Source: Thermoanaerobaculia bacterium
Lineage (GTDB): Bacteria > Acidobacteriota > Thermoanaerobaculia > Multivoradales > JAHEKO01
Assembly (NCBI GenBank): GCA_049664225.1
Contig: JBATEX010000075.1
Coordinates: 7,414 to 71,413, forward strand
Direction of reading: 5' to 3'
DNA: 64,000 nucleotides
Positions 1-64,000 of the stretch are shown piece by piece. The notes under the pieces were generated by a model. The model was not told the DNA's origin. It made no database searches and saw only the letters and a list, made by a program, of their open reading frames with translations. Numbering within the stretch: the stretch's first letter is position 1; the number at the start of each line of letters is the position of its first letter. A program made the translations under genes and the position numbers.

Positions 1-577
1 CTCGCATCTCGTCGAGAGCTCGATCGACGTCGCCCGTTTCAAGGTCGATACCGCGGCAACCGTCGAGGATTAGATGGACCGCAAATCCTTCGGCCACGGC
101 ATCCAGAGCCGAGAATTTGACGCAGTAGTCGGTCGCCAGACCAAGCAAGTAGACCTCGGTAGCACGCTGCTCTCGAAGGTAATCGGCCAGACCTGTCGAG
201 CGGCGGTGGCCGTTGTCGTAGAAACAGCTGTAGCTATCGATCTGGGGATCGCTTCCTTTGTAGAAGATGCGATCGATCCGAGAGGTTTCGAGGCCTGACG
301 CGAGTCGCGCTCCTTCCGAGTCCTGAACGCAGTGCGTTGCCCACAGAATCTGGGTCAACCCCGCTAGCTCGATCTGCTCCCCAGGTTGCTTTCCGGGGTG
401 CGACGCCGCAAAGCTGCCGTGATCGGCTGGGTGCCAGTCCTGGGAGGCCACCACGACTTCGAAGAGAGGCTGTACTCGATTCGCGACAGGGATCACCTGA
501 TCACCTTCGGGTACCTCGAGAGCCCCTCCCGGCAGGAAATCGTTCTGCAAGTCGACGAGGATTAGTGCCCAGCTCAT
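1..577 (-). CDS. pncA: nicotinamidase/pyrazinamidase (isochorismatase family); C-terminus runs off the window start
   Basis: Not in the ORF track because there is no stop in the window. My translation of the minus strand from ATG 577 gives MSWALILVDLQNDFLPGGALEVPEGDQVIPV...QDWHPADHGSF...LLGLATDYCVKFSALDA. This shows the nicotinamidase Asp and Cys motifs (VDLQNDF, ATDYCV). There is an ATGA start/stop overlap with pncB. Confidence 0.8.
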   Translation of the reverse strand, partial: MSWALILVDLQNDFLPGGALEVPEGDQVIPVANRVQPLFEVVVASQDWHPADHGSFAASHPGKQPGEQIELAGLTQILWATHCVQDSEGARLASGLETSRIDRIFYKGSDPQIDSYSCFYDNGHRRSTGLADYLREQRATEVYLLGLATDYCVKFSALDAVAEGFAVHLILDGCRGIDLETGDVDRALDEMR

Positions 578-2076
578 GACTCCCAGTGATTGCGCGCTGT
601 GGCCTCTGTCCGCAATTCGAGAATGAGCCTCATCCGGGTGTCGTGGAGTCCACGTTCGAGACCTACGGGGTACTGGTGTGGGTTCAAAAAACGCCGGATT
701 CCGGGGTGAAACGACGACAACTGTTCCAGCGTTCGCGACCGAGCATCTTGGGGCGTCGGCACCGACGCTTCGAGCCGGCCAGCTCGATAGACATGCAGCA
801 GTAGGTCCTCATGTGCAGCCTCAAGGGGCAACTTCTTCCAGCGTGTGCTGTCCATGGGATCGACGATCTCGGCAATGCCGGCCGGCGGGTCCAGCTCGTC
901 GTAGATCATGTCGGCGATGAACTCCCCGTCTCTCTGGAAGCGGCGCACCTGGCTGAAGCCGGGGATATTGACCTTGGCCGCATGCTCCGAAAGCTTGACC
1001 CGCGGCTCCCATTCCCCACCAGGGCGTCGAACCGCCGCCAGCTTGTAGACGGCACCGAGAGCTGGCTGGTCCCAGGCGGTGATCAGCTTGGTGCCGACGC
1101 CCCAGACATTGATTCGGGCTCCCTGGTCCTTGAGACTCGTGATGACGTGCTCGTCGAGTTCGTTGCTGGCGACGATCGCCGCATCTGTAAAACCGGCTTC
1201 GTCCAGGATTTTACGGGCCTCGATACTCAGGTAGGCCAGATCTCCCGAGTCGAGGCGAATGCCGGCCAGCTCACTACCCCGCTCGCGCAGCCACTCGCCG
1301 ATCTCGACCGCATTTCTGACCCCTTGCAGCGTGTCATAGGTGTCGACGAGCAGGATGCAGTTGTTGGGCATGGCCTCGGCATAGGCCTGGAATGCCTCGA
1401 GCTCGGAGTCGAAGATCATCACCCAGCTGTGTGCGTGGGTTCCGCGTGGTGGTATTCCGAAGAGCTTTCCCGCCAGCACATTGGAAGTCGACTCGCAACC
1501 ACCGATGTAGGCAGCGCGGCTGGCTGCCAGGGCGCCGTCGAAGCCTTGTGCGCGTCGCAGCCCGAACTCGATGACCCGATCGCCCTGGGCCGCTTCGCAG
1601 ACCCGTGAGGCCTTGGTGGCAATCAGACTCTGAAAATTGAGGATGTTGACCAGGGCGGTCTCCAGCAACTGGCACTGGATCAGCGGGCCACGGATGCGCA
1701 CCAGTGGCTCGTTTGGGAAGACCACCGTGCCCTCGGGGACGGCGTCGATGTCGCAAGTCAAGTCGACCTGCCGCAGGTAATCGAGAAAGGCCTCCTCGAA
1801 CAGGGGACCACCGTCATTTCCCGTCAGGCCGGACAGGTAGGTGAGGTCTTCGCTGGAAAAGCCGTAGGACTGCACAAAATCGACGAGATAGCCGAGGCCA
1901 CAGGCGATGGTGTAGCCGCCCTCGAACGGGCTGGAACGGAAGTAAAGGTTGAAGGCCGACTCCGTATCGAGCTCCCCCGTCTTCCAGTAACCGTAGGCCA
2001 TGGTGAGCTGGTAGAGGTCGGTAAGAAGACCGACCGACTGTCCGGGAATTCGCAGACTCGACTTAAGGGTACTCAT
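574..2076 (-). CDS. pncB: nicotinate phosphoribosyltransferase
   Basis: ORF 574..2124. I moved the start to ATG 2076, which has GGAGGAC 6 nt upstream. Motifs LLTDLYQLTMAYGYW, GTHAHSWVM, LLVDTYDT and RLDSGDL read as NAPRTase along the whole length. Confidence 0.9.
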   Translation of the reverse strand: MSTLKSSLRIPGQSVGLLTDLYQLTMAYGYWKTGELDTESAFNLYFRSSPFEGGYTIACGLGYLVDFVQSYGFSSEDLTYLSGLTGNDGGPLFEEAFLDYLRQVDLTCDIDAVPEGTVVFPNEPLVRIRGPLIQCQLLETALVNILNFQSLIATKASRVCEAAQGDRVIEFGLRRAQGFDGALAASRAAYIGGCESTSNVLAGKLFGIPPRGTHAHSWVMIFDSELEAFQAYAEAMPNNCILLVDTYDTLQGVRNAVEIGEWLRERGSELAGIRLDSGDLAYLSIEARKILDEAGFTDAAIVASNELDEHVITSLKDQGARINVWGVGTKLITAWDQPALGAVYKLAAVRRPGGEWEPRVKLSEHAAKVNIPGFSQVRRFQRDGEFIADMIYDELDPPAGIAEIVDPMDSTRWKKLPLEAAHEDLLLHVYRAGRLEASVPTPQDARSRTLEQLSSFHPGIRRFLNPHQYPVGLERGLHDTRMRLILELRTEATARNHWES

Positions 2077-2240
2077 GGTAGTCCTCCAGCCTTGTTCGCT
2101 CATTCTACGACCGCTTGGCAACACTTCGCAGAGAATCTGCCAGATTCACCTGCCGGCGTCCGTCTTTTGCTGCATGGACCGAGATCGCAGACGAAACGCT
2201 ATCAATTGACAGCATTGCTGGCAGTCGCTAGCATTTCCTC

Positions 2241-2474
2241 ATGGCCAACCTGAGCGTGCGGAAGATCGACGACAGAGTCTATGAGCAGTTGCGAGTTCGC
2301 GCGGCAAAGCATGGGGTTTCAATGGAGGAAGAGGTGCGCCAGATCCTCAAACGAGCGGTCTCGGCCCCCGAAAGGCTGGGCGATCTGGCCCTGAACGTCT
2401 TTGGACCCGATCATGGCGTCGATCTGGAGATTCCGTCTCGGCCCCCGCATGACCCACTCGATCTGACGCCATGA
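2241..2474 (+). CDS. type II antitoxin, ribbon-helix-helix (FitA/StbC-like)
   Basis: 77 aa. The N-terminus MANLSVRKIDDRVYEQLRVRAAKHGVSMEEEVRQILK is typical of Arc/RHH antitoxins. There is a 4-bp ATGA overlap with the downstream PIN gene. Confidence 0.75.
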   Translation: MANLSVRKIDDRVYEQLRVRAAKHGVSMEEEVRQILKRAVSAPERLGDLALNVFGPDHGVDLEIPSRPPHDPLDLTP

Positions 2475-2890
2475 TTCTCCTCGACACCAACGTCATCTCC
2501 GCCGTCATGGCGCCGGCACCACCGAGACCGGTTCTGGACTGGCTCAATCATCAAGAGACTGTGAGGCTGTACCTGTCGGCGATCACCCTGGCAGAGATCG
2601 GCTATGGCTTGCGTGTACTTCCTGACGGCAGGCGCCGTCGAGATCTCGAGAATCGCTTCACGAAGTTCGTCGCGCACGGATTCGAACAGCGGATCCTGTC
2701 GTTCGACAAAAGGGCAGCCTTTCTCTATGGGGAAATCATGGGGCACCGCAGGGAGCTGGGGCGTCCCCTCGGGATTCTCGATGGGCAGATCGCTTCCATC
2801 GCTCGTGCTCACCGGCTTGCAGTAGCTACCCGTAATACGCGTGACTTCGAAGACTGCGGAATTGAACTGGTCAACCCCTTCGACGCCTAG
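2471..2890 (+). CDS. vapC: PIN-domain toxin (VapC/FitB-like ribonuclease)
   Basis: 139 aa. It shows MILLDTNVISA with an acidic residue at position 5, conserved LAEI, and C-terminal ATRNTRDF. It is translationally coupled to the antitoxin. Confidence 0.85.
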   Translation: MILLDTNVISAVMAPAPPRPVLDWLNHQETVRLYLSAITLAEIGYGLRVLPDGRRRRDLENRFTKFVAHGFEQRILSFDKRAAFLYGEIMGHRRELGRPLGILDGQIASIARAHRLAVATRNTRDFEDCGIELVNPFDA

Positions 2891-3136
2891 CGCCCCGCTG
2901 CAGGAGAGCCAGGACGGCGATGGCAGCCGAGGCGACCACGACGCCAACCACCTCGTCGATCTGATTCTCGTTCGCGATCAGGTGCCCCGCCTCTATCTGC
3001 CCTGCCCTCTGGTGTCGGACTGGCACAGCGCGCAGCGAGATTCCCCGAGCTGTTTCCGTCTCAAGAACTTGAGGTAGATCCGGCCTGTTGCGATTGGGCA
3101 TTTGACGGCCTCGACTCCGGATGCGACACTTTATGC

Positions 3137-3349
3137 ATGAAACGTACAAGTCTTATGCTTGACGAAGATCTCTTGGAGGAGGCTTTGCGGCTCGGTGAGC
3201 AGCGGACCTACTCGAAGACCGTGAATCTCGCTCTGGAAGAGTTCGTTCGTCGAGTCAAGGCGCGCAAGATCCTGCTTCTGGGCCATTCGGGCCTGTGGCA
3301 CGGTGATCTCGGAGAGATGCGTCGAGATTCGAAGGTCGCCAAGTCGTGA
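3137..3349 (+). CDS. vapB: type II antitoxin, VapB family (DUF2191-like)
   Basis: 70 aa. MKRTSLMLDEDLLEEALRLGEQRTYSKTVNLALEEFVRR matches the VapB/Rv0623-type pattern. There is a GTGA overlap with the next PIN gene. Confidence 0.7.
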   Translation: MKRTSLMLDEDLLEEALRLGEQRTYSKTVNLALEEFVRRVKARKILLLGHSGLWHGDLGEMRRDSKVAKS

Positions 3350-3735
3350 TTCTCGTCGACTCCTCCGTTTGGGTCGAGTTTTTTCGGAGAGACAGTGACC
3401 TCGACCTGGAGTCCCATCTGGACCTCGAGGAGGTCGTCACCTGTCTGCCGGTGATTCAGGAAGTACTGCAGGGGTTCGATGACCAGCGGACCTGCCAGCT
3501 AGCCCACGAGGCGATATTTGCCTTCCCAATCGTAGAATCTCCCATTTCCCAGGAGGTCTACCTGCTCGCCGTCGATCTCTACCGGTCGGCTCGACGAGCG
3601 GGGCTGACTGTCCGTTCCAGCGTCGACTGTCTGATCGGCGCCTGTGCGCTCGAGAACTCCTTGACCGTGGTCCATCACGACCGCGATTTCGAGGTCCTTG
3701 CGAAGGTCTCTCCTCTCGAGGTTCGTCGGATCTGA
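3346..3735 (+). CDS. vapC: PIN-domain toxin VapC
   Basis: 129 aa. It shows MILVDSSVWVEFF (Asp5), IQEVLQG, and C-terminal VVHHDRDFE. Confidence 0.85.
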   Translation: MILVDSSVWVEFFRRDSDLDLESHLDLEEVVTCLPVIQEVLQGFDDQRTCQLAHEAIFAFPIVESPISQEVYLLAVDLYRSARRAGLTVRSSVDCLIGACALENSLTVVHHDRDFEVLAKVSPLEVRRI

Positions 3736-3851
3736 TCTGTCGGACATCGATTTGGGATAGGCTCCGACGGTCGACCCATCGATAAAGAATTGCATGCCAA
3801 TTGTCCGTATAGAATCCCGGATGGTTTCGAAACTTGCCGAAGGAGGTTATC

Positions 3852-5087
3852 GTGACTTCGCTTTCTACCCGCCGGCCCGTGAACCTCAGCCTCATCACAA
3901 GCCGCCGACAATGGACGCCTTGGATGGCCGCAGTTCTCCTGGCCGCCCTTTCCCAGGGCTGTGTCTCGGTACCCAAACGCACATCCGTCCCGGACAACAT
4001 CTACGAAGAGGCCGTCATCCCTGGCATCACCAGAGCCCGGTTCTGGGGCGATACCAGGCCTGCCTACACCGATGCCTGGCTGGCCAAGAGCAAAGAGGAG
4101 CTGAAGGCCGAGTATCCCGAACTGTTCGGCAAGGAGCACATCTACTTGGCCATCTCCGGCGGTGGCGCCAATGGCGCCTTTGCGGCTGGCCTTCTCGCTG
4201 GTTCGACGGCTTCGGGACGACGGCCCGAGTTCAGCATCGTCACGGGGGTCAGTACCGGCGCCCTGATCGCGCCGTTCGCCATGCTCGGACCGGAGTATGA
4301 CTCTCTTCTCAAAGAGTTCTATACCACTTACGATACCAAGGACTTGTTGCACAAGCGCAACATCGTCAATTCCCTGACCAGCGACGCGATGTACAGCACA
4401 AAGGGGCTGGAGACCCAGATTGCGAAATACGTGACCGAAGAAGTCCTGCAGCAGCTGGCTGACAAGCATCGCCAGGGCCGGCAGGTATTCATCGGAACCA
4501 CGGATATCGACGCCGGCCGGCCGATGATCTGGAATATCACCCGGATCGCGGCGAGCGGCGAGCCTGGCGCCCTGAATCTCATCCGCCAGATCATGCTGGC
4601 ATCCGCCTCGATTCCTGCAGCCTTTCCGCCCGTGGCGATCGACGTCGAGGCACAGGGTCGGCGCTACCAGGAGCTCCACGTCGACGGAGGCACCTCTTCG
4701 CAGGTGTTCCTATATCCAGCCGGAATCCCCTGGGATGAGTTAGTCGGGAAACTCGAAGTGCTTGGAGCCCCCCGGGCCTACGTCATCCGAAACTCGCGGC
4801 TCGACCCAGAAGCCGCATCTGTCAACCGGAAGCTTCTGCCGATCGCCCAGCGAACGATCTCGTCTTTGATCCGGACGCAGGGGATCGGTGATCTGTACCG
4901 GATCTTCGCCTTGGCCGAGCGGGACGGCTTGGAGTTCAACCTGGCCTACATCCCAAAGGAATTCGACGCGATCCCAACCGAGATGTTCGACCCGGTATAC
5001 ATGAAGAAGCTCTACGAGCTGGCCTACGAACTGGGCAAATCCGGTTTCCAGTGGTACAAGGCGCCGCCCGGATTCGAGAGCGATTGA
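3852..5087 (+). CDS. patatin-like phospholipase, predicted lipoprotein
   Basis: ORF 3834..5087. The start is more likely GTG 3852, with AGGAGG 5 nt upstream. It has a lipobox LSQGC, an oxyanion GGGANGAF motif, the nucleophile GVSTG and the catalytic HVDGG. Confidence 0.85.
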   Translation: MTSLSTRRPVNLSLITSRRQWTPWMAAVLLAALSQGCVSVPKRTSVPDNIYEEAVIPGITRARFWGDTRPAYTDAWLAKSKEELKAEYPELFGKEHIYLAISGGGANGAFAAGLLAGSTASGRRPEFSIVTGVSTGALIAPFAMLGPEYDSLLKEFYTTYDTKDLLHKRNIVNSLTSDAMYSTKGLETQIAKYVTEEVLQQLADKHRQGRQVFIGTTDIDAGRPMIWNITRIAASGEPGALNLIRQIMLASASIPAAFPPVAIDVEAQGRRYQELHVDGGTSSQVFLYPAGIPWDELVGKLEVLGAPRAYVIRNSRLDPEAASVNRKLLPIAQRTISSLIRTQGIGDLYRIFALAERDGLEFNLAYIPKEFDAIPTEMFDPVYMKKLYELAYELGKSGFQWYKAPPGFESD

Positions 5088-5284
5088 GCCTGGCTCGCAG
5101 GACTCATCCCGAGCAGAGCCCCCAAGGGGTCTGATTCTCGACTCCCCGACCTCTCGCCGCACAATCGCTCGTGGCATTGCCTGCCAGCAAGTTGGCGCGT
5201 GTGACCACTGCGCGCAGCAGCCCCTGCTCGTAACCTCCAATGAGATTTGCGAGATTCTCAACAGAGCGGTAGGAGAGGCACGAC

Positions 5285-5623
5285 ATGAGAACGGTTCCAC
5301 CGAGAGAGTTCGGCAGCCAGACCGCTAGAGGTTGCGAGCCGGGAACGGCCTACGCGTACGATGAGTACACCCATGCGCGGTTCAGGTGCGCCTGTGGCGC
5401 GATTCATCGACTCGGCGAGGATGCCTTTCCCGTACGGGACACACCCCGCAGGTCGGGTATCTACTTCGTCGCTGCTTGTGATCAGGGCGGTATCACCCTG
5501 CTCAAGGCCCGCGGCGTCCTGCGCTTCAAGCGCCTGGAACCTCAGCTCTGGACGTTGATCGAGACCGAGTCGGACAACCGCGAGCTGGTTCTTGGAACGC
5601 TGACCTCCCGCGGCGTCTGCTAG
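5285..5623 (+). CDS. hypothetical protein
   Basis: 112-aa ORF preceded by AGGAGAGG 6 nt upstream of the ATG. I recognise no domain. Confidence 0.45.
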   Translation: MRTVPPREFGSQTARGCEPGTAYAYDEYTHARFRCACGAIHRLGEDAFPVRDTPRRSGIYFVAACDQGGITLLKARGVLRFKRLEPQLWTLIETESDNRELVLGTLTSRGVC

Positions 5624-5668
5624 CCCCGCTCAACTGGATGACCCAAAGGTAGTCGAAGACACTGCCGG

Positions 5669-7324
5669 TCAGTATTGCTGCAGATTCCCAGCTTCACGCC
5701 TGAGCAGCATGAAGGCGCCCTCCTGCGCGATAGCCGTCCATTCTCTCTGCTCGAGTCGCTTTAGTTCCCTCTCCCGAGTCACCAGATAGGTCGCCGTCCG
5801 TCCATCGTCCCGGATGCGAAGCTCTTCGATCGAAGGGTGAAGGCGGGCTTCGATCTCCGGTGTCGGAGCCAAAACTACGTCCGACTTGTCCAATGTGGCA
5901 TCGGTCAAACGACCCAGATAGAACTTCAAGCCGTGGGCTCTGGTATGGGCGACGATGATCTGCGCCTTCTCCCAGTCGGGCTCCTCGCGCAGCCGATCCG
6001 CAACTGGGCGCATCGAAGCCTGCATCCGCATGACAGGCCCCAGGTGCACGAGCTGCGAAGCTAAGGTCATCCAAAGCACGAGAGCAGCCAGCGTTACGGC
6101 AGCGAGTCGAGACTCGGTTACCCCCCGGCTCAAGGACCAACCGGCACCGACAACGGAGACAGCGGCCAGGCATAGCAGGGGCAAGAACCAGTCATCGAGC
6201 TCTACCGTGGCCGGGAGAAAACTGCTCCGGGCCACAAGCACCCCGATAGTCAGGGCGAGTACAACCAAGACGAGTGCCTGAATGCTGACGCAGATCGATA
6301 GAGCTCGACTCTTGCTCTGAGGCAACAGACCGTTGGCCAGCCAGAGAGCTATGCCGGGGAACAAAGGCAGGACGTAGGTCATCAGCTTCGAGCCGCTGAG
6401 CGAAAGCAGCACGAGGGGGACCACCAGCCAGCCGACCAGAGCCCAGTCGATGGCCCGGTCACGGACACCTCGCCGCCGTTTCTCCCGCCTACCCGAGATA
6501 GCCAGGGGAATCAGAGGGGTCCACGGTAGCCAGCCCACCAGCAGGACCGGAATGAAATACCAGATCGGCTGACTGCGACCATGAGTCTTCGAGAGGACTC
6601 GGTTCAGAAATTCGAATTCGAAGAAGTAGCGACCCAGCTCCGGGTGGCGCAGACTCGCAGCGATGAACCAGCCGAGAGCGAGAACCAGGGTCAAGGTCAG
6701 GCCGGCGATCCAAGGGATGCTGACTCTTGTTCTATCGCTCGTTCGGCTACCCCACTGCCAACCGAGGCCAGTAAACAGCGGCACCAGAATTCCCATGGGC
6801 CCCTTGGTGGCGAAAGCGATTCCCATGCAGGCGAAGTAGGGCAGAAATCGAGCCCTGGTTTCGACCTCCGATCGGCTGGCCCAGACGAACCCGGCAATGG
6901 CGGCCGTCGACCAGAACGTCATCATCATGTCTGGTGTCAGCGACCGGCCCAGCATGAAGAACTGCCAGGACCCCGCCAGGATCCAGGCTGCCGCGAGCCC
7001 GGTTGTGCCGTCGAACCACCACCTACCGATCCAGAAGGTCAGGACCAGCACTCCTAGAGCTGCCAGCAACGAGACCATACGTGCTGCGACCTCGTTTTCG
7101 CCCAGGACAAATAGGCTGGCGGCGGTGCTCCAGTAGATCACCGGTGGCTTCTGAAAATGCGGAATGCCGTTGAGGGTGGGGATCAGCAGATCCCCAGACT
7201 CCTTCATCTCTCGGGCTATCTCTGCATAGCGACCCTCGTCAGACTCATGCAGTCCATGCCGGCCCAGGAAGAGCAGATAGAGCGCAGCAACCGTCAGAGC
7301 CAGTGCAAGGACTCGGCGGCTCAC
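5669..7324 (-). CDS. GT-C glycosyltransferase, family 39 (ArnT/PMT-like)
   Basis: 551 aa and polytopic. The N-terminal ESDEGRYAEIAREMKESGDLLIPTLNGIPHFQKPPVIYW is the ArnT/PMT signature loop. Its GTG start overlaps the stop of the upstream GT2 gene (GTGA). Confidence 0.8.
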   Translation of the reverse strand: MSRRVLALALTVAALYLLFLGRHGLHESDEGRYAEIAREMKESGDLLIPTLNGIPHFQKPPVIYWSTAASLFVLGENEVAARMVSLLAALGVLVLTFWIGRWWFDGTTGLAAAWILAGSWQFFMLGRSLTPDMMMTFWSTAAIAGFVWASRSEVETRARFLPYFACMGIAFATKGPMGILVPLFTGLGWQWGSRTSDRTRVSIPWIAGLTLTLVLALGWFIAASLRHPELGRYFFEFEFLNRVLSKTHGRSQPIWYFIPVLLVGWLPWTPLIPLAISGRREKRRRGVRDRAIDWALVGWLVVPLVLLSLSGSKLMTYVLPLFPGIALWLANGLLPQSKSRALSICVSIQALVLVVLALTIGVLVARSSFLPATVELDDWFLPLLCLAAVSVVGAGWSLSRGVTESRLAAVTLAALVLWMTLASQLVHLGPVMRMQASMRPVADRLREEPDWEKAQIIVAHTRAHGLKFYLGRLTDATLDKSDVVLAPTPEIEARLHPSIEELRIRDDGRTATYLVTRERELKRLEQREWTAIAQEGAFMLLRREAGNLQQY

Positions 7325-8088
7325 CCGGTGGCATCCCTCGCAGCTGCGGCTCGGCAGTCGTCATGCGTCAAGGTACAGCGCCGCCGGTACCAGGCGAGAC
7401 CCATCAGGTCCACTAGGGGGCGCCAGAGAAACACCAGCAAACCGTAGCTCGTCTTACCACCCTGGCGAGCCCGGTGTCGGACCGGCGTCTCGACGATGCG
7501 GAATCCTGCCGCCGCCGCCATCGCTGGGATGAAGGAGTAGAGCGTCTTCAAGGGGATCAGGGAAAAGACAACCTCCCGACGCATGACCTTCAACGCACAA
7601 CCCGCATCGCTGACACCATCCCGCAACAACCATCCGCGCACTCTGTTGGCCATCCGTGACATGGATCGTCGCAACCAGGAATCCTTGCGCTCGGCCCGGA
7701 TGCCACACACCAGATCGCTCGACTCCAGGAGATCGAGCAATACCGGAATGTCACCAGGGTGATTCTGACCATCACCGTCGAGGGTAATAGCGACTTCGCC
7801 GGCCGCCTCCTGGAGCCCGCGATAGAGCGCTGCTCCTTGTCCCCGATTCTCAGGGAACTGAATCATCCGAACTGGCGACCCAGGGAGGTCTGCCAAGGAT
7901 CGGATTGTCTCAGGGGTACCATCACTGCTTCCATCATCGATGCAGAGACACTCATACGGGCGCCCCAGTGCGTCCATGACATCGAGTACCTCCTTCAACA
8001 GATCAGGAATGGCCGCCTCTTCGTTATAGAAGGGTATGACCACCGAGAAGAATGGGGCTCTGTCGATCGCTGTTGGCGAGGAGGTCAT
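7321..8088 (-). CDS. GT2 polyprenyl-phosphate glycosyltransferase (ArnC/DPM1-like)
   Basis: 255 aa. Motifs are FSVVIPFYNEE, IDDGSSDGT and LDGDGQNHPGDIP, with a C-terminal TM. There is an ATGA overlap with the upstream gene. Confidence 0.85.
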   Translation of the reverse strand: MTSSPTAIDRAPFFSVVIPFYNEEAAIPDLLKEVLDVMDALGRPYECLCIDDGSSDGTPETIRSLADLPGSPVRMIQFPENRGQGAALYRGLQEAAGEVAITLDGDGQNHPGDIPVLLDLLESSDLVCGIRAERKDSWLRRSMSRMANRVRGWLLRDGVSDAGCALKVMRREVVFSLIPLKTLYSFIPAMAAAAGFRIVETPVRHRARQGGKTSYGLLVFLWRPLVDLMGLAWYRRRCTLTHDDCRAAAARDATG

Positions 8089-9974
8089 CTCGAGACCGCG
8101 GGAGGAATCGTGAAACCGGATTCCTCGAGTCGACGAACGATGTATTCCCGAGCTGCGGAGTCCGGTGGGGGAACCAGGGCCTTATCCCCGATCGCTGAGT
8201 GCCAGCTCACAGTGCCCGATTGGATGACCCCCGTGACCAAATCGAGCTTCTTCCAGTAGGGACCAAGGACGAGTCCGACCTCCCGGACGCCGAAGATCGG
8301 TGGTCCGGGGTGGTCAATCCTTGACAACCCCCCTCCTGAGATGCTGATCCCCGTGTAAGAAAAGGAAGCAAGGCTGAGGATTGGGAGGTTCCCCCCAACG
8401 GTCAGGGCTTTCTCCAGTGAGTCTCTGGAGGACCTCTGCGAGAAGAGTGACTGTTGCGTCATCCAGTTCGGTCTCTCAACGCCCATGTACTCCAGTATCG
8501 TAGCCGGCACCTGGGCCAGGGACACATTGCGTTCGATCCTCTTCCACGGACGCTCCTCGGGCAGGTAGACGATTAGAGGAACCCGGTAAACACTGTCCCA
8601 CGCCCGGGAATGATCCGAGGCAATGATCAGAATCGAGTCTTCCAACTCACCTAACGCCTCGAGTTGCTCGACGAAGGTCTGAATCTGTTCGTCTGCATCG
8701 CGGATCGAATCCAAATAGCGGGCGAGGCCCTCTCGAGACTTTGGGTCGGGCTCAGGCATCGCATTCGGGTCGAACCAACTGCGAGCTCCCGCCCAGCTGC
8801 AGCAGTGAGTGCCCATGAGATGAATCTGCATGAAGTAGGGACCTTCTTGTGCACGGGCAAAGTCCAGCGCGTCTTCCAGCCTCTTGGTGTCGACAACCCG
8901 GCTCAGACCCACACTTTCTTTGACCAGCAGATAGTGGTTGATGATGGGTTTGATACCGCAGATGTGCAGAAGCCTCTCCAGCAGTCGATTGACCATACGG
9001 GTCGAGAATTGGATTTCAGCACTGAAAAGGTAAGCCAACCGACCCACGAGAGAGCCCGGAGTGGGAGTGAACAACCGTCGCTCATTCGCGATATCGAACG
9101 AGCTGATCATGTTCAGATCGCCGGCATCCGCGTAGTAGCGAATGGAGCTCTGGAATCCTCGATATCCCAGTCGTTGAAGAATCGAGGGCAGGTGCAGTGC
9201 CGCATGCTTCTTGGGAAAGATCTGAGGCGGAAAGCCCACCTGCAGCTCTGAAGGAAGGGAGCCGCTCAACATGGATGACAGAGTGCCGGTGGTCTTTCCG
9301 GAAGTGGGAAACGCATTGTCGAACACTACGGCCCCAGTGGCAAAGCTCTCCAGGAACGGAGTTGTCGGTAAGGGAAACCCATACACCGACATGAGCCTTG
9401 CTTCGACTCCGTCCGTAGACAGCAGAATGATATTGGGACGCCGAATACCTTCTCCAACAGCGTTCACTTCTGGCTCCGCCCGGGAAAAGTCGGTTGTGAC
9501 GACCTCGGCACCCAAAGCGACCAGAGCGCCGATCAACACCATCGCTGGTAGGAGCCGCAGCGGATGGCCCTGTCTCAAACCGTCCCACCGCGATACGGCA
9601 GACCTGACCCACCTCAGGCAGCGGAAGAAGAAGAAAGCAAACAGCGCCAGGTACAGGAACCTGACGATCTTGCCCGACGTGATTACTCCCACACCCAGGA
9701 CCGTGTACAGAAAGTTGTCGGCTAGCAGAAACAGGCTCGACGCGAGAAAAAAGGCTGGCACAAAGCAGCGCACCTGGAGTTTGGGAACGCGGACATCTAC
9801 CACTCCAAGGAGCAGGATCAGGGGTACCACTGCAACGCTGAGTGCGACAGGTGGAATCACGAGAGTACCCACCATCTCGACTGCAGAGAAGGAAGCCATA
9901 AAGGAGGCCTTCGTGGCAAAGAACAACCACTCCAACCCCAGGTAGAAGACGGAAATGAGAAGCTGAACAGCCAT
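8085..9974 (-). CDS. membrane-anchored sulfatase-family (alkaline-phosphatase superfamily) transferase
   Basis: ORF 8085..10262 would overlap the asnB start, so I chose internal ATG 9974 (MAVQLLISVFYLGLEW). It has about 5 N-terminal TMs. These are followed by NIILLSTDGVEARLMSVYGF...TSGKTTGTLSSMLSG and IIASDHS, a pattern like LTA-synthase or phosphoethanolamine/phosphoglycerol transferases. Confidence 0.65.
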   Translation of the reverse strand: MAVQLLISVFYLGLEWLFFATKASFMASFSAVEMVGTLVIPPVALSVAVVPLILLLGVVDVRVPKLQVRCFVPAFFLASSLFLLADNFLYTVLGVGVITSGKIVRFLYLALFAFFFFRCLRWVRSAVSRWDGLRQGHPLRLLPAMVLIGALVALGAEVVTTDFSRAEPEVNAVGEGIRRPNIILLSTDGVEARLMSVYGFPLPTTPFLESFATGAVVFDNAFPTSGKTTGTLSSMLSGSLPSELQVGFPPQIFPKKHAALHLPSILQRLGYRGFQSSIRYYADAGDLNMISSFDIANERRLFTPTPGSLVGRLAYLFSAEIQFSTRMVNRLLERLLHICGIKPIINHYLLVKESVGLSRVVDTKRLEDALDFARAQEGPYFMQIHLMGTHCCSWAGARSWFDPNAMPEPDPKSREGLARYLDSIRDADEQIQTFVEQLEALGELEDSILIIASDHSRAWDSVYRVPLIVYLPEERPWKRIERNVSLAQVPATILEYMGVERPNWMTQQSLFSQRSSRDSLEKALTVGGNLPILSLASFSYTGISISGGGLSRIDHPGPPIFGVREVGLVLGPYWKKLDLVTGVIQSGTVSWHSAIGDKALVPPPDSAAREYIVRRLEESGFTIPPAVSR

Positions 9975-10139
9975 GACGGCCTGCAAAGAGGCTGTTCCGG
10001 CGTCGAGTCGCCCTGATGCAGACCGTTCTTCAGGCAAATCCATTGGTGATCTTCGACAGCAGCCCAGAACTCCTTGCTGCGGCCTCCGACACCGCAGGCA
10101 AGCTTTGAGACCTGATCCCAACTCTACTAGAGTGGCTTG

Positions 10140-11888
10140 ATGTGCGGCATCGTAGGCATCGTAGGTAGCACCCCCGAGCCCGAGATCATCGAGCGGATGA
10201 CCCGGCGCCTGACCCACAGGGGTCCAGACCACCAGGAGGTCTGGCGAGCTTCCCGGGCGCATCTAGGACATACCCGACTGGCCATTCTCGACCTGTCGAC
10301 GGCCGGCAACCAACCGATGACCTACGGTGACTACACGATCACCTACAACGGAGAGATCTACAACTTCAGTGAGTTGCGGCGTCGACTGGAAGGTCCGCTT
10401 CACTCCGCCGGAGATACCGAGGTTCTCCTGCACCTCTACGCCCGCGACGGAGCGCGCTGCCTCGATCAGCTTCAGGGGATGTTCTCCTTCGCCGTTTGGG
10501 ATTCACGGCGCCAGCGTCTATTCGCTGCTCGCGACCGTCTTGGAATCAAGCCTTTCTTCTATCGCCAGTTCCCGGGTGGCCTGGCGTTCTCATCTGAGAT
10601 CAAGGCCCTCTTGGAGCTCGGCCAGCCTCCCATCGACCAGACGGCGCTGCGCGACTACCTCACCTACAAGTACATTCCCGAACCCAAGACGGTCTACTCC
10701 GGGATTCGCAGATTGCCGCCGGGCCACAACCTGGCGTGGGATGGCAGCCTCCGGATCCAACGGTACTGGAGCCCCTCGACTGAGACGGTCATCACAGATT
10801 TCTCAGAAGCGGTTCCGCGCCTCGACGATCTGCTTGGAGAGGTCGTCCCCGAACACACCATTTCAGACGTTCCGGTAGCGGTCTTCTTGAGCGGAGGCAT
10901 CGACTCCACGACCGTCGTAGCCCAGCTGGACCGACCCACCACCGTGACCCTTGCAATGGACATCAAGCGCCGGGATGAGGCTCCTGTGGCTCGACTCATC
11001 GCCAATCACTTCGGCACGCTGCACCATGAAGAACAGGCCTCCGCTGTCGACCTGAACGAGGCTCTGGACATCATGCCGGGTGTTTTTGACGAGCCCTTCG
11101 GCGATTCCGGTGCCTGGGCCACCTACCTCGTGTCACGCCTCGCTCGCCGTTACGCGGTCGTGGCTCTCACCGGCGAAGGGGGGGACGAGCTCTTCTGTGG
11201 GTATCACTGGTACAGCAAGTGGTTGACCGACCGCTCGACCTTCGTCAACAGGGCGATGGCGTCCCTCCTGCCGCCTCTGTCCCGGGGCGCTAGATCGGCT
11301 CAGCGTCGGACCGCCACCGGCTTGGAGCGCTATGCAGCCTTCGCGGGACCTTTTACATCACAGCAGCGCAACGCACTGCTTGGGCCCGCTCTCGAAGTCG
11401 CTGATTACGATGACCTGTGGCACTACCGCCGTTTCTGGCGGGAGGATCTAGAGCCGCTGAAAAGGATGCAATGGGCAGACCTCCACACCTACCTGCCGGG
11501 CGACCTGCTCGCCAAGGTCGATCTGTCCAGCATGGCTCACTCCCTGGAGGTTCGGCCTCCTCTTCTCGACCACCGGCTGGTGGAGTTCGCTCTCTCGCTG
11601 GATACCCGCCTGCTGCGGGACGTCGAGGGCAATCGAGGCAAGCTCATCGTGAGACGGTTGATGGACGACCGGATACCGCCAGGGATCTTCGATCGACCCA
11701 AGAGAGGCTTCAATCTACCGGTCGCGGACTGGGTGCGGCACCAACCCGAGCTCCTCACCTCGGCACTCGATCGCCTCGCCGAGCGCGCGATCATCCGGCG
11801 TCCACGGACCTTCAGCTTCACCAACGAGCAGACCTGGACGCTGCTGTTTCTCGACCGCTGGCTCGAGCAGAGCAACGCTCGGTTTTGA
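10140..11888 (+). CDS. asnB: asparagine synthetase (glutamine-hydrolysing)
   Basis: ATG-TGC at 10140 gives the obligatory N-terminal Cys (MCGIVGIVG). Other motifs are LAILDLS, GEIYNFSELR, and the PP-loop FLSGGIDST. Confidence 0.9.
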   Translation: MCGIVGIVGSTPEPEIIERMTRRLTHRGPDHQEVWRASRAHLGHTRLAILDLSTAGNQPMTYGDYTITYNGEIYNFSELRRRLEGPLHSAGDTEVLLHLYARDGARCLDQLQGMFSFAVWDSRRQRLFAARDRLGIKPFFYRQFPGGLAFSSEIKALLELGQPPIDQTALRDYLTYKYIPEPKTVYSGIRRLPPGHNLAWDGSLRIQRYWSPSTETVITDFSEAVPRLDDLLGEVVPEHTISDVPVAVFLSGGIDSTTVVAQLDRPTTVTLAMDIKRRDEAPVARLIANHFGTLHHEEQASAVDLNEALDIMPGVFDEPFGDSGAWATYLVSRLARRYAVVALTGEGGDELFCGYHWYSKWLTDRSTFVNRAMASLLPPLSRGARSAQRRTATGLERYAAFAGPFTSQQRNALLGPALEVADYDDLWHYRRFWREDLEPLKRMQWADLHTYLPGDLLAKVDLSSMAHSLEVRPPLLDHRLVEFALSLDTRLLRDVEGNRGKLIVRRLMDDRIPPGIFDRPKRGFNLPVADWVRHQPELLTSALDRLAERAIIRRPRTFSFTNEQTWTLLFLDRWLEQSNARF

Positions 11889-11903
11889 TGGCCTGGGACG
11901 AGC

Positions 11904-13184
11904 TCAAATCTCTGGCGAACCACCAGCAGGGCCCTTCGAGACAGAGGCCTCGTCGGCAGTCTCATGTCTGCGGATTCCAGGCAGGCAACAGGGCACGGCA
12001 AGCAGAAAGAGCATCCACCGTTGGACCTCGGTGTCGCGCCAATTCGCCTCGAAGATGCCCGCGAAGTTGAACGCGATCAATGTCAGCAGTGTTCCCATGT
12101 AGAGATCCGCTCTGGGCCCTGAGAGACCTCCATCTCTCTTGAGCCCCCGATAACTCAGAATCGCCGCCGCAACCATCAGCCAAAGATAGGCCGCTACTGT
12201 CAGCAGACCTCGCTCGGCTCCCAACTGCATCAGCGTGTTGTGCAGGTGCATCACGTGCGAGCGAGTCGAGGTGGGGTGTCTGTAGATCGGGTAGTAGTAC
12301 TCCACCATCCCTGGGCCGATTCCAAACAGCGGAGCATCCTCAATCATGTTAACCCCGGCATAGGCCATGCACAAGCGGTCGTAATTCGACGGATCCTCGA
12401 GGCTGGCTATCGAGCGCAAGCGCGACCAATGCTCGGGCGCAACGCTGGCGGTAAACGCGAGAAGCAAGAGAACGCTAGCCACGTAGACCCACAGCAATCG
12501 GCGGAATCTGAGCAGCCAGGCGATCGTCAAGACCATGAATGCGGCGAGCCACGCATGGCGGGTTAGCGTGAGGACCATGGCTACAAGGATCGGGATCAGG
12601 ATCAGCCATAGCCGCAACTGCGTGTTCGCAGTCCCGGCCACGATCCGCGCCAGCACCAGGCAGCTGCCGACCAGCAGGATCCCCGAATAGGTCATGTAGT
12701 GGGAGAAGGCACCCGGAATTCGGTTATCCAGACCGCCATAGTCGGTCAGCAGATATTGACCGATTCCCAGGATCGCCAGACCGAGGGTGACCCAGATCAA
12801 GATATCGAACAGTAGCCGGACCTGCCGCTCCCCCCGTACCAGCAGGAAAGCCAGGGGCAGCGTAGTGAGCCCGATCAAACCTCGAAGGTGCCAGGCACTC
12901 TCCGGCACCTTGTACGAGGTCAGCACCGACACCACGAACACAGCCGAATAGAGCGCGAATGGCTTGAGCAGTCGGTCCATTCCCGTTGCATAGAACGTCT
13001 CGGAGGAGGGCCGCACTCGCTGCCAGCGGATCATCGCCCACAACAGCGCCAGACCCTGAAGCGCATTCGACAGCGCCAGGCCCCAGATCGTGGCGAGGTG
13101 GAGGGTGTAGAACCAATAGCCGGCGCCCGGTCTCGGCGTTACTTCCGAGTCGGTCCAGGGTAGACGGAATCGTTGAGCCGGCAT
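11904..13184 (-). CDS. O-antigen ligase/polymerase-like (Wzy_C family) membrane protein
   Basis: 426 aa with about 10-12 TMs. The LTLTRHAWLAAFMVL segment precedes a larger loop, as in WaaL/Wzy_C proteins. It is convergent with asnB. Confidence 0.6.
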   Translation of the reverse strand: MPAQRFRLPWTDSEVTPRPGAGYWFYTLHLATIWGLALSNALQGLALLWAMIRWQRVRPSSETFYATGMDRLLKPFALYSAVFVVSVLTSYKVPESAWHLRGLIGLTTLPLAFLLVRGERQVRLLFDILIWVTLGLAILGIGQYLLTDYGGLDNRIPGAFSHYMTYSGILLVGSCLVLARIVAGTANTQLRLWLILIPILVAMVLTLTRHAWLAAFMVLTIAWLLRFRRLLWVYVASVLLLLAFTASVAPEHWSRLRSIASLEDPSNYDRLCMAYAGVNMIEDAPLFGIGPGMVEYYYPIYRHPTSTRSHVMHLHNTLMQLGAERGLLTVAAYLWLMVAAAILSYRGLKRDGGLSGPRADLYMGTLLTLIAFNFAGIFEANWRDTEVQRWMLFLLAVPCCLPGIRRHETADEASVSKGPAGGSPEI

Positions 13185-13311
13185 CGAAGGATCCAGACGG
13201 GGAGCAGACCGCGCCAGACGCTGAGCGATCTCAGCGTCTGGCGCGCTAGTTTACCCTTTCAGGGAGTTCCCGAGGCCCATTCTGGTGAGCCTTCGAAAGC
13301 CGCTTCCCGAA

Positions 13312-14406
13312 TCAGAACATGAAGATCTGTAGCTGTAGCAGCCACTGACTGCGACTGGGTTGGTTGTCGGTCCTGATATCGGTGTAGGAGAACTTCAGGC
13401 TTCGATTGAAGCCCTTCATGTAGTAGCCGAGCCCCGCACCCAGGCGGCTCTGGTCGTCGAGCTCCTCTTCGTCCCTATCCAGGGCGTAGTAGGTGACGAA
13501 CGGCTGGATCTTGAATCGGTCCCAGTAGAAACCTGCCTCTACCTGTAGAGTTTCCTTCAAGGAAAGCTCGGGAAAGACCTCCCCGCCGTCGTACCGAATC
13601 CCACCCAGCTGCAGGGTGAGCCCATTGCCATTCCCGACGGGCTGGTCGTAGAACAGGTCGAGTGCATAGGCGTCGTAGCTCTCCTGATGATCGACGCCCG
13701 CTCCGAGCGCCAGGATGCGCTTCTTCCCCAGAGTGGTGCCGGCGTAGTAGAAGCCCTTGTCGACTTCGAAGGGGTAGAAAACAACCCGCCCGACGTAGCG
13801 GAACCCGTTCTCCGAAGTCTCGCCCCGCTCGCCCTGATAGACGCCTGCCCGATACTCGAAGTGGTCATTGGCCAGGAAGCCCCGCAGCTGGACACCGTAG
13901 TCTCGGCCGACCCTGGAATCTGTCGGGCCGGAGTTGAGGAAGGAGTACGCCGCGTAGTCTGCAGGCAGCAAGGTCGCCGCTGACTGTTGGGAGTTGTGCG
14001 ACAAGGGAATGAGGATCGCTCCGACATCGACCTTGAATGCGTTGCTGTGGTTGTAGGTGACGAAGAAGTCCTGGATATAGACATCGGCCGCGACCTTGTC
14101 GCCTGACTCGGTGCCCTTGCCCAGGTTTGGGCTGTCGGTCTCGAAGAAGAAGCTCCATTTCTTCGAGATGTTGCCGCCGAAGAGAATCCTCAGACGACGG
14201 AAATAGAGATCCTGACTGGTGCCATCGCCGTCGATCCTGTCCTGGATCTCACCTCGCGCTTGCATCAGAAAGCCGAACTTGATGGAGGTGTCGCCATCGG
14301 CCGACTCGATCTTCCATTCCGCCTCAAGGACTGCGCTGCAGACCATGGAGACGAACACAGCCCACGCCACAATAGTCGAGATACCGGATTTGTCGCACCG
14401 CCTCAT
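13312..14406 (-). CDS. outer-membrane porin (phosphate-selective porin O/P-like)
   Basis: ORF 13312..14454. I moved the start to ATG 14406, which has a GAGGAGAG RBS. It has a signal sequence, an alternating beta-strand pattern and a terminal ...LQLQIFMF with C-terminal Phe. Confidence 0.55.
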   Translation of the reverse strand: MRRCDKSGISTIVAWAVFVSMVCSAVLEAEWKIESADGDTSIKFGFLMQARGEIQDRIDGDGTSQDLYFRRLRILFGGNISKKWSFFFETDSPNLGKGTESGDKVAADVYIQDFFVTYNHSNAFKVDVGAILIPLSHNSQQSAATLLPADYAAYSFLNSGPTDSRVGRDYGVQLRGFLANDHFEYRAGVYQGERGETSENGFRYVGRVVFYPFEVDKGFYYAGTTLGKKRILALGAGVDHQESYDAYALDLFYDQPVGNGNGLTLQLGGIRYDGGEVFPELSLKETLQVEAGFYWDRFKIQPFVTYYALDRDEEELDDQSRLGAGLGYYMKGFNRSLKFSYTDIRTDNQPSRSQWLLQLQIFMF

Positions 14407-14580
14407 TCGTCTCTCCTCTTTAGATCGGAATCTGGAGCCACCGCCCTCGCCCACTCTCGCTGGCTCACTGTGGGTTCTTCAATCCTCGAAGGTACGAGAC
14501 TCCGAAACAACACCCGATCTGATGGGTCGGTACCCACTCCTAAGGGTGGGAGTCGCTCAACACTTGCGCGAAGCCCCTAA

Positions 14581-14755
14581 CCCGCATTATTCATGAGCCC
14601 CACGGCATCTAGCGGAGATCGCCCGCCATCTCAGGCCGTCCTCGCTCGTCGCTCCTCAACAACCTGCAAGGTTGCCTCCGGTGCTCCTCCCTGCGGGTGA
14701 CCAGATCTAACAGACGCTTTCCACAATCTGCTCGCGGCGTCATGAATAATGCGGG
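14581..14755. repeat. perfect 16-nt inverted repeat pair separated by 143 nt
   Basis: CCCGCATTATTCATGA at 14581-14596 and TCATGAATAATGCGGG at 14740-14755. The arms are AT-rich in a GC-rich divergent intergenic region between the porin and PQQ dehydrogenase genes. Confidence 0.9.
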
Positions 14756-14863
14756 CTCACTGACGATCCAGCCATATTGGTGCTATGGTCCCGGCTTCGG
14801 CTGCACATCCAGCCTCGCACCGCCCCGCGAAACTCGAATCGTCGACTTACCGGGAGCCGAGAA

Positions 14864-16135
14864 ATGACCTGTCGAATGTCGCGCTCTCTTACCTTGCTAA
14901 ATCTCCTGCTCTGGTCTCTGGCGGTCGTCTTCGCTCCCGAGGCCCTACATGCCGACGCCCCAGACGACCTCGACCTGGAGACGATCGCCAGCGGCCTTGT
15001 TCGACCCGTTGCCATTCGCCATTCCGGAGATGGCTCTGGACGCCTCTTCGTCGTCGAGCAGGCAGGCAAGATCCGGGTCTTGAAAGGGGGACAGGTACTC
15101 GCCGACCCCTTCCTGGATATCGAAGATCTCGTCCAGGACGACGCCAACGAGGAAGGGCTCCTCGGACTCGCCTTCCACCCCGACTTCGCCAACAACGGCT
15201 ACTTCTTCGTCAACTACACCCACAATCCTCCAACAGCAAAGGACCGCACAATCGTCGCCCGCTACGCTGTGTCAGCTAACGATCCAGATCTTGCGGATCC
15301 AGCCTCCGCAACCATCCTCCTCGAGATCGAGCAGGACTTCAGCAATCACAATGGCGGCAACATCCTCTTCGGACCCGACGGCTATCTCTACATTGGCATG
15401 GGTGATGGAGGCTCTTCGAACGACCCGAACGAGCGGTCCCAAGACCCCGGCACACTGCTCGGAAAAATGCTCCGCATTGATGTCGACGGCATGCCGCCCG
15501 CCGAGCCCAACGACCTTTGTGGCTTGAAGGCGGCCTACGGGATTCCGCCCGACAACCCGTACATCGGTGGCTCTGGTGATTGCGACGAGATCTGGGGGCT
15601 GGGTTTACGCAATCCCTGGCGCTGGAGCTTCGACCGCTACACGGGCGACATGTTCATCGGCGACGTGGGTCAGAACGCCATCGAGGAAATCGACTTGGAG
15701 CCCTGGCCGAGTGCGGGCGGCATGAACTGGGGCTGGGATTGCTTCGAAGCGGGAACTGCCAACCCCAACGATCCGTCCCCCCTCTGTGGTGCAGCCCACC
15801 TGTACGATTTTCCCATCCTCGAGTACGCCCATTCTCTGGGCTGCTCGGTGACGGGTGGCTATCGATATCGTGGGCAGTCGATCGTCGGCTTGGCAGGTAC
15901 CTACATCTTCGGCGACTACTGCAGCGGGCGTATTTGGCTCGGCACACAGAGGTCGGATGGCGGATGGACGCAGTCCCTATGGCGCACCACATCCCATTCC
16001 ATCAGCGCCTTCGGGGAAGACGAGTCCGGCGAGCTCTATCTGGTGGACCTCGGGGGAACGATTCTCCGTTTCATCAGCGCCAGCTCCATCTTTGCGGACG
16101 GATTCGAGTCGGGCAACACGGCCGAATGGCCCTGA
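14864..16135 (+). CDS. PQQ-dependent sugar (glucose/sorbosone) dehydrogenase, secreted
   Basis: ORF 14777..16135. The start is ATG 14864, with GGGAG 7 nt upstream. It has a signal peptide, HNGGNILFGPDGYLYIGMGDGGSSNDP and GLRNPWRWSFD. Confidence 0.85.
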   Translation: MTCRMSRSLTLLNLLLWSLAVVFAPEALHADAPDDLDLETIASGLVRPVAIRHSGDGSGRLFVVEQAGKIRVLKGGQVLADPFLDIEDLVQDDANEEGLLGLAFHPDFANNGYFFVNYTHNPPTAKDRTIVARYAVSANDPDLADPASATILLEIEQDFSNHNGGNILFGPDGYLYIGMGDGGSSNDPNERSQDPGTLLGKMLRIDVDGMPPAEPNDLCGLKAAYGIPPDNPYIGGSGDCDEIWGLGLRNPWRWSFDRYTGDMFIGDVGQNAIEEIDLEPWPSAGGMNWGWDCFEAGTANPNDPSPLCGAAHLYDFPILEYAHSLGCSVTGGYRYRGQSIVGLAGTYIFGDYCSGRIWLGTQRSDGGWTQSLWRTTSHSISAFGEDESGELYLVDLGGTILRFISASSIFADGFESGNTAEWP

Positions 16136-16184
16136 GACTCGCCCTTCCGCGACTCTACACTCCCGGAACTGCGGTCGACGGGGC

Positions 16185-16601
16185 CTAACGGCTGACTTCG
16201 CCTCGCAGCTTCAGGACCCAGTCGGCAAGTTCTTTGACCTGCTTAGCATCGAGCCTTTGAATGGATGCAGGATGGAGCTCCACCAGACCCTGGCGCAACG
16301 TCTCCTGAATTGCCACACTGTCCCCCCCACCATACTTCCAGAAGCTATCTGTGAGATCCGCTTTGGGGTTGCCCATGTACCTGATGGTGTGGCCAGCGCC
16401 GTTGAGCCCATGGCAGTCCGCGCAGTACTCGCGGTAGAGCTTCTCACCTGCCGACCTCTTCGGTAGCACTTTACTGCACCCGAGCCCGACGAGGAGGGCC
16501 CCGAAAAGGAGCAAGAAAAGGAGAGGGAGCGCCAATGGAAGTGCCCGCGATCCGAGACTGCGCACAATGTTTCGAGTCTGCCTCATTTCTCCCCCGATCA
16601 C
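16185..16601 (-). CDS. membrane-anchored mono-haem cytochrome c
   Basis: 138 aa. It has an N-terminal TM and the motif LYREYCADCHGLNGAGH (CxxCH). Confidence 0.75.
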   Translation of the reverse strand: MIGGEMRQTRNIVRSLGSRALPLALPLLFLLLFGALLVGLGCSKVLPKRSAGEKLYREYCADCHGLNGAGHTIRYMGNPKADLTDSFWKYGGGDSVAIQETLRQGLVELHPASIQRLDAKQVKELADWVLKLRGEVSR

Positions 16602-16696
16602 GCGAGTGAGCTATTTCATAGCCAAGCAGGAGACCGCTGCTCACACTGGGAACTGGCTGACGACAACTTGCACTGCCAAATCCTACGAGGTGGTTC

Positions 16697-17095
16697 ATGA
16701 TTTTGGAAGAGCAGACGCGCAAGACCGAGGAGCTCCCCCCTGCTGATTCACGGCAGGCACTGCGTGCCCCCATTTTGGTTCTGCAGGCAGAGGTTACCGA
16801 TGGACACAAGAGCTTCTTCGGTTACGCCAAGGACCTGAGCAAGAGCGGCATGATGATCGGCACCATCAACCCACGTGAGCCCGGCAGCCAGTTCTGGGTC
16901 GAGTTCTCGCTACCCGAGCCGATCAATCGAGTCGCCAAGTGCCACTGCGAAGTCGTCTGGCAGCGTCGTTACTCTCGTGAGCATCAATACGACCCGGGAA
17001 TGGGGCTCCGCTTTCTCGATCTACCTGCCGACATGGCCGAGGCCATCGACGAGTGGATACACGAATTGGCAAGGCAGGAACTGCTCCTTTCCTGA
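16697..17095 (+). CDS. PilZ-domain protein
   Basis: 132 aa. It shows RQALRAPILV...GYAKDLSKSGMMI, which is the RxxxR / DxSxxG c-di-GMP-binding layout. Confidence 0.7.
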   Translation: MILEEQTRKTEELPPADSRQALRAPILVLQAEVTDGHKSFFGYAKDLSKSGMMIGTINPREPGSQFWVEFSLPEPINRVAKCHCEVVWQRRYSREHQYDPGMGLRFLDLPADMAEAIDEWIHELARQELLLS

Positions 17096-17130
17096 TTGCC
17101 AGGTTTTTCGCAGACTCTGGTTGCCATCCG

Positions 17131-17157
17131 GCCCAGGACCCAAGCCCCAGGACCAGA
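17131..17157. repeat. 8-nt-period GGACCCNA-type repeat (about 3 units)
   Basis: gcccaggacccaagccccaggaccaga lies between the convergent PilZ and ParA-like genes. The same motif family occurs at 27351-27374 and, reverse-complemented, at 55051-55105. Confidence 0.7.
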
Positions 17158-17193
17158 AGTGAGTCCGTATCGAACGATGCGGAATCTCTGCGT

Positions 17194-17967
17194 TCAGATC
17201 GCGCCCTTTTTCCGCAAGCGGCGGATGACCTCCCCGCCCAGTTGGCTATAAGCCCTGGCTCCTGACGACCATCCCTCGTAGCCATAGATGGAGATTCCGT
17301 ACCCTGGAGCCTCGGCGAGACGGACGTTTATGGGAATCTCCGTCTGAAAGACCTCCCTGCCTAGCGCTCTTCGAATGGCTTCGACGACAGCGTCGGTCAC
17401 CGAAGTGCGGTGATCCACCATCGTCAGCAGAACTCCTAGAAGGTCGGGCAGCCCGCGCACACTGCGGCCAAGGGTCTCGAGGCCCATGAAGAAGTGATTC
17501 ATCGCCTCCATGTCCAGGTCGTGAGGCACCACAGGAAGGATGTAGAAATCCGCCGCCACCAGCCCGTTGACGGTGAGAATCGACAGGCCGGGGGGGCAGT
17601 CGACGAGGATGAAGTCATACCGACGCCGCAGGGGCCTCAACGCCCTCTTCAACCGCTGCTCCGGGTGCATCTTTCTCGCCAGAGCGAGATCGGCCCCGGC
17701 CAACTTCATGGATCCGGGAATGAGGTCGAGGCCTTGCACACCGGTTCCCACGATCACATTGCTGATCGGCTGCTCCCCGACCAGGAGATCTACGCTCGAG
17801 AAGTCCGCTTGGTCGGTGTCGACGCCGAGTGAATAGCTGGCCGAGCCCTGAGGGTCGAGATCGACCAACAAAACCCGCAGTCCACTGCCCGCGAATCCCG
17901 CTCCCAGATTGACCGCGGTGGTGGTCTTTCCGACGCCACCCTTCACATTGACCAGAGAAATGACCAT
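17194..17967 (-). CDS. ParA/MinD-family P-loop ATPase
   Basis: ORF 17194..18000. The start is ATG 17967, with GAGGGG 6 nt upstream. It shows MVISLVNVKGGVGKTTTAVNLG, the deviant Walker A. Confidence 0.85.
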   Translation of the reverse strand: MVISLVNVKGGVGKTTTAVNLGAGFAGSGLRVLLVDLDPQGSASYSLGVDTDQADFSSVDLLVGEQPISNVIVGTGVQGLDLIPGSMKLAGADLALARKMHPEQRLKRALRPLRRRYDFILVDCPPGLSILTVNGLVAADFYILPVVPHDLDMEAMNHFFMGLETLGRSVRGLPDLLGVLLTMVDHRTSVTDAVVEAIRRALGREVFQTEIPINVRLAEAPGYGISIYGYEGWSSGARAYSQLGGEVIRRLRKKGAI

Positions 17968-18210
17968 TGTCTGCCCCTCGCTTGGAAGTTTTGAATTCAA
18001 TGCTGAACTACGGCTCGGCCCGAGGGAAACATTCTATCGTTTTGCCCCGGTTTCGTCTGCTTGTCCGCGGTGCTCCCGAACGTCGCTCGGAACCCTCTTC
18101 GAGTCCGAATCAGTGAGGTAGACTGCCGCGCGTAGTCGTCGCGACCTGTACGACCCCGCGCCACTTGAAACCCTCATGCATCATGTGGGTGCTTGATTGG
18201 GAGAACCGCA

Positions 18211-19827
18211 ATGCGACGAAGCACCACTCTTCTCGCCGGCACCATCCTTCTGCTGACCCGCACCCTGTGGGCTGACGAGCCCATCGATTGGGAGATGGTC
18301 AACCGAATCCGCGACGAGGGGATCAACCGCTCGCAGGTCATGGACACGCTGCAGTACCTTACCGACCGGATCGGTCCCCGGCTGACCGGCTCGCCGGCTC
18401 TCGTGGAGGCCAACGAGTGGACGCTCCAGAAACTACAAGAATGGGGTCTGAAGAATGGTCGCCTGGAGGAGTGGGGCCCCTTCGGACGTGGCTGGTCCTT
18501 CAGTCGCTCCGCGGTACACATGATCCAGCCTCGGCAGACTCCGTTGATGGCTCTGCCCAAAGCGTGGACCCCGGGAACCAGCGGCCCTGTTCGCGGCCGA
18601 GCGTTCAAAGTAACGCTCGAAACGGAGGATGACCTCGATCAGTATCGTGGCGGGCTGCAGGGCAAGGTCCTCTTCGTCAGCGACAGCCGAGAGATCACGG
18701 CTCCAGAGCAGGCCGAGTTTGCTCGCCTCTCCCCAACCGAGCTCGAGGAGATGGAACACTTCAGCTTTCCCTCCGGTCGGGTCGAGAAATGGCTCGAGGA
18801 AGCCAGAGAACAACTGCAGCTGCGTCGAGCCTTGAACGATTTTCTGATCAAGGAAGGCGCGGTTGCCGTGGTGGACATCAGCTCGCGTGACGGCGGCACG
18901 CTGCGCCTCGGCAGCGCGGGCTCTCGAGAGCCAGGTGCAAGTGTCGGCCTACCGACGATCGCGATAGCCACCGAGCAGTACAACTGGATACTGCGGCTGC
19001 TGGAAGAGGAACAGGACGTCGAGCTCGAGATCGACATCGAGGCTCAGTTCTACGATGACAGCCTCATGGTCTACAACACGATTGCCGAGATTCCGGGAAC
19101 CGACAAAGCAGACGAAGTAGTCCTGCTGGGAGCCCATCTCGATTCCTGGCATCCAGGCACCGGATCGAATGACAACGGCACCGGTACAGCCGTGGTCATG
19201 GAAGCGGTGAGAATCCTGACAGCCCTGGGCGTAAGGCCACGTCGCACCATTCGGGTCGGGCTTTGGGCCGGTGAAGAGCAGGGTCTTCTGGGGTCTCGCG
19301 CCCACGTCGAGAAACACTACGCCTCCCGACCCGACTCCAAGATCCCCGACCAGCAGGAGTTCCCGGCTCACCTGCGGACACTTGGCTGGCCCATCACACC
19401 CAAGCCCGATCACGCCAAGCTTTCGGGGTACTTCAACCTCGACAACGGCAGTGGCAAGATTCGCGGCATCTATACCCAGGGCAACGCGGCGGTGGCGCAA
19501 GTGTTCGAAGAGTGGCTCAAGCCCTTTCGTGACATGGGCGCCGATACCGTTACCAACCGCAACACCGGCGGCACTGACCACGTTGCTTTCGACGCCGTCG
19601 GTCTACCCGGCTTCCAGTTCATCCAGGATGACCTCGACTACTACCCTCGCACCCACCACTCCAACTGGGATGTCTTCGACCACGCTCGGCGCGAGGACCT
19701 CGTACAGGCCTCAGTGGTCATGGCCTCCTTCGCCTATCACGCCGCCATGCGCGACGAGATGCTGCCGCGCAAGCCCCTGCCCCAGAGACCACCCGAAGGC
19801 GCGATGGAAGACGATGAGAAGGACTAG
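18211..19827 (+). CDS. M28-family aminopeptidase, secreted
   Basis: The start is ATG 18211, with a GGGAGA RBS. It has a signal peptide and the zinc-ligand block LGAHLDSWHPGTGSNDNGTGTAVVMEA. Confidence 0.85.
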   Translation: MRRSTTLLAGTILLLTRTLWADEPIDWEMVNRIRDEGINRSQVMDTLQYLTDRIGPRLTGSPALVEANEWTLQKLQEWGLKNGRLEEWGPFGRGWSFSRSAVHMIQPRQTPLMALPKAWTPGTSGPVRGRAFKVTLETEDDLDQYRGGLQGKVLFVSDSREITAPEQAEFARLSPTELEEMEHFSFPSGRVEKWLEEAREQLQLRRALNDFLIKEGAVAVVDISSRDGGTLRLGSAGSREPGASVGLPTIAIATEQYNWILRLLEEEQDVELEIDIEAQFYDDSLMVYNTIAEIPGTDKADEVVLLGAHLDSWHPGTGSNDNGTGTAVVMEAVRILTALGVRPRRTIRVGLWAGEEQGLLGSRAHVEKHYASRPDSKIPDQQEFPAHLRTLGWPITPKPDHAKLSGYFNLDNGSGKIRGIYTQGNAAVAQVFEEWLKPFRDMGADTVTNRNTGGTDHVAFDAVGLPGFQFIQDDLDYYPRTHHSNWDVFDHARREDLVQASVVMASFAYHAAMRDEMLPRKPLPQRPPEGAMEDDEKD

Positions 19828-19871
19828 GTGCTGGGGTGCGCCCAGGGACCATCGCGTAGCATGAGAGCCCC

Positions 19872-21509
19872 ATGAGAGCTCGGATCGCATTGATCTCACT
19901 TGTCGCGGCGATTCTGTCTGCACTCTTGCTGGCCCCAGCCCTGGTCTTTCCCTATTTCGAGGACGCCGCGCTCTTCGCGGCCGTGGCGAATTACATGCTC
20001 GAGGGCGAGACTCTCTACCGCGATGTCTTCGACCACAAGGCACCGGCCATCTACCTGCAGGAGATGATCCGGATCTCGCTTTTCGGCACCTCAGCGTTGG
20101 CCTCACGCGTCGTAGAGCTCGCATTTCTGTTCCTCGCGGGCCTCGGTCTTGGGGCAAGCGCCCTGGCTCTGCGATCCGACGATCACCAGGGACCGTCACT
20201 AGCCTTGCTTCTTCTGCTTCCGGTGAGCTTCTGCGCGTTCACCTCCTCGACGATCTGGATCCTGCCAGACCGTGGACAGGTCGAGTTCTTTCAAGCCGCG
20301 GTCGTGGCGCTGGGCTTGAGCGCAGCGCTGTTCAGCATCGCGCTCCCCGATCGTCGTCTTCCAGCACTGGTATCCGGCATGGCACTGGCCTGGGCGGCTT
20401 GGCTCAAGCCGCAAGCATCGGTACTCCTAGTCTTCTTCTTCCTGGTACTCCTGTGGGAAGGCGTACGGACGAATCGGGGCAAGCGCCGGGCCTGGGATCT
20501 GACTTTCGGGGTCGTCATCGTCTCGGTTGTCTTTGCTGTGTTCGTCATGATCTCGGGGAGCCTCGATGGCTTCTTTCACTTGTTCTCGAAGCACCATCCC
20601 GCCTACCTGGCAGGTGTACGACCTGTTCCCTCCAACCTGTTTGATCGATTCACCCATTACTTTCTCTCGACGCCTCGGAATCTCGTTGTCGCAGCTCTGA
20701 CGGCCCTGGGAGCTGTGCGGCTCGCCTGGCTGGCCCGGCGGCGATCGATCCGCTGGGCGTCCTGGCTTCTCATCGTCGGCACACTTGCCTGGGGCCTGGC
20801 CGCCTTCGCTTCAGGAGTCGCCGGTTTTCGCTACCATGCGGTGCCCGCTATGGTCGGGGTCTCGGTCCTGGTCGCCTGGGGTATGGAAGGTCTACTCCAC
20901 CTGGCTACCGGAACCCGAGACTCCTGGTGGAGGACCGTCGCAGGCGGAACACTTCTAGGACTCATCGGTGTTTGGCTAATTGCCACACCCCGATTCCTGG
21001 TCGATACGGCCGATCTCGCGGGCTGGTGGTCAGGCCGTGAGGCTCTCGCCTCCGTCCACGAACGGCGGGGCAACGAAGCTCACTACTACAGCTACGCCAG
21101 GGAGCTGGAAGCCTCACAGATCGTCCGCGAGATCGTTCCCGAAGGCCAGAGCATCTACGTCTTGGGATTGGCCGGCGTCACCTATCTGCTCGGCGAGCGG
21201 CCGACCGCTGGCCGCCATCTCGTCACTACCTTCGCCTACATGCCGGGCTACTCGCTGGCCGACAGCGTCCACCAGGAAATCGTCGAGACGGTGCGGGATC
21301 AGCAGCCAGAGCTCCTCCTGGTCAGGACGAACGACTCTTTTCCCTGGTTCGGCCTCCCCTATTCCTCTGTCCAGCGCCTGATGCAGGACAAAGCGTTGCT
21401 ACCCATCGTGCGGCAGCACTATCGGCCCGCCGGCCGGATCGGGGACTACTTCTTGATTCTTCAGCGGTGCCCTGGGCTCAGCTGTGCTGAGTCCAGGCCG
21501 ACGCCCTGA
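19872..21509 (+). CDS. polytopic membrane protein, GT-C (PMT_2/ArnT-like) glycosyltransferase candidate
   Basis: 545 aa with more than 10 TMs. The first loop, FEDAALFAAVANYMLEGETLYRDVFDHKAPAIYL, resembles the GT-C acidic loop. Confidence 0.5.
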   Translation: MRARIALISLVAAILSALLLAPALVFPYFEDAALFAAVANYMLEGETLYRDVFDHKAPAIYLQEMIRISLFGTSALASRVVELAFLFLAGLGLGASALALRSDDHQGPSLALLLLLPVSFCAFTSSTIWILPDRGQVEFFQAAVVALGLSAALFSIALPDRRLPALVSGMALAWAAWLKPQASVLLVFFFLVLLWEGVRTNRGKRRAWDLTFGVVIVSVVFAVFVMISGSLDGFFHLFSKHHPAYLAGVRPVPSNLFDRFTHYFLSTPRNLVVAALTALGAVRLAWLARRRSIRWASWLLIVGTLAWGLAAFASGVAGFRYHAVPAMVGVSVLVAWGMEGLLHLATGTRDSWWRTVAGGTLLGLIGVWLIATPRFLVDTADLAGWWSGREALASVHERRGNEAHYYSYARELEASQIVREIVPEGQSIYVLGLAGVTYLLGERPTAGRHLVTTFAYMPGYSLADSVHQEIVETVRDQQPELLLVRTNDSFPWFGLPYSSVQRLMQDKALLPIVRQHYRPAGRIGDYFLILQRCPGLSCAESRPTP

Positions 21510-21573
21510 GAACAAAGAAAGCCCCCGATCTCCCGGGGGCCGAAGCACCTCGAGGACAAATTCAATCCGGCTG

Positions 21574-24500
21574 CTAAAAACCGAGTGGCAGCAGCGCCCG
21601 ACTCGCCATGATTCCGGCCAAACGTTTGGCGCTCACACCCGAGGAGGAAGAGCCGCTCGTTTTCTGATTTTCTTCCCACTCCTCACGGCTCATGACGTTG
21701 ATCACCTCCAAACCTCGACCCTGAAGCTGCGAGTTCAAGGACGTGAGATCTTTGCTCGTCGTGAGCTCCTCGAACCGGGCCTCGGCCGCCGTCAATTGAC
21801 CTATCAGTACGTCCTTGCGGTCGATCTGCGACTGGGTCGGGCGTCCGTCGTAGTTGACAATACCGCCGAAGAGGTTGCCCATCTTCTCCCTCAGCTTCTC
21901 GTCACCAGAGATCCAGCCAGTCTCCGCCGTGGAGACCAACGAACCGCGGAACGTTTCCAACTCGTCGGCATAGGCTTCGAGATTCTTGGCCAGTCCGCCT
22001 CGGCCGCTCGCCTCCTCTGCCCGACCCTTGGTCTGGTCCCGCACATCGATCAGGGTGTCGATGACGTAGGTCAGACCCTCCAGGGCATCGTAGAGCTCGA
22101 GGGCGGTCTCCTGCTGCAGCTTACGATCCTCCGCCGAATGGGGTGAACGGGGATCGGCCACCAGGTTCACGGTCCCTTCGAAGGTGTCCTTGCCCTTGAT
22201 CAGCTTGTAGGTATAGGTACCCTCTGGCACCCGCGGACCCTGGAAGACGAAAACCAGGTTCGTGGCGGGAGGCAGCTTGGGTGGAGGCAGCCGCATGGGC
22301 CAGTCCGCCCGATTCAGACCCTTCACCTTCGGTGCGGGAATCGTGGTGATCAGCTCACCTTCGGAGTCGTAGATCTCGACTTTGAGATCGCCGAAGATGT
22401 GCCGCTTCTTCTGATAGTAGAAGATGCTCGCCGCCTCGGGCGGGTTCCTCCCAGAGAACTCGTCGCTACCCGTGAACCAGGACATGCCGCCCGAAACCGC
22501 CATGACCGCGTCGCGAGCCGGCAGCAAGGCCAGATTGGCCTCGAGGGTCTCAGCAGTCAGGGCGCGGAGAGGGGTCAGGTCGTCGAGGATATAGATACCT
22601 CGGCCGTGGGTGCCGACGATCAAATCGTGATCGCGCGGATGGATGTCCAGATCCCGTACGGGTACCGGCGGTAGACCGCCCTTGAATCGCGCCCACCGGC
22701 TGCCACTGTCCAAGGTGACGTACAGTCCAAACTCGGTGCCGGCGTACAGGAGGTCGGGGTTCACCGGATCCTGTGCCACGACATGGGCGAAGCTCTCGAT
22801 GCCCTCACTGACGATGGACTCCCATGTGGAACCGAAGTCAGTGGTTCGGTAGAGGTAGGTGTTCATGTCGCCCGATCGATGCCCATCCACGGACAAATGC
22901 GCCGTACCCTCCTCGTGAGGGCTCGCCTCCACGTGAGAGATCCAGAGGCCGCCGGGTAGGTCCGGAATATTGGCGGTCACGTTGGTCCAGCTCTCACCGC
23001 CGTCCCGGGTCACCTGCACGAGGCCGTCGTCAGTACCCACCCACAGGACCTCGGGGTTCTTGGGCGATTCCGAGATCGTGTAGATGGTGGCGTTGTTCTC
23101 GGCCGTCGAGTTGTCAATCGTCAGACCACCGGTCTCCATCTGACGCTGCCGTTGTGGGTCGTTGGTCGTCAGATCCGGCGAAATCTTCTGCCACGATTCG
23201 CCCCGGTCTGGCGACCGGAACAGGTACTGGCCACCGTAGTAGAGGGTGCCCGGAGAGCTGGGCGACAGATGCAGCGCCGTGTTCCAGTTGAATCGATAGT
23301 CCTCCTCGCCCTCGCCCGGCAGGGGCCGAATCTCTTTGGACTCCCCTGTTGACAAGTAATAGCGAGTCAGGTTTCCACCCTGGAACTCGGCGTAGATGAT
23401 GTCCGTCTCCTCGGGGTCTCTGTAGGTATGAAAGCCGTCGCCCTGACCCACGAGGGTCCAGTCCTTGTTCTCGATGCCGCCGGCCGAGCGCGAGGGACCC
23501 ATCCAGGAGCCGTTGTCCTGCAGACCCCCGAATACGTTGTAGGGCCGGTCGAAGTCGTAACTGACCTCGTAGAACTGGGAGACAGGCAGGGCCTTGATGA
23601 GCCGGAAGTGGGCGGCCCGGTCATAGGACATGTAGACGCCACCGTCGGTTCCCAGGAGCAGCTCGTAGGGATTGTCGGGATTGATCCAAAGGGCGTGGTG
23701 GTCGCTGTGCACCGCCATGTCGAACCCACCGCTCAAGATCGAGGTGAAGGACTTACCGGAATCCGTCGAGACCCCCAAATAGAACCCCGGTTTGTAGACC
23801 CGCTCGAAATCTTCCGGATCTACCACGACATAGGCGAAGTAGAAGGGACGACTCTTGACCGCCAGAGAGTTGTTCATCTGCTCCCAGCTCTCTCCGAGAT
23901 CGTCCGATTTGTAGAGGGCCGTCTCCTCGGCCTCGACCACGGCATAGACTCGACTCGGACGGCTCGGAGCCACGGTGACTGCGACGCGCCCCTTCTCGCC
24001 TTCGGGCAGACCGGCGGTCAGCTCTTTCCAGTTCTTGCCGCCGTCGGTCGATTTGTAAAGCCCACTTCCAGGACCGCCGGATTCGAAGAAGTCCGGGTAT
24101 CGCCGAAACTGCCACATGCCGGCATAGAGGATGTTGGGGCTCTGGGGATCGATCGCGATATCCGAGCACCCGGTGTTCTCATCCACCCAGAGAACCCGCT
24201 CCCAGTTCTCGCCGCCGTCGGTGGTCTTATAGACACCGCGCTCCTCGTTTGCGCTCCACAGCTGGCCTGTGGCACAGACGTAGACCGTGTCGCTTTCGTC
24301 CGCATCGATGACGATGCGCGCGATGCGCTCCGAGTCACCCAAACCGACGAACTTCCAGCTGTCGCCGCCATCCGTCGACTTGTAGACGCCGGCGCCTACC
24401 GAGACGCTGTTGCGAACCCACGACTCTCCGGTGCCGACCCAAACGGTGTTCGAGTCCTGCGGATCGATCCGAATCGCACCAATAGACTGGATATAGTCAT

Positions 24501-24759
24501 CGAAGATCGGCTTCCAGGTCAGGCCGCCATCCTTCGATTTCCACACGCCACCGCTCGCGGCTCCGGCGTATATCGTCAACGGATCCGCGGGTACGGCGTC
24601 AATAGCGGCGATCCGGCCACTCATGACAGCCGGACCGATGGAACGCGCATGCAAGCCTCCAAAGGTATTGGAGTCGATCTCGACTTGCGCCCTGACTGGC
24701 AGACCATGCCCAAACAGGGCAACCATCAGGATGCCTGTCTTCAAGAGATTGCTCTTCAT
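21574..24759 (-). CDS. BNR/Asp-box repeat (sortilin/VPS10-like) secreted protein
   Basis: 1061 aa with a signal peptide. It has many SxDxGxTW boxes (KSKDGGLTW, KSTDGGDSW, KTTDGGENW, KSTDGGKNW, TRDGGESW). An RBS GGGAGAG precedes the ATG. Confidence 0.85.
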   Translation of the reverse strand: MKSNLLKTGILMVALFGHGLPVRAQVEIDSNTFGGLHARSIGPAVMSGRIAAIDAVPADPLTIYAGAASGGVWKSKDGGLTWKPIFDDYIQSIGAIRIDPQDSNTVWVGTGESWVRNSVSVGAGVYKSTDGGDSWKFVGLGDSERIARIVIDADESDTVYVCATGQLWSANEERGVYKTTDGGENWERVLWVDENTGCSDIAIDPQSPNILYAGMWQFRRYPDFFESGGPGSGLYKSTDGGKNWKELTAGLPEGEKGRVAVTVAPSRPSRVYAVVEAEETALYKSDDLGESWEQMNNSLAVKSRPFYFAYVVVDPEDFERVYKPGFYLGVSTDSGKSFTSILSGGFDMAVHSDHHALWINPDNPYELLLGTDGGVYMSYDRAAHFRLIKALPVSQFYEVSYDFDRPYNVFGGLQDNGSWMGPSRSAGGIENKDWTLVGQGDGFHTYRDPEETDIIYAEFQGGNLTRYYLSTGESKEIRPLPGEGEEDYRFNWNTALHLSPSSPGTLYYGGQYLFRSPDRGESWQKISPDLTTNDPQRQRQMETGGLTIDNSTAENNATIYTISESPKNPEVLWVGTDDGLVQVTRDGGESWTNVTANIPDLPGGLWISHVEASPHEEGTAHLSVDGHRSGDMNTYLYRTTDFGSTWESIVSEGIESFAHVVAQDPVNPDLLYAGTEFGLYVTLDSGSRWARFKGGLPPVPVRDLDIHPRDHDLIVGTHGRGIYILDDLTPLRALTAETLEANLALLPARDAVMAVSGGMSWFTGSDEFSGRNPPEAASIFYYQKKRHIFGDLKVEIYDSEGELITTIPAPKVKGLNRADWPMRLPPPKLPPATNLVFVFQGPRVPEGTYTYKLIKGKDTFEGTVNLVADPRSPHSAEDRKLQQETALELYDALEGLTYVIDTLIDVRDQTKGRAEEASGRGGLAKNLEAYADELETFRGSLVSTAETGWISGDEKLREKMGNLFGGIVNYDGRPTQSQIDRKDVLIGQLTAAEARFEELTTSKDLTSLNSQLQGRGLEVINVMSREEWEENQKTSGSSSSGVSAKRLAGIMASRALLPLGF

Positions 24760-24774
24760 GGTCTCTCTCCCTGA

Positions 24775-25524
24775 CTACTCGGCCGCCTCGGCGGTAGGTG
24801 CAGGCATGGCAAAGAGATCGTCGGAGACCTCGATGCCGACCTCGATCTCATCGATCGTGATTACCTGGCCGGCGGGCGCACCCATCGGCTTGCTCTCGAT
24901 CGAGTGGGGAAACATCAGGCCACCAACCTCTTTGTAGTCGCTGAGAATGGTCTCGAACTCCACCTCGTTGCCCTGCATCGTGGTCTTGCCTTCCTGCTTG
25001 ATCGTGATGAAGTACTCACTATCCAGGAAGTGGTACCGCACATCCCCGTTAGCCAGATCCACCTTGATCTTGTAGGCCTCGGTGCCGTCGACATCCTCCA
25101 GGCCGATCAGTTCGACTTTGTGGCCCTTTTCCTGCCAATCCACGAGGGGGCCGTCGATGTCGGCCTGCTCCTGCATATTCTTCGCTTGATCGTCGGCCAT
25201 CACTTCGGCGTCGGACTTGCCCATGAACGGCATGACCATCCATGCGGCCTCTCCGTCGTAAGCCTGGATTCCGGTCATACCCTGCATCGTGAACTCGAGC
25301 CGGGCCCTCATCGGCCGTTTGAAGAACATCTTGAATGGCGCCTCGGCACCCGGCCCCATAGCCATCCGGCCGACGAACGTCGCCGTTTCCATGCCTTTGA
25401 TGGCGTCCAGGCCGCCGAGCGCGTCATAGTGATTGGCCAGGACCTGATCCAGAGTCAACTCTTCGGCGACCGCCGGAAGAGCGAGCAGGGCAAGTACAGC
25501 ACCCAGGAGAATGGTTTTCCGCAT
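24775..25524 (-). CDS. secreted hypothetical protein (possible LolA-fold lipoprotein-sorting-like)
   Basis: The start is ATG 25524, with GGGAGG 6 nt upstream. It has the signal peptide MRKTILLGAVLALLALPAVA. The functional guess is weak. Confidence 0.5.
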   Translation of the reverse strand: MRKTILLGAVLALLALPAVAEELTLDQVLANHYDALGGLDAIKGMETATFVGRMAMGPGAEAPFKMFFKRPMRARLEFTMQGMTGIQAYDGEAAWMVMPFMGKSDAEVMADDQAKNMQEQADIDGPLVDWQEKGHKVELIGLEDVDGTEAYKIKVDLANGDVRYHFLDSEYFITIKQEGKTTMQGNEVEFETILSDYKEVGGLMFPHSIESKPMGAPAGQVITIDEIEVGIEVSDDLFAMPAPTAEAAE

Positions 25525-25750
25525 CTTTGACCTCCCGTTTTCAGCTTGTGTGGGGAACGAACTTCTTGTGAACTCATTACCTCGCACGCCAGAAGGCGTG
25601 GTGAGCTCGACTCGGCCCGTAGTCTACACCGGCAAGAGTCCTCTGTCTCAAGTACTTCACAGAACTCACAAAACCCGATCCTGTCGCATTCCGTATGACA
25701 CGATGAAGCGTCCCGTTCACCTTTCCGCCGGACCCGTGAGGAGACCAGGT

Positions 25751-26443
25751 ATGCCCTCAAAATCGCCCTACTTCAACCGAGCGTTCTTCCAGTTCCTGGA
25801 GGATTTGAAGCAGAACAATCAGCGCGAGTGGTTTCAAGCCAACAAGCAACGCTACGAGGACGAGGTGAGACATCCCGCGCAGCAGTTCATCAGTGACTTC
25901 GGACCCGAGCTGCGCAGGATCAGTCCACATTTCCTCGCCGACCCTCGCCCTTCCGGTGGCTCCATGTTCCGAATCTACCGGGACACTCGGTTCGCCAAAG
26001 ACAAGAGTCCCTACAAGACTCATGTGGGAATCCAGTTCCGCCACAAGCAGGGCAAGGACGTCCACGCTCCTGGCTTCTACCTCCACCTCGAACCTGGAGG
26101 CTGTTTCGCCGGGGTCGGGATCTGGCACCCGGACGCGAGCTCTCTATCCGCCATCCGTACCGCTATGGCCGAGCAGCCGGCGCGATGGAAGCGGATCACA
26201 CAATCGAAACGATTTACCGAGACCCTGGAGTTGGCGGGAGAGTCCCTGAAGCGGGCGCCCAAGGGTTTCGACCCCGACCACGCCTTGATCGAGGACCTCA
26301 AGCGCAAGGACTTCATCGGTGTTGCCAACTTCGAGGCGAAGACCGCGGGAGATCCCGACTTCTTGACGGAGTACAGGAAACTCTGCCGAAAGGGCAGCCC
26401 CCTGGTCGAGTTTCTGTGCGAAGCCGTCGACGTACCCTTCTGA
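25751..26443 (+). CDS. DUF2461 (TIGR02453) family protein
   Basis: The start is ATG 25751. Motifs are FFQFLEDLKQNNQREWFQANKQRYE, GGSMFRIYRDTRFAKDKSPYKTH and GFYLHLEPGG. Confidence 0.8.
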   Translation: MPSKSPYFNRAFFQFLEDLKQNNQREWFQANKQRYEDEVRHPAQQFISDFGPELRRISPHFLADPRPSGGSMFRIYRDTRFAKDKSPYKTHVGIQFRHKQGKDVHAPGFYLHLEPGGCFAGVGIWHPDASSLSAIRTAMAEQPARWKRITQSKRFTETLELAGESLKRAPKGFDPDHALIEDLKRKDFIGVANFEAKTAGDPDFLTEYRKLCRKGSPLVEFLCEAVDVPF

Positions 26444-26511
26444 GCCTGACTCGAACTTCGCGAAACCGGACCGCGTATCGTAGAGTTCAAGTGCTCTGAG
26501 AGGAGGTCCTG

Positions 26512-27315
26512 ATGGTCAAGCGCCCAACGATTCTGACAACGCTCGTTCTCTACACCCTGCTGGCAGCGGTCGGGGCGGCCCTGGGGGCATCGGAACCCAA
26601 CCCGCCGGCTGAAGGCTTCAACCTGCAGGGCTCCGACTCGGAGGCGATTGAGATCGCTGACCGCGTCATGGTCGAGCTCGGAGGGCGCCAGGCCTGGGAC
26701 GAGACCCGGTTCCTCACCTGGAGCTTCTTTGGTCGACGCCGCCATGTCTGGGACAAGCAAACCGGTGACCTACGGATCGAAGGTGCCGACCGCGAGACCG
26801 AGCGCCCCTACTTGATCCTCATGAATCTGCGCACCCAACAGGGTCGGGCCTGGATAGACGGAGTCCCGGTAACAGACGTAGACGAGCTGGCGGCGATGCT
26901 GGAAAACGGCGAGAGTGCCTGGATCAACGACAGCTACTGGATGTTCATGCCCTACAAGCTCAAGGACTCTGGCGTGACCTTGAAGCACGTCGGCAAGGGA
27001 CAGATGCAGGATGGTCGTCCGGCCGAGGTGCTGCAGCTGACTTTCGAGGCCGTCGGCAATACGCCTGAGAACAAGTACCGCGTCTACGTCGCGGCAGACA
27101 GCGGCCTGGTCGAGCAATGGGACTTCTACGCCAATGCGGACGACGAGGAACCGCGCTTCTCCTCGCCCTGGCGCAACTGGCAGCGCTATGGCCGAATCCT
27201 CCTCTCGGACAACCGTGGCGAGAACGGCCACACCGATATCGCTGTCCTGGAGGCCCTGCCACCCGAGGTCCTGACGAGCCCCGAGCCGGTCGACTGGCAG
27301 GCCCTGATCCCTTGA
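26512..27315 (+). CDS. secreted hypothetical protein
   Basis: 267 aa with a GAGGAGG RBS and a signal peptide. I recognise no domain. Confidence 0.55.
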   Translation: MVKRPTILTTLVLYTLLAAVGAALGASEPNPPAEGFNLQGSDSEAIEIADRVMVELGGRQAWDETRFLTWSFFGRRRHVWDKQTGDLRIEGADRETERPYLILMNLRTQQGRAWIDGVPVTDVDELAAMLENGESAWINDSYWMFMPYKLKDSGVTLKHVGKGQMQDGRPAEVLQLTFEAVGNTPENKYRVYVAADSGLVEQWDFYANADDEEPRFSSPWRNWQRYGRILLSDNRGENGHTDIAVLEALPPEVLTSPEPVDWQALIP

Positions 27316-27350
27316 TCCCCGGCACTGTGGACAAGCTGGACTCTGTACGC

Positions 27351-27374
27351 AGGACCCGAGACCCAAGACCCAGG
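27351..27374. repeat. 8-nt-period GGACCCNA-type repeat (3 units)
   Basis: aggacccgagacccaagacccagg lies between convergent genes (26512..27315 on the plus strand, 27393..28304 on the minus strand). Confidence 0.7.
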
Positions 27375-27392
27375 CCGGTAGGGTTGGCGGGG

Positions 27393-28304
27393 CTAGAGCC
27401 TGCCGAGTTGGCTGTCCGACCGGCCCGACTCGAGGAAGAAGACCAAAAGATAGAGGACCGGAAGTGCCATGATCAGGCCCTTCCCGACTCGGTATGCGGT
27501 ATACCAGCCTGGGGTTCCCCGCTGCAAAACCTCCAATTCCTCCACGAAGACCACTTCACACAGGGTGTCGGTTCGCACGGTGCTGGATCGCCGCCAGAAG
27601 GTCTCCCAGTCGTCCATCTGATAGTCCACCAGCAGCCCCCTCATTCGGACCTGGTCGCCGACCCTGACCCCGGCGATCTGGTCTCGAATCGACGGGTCGT
27701 CAGTGATGAGGTGGTTGTTGCCGAGCTCGTGGTGGGCGAACTTCACGCCCTGCGGGTATTGGAAGTAGCAGGTCCACGACCCGCTCTTGAACTCGACCTG
27801 CCGGAAATCGTCCTTTTCGAGGTTGCCGCCCCAGATGACACAGAGATCCTTGGTATCGACCGACGTGCTGTCATGGTAGAGGTCGGCGATGCTCTCGATG
27901 TTGTTGTGACTGACAACGAGGCCCCACAACTCATAGGTGGCCACCGGCTTTACCCGACATTGCTGCCCCTTGTACTCGAACTCGAAGAGCTCTCGGGCCG
28001 TGGCTCCTTGCTCGGGCTCCTGCAGCAGGGGTGCTTCGATGGCAGCGGAGGTAACCAGGCGACCCTTCATGAACCAGGCGACTGCGGTCAGGGCAACGGC
28101 CCCGACAAGCAGCGGTCCGATCAGACGGCGTATGGTGTACAGAGACAAGGGTGGACTCGAAGGGGCGTCGGTGGTGGCGAATCTCGAGAACGTGTGGTTC
28201 TTCCGGCGATGGCCAAAACGATACCAGCTTGCAGTCGAGGTAGTAGGCCCGATGATGCTCGAGCCCACCCCGAACCCAGGAGTCTTCGGCGCCGTAGCCT
28301 TCAA
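27393..28304 (-). CDS. hypothetical membrane protein (start uncertain)
   Basis: 303-aa ORF from TTG 28304. It has a single TM (LIGPLLVGAVALTAVAWFM) and a C-terminal TM. The true start may be internal, because the first ~55 aa look non-protein-like. Confidence 0.4.
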   Translation of the reverse strand: MKATAPKTPGFGVGSSIIGPTTSTASWYRFGHRRKNHTFSRFATTDAPSSPPLSLYTIRRLIGPLLVGAVALTAVAWFMKGRLVTSAAIEAPLLQEPEQGATARELFEFEYKGQQCRVKPVATYELWGLVVSHNNIESIADLYHDSTSVDTKDLCVIWGGNLEKDDFRQVEFKSGSWTCYFQYPQGVKFAHHELGNNHLITDDPSIRDQIAGVRVGDQVRMRGLLVDYQMDDWETFWRRSSTVRTDTLCEVVFVEELEVLQRGTPGWYTAYRVGKGLIMALPVLYLLVFFLESGRSDSQLGRL

Positions 28305-28343
28305 TGCTCATTAAGCTCCTAGCGAAGTCACTGGGGTCCGACC

Positions 28344-29750
28344 TTGCGTAGTCTCCTGACCATCCTCTTGGTTCTCCTGGCGGGCATCGGCCTCTTTCTG
28401 GCCCTGCGGTCGACCGGGCCTGTCTTCTACCTGGGTGGTATTCAGGTCAACGAGCCCGACCACGGCGCATGGGTTCGCGCCCTGACGGAGAGCGGGATGA
28501 ACACGGTCGCGGTCACCGTCTATGCGAAGCAGGGGGATTGGGACTCGACGAATCTCTGGTGGGAGGACGAGGAGCCCTGGGTCGTTTCGGAAGCCCGTGC
28601 CGCCAGAAATGCGGGTCTCGACGTGGTGCTGGTACTACGCGTCGCCCTCGATCACGCCTTCGAGCGCAACAAATTCTTCTGGCACGGCATGATCATGCCG
28701 GACTCCGATGAGGCCTTGAACGAGTGGTTCGATCGATATAGCGACTACGTTCTCGAATGGGCTCGCATCGCAGAGGAAGAGGGCATCGATGTCCTGGCGA
28801 TCGGTAGCGAGCTCAACTCGATGGCCGATACCGTGCCAGTGGACGAGCTGCCAGCTCTCGAGGAGTACTGGTCCAACGAAGAAAAAGTGGACCACGAGAA
28901 CGCCAAGGTCCTGGAGCACCGGGAGGCGATCGAGGGAAAGCAGATCTGGGTGCGCGGCAGCGAAGGATACGAGGGCATCGAACCCTATCTCGATGATCGG
29001 GCCGCGGCCCACGCACAATGGGCCGAGAAGGTCTCGTTTCTCGACGCCACAGACCCGATAACGAAGGTCAATGCCCGGCGCCGACTGATCGCAGGACGAT
29101 GGGCCGGGCTCATCGACCAGGTTCGAGAGGTCTACAGCGGTTCCCTGACCTATGCCGCCAATTTCGATCAGTTCGAGTCGGTGGGCTTCTGGAACAAGCT
29201 GGATCTCATCAGCATCAACGCCTACTTTCCCCTCCGCAAGCGTGATCTGCCCGAGTCGACCGCCGGCCCACGAACGGCCCTCTTCACGACCCGCTGGACG
29301 AACATCTTTCAGACCATAGATGCGCTTCGGATCCGTCAGGGTGTTCCCGATCACAGGGTACTGTTTACCGAGCTGGGCTATACCCGACGAGCCAACTCGA
29401 CGATCGAGCCCTGGGCGGCCAATGGCTTTTCGGTGCGGCCGTCGCCTTCGGGCTCACGTCTGATGATCTGGGAGGAGCAGCCCGACGATCCGACAGAGCG
29501 AGCCGAGGCGGTCAGGGGCCTCTACGAAGCGAACCTGGCCATGGGAGGAGATCTTCTGGCCGGTATTCTCTATTGGAAGCTCTCCACGGAACCGGCCCAC
29601 TCGGAAGTCGAGCCCTTCGTCCTCATCATCGGCGGACGCTCTGATGAAGATCCCCTGTTGGCAGAGCTGCAGCGTTTCACGGCCGAGCTGCCCGTAGAAT
29701 CGAGGCGTCACCGGGCAATCTCGAAGCTCCGCGGGTTGCTTCCAGACTGA
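28344..29750 (+). CDS. membrane-anchored TIM-barrel glycoside-hydrolase-like protein (clan GH-A-like)
   Basis: 468 aa with an N-terminal TM. AIGSELNS and LFTELGY are spaced like the acid/base and nucleophile Glu motifs of GH-A enzymes. This is by eye only. Confidence 0.4.
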   Translation: MRSLLTILLVLLAGIGLFLALRSTGPVFYLGGIQVNEPDHGAWVRALTESGMNTVAVTVYAKQGDWDSTNLWWEDEEPWVVSEARAARNAGLDVVLVLRVALDHAFERNKFFWHGMIMPDSDEALNEWFDRYSDYVLEWARIAEEEGIDVLAIGSELNSMADTVPVDELPALEEYWSNEEKVDHENAKVLEHREAIEGKQIWVRGSEGYEGIEPYLDDRAAAHAQWAEKVSFLDATDPITKVNARRRLIAGRWAGLIDQVREVYSGSLTYAANFDQFESVGFWNKLDLISINAYFPLRKRDLPESTAGPRTALFTTRWTNIFQTIDALRIRQGVPDHRVLFTELGYTRRANSTIEPWAANGFSVRPSPSGSRLMIWEEQPDDPTERAEAVRGLYEANLAMGGDLLAGILYWKLSTEPAHSEVEPFVLIIGGRSDEDPLLAELQRFTAELPVESRRHRAISKLRGLLPD

Positions 29751-29842
29751 ACCAGGAGCATCGAGACGCAACAGTCGTGTGGCAACAGGACGTGGAGCCC
29801 CACATCGAGCAGGTTCTCCAGCTGGTACCCTGAGGCGATTGC

Positions 29843-31138
29843 ATGCGCTACTCGCCGAGCGACCTGTTTCACCTTCTGCGCACACCGGTGGGTCGGAGCC
29901 AACTCGAGGAAGGGCTCCAACATCGAGCCTGGCCGGTCTACTCGCGGCTCGCCCGAATCCACCGAGAGAGGCTGAGAGGTCGAACACGGATCGTCGCCGT
30001 CATTGGTTCGTACGGAAAGTCCACTACGGCCACGGCCGTCGCCTGCGCACTAGGTCTCGATCCCAAGAAAGTGTCGCATCGGAATGCCTGGAGTCAACTG
30101 GCGAGAGCCATGCTCAGGCTCCGTCCACAGGATTCCTACGGGGTGCTCGAAGTGGGAATCGATCGGACGGGCCAGATGGCCCACTACGCACGCTTGATTC
30201 GACCCGACGTCGTCGTCGTGACCAGCATCGGTACAGAACACCATCGCTCGTTGGTCAATCTGGAGTCCACCCGCAACGAGAAAGCCGAGATGCTCAGGAT
30301 TCTCGACGCTCGGTCACTCGCGGTGCTCAACGGCGACGACGATGAGGTCCTTCGCATGGCGGATCAGACCCGGGCTCGGACAGTGACCTACGGCTTCAGC
30401 GAGAGTTGTGATGTCGTGGCCCGCAGCCCGCGCCTGCATTGGCCGCGAGGCGTGACCTTCTCGGTGGAGGCGGCTGGGAGACAGATCGAGGTAAGAACCC
30501 GACTCTTGGGTGAACCCGGGGTGCGAGCGGCCACGGCCGGTATAGCAGTTGCCCTCGGCGAGGGTAAGCCCCTACAAGAAGCCGGTGCCCGTATCTCGTC
30601 GGTCGGACCATCGCCCGGCCGACTCGAAGTGGTTCCACTCGCCAATGGTGCTCATCTGCTGAGAGACGACTTCAAGAGCGGTTTGGAGACCGTCGACACT
30701 GCGCTCGACGTTCTGGCCGAGATCCCAGCAGCCCGCAAGTTGATCGTCATAGGAGACATCTCCGAGCCGCCCGGTAGCCAGGGACCGATCTACCGGCGGC
30801 TCGGTCAGAGGATCGGAAAGATCGCCTCTCGAGTCGTGGTCCTGGGCAGCCATCGCCGGCGCTACGCCGCCGGGGCCGTGGATTCAGGCATGCCAAGGGA
30901 GCTGGTGATCAACGCCGGACACGACTTGGTGAAGGCCGTCGATGCCATTGCATCGGACCTCCGGCACGGAGACGTCGTGTTGGTGAAAGGCAGGAACACG
31001 CAGAGGATGGAGAGGGTCTCCCTGGCCCTGCTCGGCCGCACCATCGGCTGCGACATTCCATTCTGCGACGCGAAGCTCCGCTGCGACGCCTGTCCTCAGC
31101 TGGAATCGGGCTGGCAGGGTCGGCGCGTCGTCATGTGA
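29843..31138 (+). CDS. Mur-ligase-family protein (MurF-like) with Cys-rich C-terminal tail
   Basis: 431 aa. It has the P-loop VIGSYGKSTT, then VVVVTSIGTEHH and VVLVKGRNTQRMERV. The tail is GCDIPFCDAKLRCDACPQ (C-x5-C-x5-C-x2-C). Confidence 0.75.
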   Translation: MRYSPSDLFHLLRTPVGRSQLEEGLQHRAWPVYSRLARIHRERLRGRTRIVAVIGSYGKSTTATAVACALGLDPKKVSHRNAWSQLARAMLRLRPQDSYGVLEVGIDRTGQMAHYARLIRPDVVVVTSIGTEHHRSLVNLESTRNEKAEMLRILDARSLAVLNGDDDEVLRMADQTRARTVTYGFSESCDVVARSPRLHWPRGVTFSVEAAGRQIEVRTRLLGEPGVRAATAGIAVALGEGKPLQEAGARISSVGPSPGRLEVVPLANGAHLLRDDFKSGLETVDTALDVLAEIPAARKLIVIGDISEPPGSQGPIYRRLGQRIGKIASRVVVLGSHRRRYAAGAVDSGMPRELVINAGHDLVKAVDAIASDLRHGDVVLVKGRNTQRMERVSLALLGRTIGCDIPFCDAKLRCDACPQLESGWQGRRVVM

Positions 31139-31209
31139 ACCTTTCGTATCTCGAAATCCGATATCCTCCCCCAACGAATTCCAGGTTAGAGATCAAGGGA
31201 GCCGAGCGA

Positions 31210-32355
31210 ATGAGTCGAGCACTGACCGCCGTGATGGTGTTGTTTCTTGCCGCAGGCACCTGGGCCCAGGATGTCGAGAACCTGCCGTTTCACGAATACA
31301 ACCCACCCTCCACGCTTATGGTTACCGAGCATCCGCTGACGCGGGCCAAGTACCCCTTCATCGATGTCCACAACCACCAGTTCGGCATGCCCGATCAGGA
31401 TCTCAGCGAGCTGACGGCGGAGATGGACAAGCTCAACATGGCGGTGATGGTGAATCTGAGCGGGCGCGGTTTTCGCCGAGTCGAGCAGGCCGACGGCACG
31501 ACCCGTTTTGCCTTGAACGAAAGTGAATATCTCGAGCGGGCGGTGGCCAACGCCACGAACACTGCGCCGGGGCGCTTCATCGTCTTCACCAATATCGATC
31601 TCTTCGGGATCGACAAGCCGGACTGGGGCGAGCGCACTCTGCGAAAACTGGAGGCGGACGTCGCCAACGGTGCCAAGGGTCTGAAGATCTACAAGAACCT
31701 CGGTCTGACTGCCGAGGACGGCGACGGTGAGAGGATTCCCGTCAACGATCCACGCCTCGACCCGATCTGGGCCAAGTGCGGTGAGCTGAAGATACCCGTC
31801 TTGATCCACACCGGCGAGCCGGCCTCTTTCTGGAGAGACAAAGACGAAAACAACGAGAGGCTGCTGGAGCTCATCGAGAAGCCCGACCGCTATCGTGACC
31901 CCGAGATCTATCCCTCCTGGGAAGAGGTCATGGGCGAACAGCACGACGTCTTCCGCAAACATCCTCACACCAACTTCATCAACGCTCATCTAGGCTGGAT
32001 GGGCAACGATCTGGAGAGACTGGGCGCGCTGATGGACGAGCTACCCAACATGTACACCGAGATCGGCGCCGTCCTCGCCGAGTTGGGCCGACAGCCACGC
32101 TTCGCCAGGGACTGGCTGATCCGCCACCAGGATCGGGTGATGTTCGGTAAGGACTCCTGGCGACCCGCGGAATACCACGTCTATTTCCGGGTCCTGGAAA
32201 CGGCCGACGACTACTTCGACTACTACCGCCGCCGGCACGCCTTCTGGAAGATGTACGGTCTCGACCTGCCGGATGACGTGCTGAGAAAGCTCTACTACAA
32301 GAACGCTCTGCGAGTCGTTCCAGGCATAGACCCCACGCTCTTCCCCGACGGCTAG
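31210..32355 (+). CDS. secreted metal-dependent amidohydrolase (amidohydrolase_2-like TIM barrel)
   Basis: The start is ATG 31210, with an AAGGGAG RBS. It has the signal peptide MSRALTAVMVLFLAAGTWA, then FIDVHNHQF and VLIHTGEP. Confidence 0.75.
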   Translation: MSRALTAVMVLFLAAGTWAQDVENLPFHEYNPPSTLMVTEHPLTRAKYPFIDVHNHQFGMPDQDLSELTAEMDKLNMAVMVNLSGRGFRRVEQADGTTRFALNESEYLERAVANATNTAPGRFIVFTNIDLFGIDKPDWGERTLRKLEADVANGAKGLKIYKNLGLTAEDGDGERIPVNDPRLDPIWAKCGELKIPVLIHTGEPASFWRDKDENNERLLELIEKPDRYRDPEIYPSWEEVMGEQHDVFRKHPHTNFINAHLGWMGNDLERLGALMDELPNMYTEIGAVLAELGRQPRFARDWLIRHQDRVMFGKDSWRPAEYHVYFRVLETADDYFDYYRRRHAFWKMYGLDLPDDVLRKLYYKNALRVVPGIDPTLFPDG

Positions 32356-32417
32356 CACCCGTTGGGGAGCTCGCGACCCAGCTACACTAGAGCCAGCACG
32401 TCGCACCAGTAGAGGCC

Positions 32418-33854
32418 ATGACTCAGACAAGGACTCAAGAGGAATCCGCTCGCGCCGCCGCAAGAGCTGCGGCAGCGTTGAGCGAGGCCTTGGATCTGGA
32501 AGCCAGGCTCGCGCCGTTCGCCAAGTCGCGATGGAGTGGTTCCGGGCCTCAGGCTCCCGTCCTCCGGTTGGACGACTTCTCTGGAATTCCCTTCCTGGTG
32601 GATATCACCGGCGTCGAAGAGTACCAACACAGGGCAAGGCTGAGAGCGGATCCTGACGACCTCTACGCCGCGGTGACGCCGGCGACGCCTGGTTATGAGC
32701 CGTACTGCCAAGAAAAGCTGAATCTCGCCCCAGTGGGTTTCGTGCAAGCGACACCGGTCGAATCGCGGTTGGCTCTGGCACGAGCCTGCAGCGAAGGGGA
32801 AGCCAGGACTCGGGTCCTGCAGCGGATCGAGGCCGGCGGAAGCCTGACCATCGATCCGTTCATGGGCATCGACGAGGTGTGGGAGCTGGCCCAGTCGCTG
32901 GCCCAGTCAACGGGAGCCCCGGTCAGCGTGGCGGCGCCACCACCACCGGTAACCTGGATAGCCAACGACAAGCACCTTTTCAGCCAACTGGTGGAATCGG
33001 TTCTGGGGCGTGATTGGCTCGTGGAAACGCGAATCGGGCGATCGCCGGAAGCGTTGGCTCGAGAGCTCCTGTCGCTGGCCGAGCGCCACGCCCAGGTCGG
33101 CCTCAAGCGACTTCGCTGCGCCTCTGCCATGGGCAACAAGGTCTTCGCGGCCGCCGAGATCCAGGGACGACCGGTAGGTGAAGTGGCAGCCAAAGTACGC
33201 CGATTTCTCGATCGCACCCAGTGGCAGGGTGACGAGGACGTCCAGGTCGTGGCGTGGGAAAAGGTCGACCACTCTCCTTCGACGCAGCTGTGGATTCCAC
33301 CGAGGGCGATAGGGGCACCACGCCTCGACGGAGTCTTCGAGCAGCTACTGGAAGGAGAGCACAAGGTTTTCGTGGGCAGCCGGCCCTCGACGCTACCGCC
33401 AGCGGTCAACGCCGCCGCCGGAGACGGCTCCATCGCCATCGCTCTCGCCCTCCAGTCGCTCGGCTATGTCGGCCGCTGCTCCTTCGACTTCGTGCTCGTT
33501 GGCGACCCCAACGGTGAATTTCAGTTGCACTTCACGGAGTGCAACGGCAGATGGGGTGGGACGAGCATCCCCATGACTTTCCTGGATCGCCTCTTGGTCG
33601 GCCGGCCCAGACCGCCTTATCGAGCCCAGGACTTTGTCCATCCTGGGTTGGTCGGAGCCAGCTTCGGCGATCTCGTCGAACAAGTCGGCGCCGAGGCCTT
33701 CGATGTCGGGAGTGGAACCGGGCGCTTCATCTTCTACAACACCGGGCCCCTAGAAGGCTTCGGCAAGCTGGACGTGATTGCCATGGGCGAGACCCAAAGC
33801 CAAGCCGAAGCAGCCCTCGAAGAGGACCTCCCCCGAATCCTCGGCCTGTCGTAG
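32418..33854 (+). CDS. ATP-grasp-like ligase candidate
   Basis: 478 aa. The C-terminal half contains GRCSFDFVLV...LHFTECNGRWGGTS, which fits the E-x-N-x-R Mg-binding motif of ATP-grasp enzymes. This is a weak, by-eye call. Confidence 0.4.
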   Translation: MTQTRTQEESARAAARAAAALSEALDLEARLAPFAKSRWSGSGPQAPVLRLDDFSGIPFLVDITGVEEYQHRARLRADPDDLYAAVTPATPGYEPYCQEKLNLAPVGFVQATPVESRLALARACSEGEARTRVLQRIEAGGSLTIDPFMGIDEVWELAQSLAQSTGAPVSVAAPPPPVTWIANDKHLFSQLVESVLGRDWLVETRIGRSPEALARELLSLAERHAQVGLKRLRCASAMGNKVFAAAEIQGRPVGEVAAKVRRFLDRTQWQGDEDVQVVAWEKVDHSPSTQLWIPPRAIGAPRLDGVFEQLLEGEHKVFVGSRPSTLPPAVNAAAGDGSIAIALALQSLGYVGRCSFDFVLVGDPNGEFQLHFTECNGRWGGTSIPMTFLDRLLVGRPRPPYRAQDFVHPGLVGASFGDLVEQVGAEAFDVGSGTGRFIFYNTGPLEGFGKLDVIAMGETQSQAEAALEEDLPRILGLS

Positions 33855-34097
33855 CCGCCCACGTCGGGGGCCCGGCGGCTCGGGGGTTGAGGCGCTCGGG
33901 CGAAGTCTCCGAGCGATCTTTGAGGGCTCGAGGGTTGAGGCGGCCGGCGTGCCTTTGGCCGATCCTTGGGCAGTGGGGCCTGGGCAGATGACCATTTGCC
34001 TGCAGAGGCCCGTCCGAGTGGTTCGCAGCGGGACGGAACTCGCGAGCCCGTCCCCAATTCCCCTAGAGGTTGGAACCCGTATTGTGTCCCCCGTTTC

Positions 34098-34288
34098 CAC
34101 GAGAACCCCGATGATGATGGACTTCGACTCATCGGAGGGCTTGAGCAGAAAGCGGCCCTGCATTGTCCGACACGTCACTTCGACCAGGGCGCCGCCTTCG
34201 GGGATGAACCGCAGTCTCCTTGCCATACCTTAGACGTCGCAATGCCCTCCCGCGTTCTTTCAGAATCGGGTGGCACCTCTTCGGCGGC
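34098..34288 (-). mobile_element. truncated RAYT copy A (first 41 codons plus upstream REP-like end)
   Basis: It is near-identical to 37548-37737. It encodes [42 protein letters not shown] and then diverges. The upstream sequence gggtggcacctcttcggcgg is conserved. Confidence 0.85.
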
Positions 34289-34510
34289 GCTCGAAAGGAG
34301 GCTGCCGATCGCCTAGGCCGCCCAGCAGCCCAACCTAACCTTACTGTTGTGCGACGAACTAGAACCGCTCAGGCGAGAGCTCTGGTCAGGACCACGCCGC
34401 TGATAGAGTGTCGCAGGGACCTGTCGCGTTAAGTGCCCTTGTCTGCAGGGTGCGCGGGTTCTTTCAGCAGTCCAATCCAGGTCAGGCGGCAAAACCAACG
34501 GAGGTGACAC

Positions 34511-34861
34511 TTGTCTGAATCCATAGTAAGAATTGGGGACAAGCTACACATAATCACCAGGCGTCTATTCGAGAGAGACATTCGGCGCCATTTTGTCGGT
34601 GAAGTGAAAGATGTTTCTCAAGATCTATGCGAAGTAAGGGGATACGCTTTTGTTTTCAACTCAGCAACTAATGAGTACAAGAGGCGTCAGGACACCCGGA
34701 CTCGACTACTTGCGCTCGGGGAGGCTGGCTTGATTGTCCACAAGATTCCTCAAGAAGTGGCTATTGAATCTATTGAGTACCGATTCCTTGAGAAGCGCCT
34801 TGTGATCACTGATAGAAAAGACTTCATCCTGGACATCAATGAATTTGGACCGAATGCATAG
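34511..34861 (+). CDS. hypothetical protein (orphan, visibly lower G+C)
   Basis: 116 aa with a TTG start 4 nt after GGAGGTG. The sequence is Lys/Ile/Glu-rich, unlike its surroundings. I recognise no domain. Confidence 0.55.
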   Translation: MSESIVRIGDKLHIITRRLFERDIRRHFVGEVKDVSQDLCEVRGYAFVFNSATNEYKRRQDTRTRLLALGEAGLIVHKIPQEVAIESIEYRFLEKRLVITDRKDFILDINEFGPNA

Positions 34862-34869
34862 AATGCCGC

Positions 34870-35163
34870 CTAGCAAGGCGTTGCAGCTGACGGGCTCTGC
34901 CCGCAGCTGAACGCCGGGTCGTTAGGCAGCGACAGGAGAAGATTGATCGCCGCACTCGTGGGGCTCTTGTTCAGTCCAAGGGCGTCGCGTATCTCATCGA
35001 AGGTCAGCTCCGGCTCGAGCGACACCATGAGCAGTCCCACCGCACGACCGGGCGCGGGGGAAGAGCCGAGCCGGTCGTGGAGAACGCCGATGCGCTCGAC
35101 CAGCTCGATCTGCTGTTTGGACAGACTGTGATTGGACAGATCAGTCCCCTTCTCGTCGGCGAA
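34870..35163 (-). pseudogene. MarR/GbsR-type winged-helix regulator fragment (no start codon, truncated)
   Basis: My translation gives LSKQQIELVERIGVLHDRLGSSPAPGRAVGLLMVSLEPELTFDEIRDALGLNKSPTSAAINLLLSL. This is the N-terminal HTH part of GbsR/MarR-like regulators. The frame opens right after a TAG and has no plausible start. Confidence 0.5.
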
Positions 35164-35403
35164 CTATCACGAGGTTCGTTTGGTTCGGCAACTTCCGAAC
35201 TCAATTGAGAAACACTAGCCCGCTGGGAGATTCACGAAGGAGGTCGGCGCGCCCTCTATATGGGGAGTAGACGCGCATAAAGTCGACACCCGGCGCGAGA
35301 AGACCGCTTGACCTCAGTTCACCGCCTGAATGGCCGTCCGGGCTTGCTCCGAAGCGGTCAGATCTCAATCACTTTCAGGTGAGATGAGTTTCCAGACCCC
35401 GAC

Positions 35404-36186
35404 CTAACCGTCGCCCTGTGGCTGCATTCTGTCGAGCATCATCTTGCCCCGTTTGGCGCTGGCATTCTCGGCGTCCAACGCGAGGGCCTCGTCGAACTTG
35501 GCGGCCGCTCCTGCCGCATCGCCACTCTGCATCAATGCCATCCCGAGAAAGGCGTGGAGGTCTGCAGATTCGGGATAGAGCTCGATCGCCGAGCGCAGGA
35601 TCTCGGTCGCTACCTCCGGTTTCCCGGCCTCGAAAGCCATCTGGGCGAGCTCACCGAAGATGCCTTCTCTGAAGTCGTAAAGGCCGGCGCCGTAGTGCTC
35701 TTGCTTGAGCTCCTTGTACTGGGCCATGGCGGCGTCGACGCCGTCGCTCATCGCCGTTTCACCGAGGATCCAGGTCAGCTTCCGAGGAGGCTCGGCCTGG
35801 CCACGATGGCAGGTGAAGCAGGAGACGACCTGGTGTCCCGTCTCTTCACCCTCTGCTTCCTCTTCCCAGCTACCCACATATTGACGGTTGATCTCCCGCG
35901 TCATCTCCAGCATCACCCGCGCCGCGCGCTTGTGCTCCTTGTCGTCGGTGGCGAAGTCCATCCCCTGCAGGTTGTCCGGGCCGACGTGGCAGTGGTTGCA
36001 GCGAACTCCCAAGCCTTTGGCCCAGTCCCGCATGACGCCCACGAGCTCCTGCTTGCCGATGTTCTTGTCTAGGACCTTGAGATTGGTGAATTCGTCTGGA
36101 ACCTGTGCGCCTAGAGGTGCGACAGGCAGGTAGAAGACCGCGATTGAACACACCGCGACAGTGAGTCGTTGGATCGTTCGAGTCAT
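35404..36186 (-). CDS. di-haem c-type cytochrome (reaction-centre cytochrome-c-like fold) fused to TPR repeats
   Basis: 260 aa with a signal peptide. It has VRCNHCHVGPDN and VSCFTCHRGQAEPP, and C-terminal TPR-like helices. Confidence 0.7.
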   Translation of the reverse strand: MTRTIQRLTVAVCSIAVFYLPVAPLGAQVPDEFTNLKVLDKNIGKQELVGVMRDWAKGLGVRCNHCHVGPDNLQGMDFATDDKEHKRAARVMLEMTREINRQYVGSWEEEAEGEETGHQVVSCFTCHRGQAEPPRKLTWILGETAMSDGVDAAMAQYKELKQEHYGAGLYDFREGIFGELAQMAFEAGKPEVATEILRSAIELYPESADLHAFLGMALMQSGDAAGAAAKFDEALALDAENASAKRGKMMLDRMQPQGDG

Positions 36187-36243
36187 TTGGAACCTCGCCT
36201 TCTGTTTCGTTGAGCTACGTTGGAATCGCAGTTATGGTTTTCT

Positions 36244-36573
36244 TCAAGGCAGGCCGGTGTCGCACAACAGGTCGATCTCGGCGTCGATCCAAGCCAGCAA
36301 CAGATCACGCTCTGCGTCGCTCAGCCGCGCTCCCCAATGCAGCAGAAGATAGCTTTCAAACGGCATGTTCCCGGCTTCGAGTTGCTTCCTCATCTCGCCC
36401 AGGAAGAACTGCTGTTCTTCGACGGCGAGTACCGGCCATTCGGTCAAGTTCAAATCCTCGCGGGCCTCACGCACGTGCCGAGCCACGAACCAGGAAGCTC
36501 CGGAAGAGGTGCCAGCCGAACCTGGCTCCCAACAGGGATGAGGGTACCCCGGTTCCCAGTTGTGACCCCCGAA
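36244..36573 (-). pseudogene. haem-binding-domain (Haem_bd-like) protein, 5'-truncated
   Basis: The frame is open from 36573. SWFVARHVREAREDLNLTEW...GNMPFESYLLLHWGARLSDAERDLLLAWI matches the C-terminal part of Haem_bd proteins. The CxxCH-bearing N-terminus is missing, and the upstream codons run into the RAYT element end. Confidence 0.5.
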
Positions 36574-37737
36574 TCACCGACCGCAGGTCGTTCTGCCGCG
36601 ACATCGAATCAGCCGAGGGTCCGTGGATGCCGGTAATCCGGGCGGGTGCGGCCGGGCAGCCCAGGGAATCTCTGCCACGGGCTGCCCCATGCGTTCGATT
36701 CACTTCCTGGCTTCGATCGAGTGGTGAAGGAGAGCTAGCCTGGCGCCAGATCGGGGATCCGGACCACCACGGGTAGGCGAGGCGGAAAGCTCCCCGCGGG
36801 GAAGCCGACCCTGAAGTCACCCTGCCGCAGTTTCTCCGCAGCCTCGCGGTACGCCCCGACAAACCACCGGTAGGCCTCCACCAGCTCTCTTCGGGCAGCC
36901 TTGGAAGCCGCATGGAAGGCCGGCGCGAGGGCCTTGTTTGACCTCAACGGTTTATCGTGAGGGTGCTGAGCCAAGACTGCACTGACACCTAGTGGTCGAG
37001 TTGCCTTGTTGGCATGTCGATCGGCGGTTTCGGTCTCGATCTGGAGAACCAGCTCAGCGACCCGACTTCGGAGCCTCTCATCCGGGAGATGCTGCCAGCA
37101 AGGCAATGGCTCGAGCCGTACCGTCTCGGGAGATGCGTAGGCGAAGCGGTCGAACTCTTCTCGCCGAGCTCGCGCAGCGTACTCCTGGGTTCGGTCAAAC
37201 CACAGACCTCTTAGGGGCAGGCCTTCGAGCAGCGCCTCAACGCAATGGGCACCTGGCCACTCTCGAGGTCGAGCGACCAGACCCTCCTTGCAGCCGTGAG
37301 ACAAGAGGTACCTGAGTCGATCGATCTGAGCCGCCTCTTCCTGGCTGATCACGATGGCCTGGTACCGGCGACCCCAGAACTTTTCCCTCCACCCATGCAA
37401 TCGACCGGCCTCTCGTGCCAGGTTCGAGTTGAGGAAGTTCATGAAGCGGGCGAGTCCAGGGGCATTGTCGACACTCAGAAGAAGATGGTAGTGATTCGAG
37501 AGGAAGACGAACGCATGAAGCTCGACCGGGTAGAGCCTTTGGGCCCGAGCGAGGACCCCGATGATGATGGACTTCAACTCATCGGAGGGCTTGAGCAGGA
37601 ATCGGCCCTGCATTGTCCGACACGTCACTTCGACCAGGGCGCCGCCTTCGGGGATGAACCGCAGTCTCCTTGCCATACCTTAGACGTCGCAATGCCCTCC
37701 CGCGTTCTTGCAGAATCGGGTGGCACCTCTTCGGCGG
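36502..37737 (-). mobile_element. RAYT element bounded by inverted REP-like sequences
   Basis: GGAAGAGGTGCCAGCCGA at 36502-36519 is matched in inverted orientation at 37715-37737 (reverse complement CCGCCGAAGAGGTGCCACCCGAT). The shared core is GAAGAGGTGCCA-N-CCGA. Confidence 0.7.
36735..37676 (-). CDS. REP-associated tyrosine transposase (Y1/HUH, IS200-like superfamily)
   Basis: 313 aa. It has the HUH motif [10 protein letters not shown] and a Tyr-helix RLRYLLSHGCKEGLV. It is the only full-length copy of a sequence repeated four times in the window. Confidence 0.8.
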   Translation of the reverse strand: MARRLRFIPEGGALVEVTCRTMQGRFLLKPSDELKSIIIGVLARAQRLYPVELHAFVFLSNHYHLLLSVDNAPGLARFMNFLNSNLAREAGRLHGWREKFWGRRYQAIVISQEEAAQIDRLRYLLSHGCKEGLVARPREWPGAHCVEALLEGLPLRGLWFDRTQEYAARARREEFDRFAYASPETVRLEPLPCWQHLPDERLRSRVAELVLQIETETADRHANKATRPLGVSAVLAQHPHDKPLRSNKALAPAFHAASKAARRELVEAYRWFVGAYREAAEKLRQGDFRVGFPAGSFPPRLPVVVRIPDLAPG

Positions 37738-38408
37738 GCGCCAAAGGTGCCGTCGCCATCGTTGAGCAAGACGCTCACCTGTCGACCGTCGTTGGCAGCA
37801 ACCGCCAACTCCAGGAACGTGTCACCATCGAAATGACCAAGCGCGAGAACCCTGGGCTCCAGCCCGGCGGCGTAGGTGACGCCCCCAGCCAGCACTCCGG
37901 CATTGTTCAGCAGCACCGAGACATTGTCCGAGTCGCGGTTGGAGGTCACCACATCGGGCAGGCCGTTGTGGTCCAGATCGCCCACCACCACGTCGCGCGG
38001 TAGAGTCCCGTTGACGACACTGATGGAGCCCGCCGCAAACGAGCCAGAGGTGTTGACCAACAGTTGCACCGAATCCACATTCTTGAGACTGACAGCCAGA
38101 TCGAGGTCCTTGTCGCCGTCGAAGTCGCCGGCAGCCACACCGTGGGGCGCCGTGCCGCCGCCGAGTGCAACGGCAACAGGCACTCCGAAGCCTCCCCCGC
38201 CATCATTGAAGAGAATCGAGACCTTTTCGGGTGCATCACTGCTGACAGCGACATCGGCTCGATGGTCGCCGTTGAAATCAGTCACGGCCACCCCCGAGGG
38301 GTTGGTTCCGACGACGTAGTTGACCGCGGGATCGAAATCGATCTGGCCGCTCGCTGCATTGGCCACCAGGACAAGGCTCAGGATAAGGGGGATCGAAGGC
38401 ATTCTCAT
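37680..38408 (-). CDS. FG-GAP/VCBS-repeat secreted protein, probably 3'-truncated by the RAYT element
   Basis: 242 aa with a signal peptide. It has repeated TDFNGDHRADV, GDFDGDKDLDL, GDLDHNGLPDV and GHFDGDTFLEL. The last ~19 codons (ARRRGATRFCKNAGGHCDV) are encoded by the repeated RAYT upstream sequence. Confidence 0.7.
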   Translation of the reverse strand: MRMPSIPLILSLVLVANAASGQIDFDPAVNYVVGTNPSGVAVTDFNGDHRADVAVSSDAPEKVSILFNDGGGGFGVPVAVALGGGTAPHGVAAGDFDGDKDLDLAVSLKNVDSVQLLVNTSGSFAAGSISVVNGTLPRDVVVGDLDHNGLPDVVTSNRDSDNVSVLLNNAGVLAGGVTYAAGLEPRVLALGHFDGDTFLELAVAANDGRQVSVLLNDGDGTFGARRRGATRFCKNAGGHCDV

Positions 38409-38519
38409 CTTCAGGACTCCTGTCTCGGTACTCCGGTTTGTGCTTCCCGTGAATTCGGGAGCCTGCGTGGAAGAGCCCTTTAGAGCCCAAAAGGACTCAA
38501 CCGGTCTCCGAGAAGAAGC

Positions 38520-38543
38520 GAATCGGCTGGCACCTCTTGGTGG
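38520..38543. repeat. solo REP-like sequence
   Basis: gaatcggctggcacctcttggtgg compared with gaatcgggtggcacctcttcggcgg at the RAYT right end gives 3 mismatches in 24. Confidence 0.6.
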
Positions 38544-39131
38544 CTGTTCCCCTGCCGCCCACTACCCGACCAGTCTCAGCCTGTATGAAGGCCCCATCTC
38601 TCCCTGCCAAGGGGGGCCTAGCTCATCCAGAGCGGTTTAGGCCCTCAGTACAGCCTGAAACAGGCTGAGACAGGATTCAGAGCCAGGTGCTTGGACACTG
38701 GCCCCTGGGGCGGAGGTAGCGTCGCGATGTTTTCTAGGCGGGCACCTTCTCCAGGGCCTTTCTCAGGTCATCTAAGTTCATCACGGGCGTGAACTCAACG
38801 GCAGCGTTGAGACTCATGAAGAGCAGTTCTGCGATCTGTTGATGGTCTCGGCCCCAAAGTGACCGACATCACCATCGTGGCGATTGCTGCTTGCTGCCTT
38901 CCGCCTGATTCGGATTGCTGGCAGGAGTCTAGCAGGGCAAGCGTGAGCCAGTGTCGGCTCGAGCTCCAGCCGCGCGGGCGGCTGTCGATCGCCCGGAATC
39001 CAGATTCACAGAACGGCAGGTGTGGTGCGTTCGTAGTGCGCGAAAAGAAACTCCCATCCATTATCTCGAATAGGCGGCTCGTGAGTCTCTTGAGTCATGC
39101 AACCGAGATATCATCGAATCGAGGTGCTTCA

Positions 39132-39749
39132 ATGATCAGGGCTACCTGGGCGTTCGCGCTTTCTCTCGTGATGGCGGGCCCGGCCATGACCCAAAACCTC
39201 CTGGTAAACCCGGGCTTCGATGTATCGGATCAGCTCGCCGGTTGGACCTGCACCACGAACAACGGTGTGACCACGTGGAGCCCCGACGATCGTCTGGTTT
39301 CGCCGACCTCCGGCTCGATGCAGAATGACGTCACCGCCACCGACGACAATCGAAATGTCCGTTGCTCTCAATGCGTGCCCGTCAACGAACAGTTCGGCTA
39401 CATCGCGTCGACCTGGTTCTTCTGGCCCGACGATGCCGACGTATCCCAGCAGGGATCGACCAGGATTTCGTTCGTTTTCTACAGCGACGCTGATTGCACC
39501 GTCATCGCAGGTGACGGCGACGTCGAGATCAAAGCCCCGATCCTCGAAACCTGGCTCCACCTCGAGTCCGAAGAAGCGGTGGCACCCATCGGTGCCGTGG
39601 CGGCCAGGGTCTTCGTCTTTACCTGGCAAAACAACGCGAACCAGCCCGTTCGGGCGAGGCTTGATGACCTCGACTTCAGCACGACCACGAGATTCCGTGA
39701 CGGCTTCGAGTCCGGCGACACCTCGGCTTGGTCGAGCTCAGTCCCGTAG
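39132..39749 (+). CDS. secreted hypothetical protein (jelly-roll/CBM-like guess)
   Basis: ORF 38859..39749. The start is ATG 39132, with GAGGTG 5 nt upstream. It has the signal peptide MIRATWAFALSLVMAGPAMT, then QNLLVNPGFD. The C-terminal tail is RDGFESGDTSAWSSSVP. Confidence 0.5.
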   Translation: MIRATWAFALSLVMAGPAMTQNLLVNPGFDVSDQLAGWTCTTNNGVTTWSPDDRLVSPTSGSMQNDVTATDDNRNVRCSQCVPVNEQFGYIASTWFFWPDDADVSQQGSTRISFVFYSDADCTVIAGDGDVEIKAPILETWLHLESEEAVAPIGAVAARVFVFTWQNNANQPVRARLDDLDFSTTTRFRDGFESGDTSAWSSSVP

Positions 39750-39883
39750 TCGACTGTCGATCTCTTGATCCTCGGGCCGGGCCTCGCGCCCGGCCTTTTC
39801 TTGTCCGCTAGCCCCCTGCATGTAGTGCCGTCCACGTGGCAAAGACGTAGGATAGGGACAAGCCAGAACTAGGAAGGCCTCGA

Positions 39884-40054
39884 ATGACGGGTCAGACCCT
39901 GGGGCACTACAAGATCCTTGACAAGCTTGGGGCGGGTGGAATGGGAGAGGTGTACCGGGCCGAGGATACGACCCTGAATCGAGAGGTGGCGCTCAAGATC
40001 CTGCCGGCTCAGGCGGATTCTGCTAGGGGCACCGGGGTCTCCGGTGGCGCGTGA
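39884..40054 (+). pseudogene. Ser/Thr protein kinase N-terminal stub (56 codons)
   Basis: Below the ORF-track size cut-off. [41 protein letters not shown] contains the Gly-loop and the VAIK-like Lys. Homology stops at about 40005, where the IS91 remnant begins. Confidence 0.6.
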
Positions 40055-40695
40055 GCCAGGGGCTCGGGCTCTTGGGCGGGAAGCTCGAGGCTGCGGCGGA
40101 TCGCCTTGGCGGTGGCAAAGTCGACGATGAAGGCGAGGACCTTCATCTCGGCGCCGCAGAACGGGCACAGGAGCGCATCGACCTCGTAGACCCTGTGGAT
40201 CAACTTCGCCCGGCTGAGCCGAGCTCGCCGGGTGGATTCGTCGGTGTCGCCCTGCTGGCGCGGCATGAGAGTGCCGTCTGCAGCCGGCGCGGCCTTGCGG
40301 CGCTTGCCGCGAGCCGCGTTGGCATAAAAGCCCAGTAGCGCACCGTCTGCTGTGGGGGCTCGGGGATGTGGTCGACGACGCGGGCGAGAAACTCGAGGAC
40401 ATCTCAGCGAGCGTGACCGCCGTCGGGTCCGGCACGGCGCGAGGGCCAGCCCCGGTAAACAACCTCCCCAGTATCCTCCTCCCAGGTCAACCGCTTGAGA
40501 ACAACCGGACAGCGGATCATGTACCGGCCGAGGCGCCCCGGCGCCGGCTCGATCCTCGACCCGTACCGCCCCATGGGCTGAAAAGTCGCTGTGGCGCCAG
40601 GACAGGAGGTTGTCGAAGATCGCCTCGGTGATCAGCTCCTTCTCGAGGAGCATTCGTAAGACCTGCGATTCCTTTCCTCTCGTCCCACGGCGCAC
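40009..40695 (-). mobile_element. IS91-family (Y2 rolling-circle) transposase remnant, C-terminal ~220 codons with at least 3 frameshifts
   Basis: Pieces are spread over three frames. They are NLLSWRHSDFSAHGAVRVED, RLGRYMIRCPVVLKRLTWEEDTGEVVY, DVLEFLARVVDHIPEPPQQTVRY, and GFYANAARGKRRK...VYEVDALLCPFCGAEMKVLAFI. Confidence 0.65.
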
Positions 40696-41078
40696 TCGAG
40701 CTCGAGAGGGAGCAGAAGATTCTCGATCACCGTCAAGGTCGGCAGCAGATTGAAGAATTGGAGAATGAAACCGATATGTCGGCGGCGGAGGATCGTCCGC
40801 TGCCGCTCGTCGAGCGCGGTGAGATCGGTTGCCGCGATGACGACGCGACCGGCATCGGGCTGGTCGATCCCCGCCAGGAGGTTGAGCAAAGTCGATTTGC
40901 CGGATCCGCTCTTACCCAGAAGCACGACCAGCTCGCCCCGCTCGACGCGAAGATCGATCCCGTCGAGGTCCACGTGCCGTCGATCGCCTTCGCGGTAGCT
41001 CTTGGTGATCCCGACCAGCTCGATCGATGGAGACGTCGAAGTCTGGTCGCCGGCTGGCTCAGGTTGCTTTTCGTCCAT
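40632..41078 (-). pseudogene. ABC transporter ATPase (LolD/MacB-like), truncated after ~128 codons
   Basis: It has Walker A LLGKSGSGKSTLLNLL and Q-loop FILQFFNLLPTLTV. The signature and Walker B motifs are missing, and the frame continues into IS91-derived sequence at about 40694. Confidence 0.7.
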
Positions 41079-41290
41079 GTGCTGGACGCTCCCGGATGAA
41101 GGTCCGCTCGGTCGATTGACGAACTCGCCGGGCGGTTCACACGAGAATACACGGAGCCCGAGGGGGGGACTCTATAGTAACGACCGGGGCGTCCAGGCCC
41201 CACTGGTGACATGCTCAATCGCCGACGCCTGCGGCCGCGCTCGGACGTCGGCTATAGTCACTGTGCTTGACCGTTGCCGGTCGCAAACGT

Positions 41291-42952
41291 ATGAAGCTAT
41301 TCCGCCGCAGGCTCTCCGAGCTCAACCCCTCGCCAGCGAACCGTCGCTGGCTCTTCATCCCCTACGATCAGTTGAGCGATGAGATCGGACCGCTCGGCAG
41401 CGAATCCCCGGAGTCGCTCGGAATCGTCCTCGTCGAGAGCTCCTGGAAGGCGGCGCACCGCCCCTACCATCGGCAAAAGCTGGCGCTGGTTCTGGCCAAT
41501 CTTCGGCACTTCGCCCTCGAGCAGGCCGAGCGCGGTGTGGCGGTGCGCCATGTCGTGACCAACGCGCCGTACCGCGAAGCGCTGCAACCGATCGCCGCCG
41601 ACCTTGGGACCCTCCGGGTCATGGAGCCGGCCGAGCGGGAGCTGCGTGAGGACCTCGCTCCGCTCGTCTCGAACGGCGCCATCGAGGTCGCGCCGCACGA
41701 GGGGTGGCTCACGAGTCCGGATCAGTTTCTTCGCAGCGCCCGGAAGGGGCCGCCGTGGCGGATGGATTCCTTCTATCGCCTGGTGCGGCGCGAGAGCGGC
41801 ATACTCATGGAGAAGGGCAAGCCAACCGGCGGCAAGTTCAGCTTCGACGCCGAGAACAGAAGGCCGTGGAAGGGGGAGCCGGCGGCGCCCGAGCCACCGT
41901 GTTTCGAGACCGACGAGATCACCCGCGAAGTCGGCGACCTGATCGAGCGGCGCTTCGCCCGCCACCCCGGCCGCCTCGACCTCGAGATGCTGCCGGCGAG
42001 TCGCGACGACGCCGAGCGGCTCTGGTCGTGGGCGCTCGACAACTGTCTCGAGAACTTCGGGCCGTACGAAGATGCGATGTCGACGCGATCGAGGAACCTC
42101 TTCCACACCCGCATGTCGGCTCTCGTCAACCTGCACCGCTTGCTGCCGAGGACGCTGGTCACGGACGTCGTCGACCTTGACGCGCCGCTCGCGAGCCGCG
42201 AGGGCTTCATCCGCCAGGTTCTCGGCTGGCGTGAGTTCATGCGCCACGTGCATCGGGAGACCGACGGCTTTAGGAGGCTCCCGGCGGGCGAACCGCCGAC
42301 CAGAGCCGGATCCGGGGACGGTGGCTGGGAGACGTGGTCGGGGCAAGCCTGGCGGTCGTCGGAGGTTTTCCTCGAGTTTCTCGGTGGCGCTGAGCCGTCG
42401 GCGCTCGAGACCGACTGGCCCCTGCCACCGGCCTTCTGGGGCGCGCGGTCGGGTCTCGCCTGTCTCGACCAGGTCGTTACCGAGGTCTGGGACGACGCCT
42501 ACACACATCACATTCCGCGACTGATGGTTCTCGCCAACATCGGAACGCTCCTGGGGGTCAGTCCGCGGCAGCTGACCGACTGGTTCTGGGTCGCCTTTGC
42601 CGACGCTTACGACTGGGTCGTCGAGCCCAACGTCTTAGGGATGGGGACGTACGCGGTGGGTGGGCTCTTCACCACCAAGCCCTATGTCTCGGGCGCCAAC
42701 TACATCAACCGGATGAGCGACTACTGCGACAGTTGCCGCTTCAATCCGAAGGTCGATTGCCCGATCAACCGTATCTACTGGTCGTTTCTCGAGCGCAACC
42801 GCAGCCATTTCGAGGGCAACCCGAGAATGGGCCTCGTCATGCGCAACCTCGAGCGGCGGCCAGAGAAGCAGAAGAACAAAGACCGGATTGTCTTCGAATC
42901 GATGCGGCGGAGGCTCGCAGGCAGAAAAGAGCTGCGTCCGCCGTCGAGTTGA
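41291..42952 (+). CDS. phrB: FeS-BCP / (6-4) photolyase-like cryptochrome-photolyase family protein
   Basis: The start is ATG 41291. The COG3046-type N-terminus is RRWLFIPYDQLS. The C-terminal SDYCDSCRFNPKVDCPINRIYWSFL fits the Cys ligands of the 4Fe-4S cluster in PhrB/CryB-type enzymes. Confidence 0.75.
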   Translation: MKLFRRRLSELNPSPANRRWLFIPYDQLSDEIGPLGSESPESLGIVLVESSWKAAHRPYHRQKLALVLANLRHFALEQAERGVAVRHVVTNAPYREALQPIAADLGTLRVMEPAERELREDLAPLVSNGAIEVAPHEGWLTSPDQFLRSARKGPPWRMDSFYRLVRRESGILMEKGKPTGGKFSFDAENRRPWKGEPAAPEPPCFETDEITREVGDLIERRFARHPGRLDLEMLPASRDDAERLWSWALDNCLENFGPYEDAMSTRSRNLFHTRMSALVNLHRLLPRTLVTDVVDLDAPLASREGFIRQVLGWREFMRHVHRETDGFRRLPAGEPPTRAGSGDGGWETWSGQAWRSSEVFLEFLGGAEPSALETDWPLPPAFWGARSGLACLDQVVTEVWDDAYTHHIPRLMVLANIGTLLGVSPRQLTDWFWVAFADAYDWVVEPNVLGMGTYAVGGLFTTKPYVSGANYINRMSDYCDSCRFNPKVDCPINRIYWSFLERNRSHFEGNPRMGLVMRNLERRPEKQKNKDRIVFESMRRRLAGRKELRPPSS

Positions 42953-43149
42953 ACAGCGGGACTTCGAGAGGAGGTTCGTTAGGCGCCTTGCCAATGTTCT
43001 GCAGGTCTATTCGGCCTTGAGGGTCTGCGAGCGTCGAAGCGGATTAGAGTTCCGGCCATCGCCGACCCATTTTCCTCGAAGAAGGAACCGACAGGATTGA
43101 CGATCAAGAGATCAAGAAAAAGTTCTGCGGGCCAGCAACCGGTCTGGCC

Positions 43150-43539
43150 CTGGACCATCACGTCATCGCCCTGTCCGACCAACCGCCCTGGCTTGAGCGA
43201 GCACACCGCCAGCGCTGGAGCCCTGGGCATACTGGAACAAGGTCAAACTCGATTATTCGCGTCGGGGCAAACCCGGCGACAATGCCCACATCGAGGCCTT
43301 CAACAGCCTGGTTCGGCGAGAGTGCCTTTCGCAACATTGGTTTACGACTCTCGAGGAGGCGCGTGGCATCCTCGAGACCTGGAAGGAGGAGTACAACAAT
43401 GACCGGCCCCATGGGAGTCATCACTGTTGAGGACCGAAACCAGCCCGAAACTCGCACATCGGGTGGATCAGAAGAGGGGTGAGCTGCCTAGACCGAGAAG
43501 CTCTCACAGAGCTTGGTCCAGCGTCGGGGGCAGCCGCAC
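43150..43539 (+). mobile_element. IS3-family transposase OrfB (rve) C-terminal remnant, frameshifted
   Basis: My translation from 43224 gives WAYWNKVKLDYSRRGKPGDNAHIEAFNSLVRRECLSQHWFTTLEEARGILETWKEEYNNDRPHGS. The tail ...EKLSQSLVQRRG is in another frame. Confidence 0.65.
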
Positions 43540-43661
43540 TATGGACACCACAGACACGGTGACCGGTATTGACCTGGGGGCCATACCTGCGGTTTGATCG
43601 ACCAGATCGAGCGTACTGAGTTGAAGGGGGTCCCGCGCTGAATCGAGGCGTTCTTCTTGCT

Positions 43662-44279
43662 TTGGTCGGAGTGACTTGCGTGTGGCTCTATTCGCTGACG
43701 ACGGGGTGTGGAGGAGGGGGGTCTCCAACGGAATCCGGAACTCCCGCTCAGTGTGGGCCGTACCCGGATCAGCACCAGTCACCGAGGGTGTTGCCGTATC
43801 CGGTTGGGGGACAGCTACGCAGTCGTGCAGGGAAACTGCAACGCACCTGGCCATGCGCCCGGAAGTTCAAACCAATACGCCTATGACTTCGGTATGCGGA
43901 GTGGTTCCGCCGTTGTCGCGGCAGGCGGCGGAGTGGTTTACGCGCTCGAAGAGGGGGAGTCGAACGACAAAGCGGTCAAAGGTTCGTGGAGCGCCGGCAA
44001 TTACGTCACGATTCAACACCCGAATGGCTTCTATTCGGGCTATGCACATCTCGACCAGTGGGGTGTGCTTGTGGAAGTTGGAGACTTCGTCACCCAGGGC
44101 CAGTTGATTGCCAGATCAGGCAACTCGGGCACCTACAATCCCCATCTTCACTTTCAAGTCGGTGCACCATCAGTCAAGTCGGTGCACCATCAGTCTCGAT
44201 AGCGGTGACCTGCCGAAATACCAGGCCCCACCCCAACGGCCTGGTTACGGGCGAGGTCTACACTGGCGACGGCTATTGA
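43662..44279 (+). pseudogene. M23 (LytM-type) metallopeptidase lipoprotein, disrupted twice
   Basis: It has the lipobox LTTGC, then LPYPVG, then (frame change at G-run 43806-43810) DSYAVVQGNCNAPGH...YAYDF...GNYVTIQHPNGFYSGYAHL...NPHLHFQV. A 20-bp tandem duplication at 44155-44194 shifts the tail frame. Confidence 0.7.
44155..44194 (+). repeat. perfect 20-bp tandem duplication (caagtcggtgcaccatcagt x2)
   Basis: Read directly from the sequence. Removing one unit restores HLHFQVGAPSVSIAVTCRNTRPHPNGLVTGEVYTGDGY. Confidence 0.95.
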
Positions 44280-44455
44280 CAAACGCGGTCCGTCGAATCC
44301 CACCCCCTCCGCGATCTCCACCCGCCCACCCGGCAGTGAAGCAGTGAGCAGTGGGGCAGTTCCCATCCTCCCAAGAGGAGCGGATTCGGAACCAGTGAGG
44401 CGACGGCATGCCCAGAGCCTGCCAGATAACGCCGTTCGCTGTCGATTTAGGGGCT

Positions 44456-46333
44456 TCAGTACTGCAACTCGCTTATCGCCCGCCATGCCTCGTCGATGGC
44501 GACGTGGGTCATGGCGAAGGCGCCGGCGTCGGAGTTGGCGAAGGTGATGTTCCCGAACGGCTTCCGCGCGATCTCGTGCGGCGCCTCCCCTGGAGGCCAC
44601 TCGGGATCCCACAGGTCGAGGTAGTCGTAGGAGTAACCGTGCGGCCAGCGATTGACGGTGATGGCGAGGATATCGTCGGCCGCGCTGAAGCCCGCCGGGC
44701 CCAACATGCCGTCCAGCACGGTCCGGACTTCTCTCTCGAAGTCCTCGAAATCCATGGTCAGCATGCGCATCCGCGAGGATCGATGTTGACGGCGGATGTC
44801 CACGCCTCTCTTGGCCGGTGCGACCGAACCCCAGAACTGCATCACCGCTGCGCCGGGATCTTCCCAGTCGTGTCGGTACTCGCCGACTTCAATGCCCTTG
44901 ACGAGCCAGGTCGCGCCATGGAGGCGCCCCGGGCAGTAGGCGCCCGAGATGCCGAGTTTGTCGGCGGCCTTGGTGTCACGGATCAGCACATTGGTCAGCA
45001 GGAGCGGCCGCCTGACCTGATAGGCGAGGGCCTCACGCTGTGCTGCCGGAAGCTGGGGGCACAGGTAAGGGATCATCGAGTGGTAGCAGGCCAGCACACA
45101 GCTGCGCCCTTTCACGTTCGCCGTCTTTCCATCGCGAACGAAGCTCACACGGACGGCGCCGTCATTCTCTTCGACATTGGTGACGGTCGAATTGAGCCGC
45201 AATCGGATCGGGGATTCGGAGCGATCGAGCTGTGAATAGTCGAAAGACGCGGTCACGATGTCGTCCATGCCCTGGCCATCGGCAACCGCTGGGATGAGTG
45301 CACGAACCAGCAATCTGGCAAGGGAGGCGGTCCCGTCGGGAAAGTGGACCACCTCGCCGCCTATGCTGCCCGACGAGTCGGGCTCGCCGCCGAGCAGATG
45401 TGCCATCGGGAGTCCGGCGCCCTCGCACTCGGCGACCGACAGGCTGTCCGCACCAACGCCCCAATAGCCGTGAGTGGCGTTGAAGAAGATCTCGGCCGCT
45501 TCCTCGGTGAGGCCGCCATACTGGCGGCTGAAGTCGATGTAGCTGATCTGCCGGAGGAACTGCCGGCGCTCTTCCGGACTGCGGCCCTCGAGCACGTCAG
45601 TTCTGGCGGAGTAGAACCGCTTCAGGGAGTCGCGTGACTCCTTGCTGAGCGGCACGGCGTCGAGCTTGCCGAGGATGCTCGCGAAGTCTCCCCAACGTGG
45701 AATGAACCCCGGAATTAGTACGTCGCTCCCATAGGTCTCGGCATCGAAATAGATGGCCGGGCCGAGCTTGCCGTCGGTGCCGTAGTTGAAGTCGTTGTGC
45801 TCCAAGAGGCGATCGATATCGACGCCCAACGCGGTCAGGAGGGCATTGGCCTGCTCACCGAACGCCGAGTATTCGAGATTGAAGTCACCGCCCCAAACCA
45901 GGCGCATCGGCCCACCCTGGTGGAACTCATTGCGCGTGGCGTGACCGCCGAACTCGTCGTGGTTCTCCAGGATGAGGATGCGGGAGTCCCCCCCGAACCG
46001 CTGGCGGTAGAAGTAGGCGGCGGCGAGGCCGCTGAGACCCCCGCCGACGACCACCAGGTCGTATTCCTCTCCGAGGTCCTCGCCGGTGTCGAAGTCCTTG
46101 TGTTTGAGAGCCAGGCCATGCGCCACCTCGAACGAGCCGGGGTGTGAACCGCGCAGGCCGGTGAGCGTGGGTGGGTAGTAGCGTGCCGCCGTTTCGGCGT
46201 CTGCGGGTGAAGGTTGCCCTCCAGCCGCTGCTGAAGGGAGGCCGAGACTCAGTGCCGCAAGCCCTGTGCCGTGAATGAAGTCTCGGCGGGTGATGTCGCG
46301 GCTCATACCCAACTGGCGATCGGACTTGCTCAT
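44456..46333 (-). CDS. Tat-exported FAD/NAD(P)-binding amine-oxidase-type oxidoreductase (spermidine-dehydrogenase-like)
   Basis: 625 aa. It has the twin-arginine signal ITRRDFIHGTGLAALSLG and the dinucleotide fold YDLVVVGGGLSGLAAAYFY. Confidence 0.7.
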   Translation of the reverse strand: MSKSDRQLGMSRDITRRDFIHGTGLAALSLGLPSAAAGGQPSPADAETAARYYPPTLTGLRGSHPGSFEVAHGLALKHKDFDTGEDLGEEYDLVVVGGGLSGLAAAYFYRQRFGGDSRILILENHDEFGGHATRNEFHQGGPMRLVWGGDFNLEYSAFGEQANALLTALGVDIDRLLEHNDFNYGTDGKLGPAIYFDAETYGSDVLIPGFIPRWGDFASILGKLDAVPLSKESRDSLKRFYSARTDVLEGRSPEERRQFLRQISYIDFSRQYGGLTEEAAEIFFNATHGYWGVGADSLSVAECEGAGLPMAHLLGGEPDSSGSIGGEVVHFPDGTASLARLLVRALIPAVADGQGMDDIVTASFDYSQLDRSESPIRLRLNSTVTNVEENDGAVRVSFVRDGKTANVKGRSCVLACYHSMIPYLCPQLPAAQREALAYQVRRPLLLTNVLIRDTKAADKLGISGAYCPGRLHGATWLVKGIEVGEYRHDWEDPGAAVMQFWGSVAPAKRGVDIRRQHRSSRMRMLTMDFEDFEREVRTVLDGMLGPAGFSAADDILAITVNRWPHGYSYDYLDLWDPEWPPGEAPHEIARKPFGNITFANSDAGAFAMTHVAIDEAWRAISELQY

Positions 46334-46385
46334 GGGCGCCTATTGAAGCTCTGGCGTTGGCGTGATTCTAACCTGATAGCGGATC

Positions 46386-46430
46386 GAGAATCTCTCACAG
46401 ACCTTGGTCCAGCGTCGGGAGCAGGCGCAC
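46386..46430 (+). mobile_element. second copy of the IS3-family OrfB 3' tail (45 nt only)
   Basis: 41 of 45 nt are identical to 43495-43539 (gagaaKctctcacagaSCttggtccagcgtcggg...). Confidence 0.55.
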
Positions 46431-46532
46431 CAGCTTGGCTGGTACGAAGTGGCGGGCGATTCGCAGGCATAGGGGTGCCGCAAAACAGACGGCTGGGGGC
46501 TGAATGGGAGCGCGCTTTTCAGGGCGGCGACC

Positions 46533-46811
46533 TCAATGCACATCGACCCCACGCCAGAAGGCAACGTGGTCCTTGATCTCAGCGGCCGGTTCCTTGGGAT
46601 CCGGGTAGTACCATGCGGCATCCCGATTCTCTTCGCTACCGACCGAGATGCAGTAGTAGTGGGCGGTGCCTTTCCATGGGCAGACGGTCGTCGTCTGGCT
46701 GGATTTGAGGTATTCCCTATCGACGGAGTCGGGCGGAAAGTAGTGATTGCCCTCCACAACAACCGTGTTCTCGCTCTCGGCGATGATCTCACTCTTCCAA
46801 ATGGCTCTCAT
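46533..46811 (-). CDS. DUF427-domain protein
   Basis: It shows MRAIWKSEIIAESENTVVVEGNHYFPPDSV...CPWKGTAHYY...AAWYYPDPK. Confidence 0.75.
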   Translation of the reverse strand: MRAIWKSEIIAESENTVVVEGNHYFPPDSVDREYLKSSQTTTVCPWKGTAHYYCISVGSEENRDAAWYYPDPKEPAAEIKDHVAFWRGVDVH

Positions 46812-46880
46812 TTCGTGGCCTCTCATGGCTAGCGACCCTGAGTAAAGCCGCGCCCTCGTTTACCCGCGCCCGATGCAATG

Positions 46881-47291
46881 TCATCGTTGTCTGCTTGACA
46901 CCCTCCGACGAACCGGTGGCGGCACCCGGAGACTTGAAGATTCGAAGGGCTGATCATGTCTTCCCAGGCACCAGTGTACTGCTTTCCTGAGAACTGATTC
47001 GCCTAGGTCGAGCCGAAGATCAGCTGGAGGAAGAGAGGTCTCAGGGCCTTCCGCGGCAAGTAAGGCTCGACGAGAACAGCTACTGACGAGGGATCGCGGG
47101 GTGCGGAGTCGTGTGCGCGCACCAGAACGCGTCCGCAACGCGAGTTGTCGGTTGAGCGCCCGATTCTCGGCGATGAGGTGCGCTCGGTCGCGATGAATGT
47201 AGTCGAGGACTACCCCGGATGAGTCTCGGCAGGGCCGCTCAGCTCCTCGGTCGCAGGGGAAGTCGAGGATTCCGGCCGACGTCCGCTCCAA
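46881..47291 (-). mobile_element. possible degenerate transposase N-terminal remnant
   Basis: RAHLIAENRALNRQLALRTRSGARTRLR...GPET resembles the LxxENxALRxQLxVLxR...PET leader of some rve-type transposases. It is heavily decayed and this is a weak call. Confidence 0.3.
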
Positions 47292-47525
47292 TCGAAGTGG
47301 AAGGAGCCAGGTCCTGTAGAATCAAAGCGGAGCGAGCTTTCGGGAGCGACAGGTGGGCGGTGGTAGTAGCTGCTGAGCGCTAGGCGGAAGCTTCTCGTTG
47401 GGCACCTCCGCAGCACGCCTGAAGTGGAAGAAGGCCCTTTCTCACTTCGACCGTCAGTCTCCCGGCTGCTAGTCCAGGATGCAGCCTAAGACATCATCGA
47501 TCGAACTGCGGAGAGGTCGAGAGCC

Positions 47526-49037
47526 ATGAATCGAATTCTGGTGTTCCTGATAGCCTCCTCTATCCTACTTCCCGCCTCTGGTGCAGCCGAAGCCCAGCCG
47601 GTCAGCGAGGCTACCGAGTCTTGCCTGATGTGCCACGAGATCCTCCATCCCGGGATCGTGAGCGGCTGGAGGGCGAGCCGACATTCGAGGATCACCCCGG
47701 GTGAGGCCCGAAAGGTCGAGGGACTTGCCCTCAAAGTATCCAGCGAGCAGGTCCCGGCGGAACTGGAGGCTGTGGTCGTTGGCTGTGCCGAGTGCCATCT
47801 TTTGCGGCCCGAAGCTCATGCCGATACCTTCGACCACAACGAGTATCAGGTGCACATCGTGGTCAGCCCAGCGGACTGCGCGGTATGTCATACCGTCGAG
47901 GCTTCGCAGTACTCCCGGAACATCATGGCTCACGCGCACGGGAATCTGCAGGAGAACGCGCTCTACCAGGACCTGAGCCGTCAAATCATCGGAGAGGTCA
48001 CGTGGACAGGCGGCAGCCTGCATTTTCGAGACGCCGACCCAGAGATCAAAGCCCAGGGCTGCCTGTACTGTCACGGCACCCGCCTGCAGGTCACCGGGGT
48101 CGAAACACGGGAGACCGATCTCGGGGAGATGAGCTTCCCGATCTTGGACGGATGGCCAAACCAGGGAGTCGGCCGGATCAACCTCGACGGCAGTCTCGGT
48201 TCGTGCTCGGCTTGCCACGCTCGACACACCTTTTCGATCGAGACTGCTCGAAAGCCCTACACCTGCAAGGAGTGTCACGTCGGTCCCGACGTTCCGGTCT
48301 ACAAGGTGTACTCGGCGAGCAAGCACGGGAACATCTTCCACTCCAAGGAAAAAGATTGGGACTTCAACGCGGTCCCCTGGAAGGTCGGCGAGGACTTTCG
48401 CGCACCCACCTGCGCCACTTGCCACGTCAGCCTGCTCGTGGGCACGGACGGGGAGATGGTGGTCGAGCGCTCGCATCAGATGAACAACCGGATCGCATCG
48501 AGGATCTTCGGGCTCATCTACTCGCACGCTCATCCGAAAGACCCGGACACCACGGGCATTCGAAACAAGGACGGGCTCCCGTTGCCGACTGCGTTCGACG
48601 GCACGCCGGCCTCCGGTTTCCTGATCGATGCTGGAGAGCAGTCGAAACGGCGAAAGGAAATGCAGGCGGTCTGCCTGTCCTGCCATGGTACCTCCTGGGT
48701 ACGCGGGCACTTCGCCCGCTACGACAAGTCCCACGAGTCCACCAACGCCGCCACTCTGGAGGGGAGCCGGCTGTTGCAGGAGATTTGGAGCCGAGGGTAC
48801 GCCCAGGGGCCGGAGGCGGGGGGCAGCCCCTTCGACGAGGCGATCGAGAGGAGATGGGCCGATATCTGGCTGCTCTACGCCAACTCGATCCGTTTCGCCT
48901 CGGCGATGGCGGGAGGTGGTGACTACGCCGTGTTCGCGGACGGCTACTACAGCCATTCGAAGCGGCTCTCCGAGCTTCAGGAATGGCTTGTCGAACAGGA
49001 CGCCAAGGGCGGAGCCCCGGAGCAACAAGGGGAATGA
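47526..49037 (+). CDS. octahaem c-type cytochrome, hydroxylamine-oxidoreductase (HAO)-family-like
   Basis: 503 aa with a signal peptide. It has eight CxxCH motifs (CLMCH, CAECH, CAVCH, CLYCH, CSACH, CKECH, CATCH, CLSCH). The first is followed by W..S.H, as in HAO-type proteins. There is no CxxCK. Confidence 0.8.
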   Translation: MNRILVFLIASSILLPASGAAEAQPVSEATESCLMCHEILHPGIVSGWRASRHSRITPGEARKVEGLALKVSSEQVPAELEAVVVGCAECHLLRPEAHADTFDHNEYQVHIVVSPADCAVCHTVEASQYSRNIMAHAHGNLQENALYQDLSRQIIGEVTWTGGSLHFRDADPEIKAQGCLYCHGTRLQVTGVETRETDLGEMSFPILDGWPNQGVGRINLDGSLGSCSACHARHTFSIETARKPYTCKECHVGPDVPVYKVYSASKHGNIFHSKEKDWDFNAVPWKVGEDFRAPTCATCHVSLLVGTDGEMVVERSHQMNNRIASRIFGLIYSHAHPKDPDTTGIRNKDGLPLPTAFDGTPASGFLIDAGEQSKRRKEMQAVCLSCHGTSWVRGHFARYDKSHESTNAATLEGSRLLQEIWSRGYAQGPEAGGSPFDEAIERRWADIWLLYANSIRFASAMAGGGDYAVFADGYYSHSKRLSELQEWLVEQDAKGGAPEQQGE

Positions 49038-49038
49038 G

Positions 49039-49410
49039 ATGACTGCGAGCGGATCCTTCGAAGTGCAGCTGACACCGAAGGATGATGCCGAGGTGCCGGC
49101 GGGCCGGATGCTGATCGACAAGACCTACCGGGGGGACATGGTCGGTTCTGGAACGGGTCAGATGATTGGCAAAAGAACCGAGGATGGAAGGGCGGTCTAC
49201 TTCGCGATCGAGGAGTTCTCCGGTTCAGTGAAGGGTCGTCGTGGTGGCTTCACCCTTCTCCACAGGGGCTACATGAAACAAGAGTCTCAGTCCCTGGAGG
49301 TCACCGTTCTCGAGGGGTCGGGCAGTGGAGAGCTCGAGGATGTCTCCGGTACCATGCTCATCATCCAGGGCGAGAGCGGACACCGATACGAGTTGGAGTT
49401 CGAGCTGTAG
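49039..49410 (+). CDS. DUF3224-domain protein
   Basis: The ATG lies 1 nt after the cytochrome stop. Motifs are GSFEVQLTP, GRRGGFTLLHRGYM, VLEGSGSGELEDVSGTM and HRYELEFEL. Confidence 0.7.
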   Translation: MTASGSFEVQLTPKDDAEVPAGRMLIDKTYRGDMVGSGTGQMIGKRTEDGRAVYFAIEEFSGSVKGRRGGFTLLHRGYMKQESQSLEVTVLEGSGSGELEDVSGTMLIIQGESGHRYELEFEL

Positions 49411-49482
49411 AGGCATGGCGGGCTCCTGCGTTCTCTGCCAGTTTCGAGAGACCGACCGGCAGCAGCTGAGGTCGCGCTTCTG

Positions 49483-50109
49483 ATGGTGGGGTCGGGCTTT
49501 CTCTCCGCGATGGAGGTCGGATCCCTCCGACTCGTGCCCAAGTTGGGTTTCATTGCCGTGTTGGTGCTCGGCGCCTGCTCGACGACGCCAAAAGGTCAAC
49601 CAGAGGAAAGTTGGATGGAATACCTGAAGACCCTTCAAACGCTGGAGAAGGCTGGCCCTCCGCTTGTGGAGGGAAGTGATGAGGAACACCGGGCCGTCGA
49701 GCGGTTTCAGAGCCTGCTGAGCGATTTCAAAGCGCCCGACTTCAGTGAACGCATCCTCGAGGTCTACGCCGAGGAGGTTTTCTTCAACGACACGATCAAG
49801 ACCCTGCATCGGGTAGAAGACCTTCAGGAATACCTGACGGCTACCAGCGAGGCGATCGACAAAGGCACCGTCGACTTCCTCGACGTCGTAGCCGACAACG
49901 GCAACTACTACTTCCGCTGGGCGATGACGATTCGCTTTAAGCGATTGGCGCGCGGTGAGGAGAAGCGCTCGGTCGGGATGACCCACGTGCGTTTCGATGC
50001 AGCGGGAAAGGTCGTCCTGCACCAGGACTTCTGGGATTCGGTCGGAGGCCTGTTCGAGCACGTGCCGGCGCTGGGCTGGGTGCTGCGACGCGCCAAGAAA
50101 GGGCTCTGA
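49483..50109 (+). CDS. NTF2/SnoaL-like lipoprotein
   Basis: 208 aa with the lipobox LVLGAC. Its size and hydrophobic pattern are NTF2-like. This is a weak functional call. Confidence 0.5.
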   Translation: MVGSGFLSAMEVGSLRLVPKLGFIAVLVLGACSTTPKGQPEESWMEYLKTLQTLEKAGPPLVEGSDEEHRAVERFQSLLSDFKAPDFSERILEVYAEEVFFNDTIKTLHRVEDLQEYLTATSEAIDKGTVDFLDVVADNGNYYFRWAMTIRFKRLARGEEKRSVGMTHVRFDAAGKVVLHQDFWDSVGGLFEHVPALGWVLRRAKKGL

Positions 50110-50132
50110 CCCTTCGCTAGAGGAGAGGCTCT

Positions 50133-51605
50133 GTGGTACCGAAGATCCGCATCTTTCAAAAGAATGGCGCCGAGGTCCGACGCGACGGCGAGTACGTCCT
50201 CTATTGGATGATCGCCGGCCGCCGCGTCCGGTGGAATTTCGCCATGGACCGAGTCGTCGAATGGGCTGCTGAGCTCGGCAAGCCGATCGCCGTGCTGGAG
50301 GCGCTTCGCGCCGACTATCGCTGGGCGAGCGACCGGCTGCATCGGTTCATCATCGACGGGATGCGCGATAACGCCGCTGCCCTCGAGTCTTCAGGGATCG
50401 GCTACTATCCTTACGTCGAGGCGGAAAAGGGGGCTGGTAAGGGACTTCTCGCGACGCTGGCGAAGCGCGCCGCGGTGATCGTGACCGACGAGTTTCCGTG
50501 TTTCTTCCTGCCTCGGATGGTCGAGTCGGCGGCCGCGAAGCTCGACGTCAAGCTGGAAGCCGTGGACTCCAATGGTCTCCTGCCTCTGGCGGCTGCAGAG
50601 AAGGCCTTTCATCGAGCCTTTGATTTTCGTCGCTTTCTCCAGCGCGAGCTGCCGAATCACCTGGGTGATTTTCCGCGGCAGAGCGTGCTGCAGGGAGAAG
50701 CGCCGGGGTCCTTTCGCGGTTTTCCCGAGACCGTTCAAGAGCGCTGGCCGCGGGCATCGGAGGAGCTTCTCGATGGCCGGGGCAGCTTGGCTAACCTGCC
50801 CATCGATCACGGCGTGGCTCCCGTGGACGAAGCAGGTGGCTACAAGGCCGCGCAGCGCTCGTTGCGCCGGTTTCTCGACGACCGGCTCGATCGCTATGGC
50901 GCCGAGCGCAACGACCCGGATACCGAAGTCGCGAGTGAGCTTTCGGCCTATCTGCACTTCGGTCACATCTCCTCGCATCAAATCCTCGACGCCATCGCCG
51001 GCCGGGAAGACTGGACGCCCTGGCAACTTTCCGACTCGACCGCGGGCAAGCGGCGTGGCTGGTGGAACCTGGACGAGTCGGTGGAGTCTTTCCTCGATGA
51101 GCTCGTCACCTGGCGAGAGCTCGGCTACAACTTCTCCTTCCACCGGCGGGACTACGCCAAGCTCGGCTCCTTGCCAGATTGGGCCCGGCGAACGCTCGAC
51201 GAACATCGCTCTGATGAACGGCCTGAGGTCTACAGTCTGGCGGAGTTCGGACAGGCCGACACGCGCGACGAGATCTGGAACGCCGCCCAGAGCGAGCTGC
51301 TGAATCGCGGGCGCATTCACAACTATCTGCGAATGCTATGGGGCAAGAAGATCCTCCATTGGTCGCGCTCTCCGGAGGAAGCGCTGGAGATCATGATCGA
51401 GCTCAACAACAAGTACGCGATCGACGGCCGGAACCCGAACTCCTACAGTGGCATCTTCTGGGTTCTCGGTCGCTTCGACCGGGCCTGGGGTCCCGAACGA
51501 GAGGTGTTCGGCAAGGTGAGGTTCATGAGCTCCAAGAACACCCGTCGCAAGCTCAAGCTCGATGCCTACCTAGAGCGCTGGGGAGCTGACGCGAGCCAGC
51601 GTTGA
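50133..51605 (+). CDS. phr: class II CPD deoxyribodipyrimidine photolyase
   Basis: 490 aa. Motifs are YVLYWM, RRVRWNFA, NYLRMLWGKKILHWS and NPNSYSGIFWVLGRFDRAWGPEREVFGKVRFMS. Confidence 0.85.
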   Translation: MVPKIRIFQKNGAEVRRDGEYVLYWMIAGRRVRWNFAMDRVVEWAAELGKPIAVLEALRADYRWASDRLHRFIIDGMRDNAAALESSGIGYYPYVEAEKGAGKGLLATLAKRAAVIVTDEFPCFFLPRMVESAAAKLDVKLEAVDSNGLLPLAAAEKAFHRAFDFRRFLQRELPNHLGDFPRQSVLQGEAPGSFRGFPETVQERWPRASEELLDGRGSLANLPIDHGVAPVDEAGGYKAAQRSLRRFLDDRLDRYGAERNDPDTEVASELSAYLHFGHISSHQILDAIAGREDWTPWQLSDSTAGKRRGWWNLDESVESFLDELVTWRELGYNFSFHRRDYAKLGSLPDWARRTLDEHRSDERPEVYSLAEFGQADTRDEIWNAAQSELLNRGRIHNYLRMLWGKKILHWSRSPEEALEIMIELNNKYAIDGRNPNSYSGIFWVLGRFDRAWGPEREVFGKVRFMSSKNTRRKLKLDAYLERWGADASQR

Positions 51606-51632
51606 TCGAACCAGCCCGCCCCGAATCCCCAA

Positions 51633-51975
51633 CTACGGCAGCGGCTTGCCCTCGAAGGCGGCAACCTGCGCGGCGAGGTCGGCCCCGATCTCTTCCCGCA
51701 GGGCGTGGAACTCAGGCTCTTCGCGTATGCTGTCGAAGTTGCGGTTGAACTCCGTGTCCCACCGCCACATGAGCCGCCAGCCGTCGACGACGACGCGACC
51801 CAGGGAACGGATCGCCTCGTCGGAACGTCCGAGCAAGGCCAGCGCCTCGGCCTTCGCCACGCCCAGCGGGAAGTTGGCTGCCCCCTGGCGTAGCGCTGGT
51901 CGCAGGTGGTAAGGGCGCTCTCGAGGATCGCCTCCGCCTGGCCGGATTCTCCAGTTGACCTGCCCCCAAAGTTTG
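51633..51975 (-). pseudogene. C-terminal fragment of a TPR-containing protein, frameshifted and 5'-truncated
   Basis: GESGQAEAILESALTTCDQRYARG is followed after a frame change by ANFPLGVAKAEALALLGRSDEAIRSLGRVVVDGWR...EEPEFHALREEI. It ends upstream at an IS-end-like sequence (about 51970). Confidence 0.45.
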
Positions 51976-52074
51976 TACCACCCATTATGTTAGGAATCCG
52001 TTCATAACGGGTAGTGGTTGGCGAGTGGCCCCGAGGGGCCACTCGATCGCTTCTGGTGCCAACGGCCCCAATGC

Positions 52075-53166
52075 TCAATCATTCCTGAGAAACCGCGCGT
52101 CGGTCAGTGATTCCAGGAATGCCACGAGATCTCTCTGCTCCTCATCTGTCAGCTCGAATCCAGAGAGGATGGGATCCATGGATCCTTGGGAGTCTGATCG
52201 GCTGCTGATTCCCGCAGCGTAGTGATCGATGACCTCTCCTAGGGTGGAAAAGCGGCCATCGTGCATGTACGGAGCCGTCACCGCAATGTTGCGCAGGGTG
52301 GGGGCGCGAAAGCGACCCCTGTCCTCCTCGCGGTCGGTGATCCGGTGCACTCCGGTGTTGAGCTCCGCCTTCGTGCTGCCGGCGTGCTTGTCGACGAGTC
52401 CGGTGTCATGGAACCGCGGCTCCTCGGGTTGGGACCCTGCATAGACGACGGGGCCGGACAAATTGAAGCCCGAGTGGCAACGAAAGCAGTTCAAACGCCC
52501 AGAGAAGAAGAGACGTGCGCCGTTGCGCGCTGACCAGGAAAGAGCTTCGGTCTGGGCAGAATAGGCCCAGCGGTCGTACGCCGAGTCGCCCGAGATCAAG
52601 GTCCTCTGGTAGGTCGCCAGAGATTGCACGACATTGCTCAGCGTCACCGGTTCCTCGTCCTCGGGAAAACCGCGCTGAAACTGCTGGCGAACGACTGGGT
52701 CGTCCCGAAGACGCTGCAGCACCTCCGATTCCCGCCCAGACATACCCATCTCCACGGGATGTCTGTTCATGAGCGGGACGATTGCCTGATCCTCCAGACG
52801 GGTGAGTGAGGGGTCGTCCCAACCCAACGATGCGTTGTAGGCGACGTTCATCAGTGACATGGCCGAGCGCGGATGCTCGTCCCCCTCGGCACCCACGGCG
52901 CGGGCCCGACCGTCGGTGAAGGCCAGCTCTGGCCGATGACAGTCGGCGCATGCCAGGGTACCGTTGCCTGACAGTCGAGGGTCGTGAAACAAGAGCCTTC
53001 CCAGCTCCACCTTCTCGACCGTCATCGGATTCTCCGGTGGGACGCTCGGCTTCGGAAATCCGGGCGGTAGACACCAAGCAAAGTCGCCCGAGCCGATCGC
53101 CTTCTCACCACCTCCGAGACAGACCATCACGAGGAAGAGGCCTGTCGCCGCAGCATTCCTCACCAC
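52075..53166 (-). CDS. di-haem cytochrome c peroxidase (CCP/MauG family)
   Basis: 363 aa. It has CADCHRPELAF, CFRCHSG and MHDGRFSTLGEVIDHY. Confidence 0.85.
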   Translation of the reverse strand: MVRNAAATGLFLVMVCLGGGEKAIGSGDFAWCLPPGFPKPSVPPENPMTVEKVELGRLLFHDPRLSGNGTLACADCHRPELAFTDGRARAVGAEGDEHPRSAMSLMNVAYNASLGWDDPSLTRLEDQAIVPLMNRHPVEMGMSGRESEVLQRLRDDPVVRQQFQRGFPEDEEPVTLSNVVQSLATYQRTLISGDSAYDRWAYSAQTEALSWSARNGARLFFSGRLNCFRCHSGFNLSGPVVYAGSQPEEPRFHDTGLVDKHAGSTKAELNTGVHRITDREEDRGRFRAPTLRNIAVTAPYMHDGRFSTLGEVIDHYAAGISSRSDSQGSMDPILSGFELTDEEQRDLVAFLESLTDARFLRND

Positions 53167-53657
53167 GCCTTGGCCAGTCCCTCCAGTCCTTCAGGCTCCT
53201 CCCCTGAAGCGATGGCTGCCTGAAGCGAGTCGGCCAGTTCGCGGTCCAAGCCGGTCAGAGCCCGGTGATCTTCGAGGGCGCGGGCCTCGTCGCCCATCAG
53301 GGCGTGAAGGACCCCGCGGTACATGTAGGCTTCGGCGAGTTTGGGGTTGAGCTCGATGGCCTTGTCGTAATGGCGGAGCGCCTCGTCATACTTCTCCAGA
53401 CCCTGTTTTCTCAGGGAGTATCCGAGGTTGTTGTGCGCCTCGGCCATGTTTGGGCTCTTCTTCAGTGCGGCCTCGAAACTCGCTTGGGCCTTCCCGAAGT
53501 TGCCCTTCTTCATCTGCTTGACACCGGCGTTGTACTCGGCGACCCCCGGCTCGGCGTCCGACTCCGATTTCGAGCCGCTGCCGGCTGCGTAGGCGAAGCT
53601 GAAAGAGAGCAGCAGAGCAAGCGTGGTCGAGCCAATCCTTCGTAGTGTTCTGTGCAT
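53160..53657 (-). CDS. secreted TPR-repeat protein
   Basis: 165 aa with a signal peptide and 3 TPR-like units (AEAHNNLGYSLRKQG, YDKAIELNPKLAEAYMYRG). It overlaps the CCP start by 7 nt. Confidence 0.7.
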   Translation of the reverse strand: MHRTLRRIGSTTLALLLSFSFAYAAGSGSKSESDAEPGVAEYNAGVKQMKKGNFGKAQASFEAALKKSPNMAEAHNNLGYSLRKQGLEKYDEALRHYDKAIELNPKLAEAYMYRGVLHALMGDEARALEDHRALTGLDRELADSLQAAIASGEEPEGLEGLAKAW

Positions 53658-53898
53658 CGTGTCCTCCAGTACTCCAGGTTCGGTTGATCCTGTGACCTCG
53701 TGTCCGCTGTCGACGCGAGTCTGAATAGCGGAAATCTGGGGCGGACTCTACTTCCGCAGGCCTTCTGGCGCAAGCGGCCGGCATCTCTGCCGGCCGACCC
53801 ACGGTTGGAGCACAATCCCACGAGTACGCAACCATCATGCTTGGCAGCGCGATTTCCCACTATCGGATCACCGGCCAGCTCGGCTCGGCCGGCTGGAG

Positions 53899-54129
53899 GT
53901 GGCTCCGCTCTTCATTGAGCCGGGCAGTCCCTGGGAGAACGGCTACGTCGAATCCTTCAACGCGCGGCTCCGGGACGAGTTTCTCGATGGCGAGATCTTC
54001 GACACGCTCAAGGAAGTACAGGTGCTTACCGAACGCTGGCGGTGGCAGTACAGCCACGTCCGGCCCCACCAGTCGCTCGGCTGGCCGCTAGCGGCCAGCC
54101 GGGAGCACATGCATCCGGCCGTTTACTAA
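53899..54129 (+). mobile_element. rve-type (IS3-like) transposase C-terminal remnant
   Basis: FIEPGSPWENGYVESFNARLRDEFLDGEIFDTLKEVQVLTERWRWQYSHVRPHQSLG. It is preceded at 53837-53895 by a ~19-codon kinase-like stub (MLGSAISHYRITGQLGSAG). Confidence 0.7.
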
Positions 54130-54555
54130 CATTCAGACTGGTACAAACAACGGAGGCCGACCAGTTATTCATTGTTCTGATGCGAGTGAGGCTCCATCCA
54201 ATTGACATTGTCCAGGCCAAATCCACGTCTACAAACCGCGGAGGTAACGCCGAAGACGATTGCTTGCTCTCCAGGGGTCAGGCCGGTCACCCGGACTTGT
54301 TCGTCTAGAAGGTGGATCTGGGGTTGGACCGTGGATGCTGCGGCCGTCTACAGGCCCATCAGCCCAGCGAGGAAGAGGATCACCGTCGTTCTCATCGAGG
54401 CCCTCCTTTCAAGAGACGATCGCTATCAGCTCTGCCTTCACTCGAGGACTCGTGACTAGGCTGCGTCCTGTCAGAGGCCCGAGCAACCTGTCGATTTCCG
54501 GATCACCAACGAGGATAGGGGCTAGTGAAATGGAGTCAAGTCCCCAATTGGGGTG

Positions 54556-54834
54556 TCACTCGATCAGGGGACACAGCCCGCAGAGCGTTAAAAGCTCACA
54601 GCAGAGCCCGTCGGACCGGAGCACCAGAAGTGCGTGAATGACAACCCTGCAGCGGGAGGAGACGTCGAGTTTGCGGAAGATCCGGCGGGTGTAGGTGCGG
54701 ACCGTGTGCTCCGAGATGCCGCGATCGCGGAGAAGCCCCTGGACAATTTGAATTTCCCTTGCGGAGAGTCCCAACAACCGAGCCAGGTCGGACCACACTG
54801 CATCGCTTCTTGTCTGCCCTCTCGTGATTGCCAT
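54556..54834 (-). CDS. small LuxR/GerE-type HTH protein (atypically short HTH)
   Basis: The start is ATG 54834, with a GGAGGGG RBS. LSAREIQIVQGLLRDRGISEHTVRTYTRRIFRKLDV resembles the GerE domain but lacks several residues of the usual first-helix/turn segment. Confidence 0.5.
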   Translation of the reverse strand: MAITRGQTRSDAVWSDLARLLGLSAREIQIVQGLLRDRGISEHTVRTYTRRIFRKLDVSSRCRVVIHALLVLRSDGLCCELLTLCGLCPLIE

Positions 54835-55050
54835 CAACCCCTCCTGGATGTCCCCTGATGGAGTGGCTTTGACCGACAAAGCAAGGGCACATCCAGATTC
54901 AGAGGCTGCACTGCACGTCTATTGGTCTATCGAGGAGAGCGAAACGTTACAGTCGCCAGAAATCGATCCACGTTGCGGGTATCGGGCCACGGGTGAGGCT
55001 ATCCCCCGCTCACGCCCTGGGGTTGGGGCGGAAGTCTCTTCCATCCGGCC

Positions 55051-55105
55051 TCTGGGATCCTGAGGTCTTTGGATCTGGGGTCCTGGGGTCCTGGGGTCCT
55101 GGGTA
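55051..55105. repeat. octanucleotide tandem repeat (TGGGGTCC, 3 perfect plus about 4 degenerate units)
   Basis: ctgggatc ctgaggtc tttggatc tggggtcc tggggtcc tggggtcc tgggtag. This is the reverse complement of the GGACCCCA motif seen at 17131 and 27351. Confidence 0.9.
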
Positions 55106-55120
55106 GACGAATACCCTGTA

Positions 55121-55141
55121 GGGGCGGCCCTTGCGGCCGCC
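55121..55141. repeat. GC-rich hairpin (8-bp stem GGGCGGCC/GGCCGCCC, 5-nt loop)
   Basis: gggcggcc cttgc ggccgccc, read directly. It is REP-like. Confidence 0.85.
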
Positions 55142-55222
55142 CGCGGAAGGGGGCAGGGCATCCGGCCGGAGGACTCGCATTCTGAGGGCAACAAGATTCG
55201 AGGCTCAGGTCAAGGACACCCA

Positions 55223-55310
55223 AGAGGTCGGTTCGAGGGGTAGGAGACCGGGCGGTTCTTGCAGCGGAAGGGAGGACAGCCCCCTGGTCTCCTACCCCTC
55301 GGACCGACCT
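55223..55310. repeat. long hairpin: 26-nt inverted repeat (1 mismatch) with 36-nt loop
   Basis: gaggtcggttcgaggggtaggagacc at 55223-55248 pairs with ggtctcctacccctcggaccgacctc at 55285-55310. Confidence 0.9.
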
Positions 55311-55619
55311 CCGATAGACAACCTGACTGGGAAGATGTATCAACGACCGACGGGTGCACCGGGAAGCTCTACTCGCAGGCTACTACTACCCTCACCGGTG
55401 CCCGAGGTTCGTTCGGGTGGCTCGACTGTGGGGCGCCTCGTCGAGCGCAGCGCAAGAGCCATCGAAGACTACGCGAGATCCGGCGCGAAGACGTGACGAG
55501 GTGGCGGCCCCCCCATTGCAGTCAGAGTAGCCGACGCCGTCCGCCTGCGAGCCGCCCGGACGGACCTCCAATCGACAGACGACTCAAGGCCTCAGCTGCC
55601 CATATACTGGCAGTCAGTC

Positions 55620-55983
55620 ATGACCAAGTGTAGATTGCGAGCCGATGGAACCCCGTCTCCGCGGGGCCGTCGAACGCCCAAGCCACCACCGACAGAAGAG
55701 CAGTTGGCCGAACTGGAGCGGCTCACCGACCAGTTTCCTGAGTCACTCAGAGCCTTTCGCGATCGGGGCCTGCTGAACCCGGTTCGGAGGTTTCGTCTCG
55801 AAGAGGCCATCCGCCATCGATCCCGGACCCTAGTGCCCGTCCTGCACGGCGTTCACGACCCGCACAATCAGGCGGCGGTCATGCGTAGTTGCGAGGCCCT
55901 GGGCCTGCAGGAGTTCCACTTCATTCAGAGCGTGGCCGGTGGCTCTCTGCACGCCAACCCACGAATTACGCAGAACGCCCAGG
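55620..55983 (+). pseudogene. SpoU/TrmH-family RNA 2'-O-methyltransferase, 3'-truncated
   Basis: RTLVPVLHGVHDPHNQAAVMRSCEALGLQEFHFI is the SpoU motif-1 region. The rest of the domain is replaced by RAYT-derived sequence from about 55984. Confidence 0.6.
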
Positions 55984-56147
55984 GAAGAGGTAGTAGCCAC
56001 TTCTGGAGCAGAAATCGGCCCTGCATTGTCCGACACGTCACTTCGACCAGGGCGCTGCCTTGGGGGATGAACCGCAGTCTCCTTGCCATACCTTAGACGT
56101 CGCAATGCCCTCCCGCGTTCTTTCAGAATCGGATGGCACCTCTTCGG
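55984..56147 (-). mobile_element. RAYT mini-derivative D (REP-like end, first 28 codons, upstream REP)
   Basis: ATG at 56089 encodes [28 protein letters not shown]. The left end is gaagaggtagtagcca and the right end is ggatggcacctcttcgg. Confidence 0.75.
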
Positions 56148-56150
56148 AAA

Positions 56151-56429
56151 CTAGCGGTCCTGTCTTTGCGCACCATCCGAAACGGCGTCAACAACAGCGA
56201 GTATTCCAAATGCTAGTACCGTTGACAAAAACATGATTGGCGATCCATTGAGCTTCCCATCAGCAAACGCGCCAATGGTAGGCAGAAGTGTCCAAACTAG
56301 GGACACCATACCAAGAGACAGAAGCACTCTATATGTCCACGGTTTTGCACGGTTGAAGAATGGTAGGACCAGTATCACTGCTAGGCTCAGAATCACCGAA
56401 CTCTCAAGCCACCAGACAAAAAAGAACAC
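56151..56429 (-). CDS. hypothetical 3-TM membrane protein (lower G+C)
   Basis: 92 aa and strongly hydrophobic. I recognise no domain. Confidence 0.4.
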   Translation of the reverse strand: MFFFVWWLESSVILSLAVILVLPFFNRAKPWTYRVLLSLGMVSLVWTLLPTIGAFADGKLNGSPIMFLSTVLAFGILAVVDAVSDGAQRQDR

Positions 56430-56620
56430 TGCTTACCTCCCTTCAAGTCTCCTGTCTGCTTTGCCAATTGGAGGTAGGGGTGCCAGCCACTTCTGACTTG
56501 CACCCGTCGATAGGCGAAGATCAGCAAGCCAGCCACTAGGACAGTCACCAAGGGCCCGAGGAGGCGAACTGCTAGTAACCGTCGACGTGAGCCTTGGGCG
56601 GGGTTCTCTGGCATCTCCAT
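56393..56620 (-). CDS. hypothetical small membrane protein (possibly the frameshifted 5' part of the next ORF)
   Basis: 75 aa with one TM (LLGPLVTVLVAGLLIFAY). It overlaps 56151..56429 by 37 nt. Confidence 0.3.
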   Translation of the reverse strand: MEMPENPAQGSRRRLLAVRLLGPLVTVLVAGLLIFAYRRVQVRSGWHPYLQLAKQTGDLKGGKQCSFLSGGLRVR

Positions 56621-56725
56621 GATTCAGACTTCCTTCTCAAGGCAGCTATGTATAAGCGCCCACTAGCTTTGATTCGAGTCATGAATCGCCTGTCCATCCG
56701 GGGCCGCTCGTGGGTCGCGGCACCC

Positions 56726-57319
56726 CTAACGACTACCTTCGGTTAGCGTTCTGAGGTATTCCACGACGGCGCTGTCAGACCAATCCGCGGCGCCGGTATG
56801 GCGAAACACGATGTTACCCGCGCTGTCCACGATCCACGTCGTTGGTATTGGTGACGGGAATGAGGTCCCCTCTGGAGAACTCGCCACCCTCACCACAGGG
56901 AGCGTCAGCTCTGTCTTCTCCACGAACTTCTTCAAGGTGGCAGCTGGCTCTTCCGAAAGCAACATGAAGGCAATCTCGTCGTCGAAGTTCTCTGCCAACC
57001 GCTCCAACTCTGGCAACTCCAGGATGCAAGGGCGGCACCATGTGGCCCAGAAGTTCACCACCAGAGGTTTACCCCGGAATTCGGTCAACCGCACCCGTAC
57101 GCCATCAGGAGAATGGAGATGCCAAGAATAATCAAAGGGGTCCGAAAGAGTTGGTACCGGCGGCGCTGGAAGCCCGGATTCTGAACCACCCTCAGGCCAC
57201 TCGGCCATCTGCGTCACTGCCCAAAAGCCGATTCCGACCGCAATGAGGCCCCCTGCCAGTACTGTGAGCAGACAACCTGCTCCGGCACCGAGAAGAAAAC
57301 TACGGGTCGTGGGTCTCAT
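56726..57319 (-). CDS. membrane-anchored TlpA/ResA-like thiol:disulfide oxidoreductase
   Basis: The start is ATG 57319. It has an N-terminal TM, then LVVNFWATWCRPCILELPEL (thioredoxin WCxxC). Confidence 0.8.
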   Translation of the reverse strand: MRPTTRSFLLGAGAGCLLTVLAGGLIAVGIGFWAVTQMAEWPEGGSESGLPAPPVPTLSDPFDYSWHLHSPDGVRVRLTEFRGKPLVVNFWATWCRPCILELPELERLAENFDDEIAFMLLSEEPAATLKKFVEKTELTLPVVRVASSPEGTSFPSPIPTTWIVDSAGNIVFRHTGAADWSDSAVVEYLRTLTEGSR

Positions 57320-57443
57320 TTCGTACCAGCGGTGATCCGGTCCGTCAGCTTCCCGCTCGCCAGAATAGAAGTGTAGGTTTGAACATCTCTTTCCTGCCAA
57401 CGCCCGAGGTGAGCCTGCATCACCTCACTCTGTACGAATTGGA

Positions 57444-57770
57444 TCATCCCTTCCACCAAACACCCAGCTCTCCAAGTACCCAGATTACGAAGAGAAGCGA
57501 TGCCAGAGGGTTTAGGACCTTTGCCAGAAGCACGAGTCGGTCTATCTGAGAATCGCCGAGCTGCCTATAGTCCCCGGAACGGAGGAATCTCCGAACATCA
57601 TTCTGTTTCTGAATTGTTGTCTTGAAGAATCTTGGTTCACCGAAGGCCTGCCAGATTTCGTGATGATTGAGCCGTAGGCGTCGCAAGAGCAAATACCACA
57701 CAGTGAGAAGGGTCACGACAAGCGCCACGAGTGCTGACCAAGTGGTTGCGAAGAAGGAAGTCCACGTCAC
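57444..57770 (-). CDS. two-TM paralog family member 3b (putative immunity protein)
   Basis: 108 aa, built as TM1-RLRLNHHEIWQAFGEPRFF...YRQLGDSQIDRLV-TM2. It shares the W..(L/F)G.P..F and L.D..(L/I) motifs with five other ORFs in the locus. Confidence 0.6.
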   Translation of the reverse strand: MTWTSFFATTWSALVALVVTLLTVWYLLLRRLRLNHHEIWQAFGEPRFFKTTIQKQNDVRRFLRSGDYRQLGDSQIDRLVLLAKVLNPLASLLFVIWVLGELGVWWKG

Positions 57771-57824
57771 AGCCAGATACCTATGTGATTCATTCCGGTA
57801 AACGCCGACAGAGGTTTTCTCGAG

Positions 57825-58118
57825 TCACCTCTGAACCAAAACCAAGAAGATGAGTGCCAGCCAAAGCGCCGCCGCAAAGCTGATGATAGTCAGTTTCCAG
57901 ATGGTTCCAAGGCGATTCAACCGCGGGTCTTTGAGGTCTTTGTACTGACCTCGTAGCAGAAACCTGTTGGCATCTGTCGTTTGATTTAGAAAGGCATGCG
58001 GCCTTCCCAACTTATCCCACAACTCCCGATAGTGGACTTTCAGGTAACTGTAGAACCGATGCGCACACCCGGCACTCAATAGCCCCATAAGAACTGTGGC
58101 CGCCACCAAGGCAAACAT
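57825..58118 (-). CDS. two-TM paralog family member 3a (putative immunity protein)
   Basis: ATG 58118 lies 14 nt after the stop of the toxin-tip remnant. The layout is TM1-YLKVHYRELWDKLGRPHAF...YKDLKDPRLNRL-TM2. Confidence 0.6.
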   Translation of the reverse strand: MFALVAATVLMGLLSAGCAHRFYSYLKVHYRELWDKLGRPHAFLNQTTDANRFLLRGQYKDLKDPRLNRLGTIWKLTIISFAAALWLALIFLVLVQR

Positions 58119-58132
58119 CGCGAGATCATCTC

Positions 58133-58363
58133 CTACCTGCAATCTCCACCTCCCAAAGTGACCTGCCGCCCAGCGACTATGTATGCTGCCGCTCCTGCGC
58201 CCACCCCAAGACCCGTATTGTCGTGAAGCTCCCCATCCGCGAAGACCGTCCCGAGCTGTCCTCCCAGGGGTAAGCCCCAAAACGACAGAATGCCATAGCT
58301 AAGGGCATTCGCATAGCCGCCGACCGCGGCTCGGACTTGACCTCCATCCGGAAATCTCGGGCC
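58133..58363 (-). pseudogene. remnant of a third glycine-rich Rhs-type toxin tip
   Basis: ...GGYANALSYGILSFWGLPLGGQLGTVFADGELHDNTGLGVGAGAAAYIVAGRQVTLGGGDCR ends like the main tip (GYILFGGQKTFGGGDCG). The upstream part is replaced by RAYT mini-element E. Confidence 0.55.
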
Positions 58364-58364
58364 C

Positions 58365-58765
58365 GGAATAGGTGCCTGCCGAACCTGGCTCCCTACCGGC
58401 GACCCCAGAACTTCTCCCTCCACCCATGCAGTCGACCGGCCTCTCGTGCCAGGTTCGAGTTGAGGAAGTTCATGAACCGGGCGAGTCGAGGAGCGTCGTC
58501 GACACTCAGTAGAAGGTGGTAATGATTCGAGAGGAAGACGAACGCATGAAGCTCGACCGGGTAGAGCCTTTGGGCTCGGGCGAGGACCCCGATGATGATG
58601 GACTTCAAGTCATCGGAGGGAGTGAGCAGAAATCGGCCCTGCATTGTCCGACACGTCACTTCGACCAGGGCGCCGCCTTCGGGGATGTACCGCAGTCTCC
58701 GTGCCATGCACTAGAGGTCGCGCTCCACTCCCACGTTCTTGCAGAATCGGATGGCACCTCGTCGG
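58365..58765 (-). mobile_element. RAYT mini-derivative E (both REP-like ends, first 104 codons; internal deletion)
   Basis: ggaataggtgcctgccgaacctggctccc at 58365-58393 corresponds to 36502-36530. It is joined directly to codon 104 of the RAYT (ORF 58393..58707). The right end is ggatggcacctcgtcgg. Confidence 0.8.
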
Positions 58766-58852
58766 AACCAGAGGATGATCCCGCCGCGCCTGAATTGAAG
58801 CTCCGTGACATTTCTCTCAGGGGGGCAAGATACTGTTTCCTTCAATCTGGCA

Positions 58853-59164
58853 TCATCCTACAAGCCCGAGAACTAACAACCCGATCAAGAGCAACAGGGA
58901 TAGGAACTCGCAGGTCCGCTCAAGAAGAACAAGACACCTGAGCCTCTGAGTTCTCATGGATTCCACAGGTGTCCTCCAAAGAAACCGCTGGACTCGGCCC
59001 TCAATGCTAACCGAGTTGTTCCAGAGAAGCGAAGGACACCCTAATGTCTCCCAGGTCTGCCTGAAGTTCCGCTTGAGGAGTAAGAATAAGCTTGTACGAA
59101 GCAGTCCCGATACCAGAAACAGAAGAGCCGCGGAAGTACCTAGCGCCAGCTGCAAGGTTCGCAT
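58853..59164 (-). CDS. two-TM paralog family member 2b (putative immunity protein)
   Basis: 103 aa, built as TM1-LLKRNFRQTWETLGCPSLLW...MRTQRLRCLV-TM2. Confidence 0.6.
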   Translation of the reverse strand: MRTLQLALGTSAALLFLVSGLLRTSLFLLLKRNFRQTWETLGCPSLLWNNSVSIEGRVQRFLWRTPVESMRTQRLRCLVLLERTCEFLSLLLLIGLLVLGLVG

Positions 59165-59172
59165 TTCGGGTC

Positions 59173-59487
59173 CTAGAACGCGACAAAATAGCTGAAGACA
59201 AGCAGCAGCACGAACAGCGTGGCCTCCAAGAGCCTCTTCTTAACCACAAGGCTGTCAAGCTGTTCGTCATTCAGTTTCTTAAATGATCCGGACCAGACGA
59301 ACTTGATCCTCTGGAGATTGGACCGAAGAGTGCTCGATGGGAACAACGAAGGTGCTCCCAATTCGTTCCATGTCTGGGGATATTTCGAGCGGAGGAGACG
59401 ATAAACTTGCTGGGTGACCAGGAAGTACGGCACAACCAGAACCCACATCAATCCCCAAATCACAGCGAGGCCAGTTCGTTCAGTCAT
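59173..59487 (-). CDS. two-TM paralog family member 2a (putative immunity protein)
   Basis: ATG 59487 has GAGGTG 4 nt upstream and lies 8 nt after the orphan toxin stop. The layout is TM1-RLLRSKYPQTWNELGAPSLF...FKKLNDEQLDSLV-TM2. Confidence 0.6.
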   Translation of the reverse strand: MTERTGLAVIWGLMWVLVVPYFLVTQQVYRLLRSKYPQTWNELGAPSLFPSSTLRSNLQRIKFVWSGSFKKLNDEQLDSLVVKKRLLEATLFVLLLVFSYFVAF

Positions 59488-59495
59488 CGTGCACC

Positions 59496-61081
59496 TCAAT
59501 CGCAAAGATCACTGACTACGAAGGTCCAGCTCGGTGAGAATGTGAGAGCAAACCCTCCTCCGATACCGACGCCGATGCCTCCGACCAACGTCGAGCCACC
59601 CGTGGACAGAGTATAGGAAAAGTATGTCGTACGACCCGCACCCAGACCAAGAACTCCAGAGAAAGTGAGGCCCAAGCCCTCTGCTCCGCCCGTGCCCAAC
59701 CCCACGGGGTACACACCACCTGCAGCACCATACGTTGCTATTGGTCCTCCAAACGTCGCTTCGGCTCGGGCTGGAGTGCTGACCAAGGACGCATAACCTC
59801 CCCAGAATTCTCCGCCTTCGACCAAGACGGCACCGGTCCAATTGTAGATAGCGCTGCAGAAGACCTCACTTACCATCTCCAGGACTTCCGGGTCATCCTC
59901 ACCGCCCCCTTCTGTGCCCGACTCGTTGCTATCTCCTGCTCCCGACCCCCCTTCGCCTGGCGTCTCCGGTGTCGGTTCTACAACCTCCGGATCGACTCTT
60001 CCGAAGATCCCCCCAAAAACGGGTCCGCGGCGTTCAGCTCCCCGTTTCATCGATAGTCCTCCCGGACCAAACCCAAAGTTCGCTGCAGAATTGTAACTCC
60101 AGTAGGCAAACCTCCAAAAAGCATCGAGCACCAACCGATACTCCCGAAAGGTCTCCAGATCCCCTTCTTCCTTGTTCGGACGCAAGCCAAAGGGATCCAC
60201 TAGGTTGATCGGATTTCCCATCACATAGGCGTAGCGGTTGAGACTCTGCGGTGCTGCAGGACTCCCTCTCAATGGGTCGACCCTGCCGAAGCGGCCGAGG
60301 AAGGGGCTATAGTAGCGGGCATGCATGTAGTCGAGATCATCCAGCGTGCCGGTGTAGCCCAAGTCTCGTTCGTGACCGGTGTACTTGAGGGGGAACTGGT
60401 TCTGGCCTGAATCAGTGACCTCTTCGCCATAAGGCAGATAGTCGTGCTGGTAGAGGAGATTGCCGGCCGAGTCGGTGACCCGTCTCGGGGTGCCGAGATG
60501 GTCGAGGTGATAGTGGCGCACCTCGCCGTGGTCAACCGGTTCGTGGCCAGGGAGACCGAGATCACTCGGTTCTGGGCGGGGCCGCCCGGGGCGGAGGCGG
60601 CGACGGCGGTCAAGTTGCCGAAGGGGTCGTAGGTGTAGTCCTCGGTGTAGCCCGAGGCCGTGCCGGAGACCAGGCGGCTAACCTCGTCGTAGACGTAGGT
60701 CTCGCTGCCGATCTCGTGAATGTTGCCGGAGCCGTCGTAGGTGAAGGGTCCCCAGTCCCACAGGGATCCGCAGCTGTCCTCCGCAGAGAGGCTGTAGGTG
60801 CGGGCGATGCCACTCGGGTCGATCTCCTGGAGGTCGGAGACGCCGTTGAGGTGCGGAATCTCGCTCCACAAGCGATTCGGGTGGTAGGCGAAGTTGTCCG
60901 TGAAGCCCTCGACGCGCTTGAGCCACCCTTTGGAGAAGGCGTACTCGAGGGTCCGGTTCGGCTCATCCTGCGGACAGTCCGCGTGGAGACAGTCGGGATA
61001 GGTGATCCGGGCAGTCGGCCCCAGCAGCCTACCCGCTACTGAACTGAGCGCCTGACCTGCAGCAATATTGTGAACAGTGCC
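59496..61081 (-). pseudogene. orphan rhs module: YD-repeat core fragment (no start, ~0.33-kb internal deletion with frameshift) plus complete alternative toxin tip
   Basis: The frame opens at 61081, directly after the stop of 61082..61528. It has YD repeats (YTYDPFGNL) and a frame change near 60525. The core end is RYYSPFLGRFGRVDP...NPINLVDPFGL, followed by a 228-aa glycine-rich tip ending SDLCD. Confidence 0.75.
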
Positions 61082-61528
61082 TCACGAAGAGGATGAGTTG
61101 CTCCGCCAACTAGGCTCCTCCGTCTCGTTCTTTTCCCGAGCAGCCGCGAACTCGGCCACGAGCTGACCTACTGTTGAGGGTAGTTCGCGGCCCTCATTAG
61201 CTCCAGAAGCTACCCTGAGTTCAAGGAGCTCGTCATTCAGATCGGACCAGGCAACGCTGAACTCAGCGAGATACCCGAACCGCTTAGAGAGAGCGTTCAG
61301 CGATTGCTCCGGAGCGAGCTTCTCCTGAGGTATTCTGAGCGTCTTCGCCACACGATTTCTTTCTCTCAGCACCGCATCCGCGGGAGCCGAGTAGCACTCA
61401 GGGAAGGGTTTGAGGAACTCCGCGTCAGACAAGCTCTCGAGCTGTTTGGCTCGATACCGGCGAAAGAGAATGCCCACACCCACCGCCACCACTCCGAAGA
61501 CTGAGATTAGATAATTCTGAGTGTCCAT
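61082..61528 (-). CDS. hypothetical single-TM protein
   Basis: 148 aa with an N-terminal TM (LISVFGVVAVGVGILF) and an acidic C-terminus. I recognise no domain. Confidence 0.45.
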   Translation of the reverse strand: MDTQNYLISVFGVVAVGVGILFRRYRAKQLESLSDAEFLKPFPECYSAPADAVLRERNRVAKTLRIPQEKLAPEQSLNALSKRFGYLAEFSVAWSDLNDELLELRVASGANEGRELPSTVGQLVAEFAAAREKNETEEPSWRSNSSSS

Positions 61529-61631
61529 GGTGCGTCAACCTCAGAATGCACAATATGCCAGAACGCCGTAGTCCCAAATGGCCCCCCGAACATTTTGGGC
61601 GTCGCCACCCACGACACGCCCCTGCTGCGAC

Positions 61632-61955
61632 CTACTGGTGCCCCAAAATCCAGGCCACATAGTAGATAAACAGTCCCCACAGCACCAACGTGAGGATCCC
61701 TTCTATCCTGACCATCCAGTTAAGTCTTTGGTCCTGCAACTCACCTATCCGACCGCTTATGACGAATTTGTAGAAAGCTAGTTGATTGCGAATCGAAGTG
61801 CGAAACACGGATGGAGCGCCTAGGTCCTCCCAATGTTGATGATGGTAGATCTCGAGCCGACGGCACAAGAAATACCGCAAGACAATTGCAAATGCTAGGA
61901 GCGAAACAAAAACACCACCGAGAGCTTGGTACAACATCTGCGCACCCGTTGCCAC
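61632..61955 (-). CDS. two-TM paralog family member 1b (putative immunity protein)
   Basis: 107 aa. Its GTG start shares 1 nt with the TAG of member 1a. The layout is TM1-RRLEIYHHQHWEDLGAPSVF...GELQDQRLNWMV-TM2. Confidence 0.6.
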   Translation of the reverse strand: MATGAQMLYQALGGVFVSLLAFAIVLRYFLCRRLEIYHHQHWEDLGAPSVFRTSIRNQLAFYKFVISGRIGELQDQRLNWMVRIEGILTLVLWGLFIYYVAWILGHQ

Positions 61956-62275
61956 TAGTCAAGCCAGCGCAACTTAGCCAACACCAGAATTGCGAAGATT
62001 GACGAGATCAGCAAGAAGACCTTGATCTGATTCTTATACTTCCCGACGAGCCGATCGAGATGCTCATCACCCAGGGATCGGAATTCATTCGACCGAATGA
62101 AAGTGCCGTAACTGCGAGATGAGTTCCAGAAGAGCCCCGGGGACCCGAGTGACCTCCACTTCTCATGATGATTCTGCCTCAGATACTTCAGAAGCCAATA
62201 TGATCGGACAAAGGCGTATACAAGAGCAGCCGCACTCACCCATAAAAGAACCCAGGCCAGGAATTCGTGTGTCAC
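61955..62275 (-). CDS. two-TM paralog family member 1a (putative immunity protein)
   Basis: 106 aa. Its GTG start overlaps the rhs stop (GTGA). The layout is TM1-YLRQNHHEKWRSLGSPGLFW...FRSLGDEHLDRLV-TM2. Confidence 0.6.
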   Translation of the reverse strand: MTHEFLAWVLLWVSAAALVYAFVRSYWLLKYLRQNHHEKWRSLGSPGLFWNSSRSYGTFIRSNEFRSLGDEHLDRLVGKYKNQIKVFLLISSIFAILVLAKLRWLD

Positions 62276-64000
62276 CCGCAGTCACCCCCTCCGAAGGTCT
62301 TCTGGCCGCCAAACAGAATGTAGCCTGACAGGCCACCCCCCACAACCCACCCGCCTCGGAGCGTATCGCCGCCTGAATGTGTCACACCTTCTATAGCATA
62401 GCCCGGAAGAAGCGGCACGATGATAACTCCGCCAGCGCGAACTTGGAACCCGTCTTCGGGAGCCGGCCCTAACTGCCAGGACAAGAATCCGTCGGAGGGA
62501 GCCGAAAGGGAGCTTTCCCCTGCGATGCGACCTGCTATCCCGAGTACGAACCCCACTGCACCAAACAATGTCAAGCGGTTGTAATCACCTGCCTCAGCCG
62601 AGAGTTGGCCCCCCACTGGATATACAGGGACTTGGCTAGTCCCGGCGAATGATATTCGAATCTGACTGCAATCCTGAGCTGCTTCTCCTTCTCCTGCGCC
62701 AACCTCCGTGTTCCCGGTCCCCCCCTCACCTCCCGCCCCTCCCTCACCAGGCTTCTCCGGTGTCGGTTCTACAACCACCCGCTCGGCCAAGATGATCGAA
62801 CTCGGATCATGCCCCGCCTCTCTCTCGGCGAGTGCGGCTTCGAGCGGGTCACCACCGCCGCCGCCAAACACCTGTAGGAAGAGCCAGCCCCAGTACCACA
62901 TGTCGTGGTATACGCCATACTCAAGGAACGTGCTCTTCGACTCTATGTAGAATCCGAATCCACCCGATCTCGGACCCAATCCAGTGGGATCAGTCAGGTT
63001 GATCGGATTTCCCATCACATAGGCGTAGCGGTTGAGACTCTGCGGTGCTGCAGGACTCCCTCTCAATGGGTCGACCCTGCCGAAGCGAGCCAGGAAGGGG
63101 CTGTAGTAGCGCGCATGCATGTAGTCGAGATCATCCAGCGTGCCGGTGTAGCCCGAGTCCCGTTCGTGGCCGGTGTATTTGAGGGGAAACTGGTTCTGGC
63201 CTGAATCGGTGACCTCTTCGCCATAAGGCAGATAGTCGTGCTGGTAGAGGAGATTGCCGGCCGAGTCGGTGACCCGTCTCGGGGTGCCGAGATGGTCCAG
63301 GTGGTAGTGACGGACCTCGCCTCCCGGGTGCACCGAGGAGACGAGACGTCCATTGCCGTAGATCATGTCCCGCTTCCAGCGCCACTCGTCGTTGCCCAGG
63401 CCGGAGCTGACCTCGTACTGACGGAGCACCTTGCCTGACAAGTCGCGTAGAGAAACTGTCTCCTCGAGTGCCGACATGCCTCCCGGCTCGTGGATCGTCC
63501 AGAGCCGCTCGCCACCGGCCGTGTAGAGATGGGTCCAGCTGAGGGAGCCGGCTTCCTGCCGAGTCAAGCGACTCAAGGCATCGTAGGTGTAGGTCGTGCC
63601 GTTCCAATCGGTCATGTTGCCGGCGGCGTCGTAGCTTGCTGTGAGCAGCCGATTCGTGGCCGGGGAGACCATGATCGCGCGCAACTGAACCATGCCGCCC
63701 GGGGTACTGGCTTCCACCCCGGTCAGGTTGCCGAATGGGTCGTAGGTGTAGTTCTCAGAATAGCCCGAAGCTGTGCCGGAGGTCAGGCGGCCGACTTCGT
63801 CGTAGAGGTAGCTCTCACCAGCGATCCCGCTGATGTTACCTGAGCCGTCGTAGGCGTAGGGCCCCCAGTTCCATAGCGACCCACCACTGTCTTCGGCAGA
63901 GAGGCTGTAGGTGCGCGGAACACCACTCGGATCCACATCCTGGACATCGGAGACGCCGTTGAGATGCGGAATCTCGCTGAATAGCCGGTTCGGGTGGTAG
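62272..64000 (-). CDS. Rhs/YD-repeat polymorphic toxin, 3' part (N-terminus beyond window end)
   Basis: The frame stays open upstream of the listed GTG 63936 to the window edge (...YHPNRLFSEIPHLNGVSDVQD). It has YD repeats (YTYDPFGNL, YDAAGNM, YTYDALSRL). The core end is RYYSPFLARFGRVDP...NRYAYVMGNPINLTDPTGL, followed by a 234-aa glycine-rich tip. Confidence 0.85.
   Translation of the reverse strand, partial: YHPNRLFSEIPHLNGVSDVQDVDPSGVPRTYSLSAEDSGGSLWNWGPYAYDGSGNISGIAGESYLYDEVGRLTSGTASGYSENYTYDPFGNLTGVEASTPGGMVQLRAIMVSPATNRLLTASYDAAGNMTDWNGTTYTYDALSRLTRQEAGSLSWTHLYTAGGERLWTIHEPGGMSALEETVSLRDLSGKVLRQYEVSSGLGNDEWRWKRDMIYGNGRLVSSVHPGGEVRHYHLDHLGTPRRVTDSAGNLLYQHDYLPYGEEVTDSGQNQFPLKYTGHERDSGYTGTLDDLDYMHARYYSPFLARFGRVDPLRGSPAAPQSLNRYAYVMGNPINLTDPTGLGPRSGGFGFYIESKSTFLEYGVYHDMWYWGWLFLQVFGGGGGDPLEAALAEREAGHDPSSIILAERVVVEPTPEKPGEGGAGGEGGTGNTEVGAGEGEAAQDCSQIRISFAGTSQVPVYPVGGQLSAEAGDYNRLTLFGAVGFVLGIAGRIAGESSLSAPSDGFLSWQLGPAPEDGFQVRAGGVIIVPLLPGYAIEGVTHSGGDTLRGGWVVGGGLSGYILFGGQKTFGGGDCG

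Follow-up and report, generated by a model that had tools for sequence, protein, structure and literature searches.

Putative membrane immunity proteins, distantly related to UspB, in tandem pairs behind the glycine-rich toxin tips of an acidobacterial Rhs array

The Rhs protein Tse5 (RhsP1) of Pseudomonas aeruginosa encloses a C-terminal toxin that forms pores and carries no enzymatic signature, and it is countered by the two-TM immunity protein Tsi5 (PMC9637101); Tsi5 is small, sits in the inner membrane and is predicted to have two TM segments, and its gene lies directly 3′ of the toxin gene (PMC9637101; PMC12744356). In Staphylococcus aureus, two membrane proteins, ExiC and ExiD, are encoded with the membrane-depolarising, glycine-rich T7SS toxin EsxX, which contains a glycine zipper. 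Both are required for protection and neither protects alone, and AlphaFold predicts that they form a heterodimer; orphan copies are also present in antitoxin islands, and homologs have been reported only in Staphylococcaceae (PMC12744356). Likewise, the CDI ionophores of E. coli are polymorphic toxins that act on membranes and contain a glycine-zipper element, and the CdiI proteins that guard against them are membrane proteins, ~30% identical within a group and active only against the cognate toxin (PMC11630599).

Here we consider a locus in a 64,000-nucleotide stretch of DNA (the window) from a Thermoanaerobaculia-like acidobacterium, in which Rhs proteins enclose C-terminal regions that, as in Tse5, lack an enzymatic signature. 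The likeness to Tse5/Tsi5, to ExiC/ExiD and to the CDI ionophores is one of description, and each comparison has its limits. Tse5 and the CDI ionophores each have a single immunity gene, whereas two genes follow every tip in the window; ExiC and ExiD are polytopic and are not presented as paralogs, whereas those of the window are paralogous two-TM proteins; and EsxX is an LXG/T7SS substrate and the CDI ionophores are CdiA-delivered, predicted five-helix bundles, whereas the window toxins are carried by Rhs proteins. The features of the locus are as follows, with the start codons of the six small ORFs (a1 to b3) uncertain by several codons.

62272..64000, minus strand: 3′ part of Rhs1, a full-length Rhs gene whose ORF runs past the window end, with its translation in frame
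62977-62991, minus strand: end of the Rhs1 core, DPTGL
62272-62976, minus strand: CT1, variable C-terminal region of Rhs1, 22.6% Gly
about 62275-62670, minus strand: tip1, glycine-rich toxin domain with two flanking Cys
61955-62275, minus strand: a1, two-TM family member, 106 aa
61632-61955, minus strand: b1, two-TM family member, 107 aa
61082..61528, minus strand: ORF148, 148 aa with an N-terminal TM segment, part of inserted cassette 1
59496..61060, minus strand: displaced (orphan) Rhs C-terminal module with tip2, read by three-frame translation, Pfam RHS match
about 60269-61060, minus strand: frameshifted core fragment of the tip2 module, preceding ORF 59496-60521
59496-60521, minus strand: tip2 ORF, core end DPFGL at 60183-60197
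59496-60182, minus strand: CT2, 21.1% Gly
59173-59487, minus strand: a2, two-TM family member, 104 aa
58853-59164, minus strand: b2, two-TM family member, 103 aa
58393..58707, minus strand: truncated IS200-like (Y1) transposase fragment, which truncates tip3 at its 5′ side, also read by three-frame translation
58133-58423, minus strand: tip3 remnant, a third glycine-rich tip, 22.9% Gly, C-terminal end GGGDCR
57825-58118, minus strand: a3, two-TM family member, 97 aa, perhaps 105 aa with a start further upstream
57444-57770, minus strand: b3, two-TM family member, 108 aa

All six ORFs lie on the minus strand at the ends given for them in the initial annotation, and the junctions that it listed are reproduced: the GTG start of a1 overlaps the Rhs stop codon (GTGA), b1 overlaps a1 by 1 nt, and gaps of 8, 8, 14 and 54 nt separate tip2 from a2, a2 from b2, the tip3 remnant from a3, and a3 from b3. 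Database gene calls place the start of b1 6 codons further downstream and that of a3 8 codons further upstream, and a2 has an alternative TTG upstream at 59505. The by-eye impression that these genes are AT-rich was right, with the GC of the three pairs at 0.502, 0.518 and 0.514 as compared with 0.612 in window positions 1-55000, 0.62-0.63 in the Rhs cores and 0.58-0.625 in the tips; the low values may in part be a mere consequence of hydrophobic amino-acid content. Directly 3′ of b3 lies a gene for a membrane-anchored, TlpA-like redoxin.

The six proteins are paralogs with a common two-TM layout, as had been proposed. Scores by phmmer are significant for all pairs (18-46 bits), at identities of just 23-34%, six alignment columns are common to all (M1, L32, W40, G44, P46 and F59), and a family HMM run on the 64-kb window matches these six ORFs and no others. 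Kyte-Doolittle profiles (19-residue window > 1.5) show two hydrophobic segments per protein, separated by a loop of 50-64 residues containing 8-12 K/R, and identity in the loop is 32% versus 16-19% in the TM segments. Two long TM helices flank a positively charged, conserved loop, which by the positive-inside rule is predicted to be cytoplasmic, with both termini periplasmic.

The tips that precede these genes are glycine-rich. The only two Cys of CT1 are residues 103 and 233 of 234, and those of CT2 are residues 109 and 227 of 228; the tip3 remnant matches the end of tip1 with 36% identity over 75 columns (BLASTP, E 2e-7). Rhs1 matches Pfam RHS_repeat and RHS and, over residues 27-320, Rhs and TccC shells of known structure, and the first 113 residues of the tip2 ORF are nearly identical to Rhs1 residues 208-320 and divergent beyond. 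The tips themselves have no Pfam match, no sequence match to any PDB chain (searched for tip1 in particular) and no homologs by word-indexed search, and AlphaFold predicts their structure poorly (pLDDT 35.8). The three pairs of the earlier claim that three toxin tips are each followed by two genes are indeed present, but no more than about 75-96 codons of tip3 remain, beside a transposase fragment (Pfam Y1_Tnp, E 2e-4, profile positions 24-93 of 121). We read the locus as a probable Rhs array comprising a full-length Rhs gene with tip1, a displaced tip2 module and a decayed tip3 module, in which every tip would have its own immunity cassette. ORF148, which has no match in Pfam, PADLOC or PHROGs, may be a further immunity-like gene; a C-terminus that resembles its own by eye is encoded just 5′ of the fused family member P0023 in locus L155.

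Comparison with related loci shows that a tip and its pair behave as one cassette in the window's lineage, inherited together and exchanged together between strains. In L158, L159 and L163 a full-length Rhs gene continues directly into tip2-a2-b2, and L158, which is 99.7% identical to window 60527-56000, lacks segment 60527-62970; this segment, containing tip1, a1, b1, ORF148 and a core fragment, is therefore an added cassette in the window. The a2-b2 pair is also found in L160 in addition to those three loci, and in L164 a mobile element breaks b2 after about 17 codons and leaves a2 intact. The a3-b3 pair occurs without any tip in L001/L002, where the orthologs share 62/95 residues with a3 (dN/dS 0.23) and 78/104 with b3 (dN/dS 0.22), so this orphan pair is under purifying selection. 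The three window pairs are paralogous modules and do not count as three independent occurrences.

Beyond the window, sequence searches place the six genes in a large family, hitherto without a name, whose proteins are about 105 residues long. A profile search gives 2259 representatives (clusters at 50% identity) with E<=1e-3, of which 338 reach E<=1e-10, and none of Pfam, NCBIfam, PADLOC and PHROGs has a curated model for the family. The family appears to be a distant relative of UspB (PF10625, NCBIfam NF003435), with a similarity that is weak but consistent and in register. UspB, at 111 aa, is equal in size to the family and has the same succession of TM, charged loop and TM; E. coli UspB aligns with the family HMM end to end and in register at 16.5 bits, a score reached by 0/1000 segment shuffles, and hhalign of the family against the single E. 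coli sequence gives a probability of 17% and an E of 0.0015. PF10625 is matched by 14 of 66 relatives (best E 8.5e-6), as compared with at most 2 for any other Pfam family, and a precomputed match exists for relative P0163, but none of the six window proteins matches it, even at E<=1. The W-x2-L-G-x-P motif that is the hallmark of the family is absent from E. coli UspB, and uspB adjoins uspA and no toxin, whereas family members often adjoin toxin tips; a link between UspB and polymorphic toxins was not found in the literature searched.

It is informative to examine what precedes the relatives elsewhere. A search with a degenerate DNA pattern yielded 120 metagenome loci, a family member being present in 107 of them, and 42 upstream neighbours on the same strand and within 150 nt were interpretable. 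About 15 of these are Rhs/YD proteins with glycine-rich C-terminal tips: 10 match the window Rhs core end (phmmer, E 4e-45 to 7e-5) and the remaining 5 or so comprise YD proteins rich in glycine, truncated tips and orphan tips. The C-terminal 100 residues of such proteins are 16-35% Gly, and the family gene often overlaps the toxin's stop codon. When these tips were compared with those of the window, only tip2 scored above its own shuffles, and homology between the two sets is not statistically demonstrable by this shuffle test. One locus (L070) copies the window architecture, with an Rhs tip, two family members overlapping by 4 nt and an orphan Rhs fragment. Most tip-linked relatives are single, however, with a lone member behind the tip in at least 9. 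Many relatives lie away from toxins, following tldD (L008 and L049), recR (L085 and L088), a gene whose sequence reads as a probable alpha/beta-hydrolase (L037, L039, L041 and L133) or an aldehyde dehydrogenase (L063), or residing in toxin-less islands such as L002, where four members are found among other small genes beside an integrase.

Because the family so often stands behind Rhs tips in environmental bacteria, the six proteins are most likely antidotes to membrane-acting toxins, and we hold with considerable confidence that they function in immunity. The initial annotation had named a family widespread away from toxin genes as evidence against immunity, and the survey bears this out in part; since members away from toxins would fit either orphan immunity or a broader UspB-like role, the immunity reading is weakened but not overturned. 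That the six are general, UspB-like membrane stress proteins, by chance in a variable island beside Rhs remnants, would account for the housekeeping neighbours and for UspB being the sole Pfam family repeatedly matched by relatives. We nevertheless consider it improbable, given that about a third of sampled members stand directly behind Rhs/YD tips on unrelated contigs, that the window genes travel with their tip, and that the low identity among the six is what is expected of polymorphic immunity genes. More remote still is the idea that they are membrane-anchored helpers of the producer's own toxin in export, folding or disulfide formation; the two Cys bracketing each toxin domain and the redoxin gene next to b3 would suit such a role, but orphan pairs are kept without a toxin gene and diversification this extreme suits toxin-specific recognition and not a general helper. 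Known Rhs/T6SS helpers, moreover, tend to be soluble proteins whose genes precede that of the toxin.

Whether immunity proteins of this kind work in twos is a separate question, and the pair as a special unit is only partly supported. Two genes per toxin are less unusual than had been assumed, ExiC/ExiD being a published membrane pair (PMC12744356). The proposal that the conserved pair forms a hetero-oligomer draws on the exchange of intact cassettes, the selection on the orphan pair and the fused two-repeat proteins, which make up about 34 of the best 150 relatives in the profile search. The AlphaFold2 model of one of these, P0021 (pLDDT 90.9), has in each repeat a long helix, three short helices and a second long helix, and its pTM of 0.69 suggests contact between the repeats. 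Against a heterodimer, single genes are commoner behind tips and position-specific a and b subfamilies were not found: a-to-a likeness does not exceed a-to-b likeness (mean 27.3 vs 29.4 bits, phmmer), a1 and b1 are both closest to b3, and there is no clustering by position with the pairs of L070 or L110. These same observations would fit independent immunity proteins, either both protective and so redundant, or one cognate and the other a spare, retained or duplicated, that guards against a related toxin of neighbours, as would the accumulation of members in toxin-less arrays and the intact a2 beside a disrupted b2 in L164; one report describes several independent immunity proteins per toxin, as a rarity (PMC13392607). 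The recurrence of exactly two genes per tip, three times, with junctions of the translational-coupling type (GTGA, 1-nt overlap, 8 nt), the frequency of fused relatives, and the integrity of the pair across strains and as an orphan, with similar purifying selection on both genes, argue the other way. On balance we regard independent action as rather unlikely and joint action as a heterodimer as the better candidate, if one that falls somewhat short of even chances.

Taken together, these observations make it fairly likely that the locus is an Rhs array with per-tip cassettes of UspB-related membrane immunity proteins that are probably dimeric. These proteins would sit in the inner membrane and neutralise the glycine-rich, Cys-bracketed Rhs C-terminal domains, for which a membrane-acting role is somewhat favoured; the domains are probable pore-formers or depolarisers that work within the membrane or at its surface. 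The TM helices and short termini, which vary greatly, would determine specificity, with the conserved loop as a common scaffold. The functional unit would probably be a dimer, a homodimer where a tip has a single gene behind it and otherwise, with two genes or a fused two-repeat gene, a heterodimer or pseudo-dimer. Tse5/Tsi5 and the obligate pair ExiC/ExiD may be seen as precedents for the membrane-based immunity that we read here in an Rhs array.

Three modules lie toward the end of the window, each a glycine-rich C-terminal toxin tip followed by two genes for small proteins with two transmembrane (TM) segments. All six of these ORFs, on the minus strand, are present exactly as the initial annotation had listed them:

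62272–63936, minus strand: Rhs1, the 3′ part of a full-length Rhs gene, in frame on to the window end, with Pfam RHS_repeat and RHS matches; carries tip1
61955–62275, minus strand: a1
61632–61955, minus strand: b1
59496–60521, minus strand: second module, its last 113 core residues almost identical to those of the first and diverging after DPFGL; carries tip2
59173–59487, minus strand: a2
58853–59164, minus strand: b2
58133–58423, minus strand: tip3, a remnant homologous to the end of tip1 (E 2e-7) and truncated by an IS200-like transposase fragment
57825–58118, minus strand: a3
57444–57770, minus strand: b3

The junctions had likewise been read correctly: the GTG start of a1 and the TGA stop of the Rhs ORF before it overlap as GTGA, b1 and a1 share one base, and the other gaps are 8, 8, 14 and 54 nt, which places the first downstream gene −4 to +14 nt from its tip. 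That the six proteins form a single family, proposed earlier from a shared motif, is now statistically supported, with all 15 pairwise phmmer comparisons significant (18–46 bits) and a family HMM recovering the six ORFs, and no others, from the 64-kb window. Identity is 23–34% in a MAFFT alignment (given relative to a1), and the invariant columns are M1, L32, W40, G44, P46 and F59. In each protein a loop of 50–64 residues, with 8–12 K/R and 4–6 D/E, separates two hydrophobic segments; the termini are short and carry almost no charge. Because the loop is rich in K/R, the positive-inside rule predicts a cytoplasmic loop with both termini in the periplasm. The loop is also the better conserved part, at 32% identity among the six against only 16–19% in the TM segments. 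The GC content of the three pairs is 0.50–0.52, compared with 0.61 in the first 55 kb of the window, 0.62–0.63 in the Rhs cores and 0.58–0.625 in the tips; therefore an earlier by-eye impression that these genes are AT-richer than their flanks was right; the difference may be due in part to hydrophobic codon usage. A scan of 56500–63000 for promoters and terminators gave results at chance level.

The upstream genes display features of an Rhs toxin/immunity cassette array. Residues 27–320 of Rhs1 match solved Rhs and TccC shells, and this YD/Rhs repeat shell ends in the core motif PxxxxDPxGL, after which a variable C-terminal domain begins; the identity shared by Rhs1 and the orphan module ends directly behind DPxGL. 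A frameshifted core fragment lies upstream of the module at 59496–60521, which thus has the appearance of a classical displaced orphan tip. Further features of such arrays are present as well, namely small, highly diverged ORFs directly downstream of each tip, an orphan tip that keeps a piece of the core, and the replacement of tip plus immunity genes from strain to strain.

The tips themselves are 21–23% glycine. CT1 and CT2 (the variable C-terminal regions with tip1 and tip2) contain exactly two Cys each, bracketing the last 120–130 residues, and the truncated tip3 retains the C-terminal Cys only. Glycine-zipper-like motifs, (G/A/S)xxxGxxx(G/A/S/T), number 3 in CT1, 13 in CT2 and 5 in tip3, and maximum hydrophobicity is only moderate (1.2–1.7); alternating patterns in related tips could equally indicate beta strands. 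No Pfam domain was found in any tip, the 234-residue region after the DPTGL of Rhs1 has no match in Pfam or among PDB sequences, and a sequence search of tip1 against PDB chains returned only noise. A word-indexed protein search yielded no relatives of the tip1 C-terminal domain, and the AlphaFold2 model of the tip1 toxin domain was uninformative (pLDDT 35.8). Against an HMM of glycine-rich tips from metagenomes the window tips scored 6.2, 2.6 and 1.7 bits, none of them significant, and only tip2 scored above its own shuffles.

Several other genes share this island. Directly downstream of b3, at 56726–57400 on the minus strand, lies a gene for a TlpA-like membrane-anchored thiol:disulfide oxidoreductase (AhpC-TSA/Redoxin, E 1.7e-15), a curious neighbor given the two Cys that bracket each toxin domain. 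Between b1 and the orphan Rhs module, a 148-aa ORF (61082–61528, minus strand) has an N-terminal TM segment, belongs to the inserted cassette discussed below and has no Pfam, PADLOC or PHROGs match; a further immunity-like function is possible. Directly upstream of P0023, a fused family relative in locus L155, a similar C-terminus can be read, and L006 has a called gene of equal length (148 aa, 599–1045). Two IS200-like (Y1) transposase fragments, at 58393–58707 and 55925–56089, have nearly the same N-terminus, MARRLR(Y/F)IP, and BLAST through the related locus L158 suggests two copies of ~144 bp (58624–58767 and 56006–56149) that are ~90% identical and ~2.6 kb apart. These copies bracket the tip3 remnant, a3, b3, the redoxin gene and a small membrane-protein gene. 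A 92-aa hydrophobic ORF (56151–56429, minus strand), in a stretch of GC ~0.52 and with no Pfam match, encodes another small membrane protein, here at the island edge. The adjoining 53800–56100 holds gene fragments only (an rve_3 integrase core at 53899–54129, a GerE/LuxR HTH at 54556–54879 and a SpoU methylase at 55620–56096) and resembles the decayed remains of mobile elements at the border of the Rhs island.

The family to which the six proteins belong is large and has no model in the curated libraries that were searched: Pfam gave no meaningful match and PADLOC and PHROGs gave none for all six, and NCBIfam gave none for a1 and b3, the two scanned against it. A word-indexed search returned 14 close relatives, one of them named as coming from a Thermoanaerobaculia MAG, and the same kind of search with a 66-sequence family alignment returned only 11 proteins. 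In an exhaustive profile search, 2259 cluster representatives passed E≤1e-3, and 338 of them also E≤1e-10. Among the 150 best relatives, about 34 have two matched stretches and are fused two-repeat chains of 196–284 residues. A tblastn search of 72,556 plasmids with a typical member as query found no match.

Whether these proteins are immunity proteins, as their position had suggested, is best considered in light of where the family occurs elsewhere. A degenerate DNA pattern applied to metagenome contigs identified 120 loci, and in 107 of these a family member is encoded. With a simple gene caller of our own, we obtained a sample of 42 members that have a gene from outside the family, on the same strand, no more than 150 nt upstream. 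Ten of these 42 upstream proteins match the Rhs core end of the window (E 4e-45 to 7e-5) and end glycine-rich; their final 100 residues are 18–35% Gly, and in several a G-Y-x-F/W motif accompanies a Cys close to the C-terminus. About five further neighbors are YD-repeat proteins or truncated glycine-rich tips. Because an Rhs-type glycine-rich tip thus precedes roughly a third of the sample, in contigs very different in sequence, guilt by association argues strongly for a link between family and tips. This comparative genomics favors an immunity role, although the family is broader than toxin loci. Other members lie behind tldD, recR, a probable alpha/beta-hydrolase (read from sequence) or an aldehyde dehydrogenase, and in two unrelated contigs (L008, 2–931; L049, 1990–4118) fused members lie 14–25 nt downstream of what by eye is a TldD/PmbA-like C-terminus, a conserved non-toxin context for which the immunity model has no explanation. 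Further members occur in arrays of small membrane-protein and lipoprotein genes (L002, L155, and L156/L157, where the array adjoins a gene with a faint MORN_2 match). In L002, a related Thermoanaerobaculia-like contig, four family members at 7135–7491, 8466–8810 and 10001–10696 (also in L001, L005 and L006), two of them distant and two orthologs of a3 and b3, sit among such genes beside a phage-type integrase. No Rhs gene occurs in 20 kb, and the region looks like an orphan immunity island.

Two observations from these loci deserve separate mention. In several loci where a single member sits behind the Rhs tip, a small multi-TM, non-family ORF lies no more than a few hundred bases downstream of that member (L130, 2377–2697; L104, 903–1193; L101, 2790–3227), and could be an unrelated second membrane partner. 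In addition, L112 (1183–3372, minus strand) encodes a glycine-rich tip and short Rhs core end carried on a signal peptide and several repeats that by eye are fibronectin type III-like, without a long YD shell; the tip class may therefore have carriers of more than one kind.

The initial annotation had proposed that a conserved pair behind every tip could form a hetero-oligomeric membrane complex, a reading that is plausible but not proven. In its favor, fused two-repeat relatives are common, which is evidence for a two-subunit unit, and the AlphaFold2 model of one of them, P0021 (pLDDT 90.9, pTM 0.69), shows each repeat as a long helix, three short helices and a long helix, with a short inter-repeat link that fits two subunits in parallel orientation; Foldseek of this model against the PDB found no match (best E 2.1, TM at most 0.30). 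The metagenome locus L070 mirrors the window order, with a tip, two overlapping members and then an orphan Rhs fragment, and L110 has an orthologous pair. In L158, L159 and L163 a full-length Rhs runs directly into tip2-a2-b2 and window segment 60527–62970 is absent (L158 is 99.7% identical to window 60527–56000); this segment is therefore an extra cassette that brought tip1, a1, b1 and the 148-aa ORF together. Finally, a3 and b3 are kept in L001/L002 without an upstream tip, at ~75–77% nucleotide identity and with dN/dS of 0.23 and 0.22.

Against a heterodimer with specialized a and b subunits, neither a neighbor-joining tree nor pairwise scores contain a-versus-b clades: first genes score 27.3 bits on average against first genes and 29.4 bits against second genes by phmmer, b3 is the closest relative of both a1 and b1 among the six, and a and b of the window have no positional correspondence with the L070 or L110 pairs. 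At least nine tip-linked members have no second member downstream. Moreover, in the metagenome variant L164 (770–2514) b2 is interrupted after ~17 codons by foreign DNA, whose translated sequence reads as the C-terminus of a zinc-finger-like transposase and as a probable serine recombinase, and tip2 and a2 are intact, such that this locus reads as a natural b-less allele. Because the three window modules are paralogous, the pair behind every tip is also closer to one observation than to three.

Known systems offer likenesses of function, layout, arrangement or pattern. In the Rhs context, the closest functional analogue is Tse5, an Rhs-encapsulated pore former, with its two-TM immunity protein Tsi5 (PMC9637101); the window proteins share with Tsi5 both the two TM segments and the gene position directly after the Rhs toxin. 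In arrangement, the closest analogue of the window pair is ExiC/ExiD, a membrane-protein pair in which both partners must be produced for protection against the glycine-zipper toxin EsxX and which is also found as orphans in antitoxin islands (PMC12744356). A membrane pair is thus less unusual than was initially thought, and a joint need of the ExiC/ExiD type would fit the fused two-repeat relatives and the confidently predicted fused model. The divergence of the six proteins resembles the pattern in CDI ionophore immunity proteins, which are ~30% identical yet strictly cognate (PMC11630599).

A further relationship, to UspB, is probable but distant; the idea came from the layout, as UspB too is a TM–loop–TM protein of roughly 110 aa. 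The six proteins cannot be assigned to PF10625, as none matches it at E≤1 or reaches its gathering threshold of 28.6 bits. Among their relatives, 4 of 10 scanned individually match PF10625 in register (E 0.001–0.14, 12.6–19.3 bits), as do 14 of 66 at E≤0.1 (best E 8.5e-6), where every other family is matched by at most two; P0163 has a precomputed match. The family HMM aligns end-to-end with E. coli UspB (16.5 bits over HMM positions 4–103), and not one of 1000 segment-wise shuffles scored as high, but hhalign of the family against the single E. coli UspB sequence gives a probability of only 17%. A literature search found no paper linking UspB with polymorphic toxins. The role of this stress protein is regarded as still unclear.

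Taken together, we favor a model in which the six proteins would be inner-membrane immunity proteins against membrane-acting Rhs tips, their variable TM helices conferring toxin specificity, their conserved cytoplasmic loop serving as a scaffold and a dimer being the working unit. The membrane as the site of toxin action we infer only from the membrane location of the immunity proteins, the composition of the tips and the absence of an enzymatic signature. One can imagine a far broader scheme, which we consider unlikely, in which the whole UspB-like superfamily consists of membrane-embedded antidotes to glycine-rich membrane-inserting toxins, with the dimer (homodimer, gene pair or fused repeat) as the unit, members behind housekeeping genes and E. 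coli UspB being domesticated or orphan membrane-protecting immunity proteins, and the Cys-bracketed glycine-rich Rhs tips being a new, widespread class of membrane toxin.

Examples of membrane-acting Rhs toxins with membrane immunity proteins are so far few. What is new here is a very large unannotated immunity-like family that recurs next to glycine-rich Rhs tips of a likewise unannotated class, that comes in a series of single, paired and fused forms and that may be tied to UspB. The series makes the recognition of a membrane toxin by membrane immunity proteins testable, and UspB itself gains, through its weak link to the family, a suggested function that is concrete and testable. The locus points to a large immunity family, absent from the catalogues although soil and sediment metagenomes hold thousands of its sequence clusters, and to a class of glycine-rich Rhs tips that is just as uncatalogued.

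Follow-up and report, generated by a model that had tools for sequence, protein, structure and literature searches.

Introduction

Uncharacterized Rhs tips are very common, and to our knowledge few Rhs tips of any kind are known to kill without an enzymatic activity, Tse5 being the worked example. The class IIa microcins (microcin V/colicin V with Cvi) are likewise non-enzymatic and membrane-acting; they are rich in Gly, Ala and Ser, carry a disulfide and are paired with a small membrane immunity protein. The interbacterial weapons of the Acidobacteriota class Thermoanaerobaculia are, as far as we know, essentially unstudied.

Tse5 (PA2684, RhsP1) of Pseudomonas aeruginosa is a pore-former borne on an Rhs protein and is accompanied by a two-transmembrane (two-TM) immunity protein, Tsi5 (PMC9637101; PMC10684867); its structure has been deposited as PDB 8CP6 (PMC10684867). 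CDI ionophores are two-domain toxins with polymorphic (~30% identity) membrane immunity proteins (PMC11630599), and Tox-WTIP was the sole pore-forming toxin domain listed in the 2012 survey of polymorphic toxins (PMC3482391). Among the Sec-exported YD-shell/teneurin-like proteins, at least one C-terminal domain (CTD) is membrane-acting and toxic only from the periplasmic side (PMC13018210).

Here we describe a locus in a 64,000-nt stretch of Thermoanaerobaculia DNA (the window, meaning all of the DNA that was analyzed) that we read as the polymorphic end of a putative Rhs toxin locus: a tip A on the main gene, a displaced orphan tip B and a remnant tip C, each with a paralogous putative immunity pair. 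On balance, we lean toward tip A being a new, very rare, non-enzymatic membrane-acting toxin, which would be akin in action to Tse5-CT/Tsi5 or the CDI ionophores and unrelated to them.

Organization of the Rhs Locus

The features of the locus, in the direction of transcription, are as follows.

62977–64000, minus strand: C-terminal part of Rhs (YD repeats plus Rhs-associated core, to ...NPINLTDPTGL), with Pfam, NCBIfam and PDB relatives
62851–62976, minus strand: tip A residues 1–42, aromatic/hydrophobic pre-segment (GPRSGGFGFYIESKSTFLEYGVYHDMWYWGWLFLQVFGGGGG), read directly and aligning to the tip B pre-segment
62779–62850, minus strand: tip A residues 43–66, DPLEAALAEREAGHDPSSIILAER, predicted helical stretch, conserved in the relative P0017
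62677–62778, minus strand: tip A residues 67–100, acidic Pro/Gly/Glu linker VVVEPTPEKPGEGGAGGEGGTGNTEVGAGEGEAA, in which EPTPExPGxGG is invariant in A, B and P0017
62275–62676, minus strand: tip A residues 101–234, Gly-rich module and putative toxin domain, with no family or PDB match
61955–62275, minus strand: immA1, the first of two putative immunity genes, encoding a two-TM protein of 106 aa and starting on a GTG that overlaps the Rhs TGA stop (GTGA)
61632–61955, minus strand: immA2, the other putative immunity gene of cassette A, encoding a two-TM paralogue of 101–107 aa and paired with immA1 in contigs L011–L013
61082–61528, minus strand: protein of 148 aa lying between cassette A and the orphan, with a single TM helix at its N-terminus and no family match
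60522–61024, minus strand: degraded rhs core fragment at the head of the orphan (window self-BLAST; RHS_repeat match in ORF 60269–60871)
59496–60521, minus strand: orphan ORF of 341 aa, Rhs core end plus tip B (59499–60182) (TIGR03696, E = 2.6e-17)
59173–59505, minus strand: immB1, two-TM putative immunity paralogue by homology, ~104 aa from MTERTG...
58853–59164, minus strand: immB2, two-TM putative immunity paralogue by homology, 103 aa
58393–58707, minus strand: truncated IS200-like (Y1_Tnp) transposase fragment between cassette B and remnant C (Pfam PF01797, E = 2e-4, a score below the curated cut-off)
58133–58423, minus strand: remnant of tip C, matching the C-terminal part of an A-type module and closing with ...YIVAGRQVTLGGGDCR (tip HMM, E = 3.9e-19)
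57825–58142, minus strand: immC1, two-TM putative immunity paralogue with homologues P0005 and P0009
57444–57770, minus strand: immC2, two-TM putative immunity paralogue, 108 aa, paired with a C1-type gene also in L001–L003

The main Rhs ORF (62272–63936, minus strand) has a frame that is open to base 63999, and the Rhs gene continues past the end of the window. It matches Pfam RHS_repeat (PF05593, E = 2.7e-14), RHS (2.4e-9) and TIGR01643 (2.4e-8), and the PDB relatives of its core are Rhs/TccC shells. The Rhs-associated core (TIGR03696, 4.7e-17) occupies residues 235–320, and the model ends at residue 320 on ...NPINLTDPTGL, exactly where the original prediction had put the canonical core end. 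The YD/RHS repeats, a core with the PxxxxDPxGL motif and a variable tip, the marks of an Rhs/YD-repeat system, are all present, and the C-terminal DPxGL of the core is an autoproteolysis motif and the predicted cleavage site. Rhs relatives in Thermoanaerobaculia, at 40–47% identity, carry Sec signal peptides. Elsewhere in the window, 20 large ORFs were scanned and included no T6SS or other secretion genes, and a metagenome DNA scan for upstream Rhs DNA found nothing.

DNA homology between the main rhs gene and the orphan lineage ends at 62970, which is the core/tip boundary. Self-BLAST of the window aligned 63635–64000 with 60522–60887 (77%) and 62970–63321 with 60176–60527 (93.5%); relative to the main gene the orphan rhs core is missing 313 nt, and its frame is therefore broken. 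Two smaller features lie among the cassettes. The 148-aa protein has weak similarity (E = 0.017) to a gene beside an immunity homologue in L028 and is possibly an orphan immunity gene of another type, and the same Y1_Tnp fragment is found in L008.

Three Tips and Their Relationship

Tip A is 234 aa long (62275–62976), with its stop codon at 62272–62274. Its pieces were found where the original prediction had placed them, but residues 43–66 had been left out of that layout. Aromatic pre-segments of a comparable kind also open unrelated tips in the same Rhs lineage, so the pre-segment is not specific to tips of this type. The linker includes the acidic stretch VVEPTPEKPGEGG, and the module that follows (134 aa, 22% Gly) is rich in Gly, Ala, Ser and Val, with the only two cysteines of the tip, Cys103 and Cys233, one at each of its ends.

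The orphan tip B has the same linker, a Cys in VFCSAIY and a terminal SDLCD, all of which had been read correctly at the outset, as had the end of remnant C, of which P0018 is a near-identical copy. The further claim that the three are members of one tip family holds in part. Tips A and C are related, with 43% identity in alignment and a common YIxxGxQxTxGGGDC end, but homology between the A and B modules is not demonstrable: with composition controlled, their Smith-Waterman score (z = -0.08) is that of shuffled sequences. What A and B do have in common is the pre-segment and linker (BLASTP E = 4e-6 over these two), the composition, the Cys bracket, which the three complete members (A, B and P0017) all keep, and the immunity family. 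The linker DNA itself (62730–62785 vs 59939–59994) is an 84%-identical island of homology between otherwise unrelated tips, which hints at a second swap point within the tip, at the linker.

Profile searches (Pfam, NCBIfam and others) matched no described toxin domain, in keeping with the original view that the tip is of an unrecognized type. Neither as single sequences nor as a profile did the tips match anything in Pfam, NCBIfam, PHROGs or PADLOC; nuclease, deaminase, ART, peptidase and lipase domains were represented by neither a Pfam/NCBIfam match nor conserved catalytic residues. Against all PDB chains, to E 10, tip A as a single sequence found nothing, and the A2 profile hit two unrelated proteins at chance level, FAP221 and an HTH_9 protein (E = 5.5 and 6.3); neither search hit an Rhs or Tse5 chain. 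When 1.84 billion representative proteins were scanned exhaustively with HMMER, only two relatives of tip A emerged, P0016 (67% identity, a fragment) and P0017 (39%). In a word-indexed search of 5.8 billion proteins, tip A itself had no matches and the tip profile found only P0016–P0018. Of 97 tips taken from GTDB genomes, at 78 related Rhs loci, none was related by phmmer or HMM, and the EPTPExPGxGG motif was absent both from these 97 tips and from the metagenome scans. The tip family is tiny, with metagenomes as its sole source.

Composition and Predicted Structure of the Module

The sole invariant columns of the module alignment are four Gly and the terminal Cys, and an internal repeat within the module was not supported in A, B or P0017. 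The modules contain 10 and 13 GxxxG motifs, with ~10–12 expected from their 21–23% Gly. We dropped the idea of a glycine zipper, of the kind in Tse4-like toxins: the GxxxG count is a composition effect, and there was no Pfam match to E 10 with five members. A clear TM-helix segment is absent from the modules, there being one borderline stretch, in A only (KD19 1.72), and beta-amphipathic periodicity is weakly above that of shuffled sequences (z 0.7–2.6).

AlphaFold2 modeled tip A with pLDDT 35 from the single sequence and 38 from a 5-sequence alignment; at this level the module models contain strands only, and DSSP of the single-sequence model places a low-confidence helix at residues 44–53. 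Foldseek of the tip models against the PDB gave nothing usable (best E = 0.19, disregarded). No usable structure model was obtained, and a remote fold-level relation to an enzymatic toxin domain is conceivable.

The tips are strongly acidic, with a net charge of -10 to -15. Proteins directed against anionic membranes are not usually this acidic, which speaks against such an attack. The lack of a clear TM helix, the unenriched GxxxG and the A/B module homology that could not be demonstrated also weigh against a membrane activity.

Two-TM Proteins Behind Every Tip

Six homologous two-TM proteins (~105 aa) are encoded in the locus, one pair behind each of the three tips. The neighbors at 61955–62275 and 61632–61955, originally predicted to be membrane proteins, belong to this family. 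Each of the six has two hydrophobic helices (KD19 2.1–2.7). All pairs are 21–35% identical, and no separate subfamilies of first and second immunity genes were seen at that identity. The listed 151-aa ORF of immC1 is over-extended, its homologues beginning at MQVGDD... or MFALV.... The family is very rare (15 clusters, from Thermoanaerobaculia metagenomes), and family and PDB searches gave nothing above chance, with DUF4229 and one PDB TM peptide below threshold.

Between the two helices lies a basic loop of ~55 aa with a net charge of +4 to +7, which holds all of the invariant residues (L32, W40, G44, P46 and F59) and which the positive-inside rule predicts to be cytoplasmic. By their position directly downstream, the two-TM pairs look like cognate immunity genes. 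Because the immA1 start overlaps the Rhs stop codon (GTGA), translational coupling of Rhs and immA1 is suggested. For immA1, dN/dS is ~0.38.

Related Loci and Exchange of Tips

Tip B is base-for-base identical in three other metagenome contigs. The identical tip sits on a long Rhs ORF in L008 (997 codons, open to the contig end) and also on Rhs fragments in L009, L006 and L010. An A-type remnant in L013 has 84% DNA identity and has kept its frame, and behind the A-type tip remnants of L011–L013 are immA1 homologues that are 75% identical. The two-TM pairs are kept as pairs in other contigs, and the cassette of tip and two-TM pair recurs across nine or more independent contigs, never without the pair. 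Tip dN/dS is not clearly below 1, on few differences. As judged by these comparisons, tip B, an orphan here and on a long Rhs ORF in other strains, is a case of tip displacement, and tips are exchanged between strains. In L081, another Gly-rich, Cys-containing Rhs tip is followed by a member of the same two-TM family (E = 1e-11); it is the only one of the 78 related Rhs loci to be linked in, and this via the immunity gene.

Discussion

Membrane targeting or pore formation, as originally suggested, is on indirect evidence the most economical reading of tip A. It is drawn from the type of immunity protein, the composition of the module and the fact that no catalytic residues are conserved in it. 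The 234-aa fragment would be freed from the Rhs shell by autoproteolysis, and its C-terminal 134-aa module, a domain that is probably beta-rich, would then act on the target's cytoplasmic membrane or within it, leading to ion leak or depolarization. In the oxidizing periplasm the terminal Cys pair could form a disulfide that ties the ends of the module together, and the aromatic pre-segment and acidic linker may help with packaging, with the approach to the membrane or with entry. The two-TM proteins, which might form a heterodimer, would keep the cognate toxin in check, either inside the membrane or at it.

On a more ambitious, joint reading, the module would found a class of its own among Rhs-delivered membrane toxins. 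It would be a small acidic domain, rich in beta structure, with its two ends held together by a disulfide that arises only in the target periplasm; it would insert as beta-hairpins or oligomerize to a pore and be neutralized by a heterodimer of two-TM paralogues. On this reading the EPTPExPGxGG linker would be a second recombination joint at which modules are swapped independently of the pre-segment, and the carrier would be a Sec-exported, T6SS-independent Acidobacteriota Rhs lineage. We regard this as speculative and unlikely.

The same membrane-anchored immunity proteins and Cys bracket that point to the periplasm or membrane would also suit an envelope-directed toxin that makes no pore and acts on a membrane-embedded target (lipid II, undecaprenyl carriers or an inner-membrane protein) in a lactococcin 972 or colicin M-like manner, with the membrane proteins shielding either the target or the toxin. 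That the module is acidic, not strongly hydrophobic, and predicted at low confidence to be all-beta would fit as well. We nevertheless think such an activity unlikely: the module resembles neither ColM nor lactococcin nor any further Pfam family, none of its conserved residues is polar or catalytic, and the immunity proteins, in the topology given by the positive-inside rule, would leave next to nothing exposed to the periplasm.

This same topology raises the question of a toxin of unrecognized fold that acts in the cytoplasm and is neutralized there by the basic loops of the two-TM proteins, their anchoring being incidental. The location of every invariant immunity residue in a basic loop that is predicted to be cytoplasmic could mean that an acidic toxin is bound there directly, the positive charge of the loops being set against the negative charge of the tips. 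The conserved terminal Cys pairs, however, are hard to explain in a reducing cytoplasm, catalytic residues are not conserved, enzymes are not typically so rich in Gly and so low in charge as this module, and two-TM immunity proteins are the typical partner of membrane-acting toxins (PMC9637101; PMC11630599), all of which leave a cytoplasmic toxin quite improbable. That the tip is simply a non-functional, low-complexity, decaying Rhs end beside unrelated small membrane proteins is very hard to credit, despite its composition, the failed structure prediction, the very narrow distribution and a dN/dS that, on few differences, is not clearly below 1, given a frame open across 234 codons, a cassette that recurs with its pair always attached, an identical tip B on a long open Rhs ORF, a Cys bracket and linker kept in a 39%-identical relative and overlapping Rhs stop and immA1 start codons.

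If tip A is indeed a membrane-acting toxin, it would be a second, unrelated and apparently beta-rich membrane-active Rhs tip and would widen the ways in which polymorphic toxins are seen to breach membranes, most of all if the redox-dependent disulfide staple and the requirement for two membrane immunity proteins hold. The locus also offers a clean natural example of tip displacement, with the same tip orphaned in one strain and carried on the Rhs gene in another. Its practical impact is likely to be modest, because uncharacterized Rhs tips are very common, the family is tiny and the activity is read from sequence.

Comparison with Known Systems

Tse5 is the closest in plan: inside its Rhs shell lies a toxin fragment of ~150 aa, which a C-terminal aspartyl protease sets free, and a similar arrangement is predicted here. 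Tse5-CT inserts in membranes and depolarizes cells and, like tip A, has no predicted enzymatic signature; the gene for Tsi5, like the putative immunity genes of our locus, comes immediately after the toxin gene, and Tsi5 itself is a small protein integral to the membrane, for which two TM regions are predicted. Sequence similarity between Tse5-CT and tip A is not detectable (PDB chain search to E 10, on the assumption that the full 8CP6 sequence was included). Tse5-CT is predicted to be helical, with TM and amphipathic helices, whereas strands alone are predicted for the module, at low confidence, and a clear TM helix is lacking. Unlike Tse5, the present system pairs each toxin with two putative immunity genes and adds a Cys pair at the module ends and a long acidic linker. 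Tse5 is PAAR-like and T6SS-delivered, whereas the relatives of this Rhs protein bear Sec signal peptides.

The two-part plan of the CDI ionophores (CdiA-CT of the EC93 type), with an N-terminal entry part and a C-terminal membrane-active part, would also be that of the present tip, and the integral membrane CdiI proteins, which are highly polymorphic at ~30% identity and presumably specific, find a parallel in our six paralogues (21–35%). The CDI ionophore domain is a five-helix bundle carried by CdiA/T5SS, however, and the present module has an Rhs carrier, is predicted to be beta-rich and shows no sequence similarity to it. Class IIa microcins are free peptides of ~80–100 aa with a double-glycine leader, whereas the tip is part of an Rhs polyprotein and is leaderless; the microcin disulfide is local to the C-terminus, and here the Cys pair brackets the module. 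Kinship with microcin V was rejected (hhalign of the tip profile vs MccV gave 0.2% probability).

Tox-WTIP resembles the tip module in position, being a non-catalytic domain at the end of RHS-type polymorphic toxins, but it is made up of two TM helices that carry the motifs RxxR and Wx[ST]IP (PMC3482391), both of which are absent from tips A, B and P0017. The CTDs of the YD-shell/teneurin-like proteins are unrelated to the tips described here; L004 has only a faint TEN_YD-shell match. The Sec-exported YD-shell proteins combine a polymorphic CTD (~15 kDa) with an immunity gene directly downstream (PMC13018210), an arrangement akin to that of the tips and putative immunity genes described here.

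The Rhs gene and its tip

The minus-strand ORF at 62272..63936 matches Pfam RHS_repeat (2.7e-14) and RHS (2.4e-9) as well as the NCBIfam Rhs-associated core TIGR03696 (4.7e-17), and its solved-structure relatives are Rhs and TccC shells; since its reading frame stays open up to the window end, it represents the last 575 residues of a longer protein. The TIGR03696 model ends at residue 320 (...NPINLTDPTGL), and what follows is the variable tip (tip A), which ends in a glycine-rich module, the putative toxin domain:

62275-62976, minus strand: tip A, 234 residues, after the Rhs core end
Residues 1-42: aromatic pre-segment
Residues 43-66: stretch DPLEAALAEREAGHDPSSIILAER, omitted from the original prediction
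Residues 67-100: acidic linker, VVVEPTPEKPGEGG...GEGEAA
Residues 101-234: Gly-rich module, 134 residues, 22% Gly

The module has two cysteines only, at tip residues 103 and 233 (its own third and next-to-last residues). We confirmed the core end, segments and cysteines as first described, and likewise the sequence features of two further tips: an orphan (tip B, 59499-60182, in ORF 59496-60521) and a remnant (C, 58133-58423). By all the defining features that can be assessed within the window, this is an Rhs polymorphic-toxin locus.

Relatives of the tip

Tip A had no match in Pfam, NCBIfam, PHROGs or PADLOC nor, as a single sequence, among PDB chain sequences at E up to 10, and five tip-family members run against Pfam at E up to 10 returned nothing. 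A tip profile run against PDB chain sequences gave two chance-level matches only (E 5.5 and 6.3), neither of them to a related protein. Queried with tip A, a word index of 5.8 billion proteins yielded zero matches, and phmmer, run exhaustively over 1.84 billion cluster representatives, yielded two: P0016, an 83-aa fragment (67% identical), and P0017, a 207-aa protein (39% identical, E 6e-4) that keeps the DPSSxILA stretch and the EPTPETPGSGG linker and whose module has one Cys near its start (QGCRG) and one adjoining its end (VGCQ). The sole addition by profile search was P0018, a near copy of remnant C. AlphaFold2 modelled the module as beta strands only, at a pLDDT of 35 (single sequence) or 38 (5-row alignment), and the best Foldseek match in the PDB had an E of 0.19, so the predicted structure gives nothing reliable. 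Within the reach of sequence methods, the searches support the claim that the tip is of an unrecognised type and its domain new.

The original prediction also placed all three tips in one family. This stands for A and C, which are clearly related by sequence comparison. Tips A and B have in common the pre-segment and linker (BLASTP E 4e-6), composition, Cys bracket and immunity family, but in alignment score their modules are on a par with shuffled sequences (z -0.08). Weak links between modules run from A to P0017 (z 1.5), from P0017 to L081 (z 3.2) and from L081 to B (z 2.9), L081 being a related locus with a 1680-aa Thermoanaerobaculia Rhs protein that has a Sec signal peptide and a Gly-rich, Cys-containing tip, followed by an immunity-family member (E 1e-11 in a small search). 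None of 97 tips from 78 related Rhs loci resembled A, B or P0017 or carried the linker motif. A similar aromatic segment opens several unrelated tips of these loci, which makes it a trait of the Rhs lineage and not of this toxin.

Putative immunity genes

Each tip is followed by two putative immunity genes of a two-TM family, all on the minus strand:

61955-62275, minus strand: A1
61632-61955, minus strand: A2
59173-59505, minus strand: B1
58853-59164, minus strand: B2
57825-58142, minus strand: C1
57444-57770, minus strand: C2

The six ORFs align as a single family (21-35% pairwise identity; L32, W40, G44, P46 and F59 invariant), each protein having a strongly hydrophobic helix at either end and a loop of 50-61 residues with a net charge of +4 to +7. 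There was no sign among these paralogues of separate subfamilies for all first and all second genes. The GTG start of A1 overlaps the Rhs TGA stop (GTGA), A2 begins within a base of the end of A1, and dN/dS of A1 is about 0.38 (against contig L013). The family matches the tip in rarity: in 5.8 billion proteins it forms 15 clusters, for which a Thermoanaerobaculia MAG is the single named source. On other contigs, B1 and B2 again lie behind tip B (L006, L009, L010), A1 and A2 behind A-type remnants (L011-L013), and C1 and C2 occur without any toxin (L001-L003). These toxin-less pairs (L001:8001-8696, L002, L003) sit within an island of small membrane or lipoprotein-like genes that belongs to another genome (956-kb contig) and has the look of a reservoir of orphan immunity genes.

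Two other genes adjoin the cassettes:

61082-61528, minus strand: 148-aa protein, single TM helix at the N-terminus; lies between cassette A and the orphan
56726-57400, minus strand: membrane-anchored, TlpA-like thioredoxin-fold protein, directly after the last immunity pair and on the same strand

The first has no family match in Pfam or NCBIfam; it weakly matches L028:4913-5350 (E 0.017), just upstream of an immunity-family homologue, and might encode an orphan immunity protein of a different type. The second matches AhpC-TSA (1.7e-15), Redoxin and Thioredoxin and is present in contig L008 too; that a periplasmic thiol-disulfide oxidoreductase adjoins Cys-bracketed toxins may or may not be coincidence.

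Tip displacement and array borders

Tip displacement between strains is visible. L008, a contig with 99.7% identity to 55855-60527 of the window, carries tip B as part of a long Rhs ORF, which stays open for 997 codons up to the contig end. The core of this ORF has 94% identity to that of the window's main Rhs gene, and the homology ends at 62970, which lies six bases from the first codon of the tip. In the window itself, 313 nt of the main gene have no counterpart in the orphan's core fragment, and the reading frame of the fragment is broken as a result. At the DNA level, tips A and B resemble each other only over 56 nt (62730-62785 vs 59939-59994, 84%), which encode the EPTPExPGEGG linker amid unrelated flanks. 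Comparison of the window with L006 shows a tip B pre-segment far more divergent than the module. Taken together, the two observations suggest that the linker may be a second site of recombination where toxin modules are exchanged. In an NCBI Thermoanaerobaculia MAG contig (L004:3241-3780), the module of tip B and its Rhs lie in different frames (stop after ...GGGGAGKR), and the module matches the tip HMM in another frame; this is a frameshifted pseudogene or else a mistake in the assembly.

Mobile elements and a truncated gene lie in and around the array:

58393-58707, minus strand: truncated IS200-like (Y1_Tnp) transposase fragment (Pfam E 2e-4, below cut-off)
55925-56089, minus strand: 54-aa ORF just past the array end, no Pfam match
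55620-56096, plus strand: truncated SpoU methylase ORF
53899-54129, plus strand: rve_3 integrase fragment
36735-37676, minus strand: IS200-like (Y1_Tnp) transposase, full-length

The first separates cassette B from remnant C inside the array, and the 54-aa ORF resembles IS200-like transposases only in its terminal stretch beginning MARRLR(Y/F)IP. In L013 (57-842) SpoU is intact and is the immediate neighbour of an A-type tip remnant with its immunity pair; with SpoU truncated in the window, the array boundary therefore differs between strains.

Proposed mode of action

An Rhs shell encloses its tip, and a C-terminal plug aspartyl protease cleaves at the DPxGL motif (PMC10684867). Here, the 234-aa fragment released from Rhs would carry a non-enzymatic, membrane-acting module. 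On sequence features and analogy, we lean modestly toward a membrane-permeabilising module: its invariant positions are glycines and the terminal Cys only, without a candidate catalytic residue; its Gly/Ala/Ser/Val-rich composition fits; a domain-bracketing Cys pair makes sense in the oxidising periplasm; and every cassette encodes small, putative integral membrane immunity proteins, just as Tse5-CT is partnered by Tsi5, with two TM regions (PMC9637101), and CDI ionophores by polymorphic membrane CdiI proteins of about 30% identity (PMC11630599). Against this, the module has no clear TM helix, its beta-amphipathic periodicity is weak, GxxxG motifs are at chance level, the tips are strongly acidic, and what is conserved in the immunity proteins is the basic loop, cytoplasmic by the positive-inside rule. 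The membrane-targeting interpretation is a reasonable hypothesis.

That the module is an envelope-target binder or enzyme is unlikely. Somewhat less probable still is an acidic cytoplasmic toxin bound by the loop of the two-TM proteins, a reading that the predicted cytoplasmic position of this loop keeps alive. A tip devoid of function is very improbable.

Delivery

Rhs relatives from Thermoanaerobaculia and Acidobacteriota (L081:4442-9484 and many of the loci L014-L091), with 40-47% identity in the core, start with a Sec-type signal peptide, after which comes a conserved HPNxxRGF... segment. Neither PAAR nor VgrG was noticed in them, and several such Rhs genes, plus orphan tips, are present in many of these genomes. 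No secretion-system genes were found among 20 large ORFs scanned in the rest of the window, where ordinary chromosomal genes lie:

52075-53166, minus strand: di-haem cytochrome c peroxidase
47526-49037, plus strand: multi-haem cytochrome c
41267-42952, plus strand: photolyase-related protein (DPRP)

Comparison with known systems

Tip A falls outside the Tse5-CT family, the CDI ionophores, Tox-WTIP, the Pfam glycine-zipper families and the class IIa microcins (hhalign probability 0.2% against MccV). Uncharacterised Rhs tips are common; this family is tiny and known from metagenomes only. Tip A probably works like Tse5-CT and the CDI ionophores but differs from them in its terminal Cys pair, its conserved acidic linker, a module that is probably beta-rich (a low-confidence prediction) and two putative immunity paralogues per toxin; its carrier also belongs to an Rhs lineage whose relatives use Sec signal peptides, not PAAR (compare PMC13018210).
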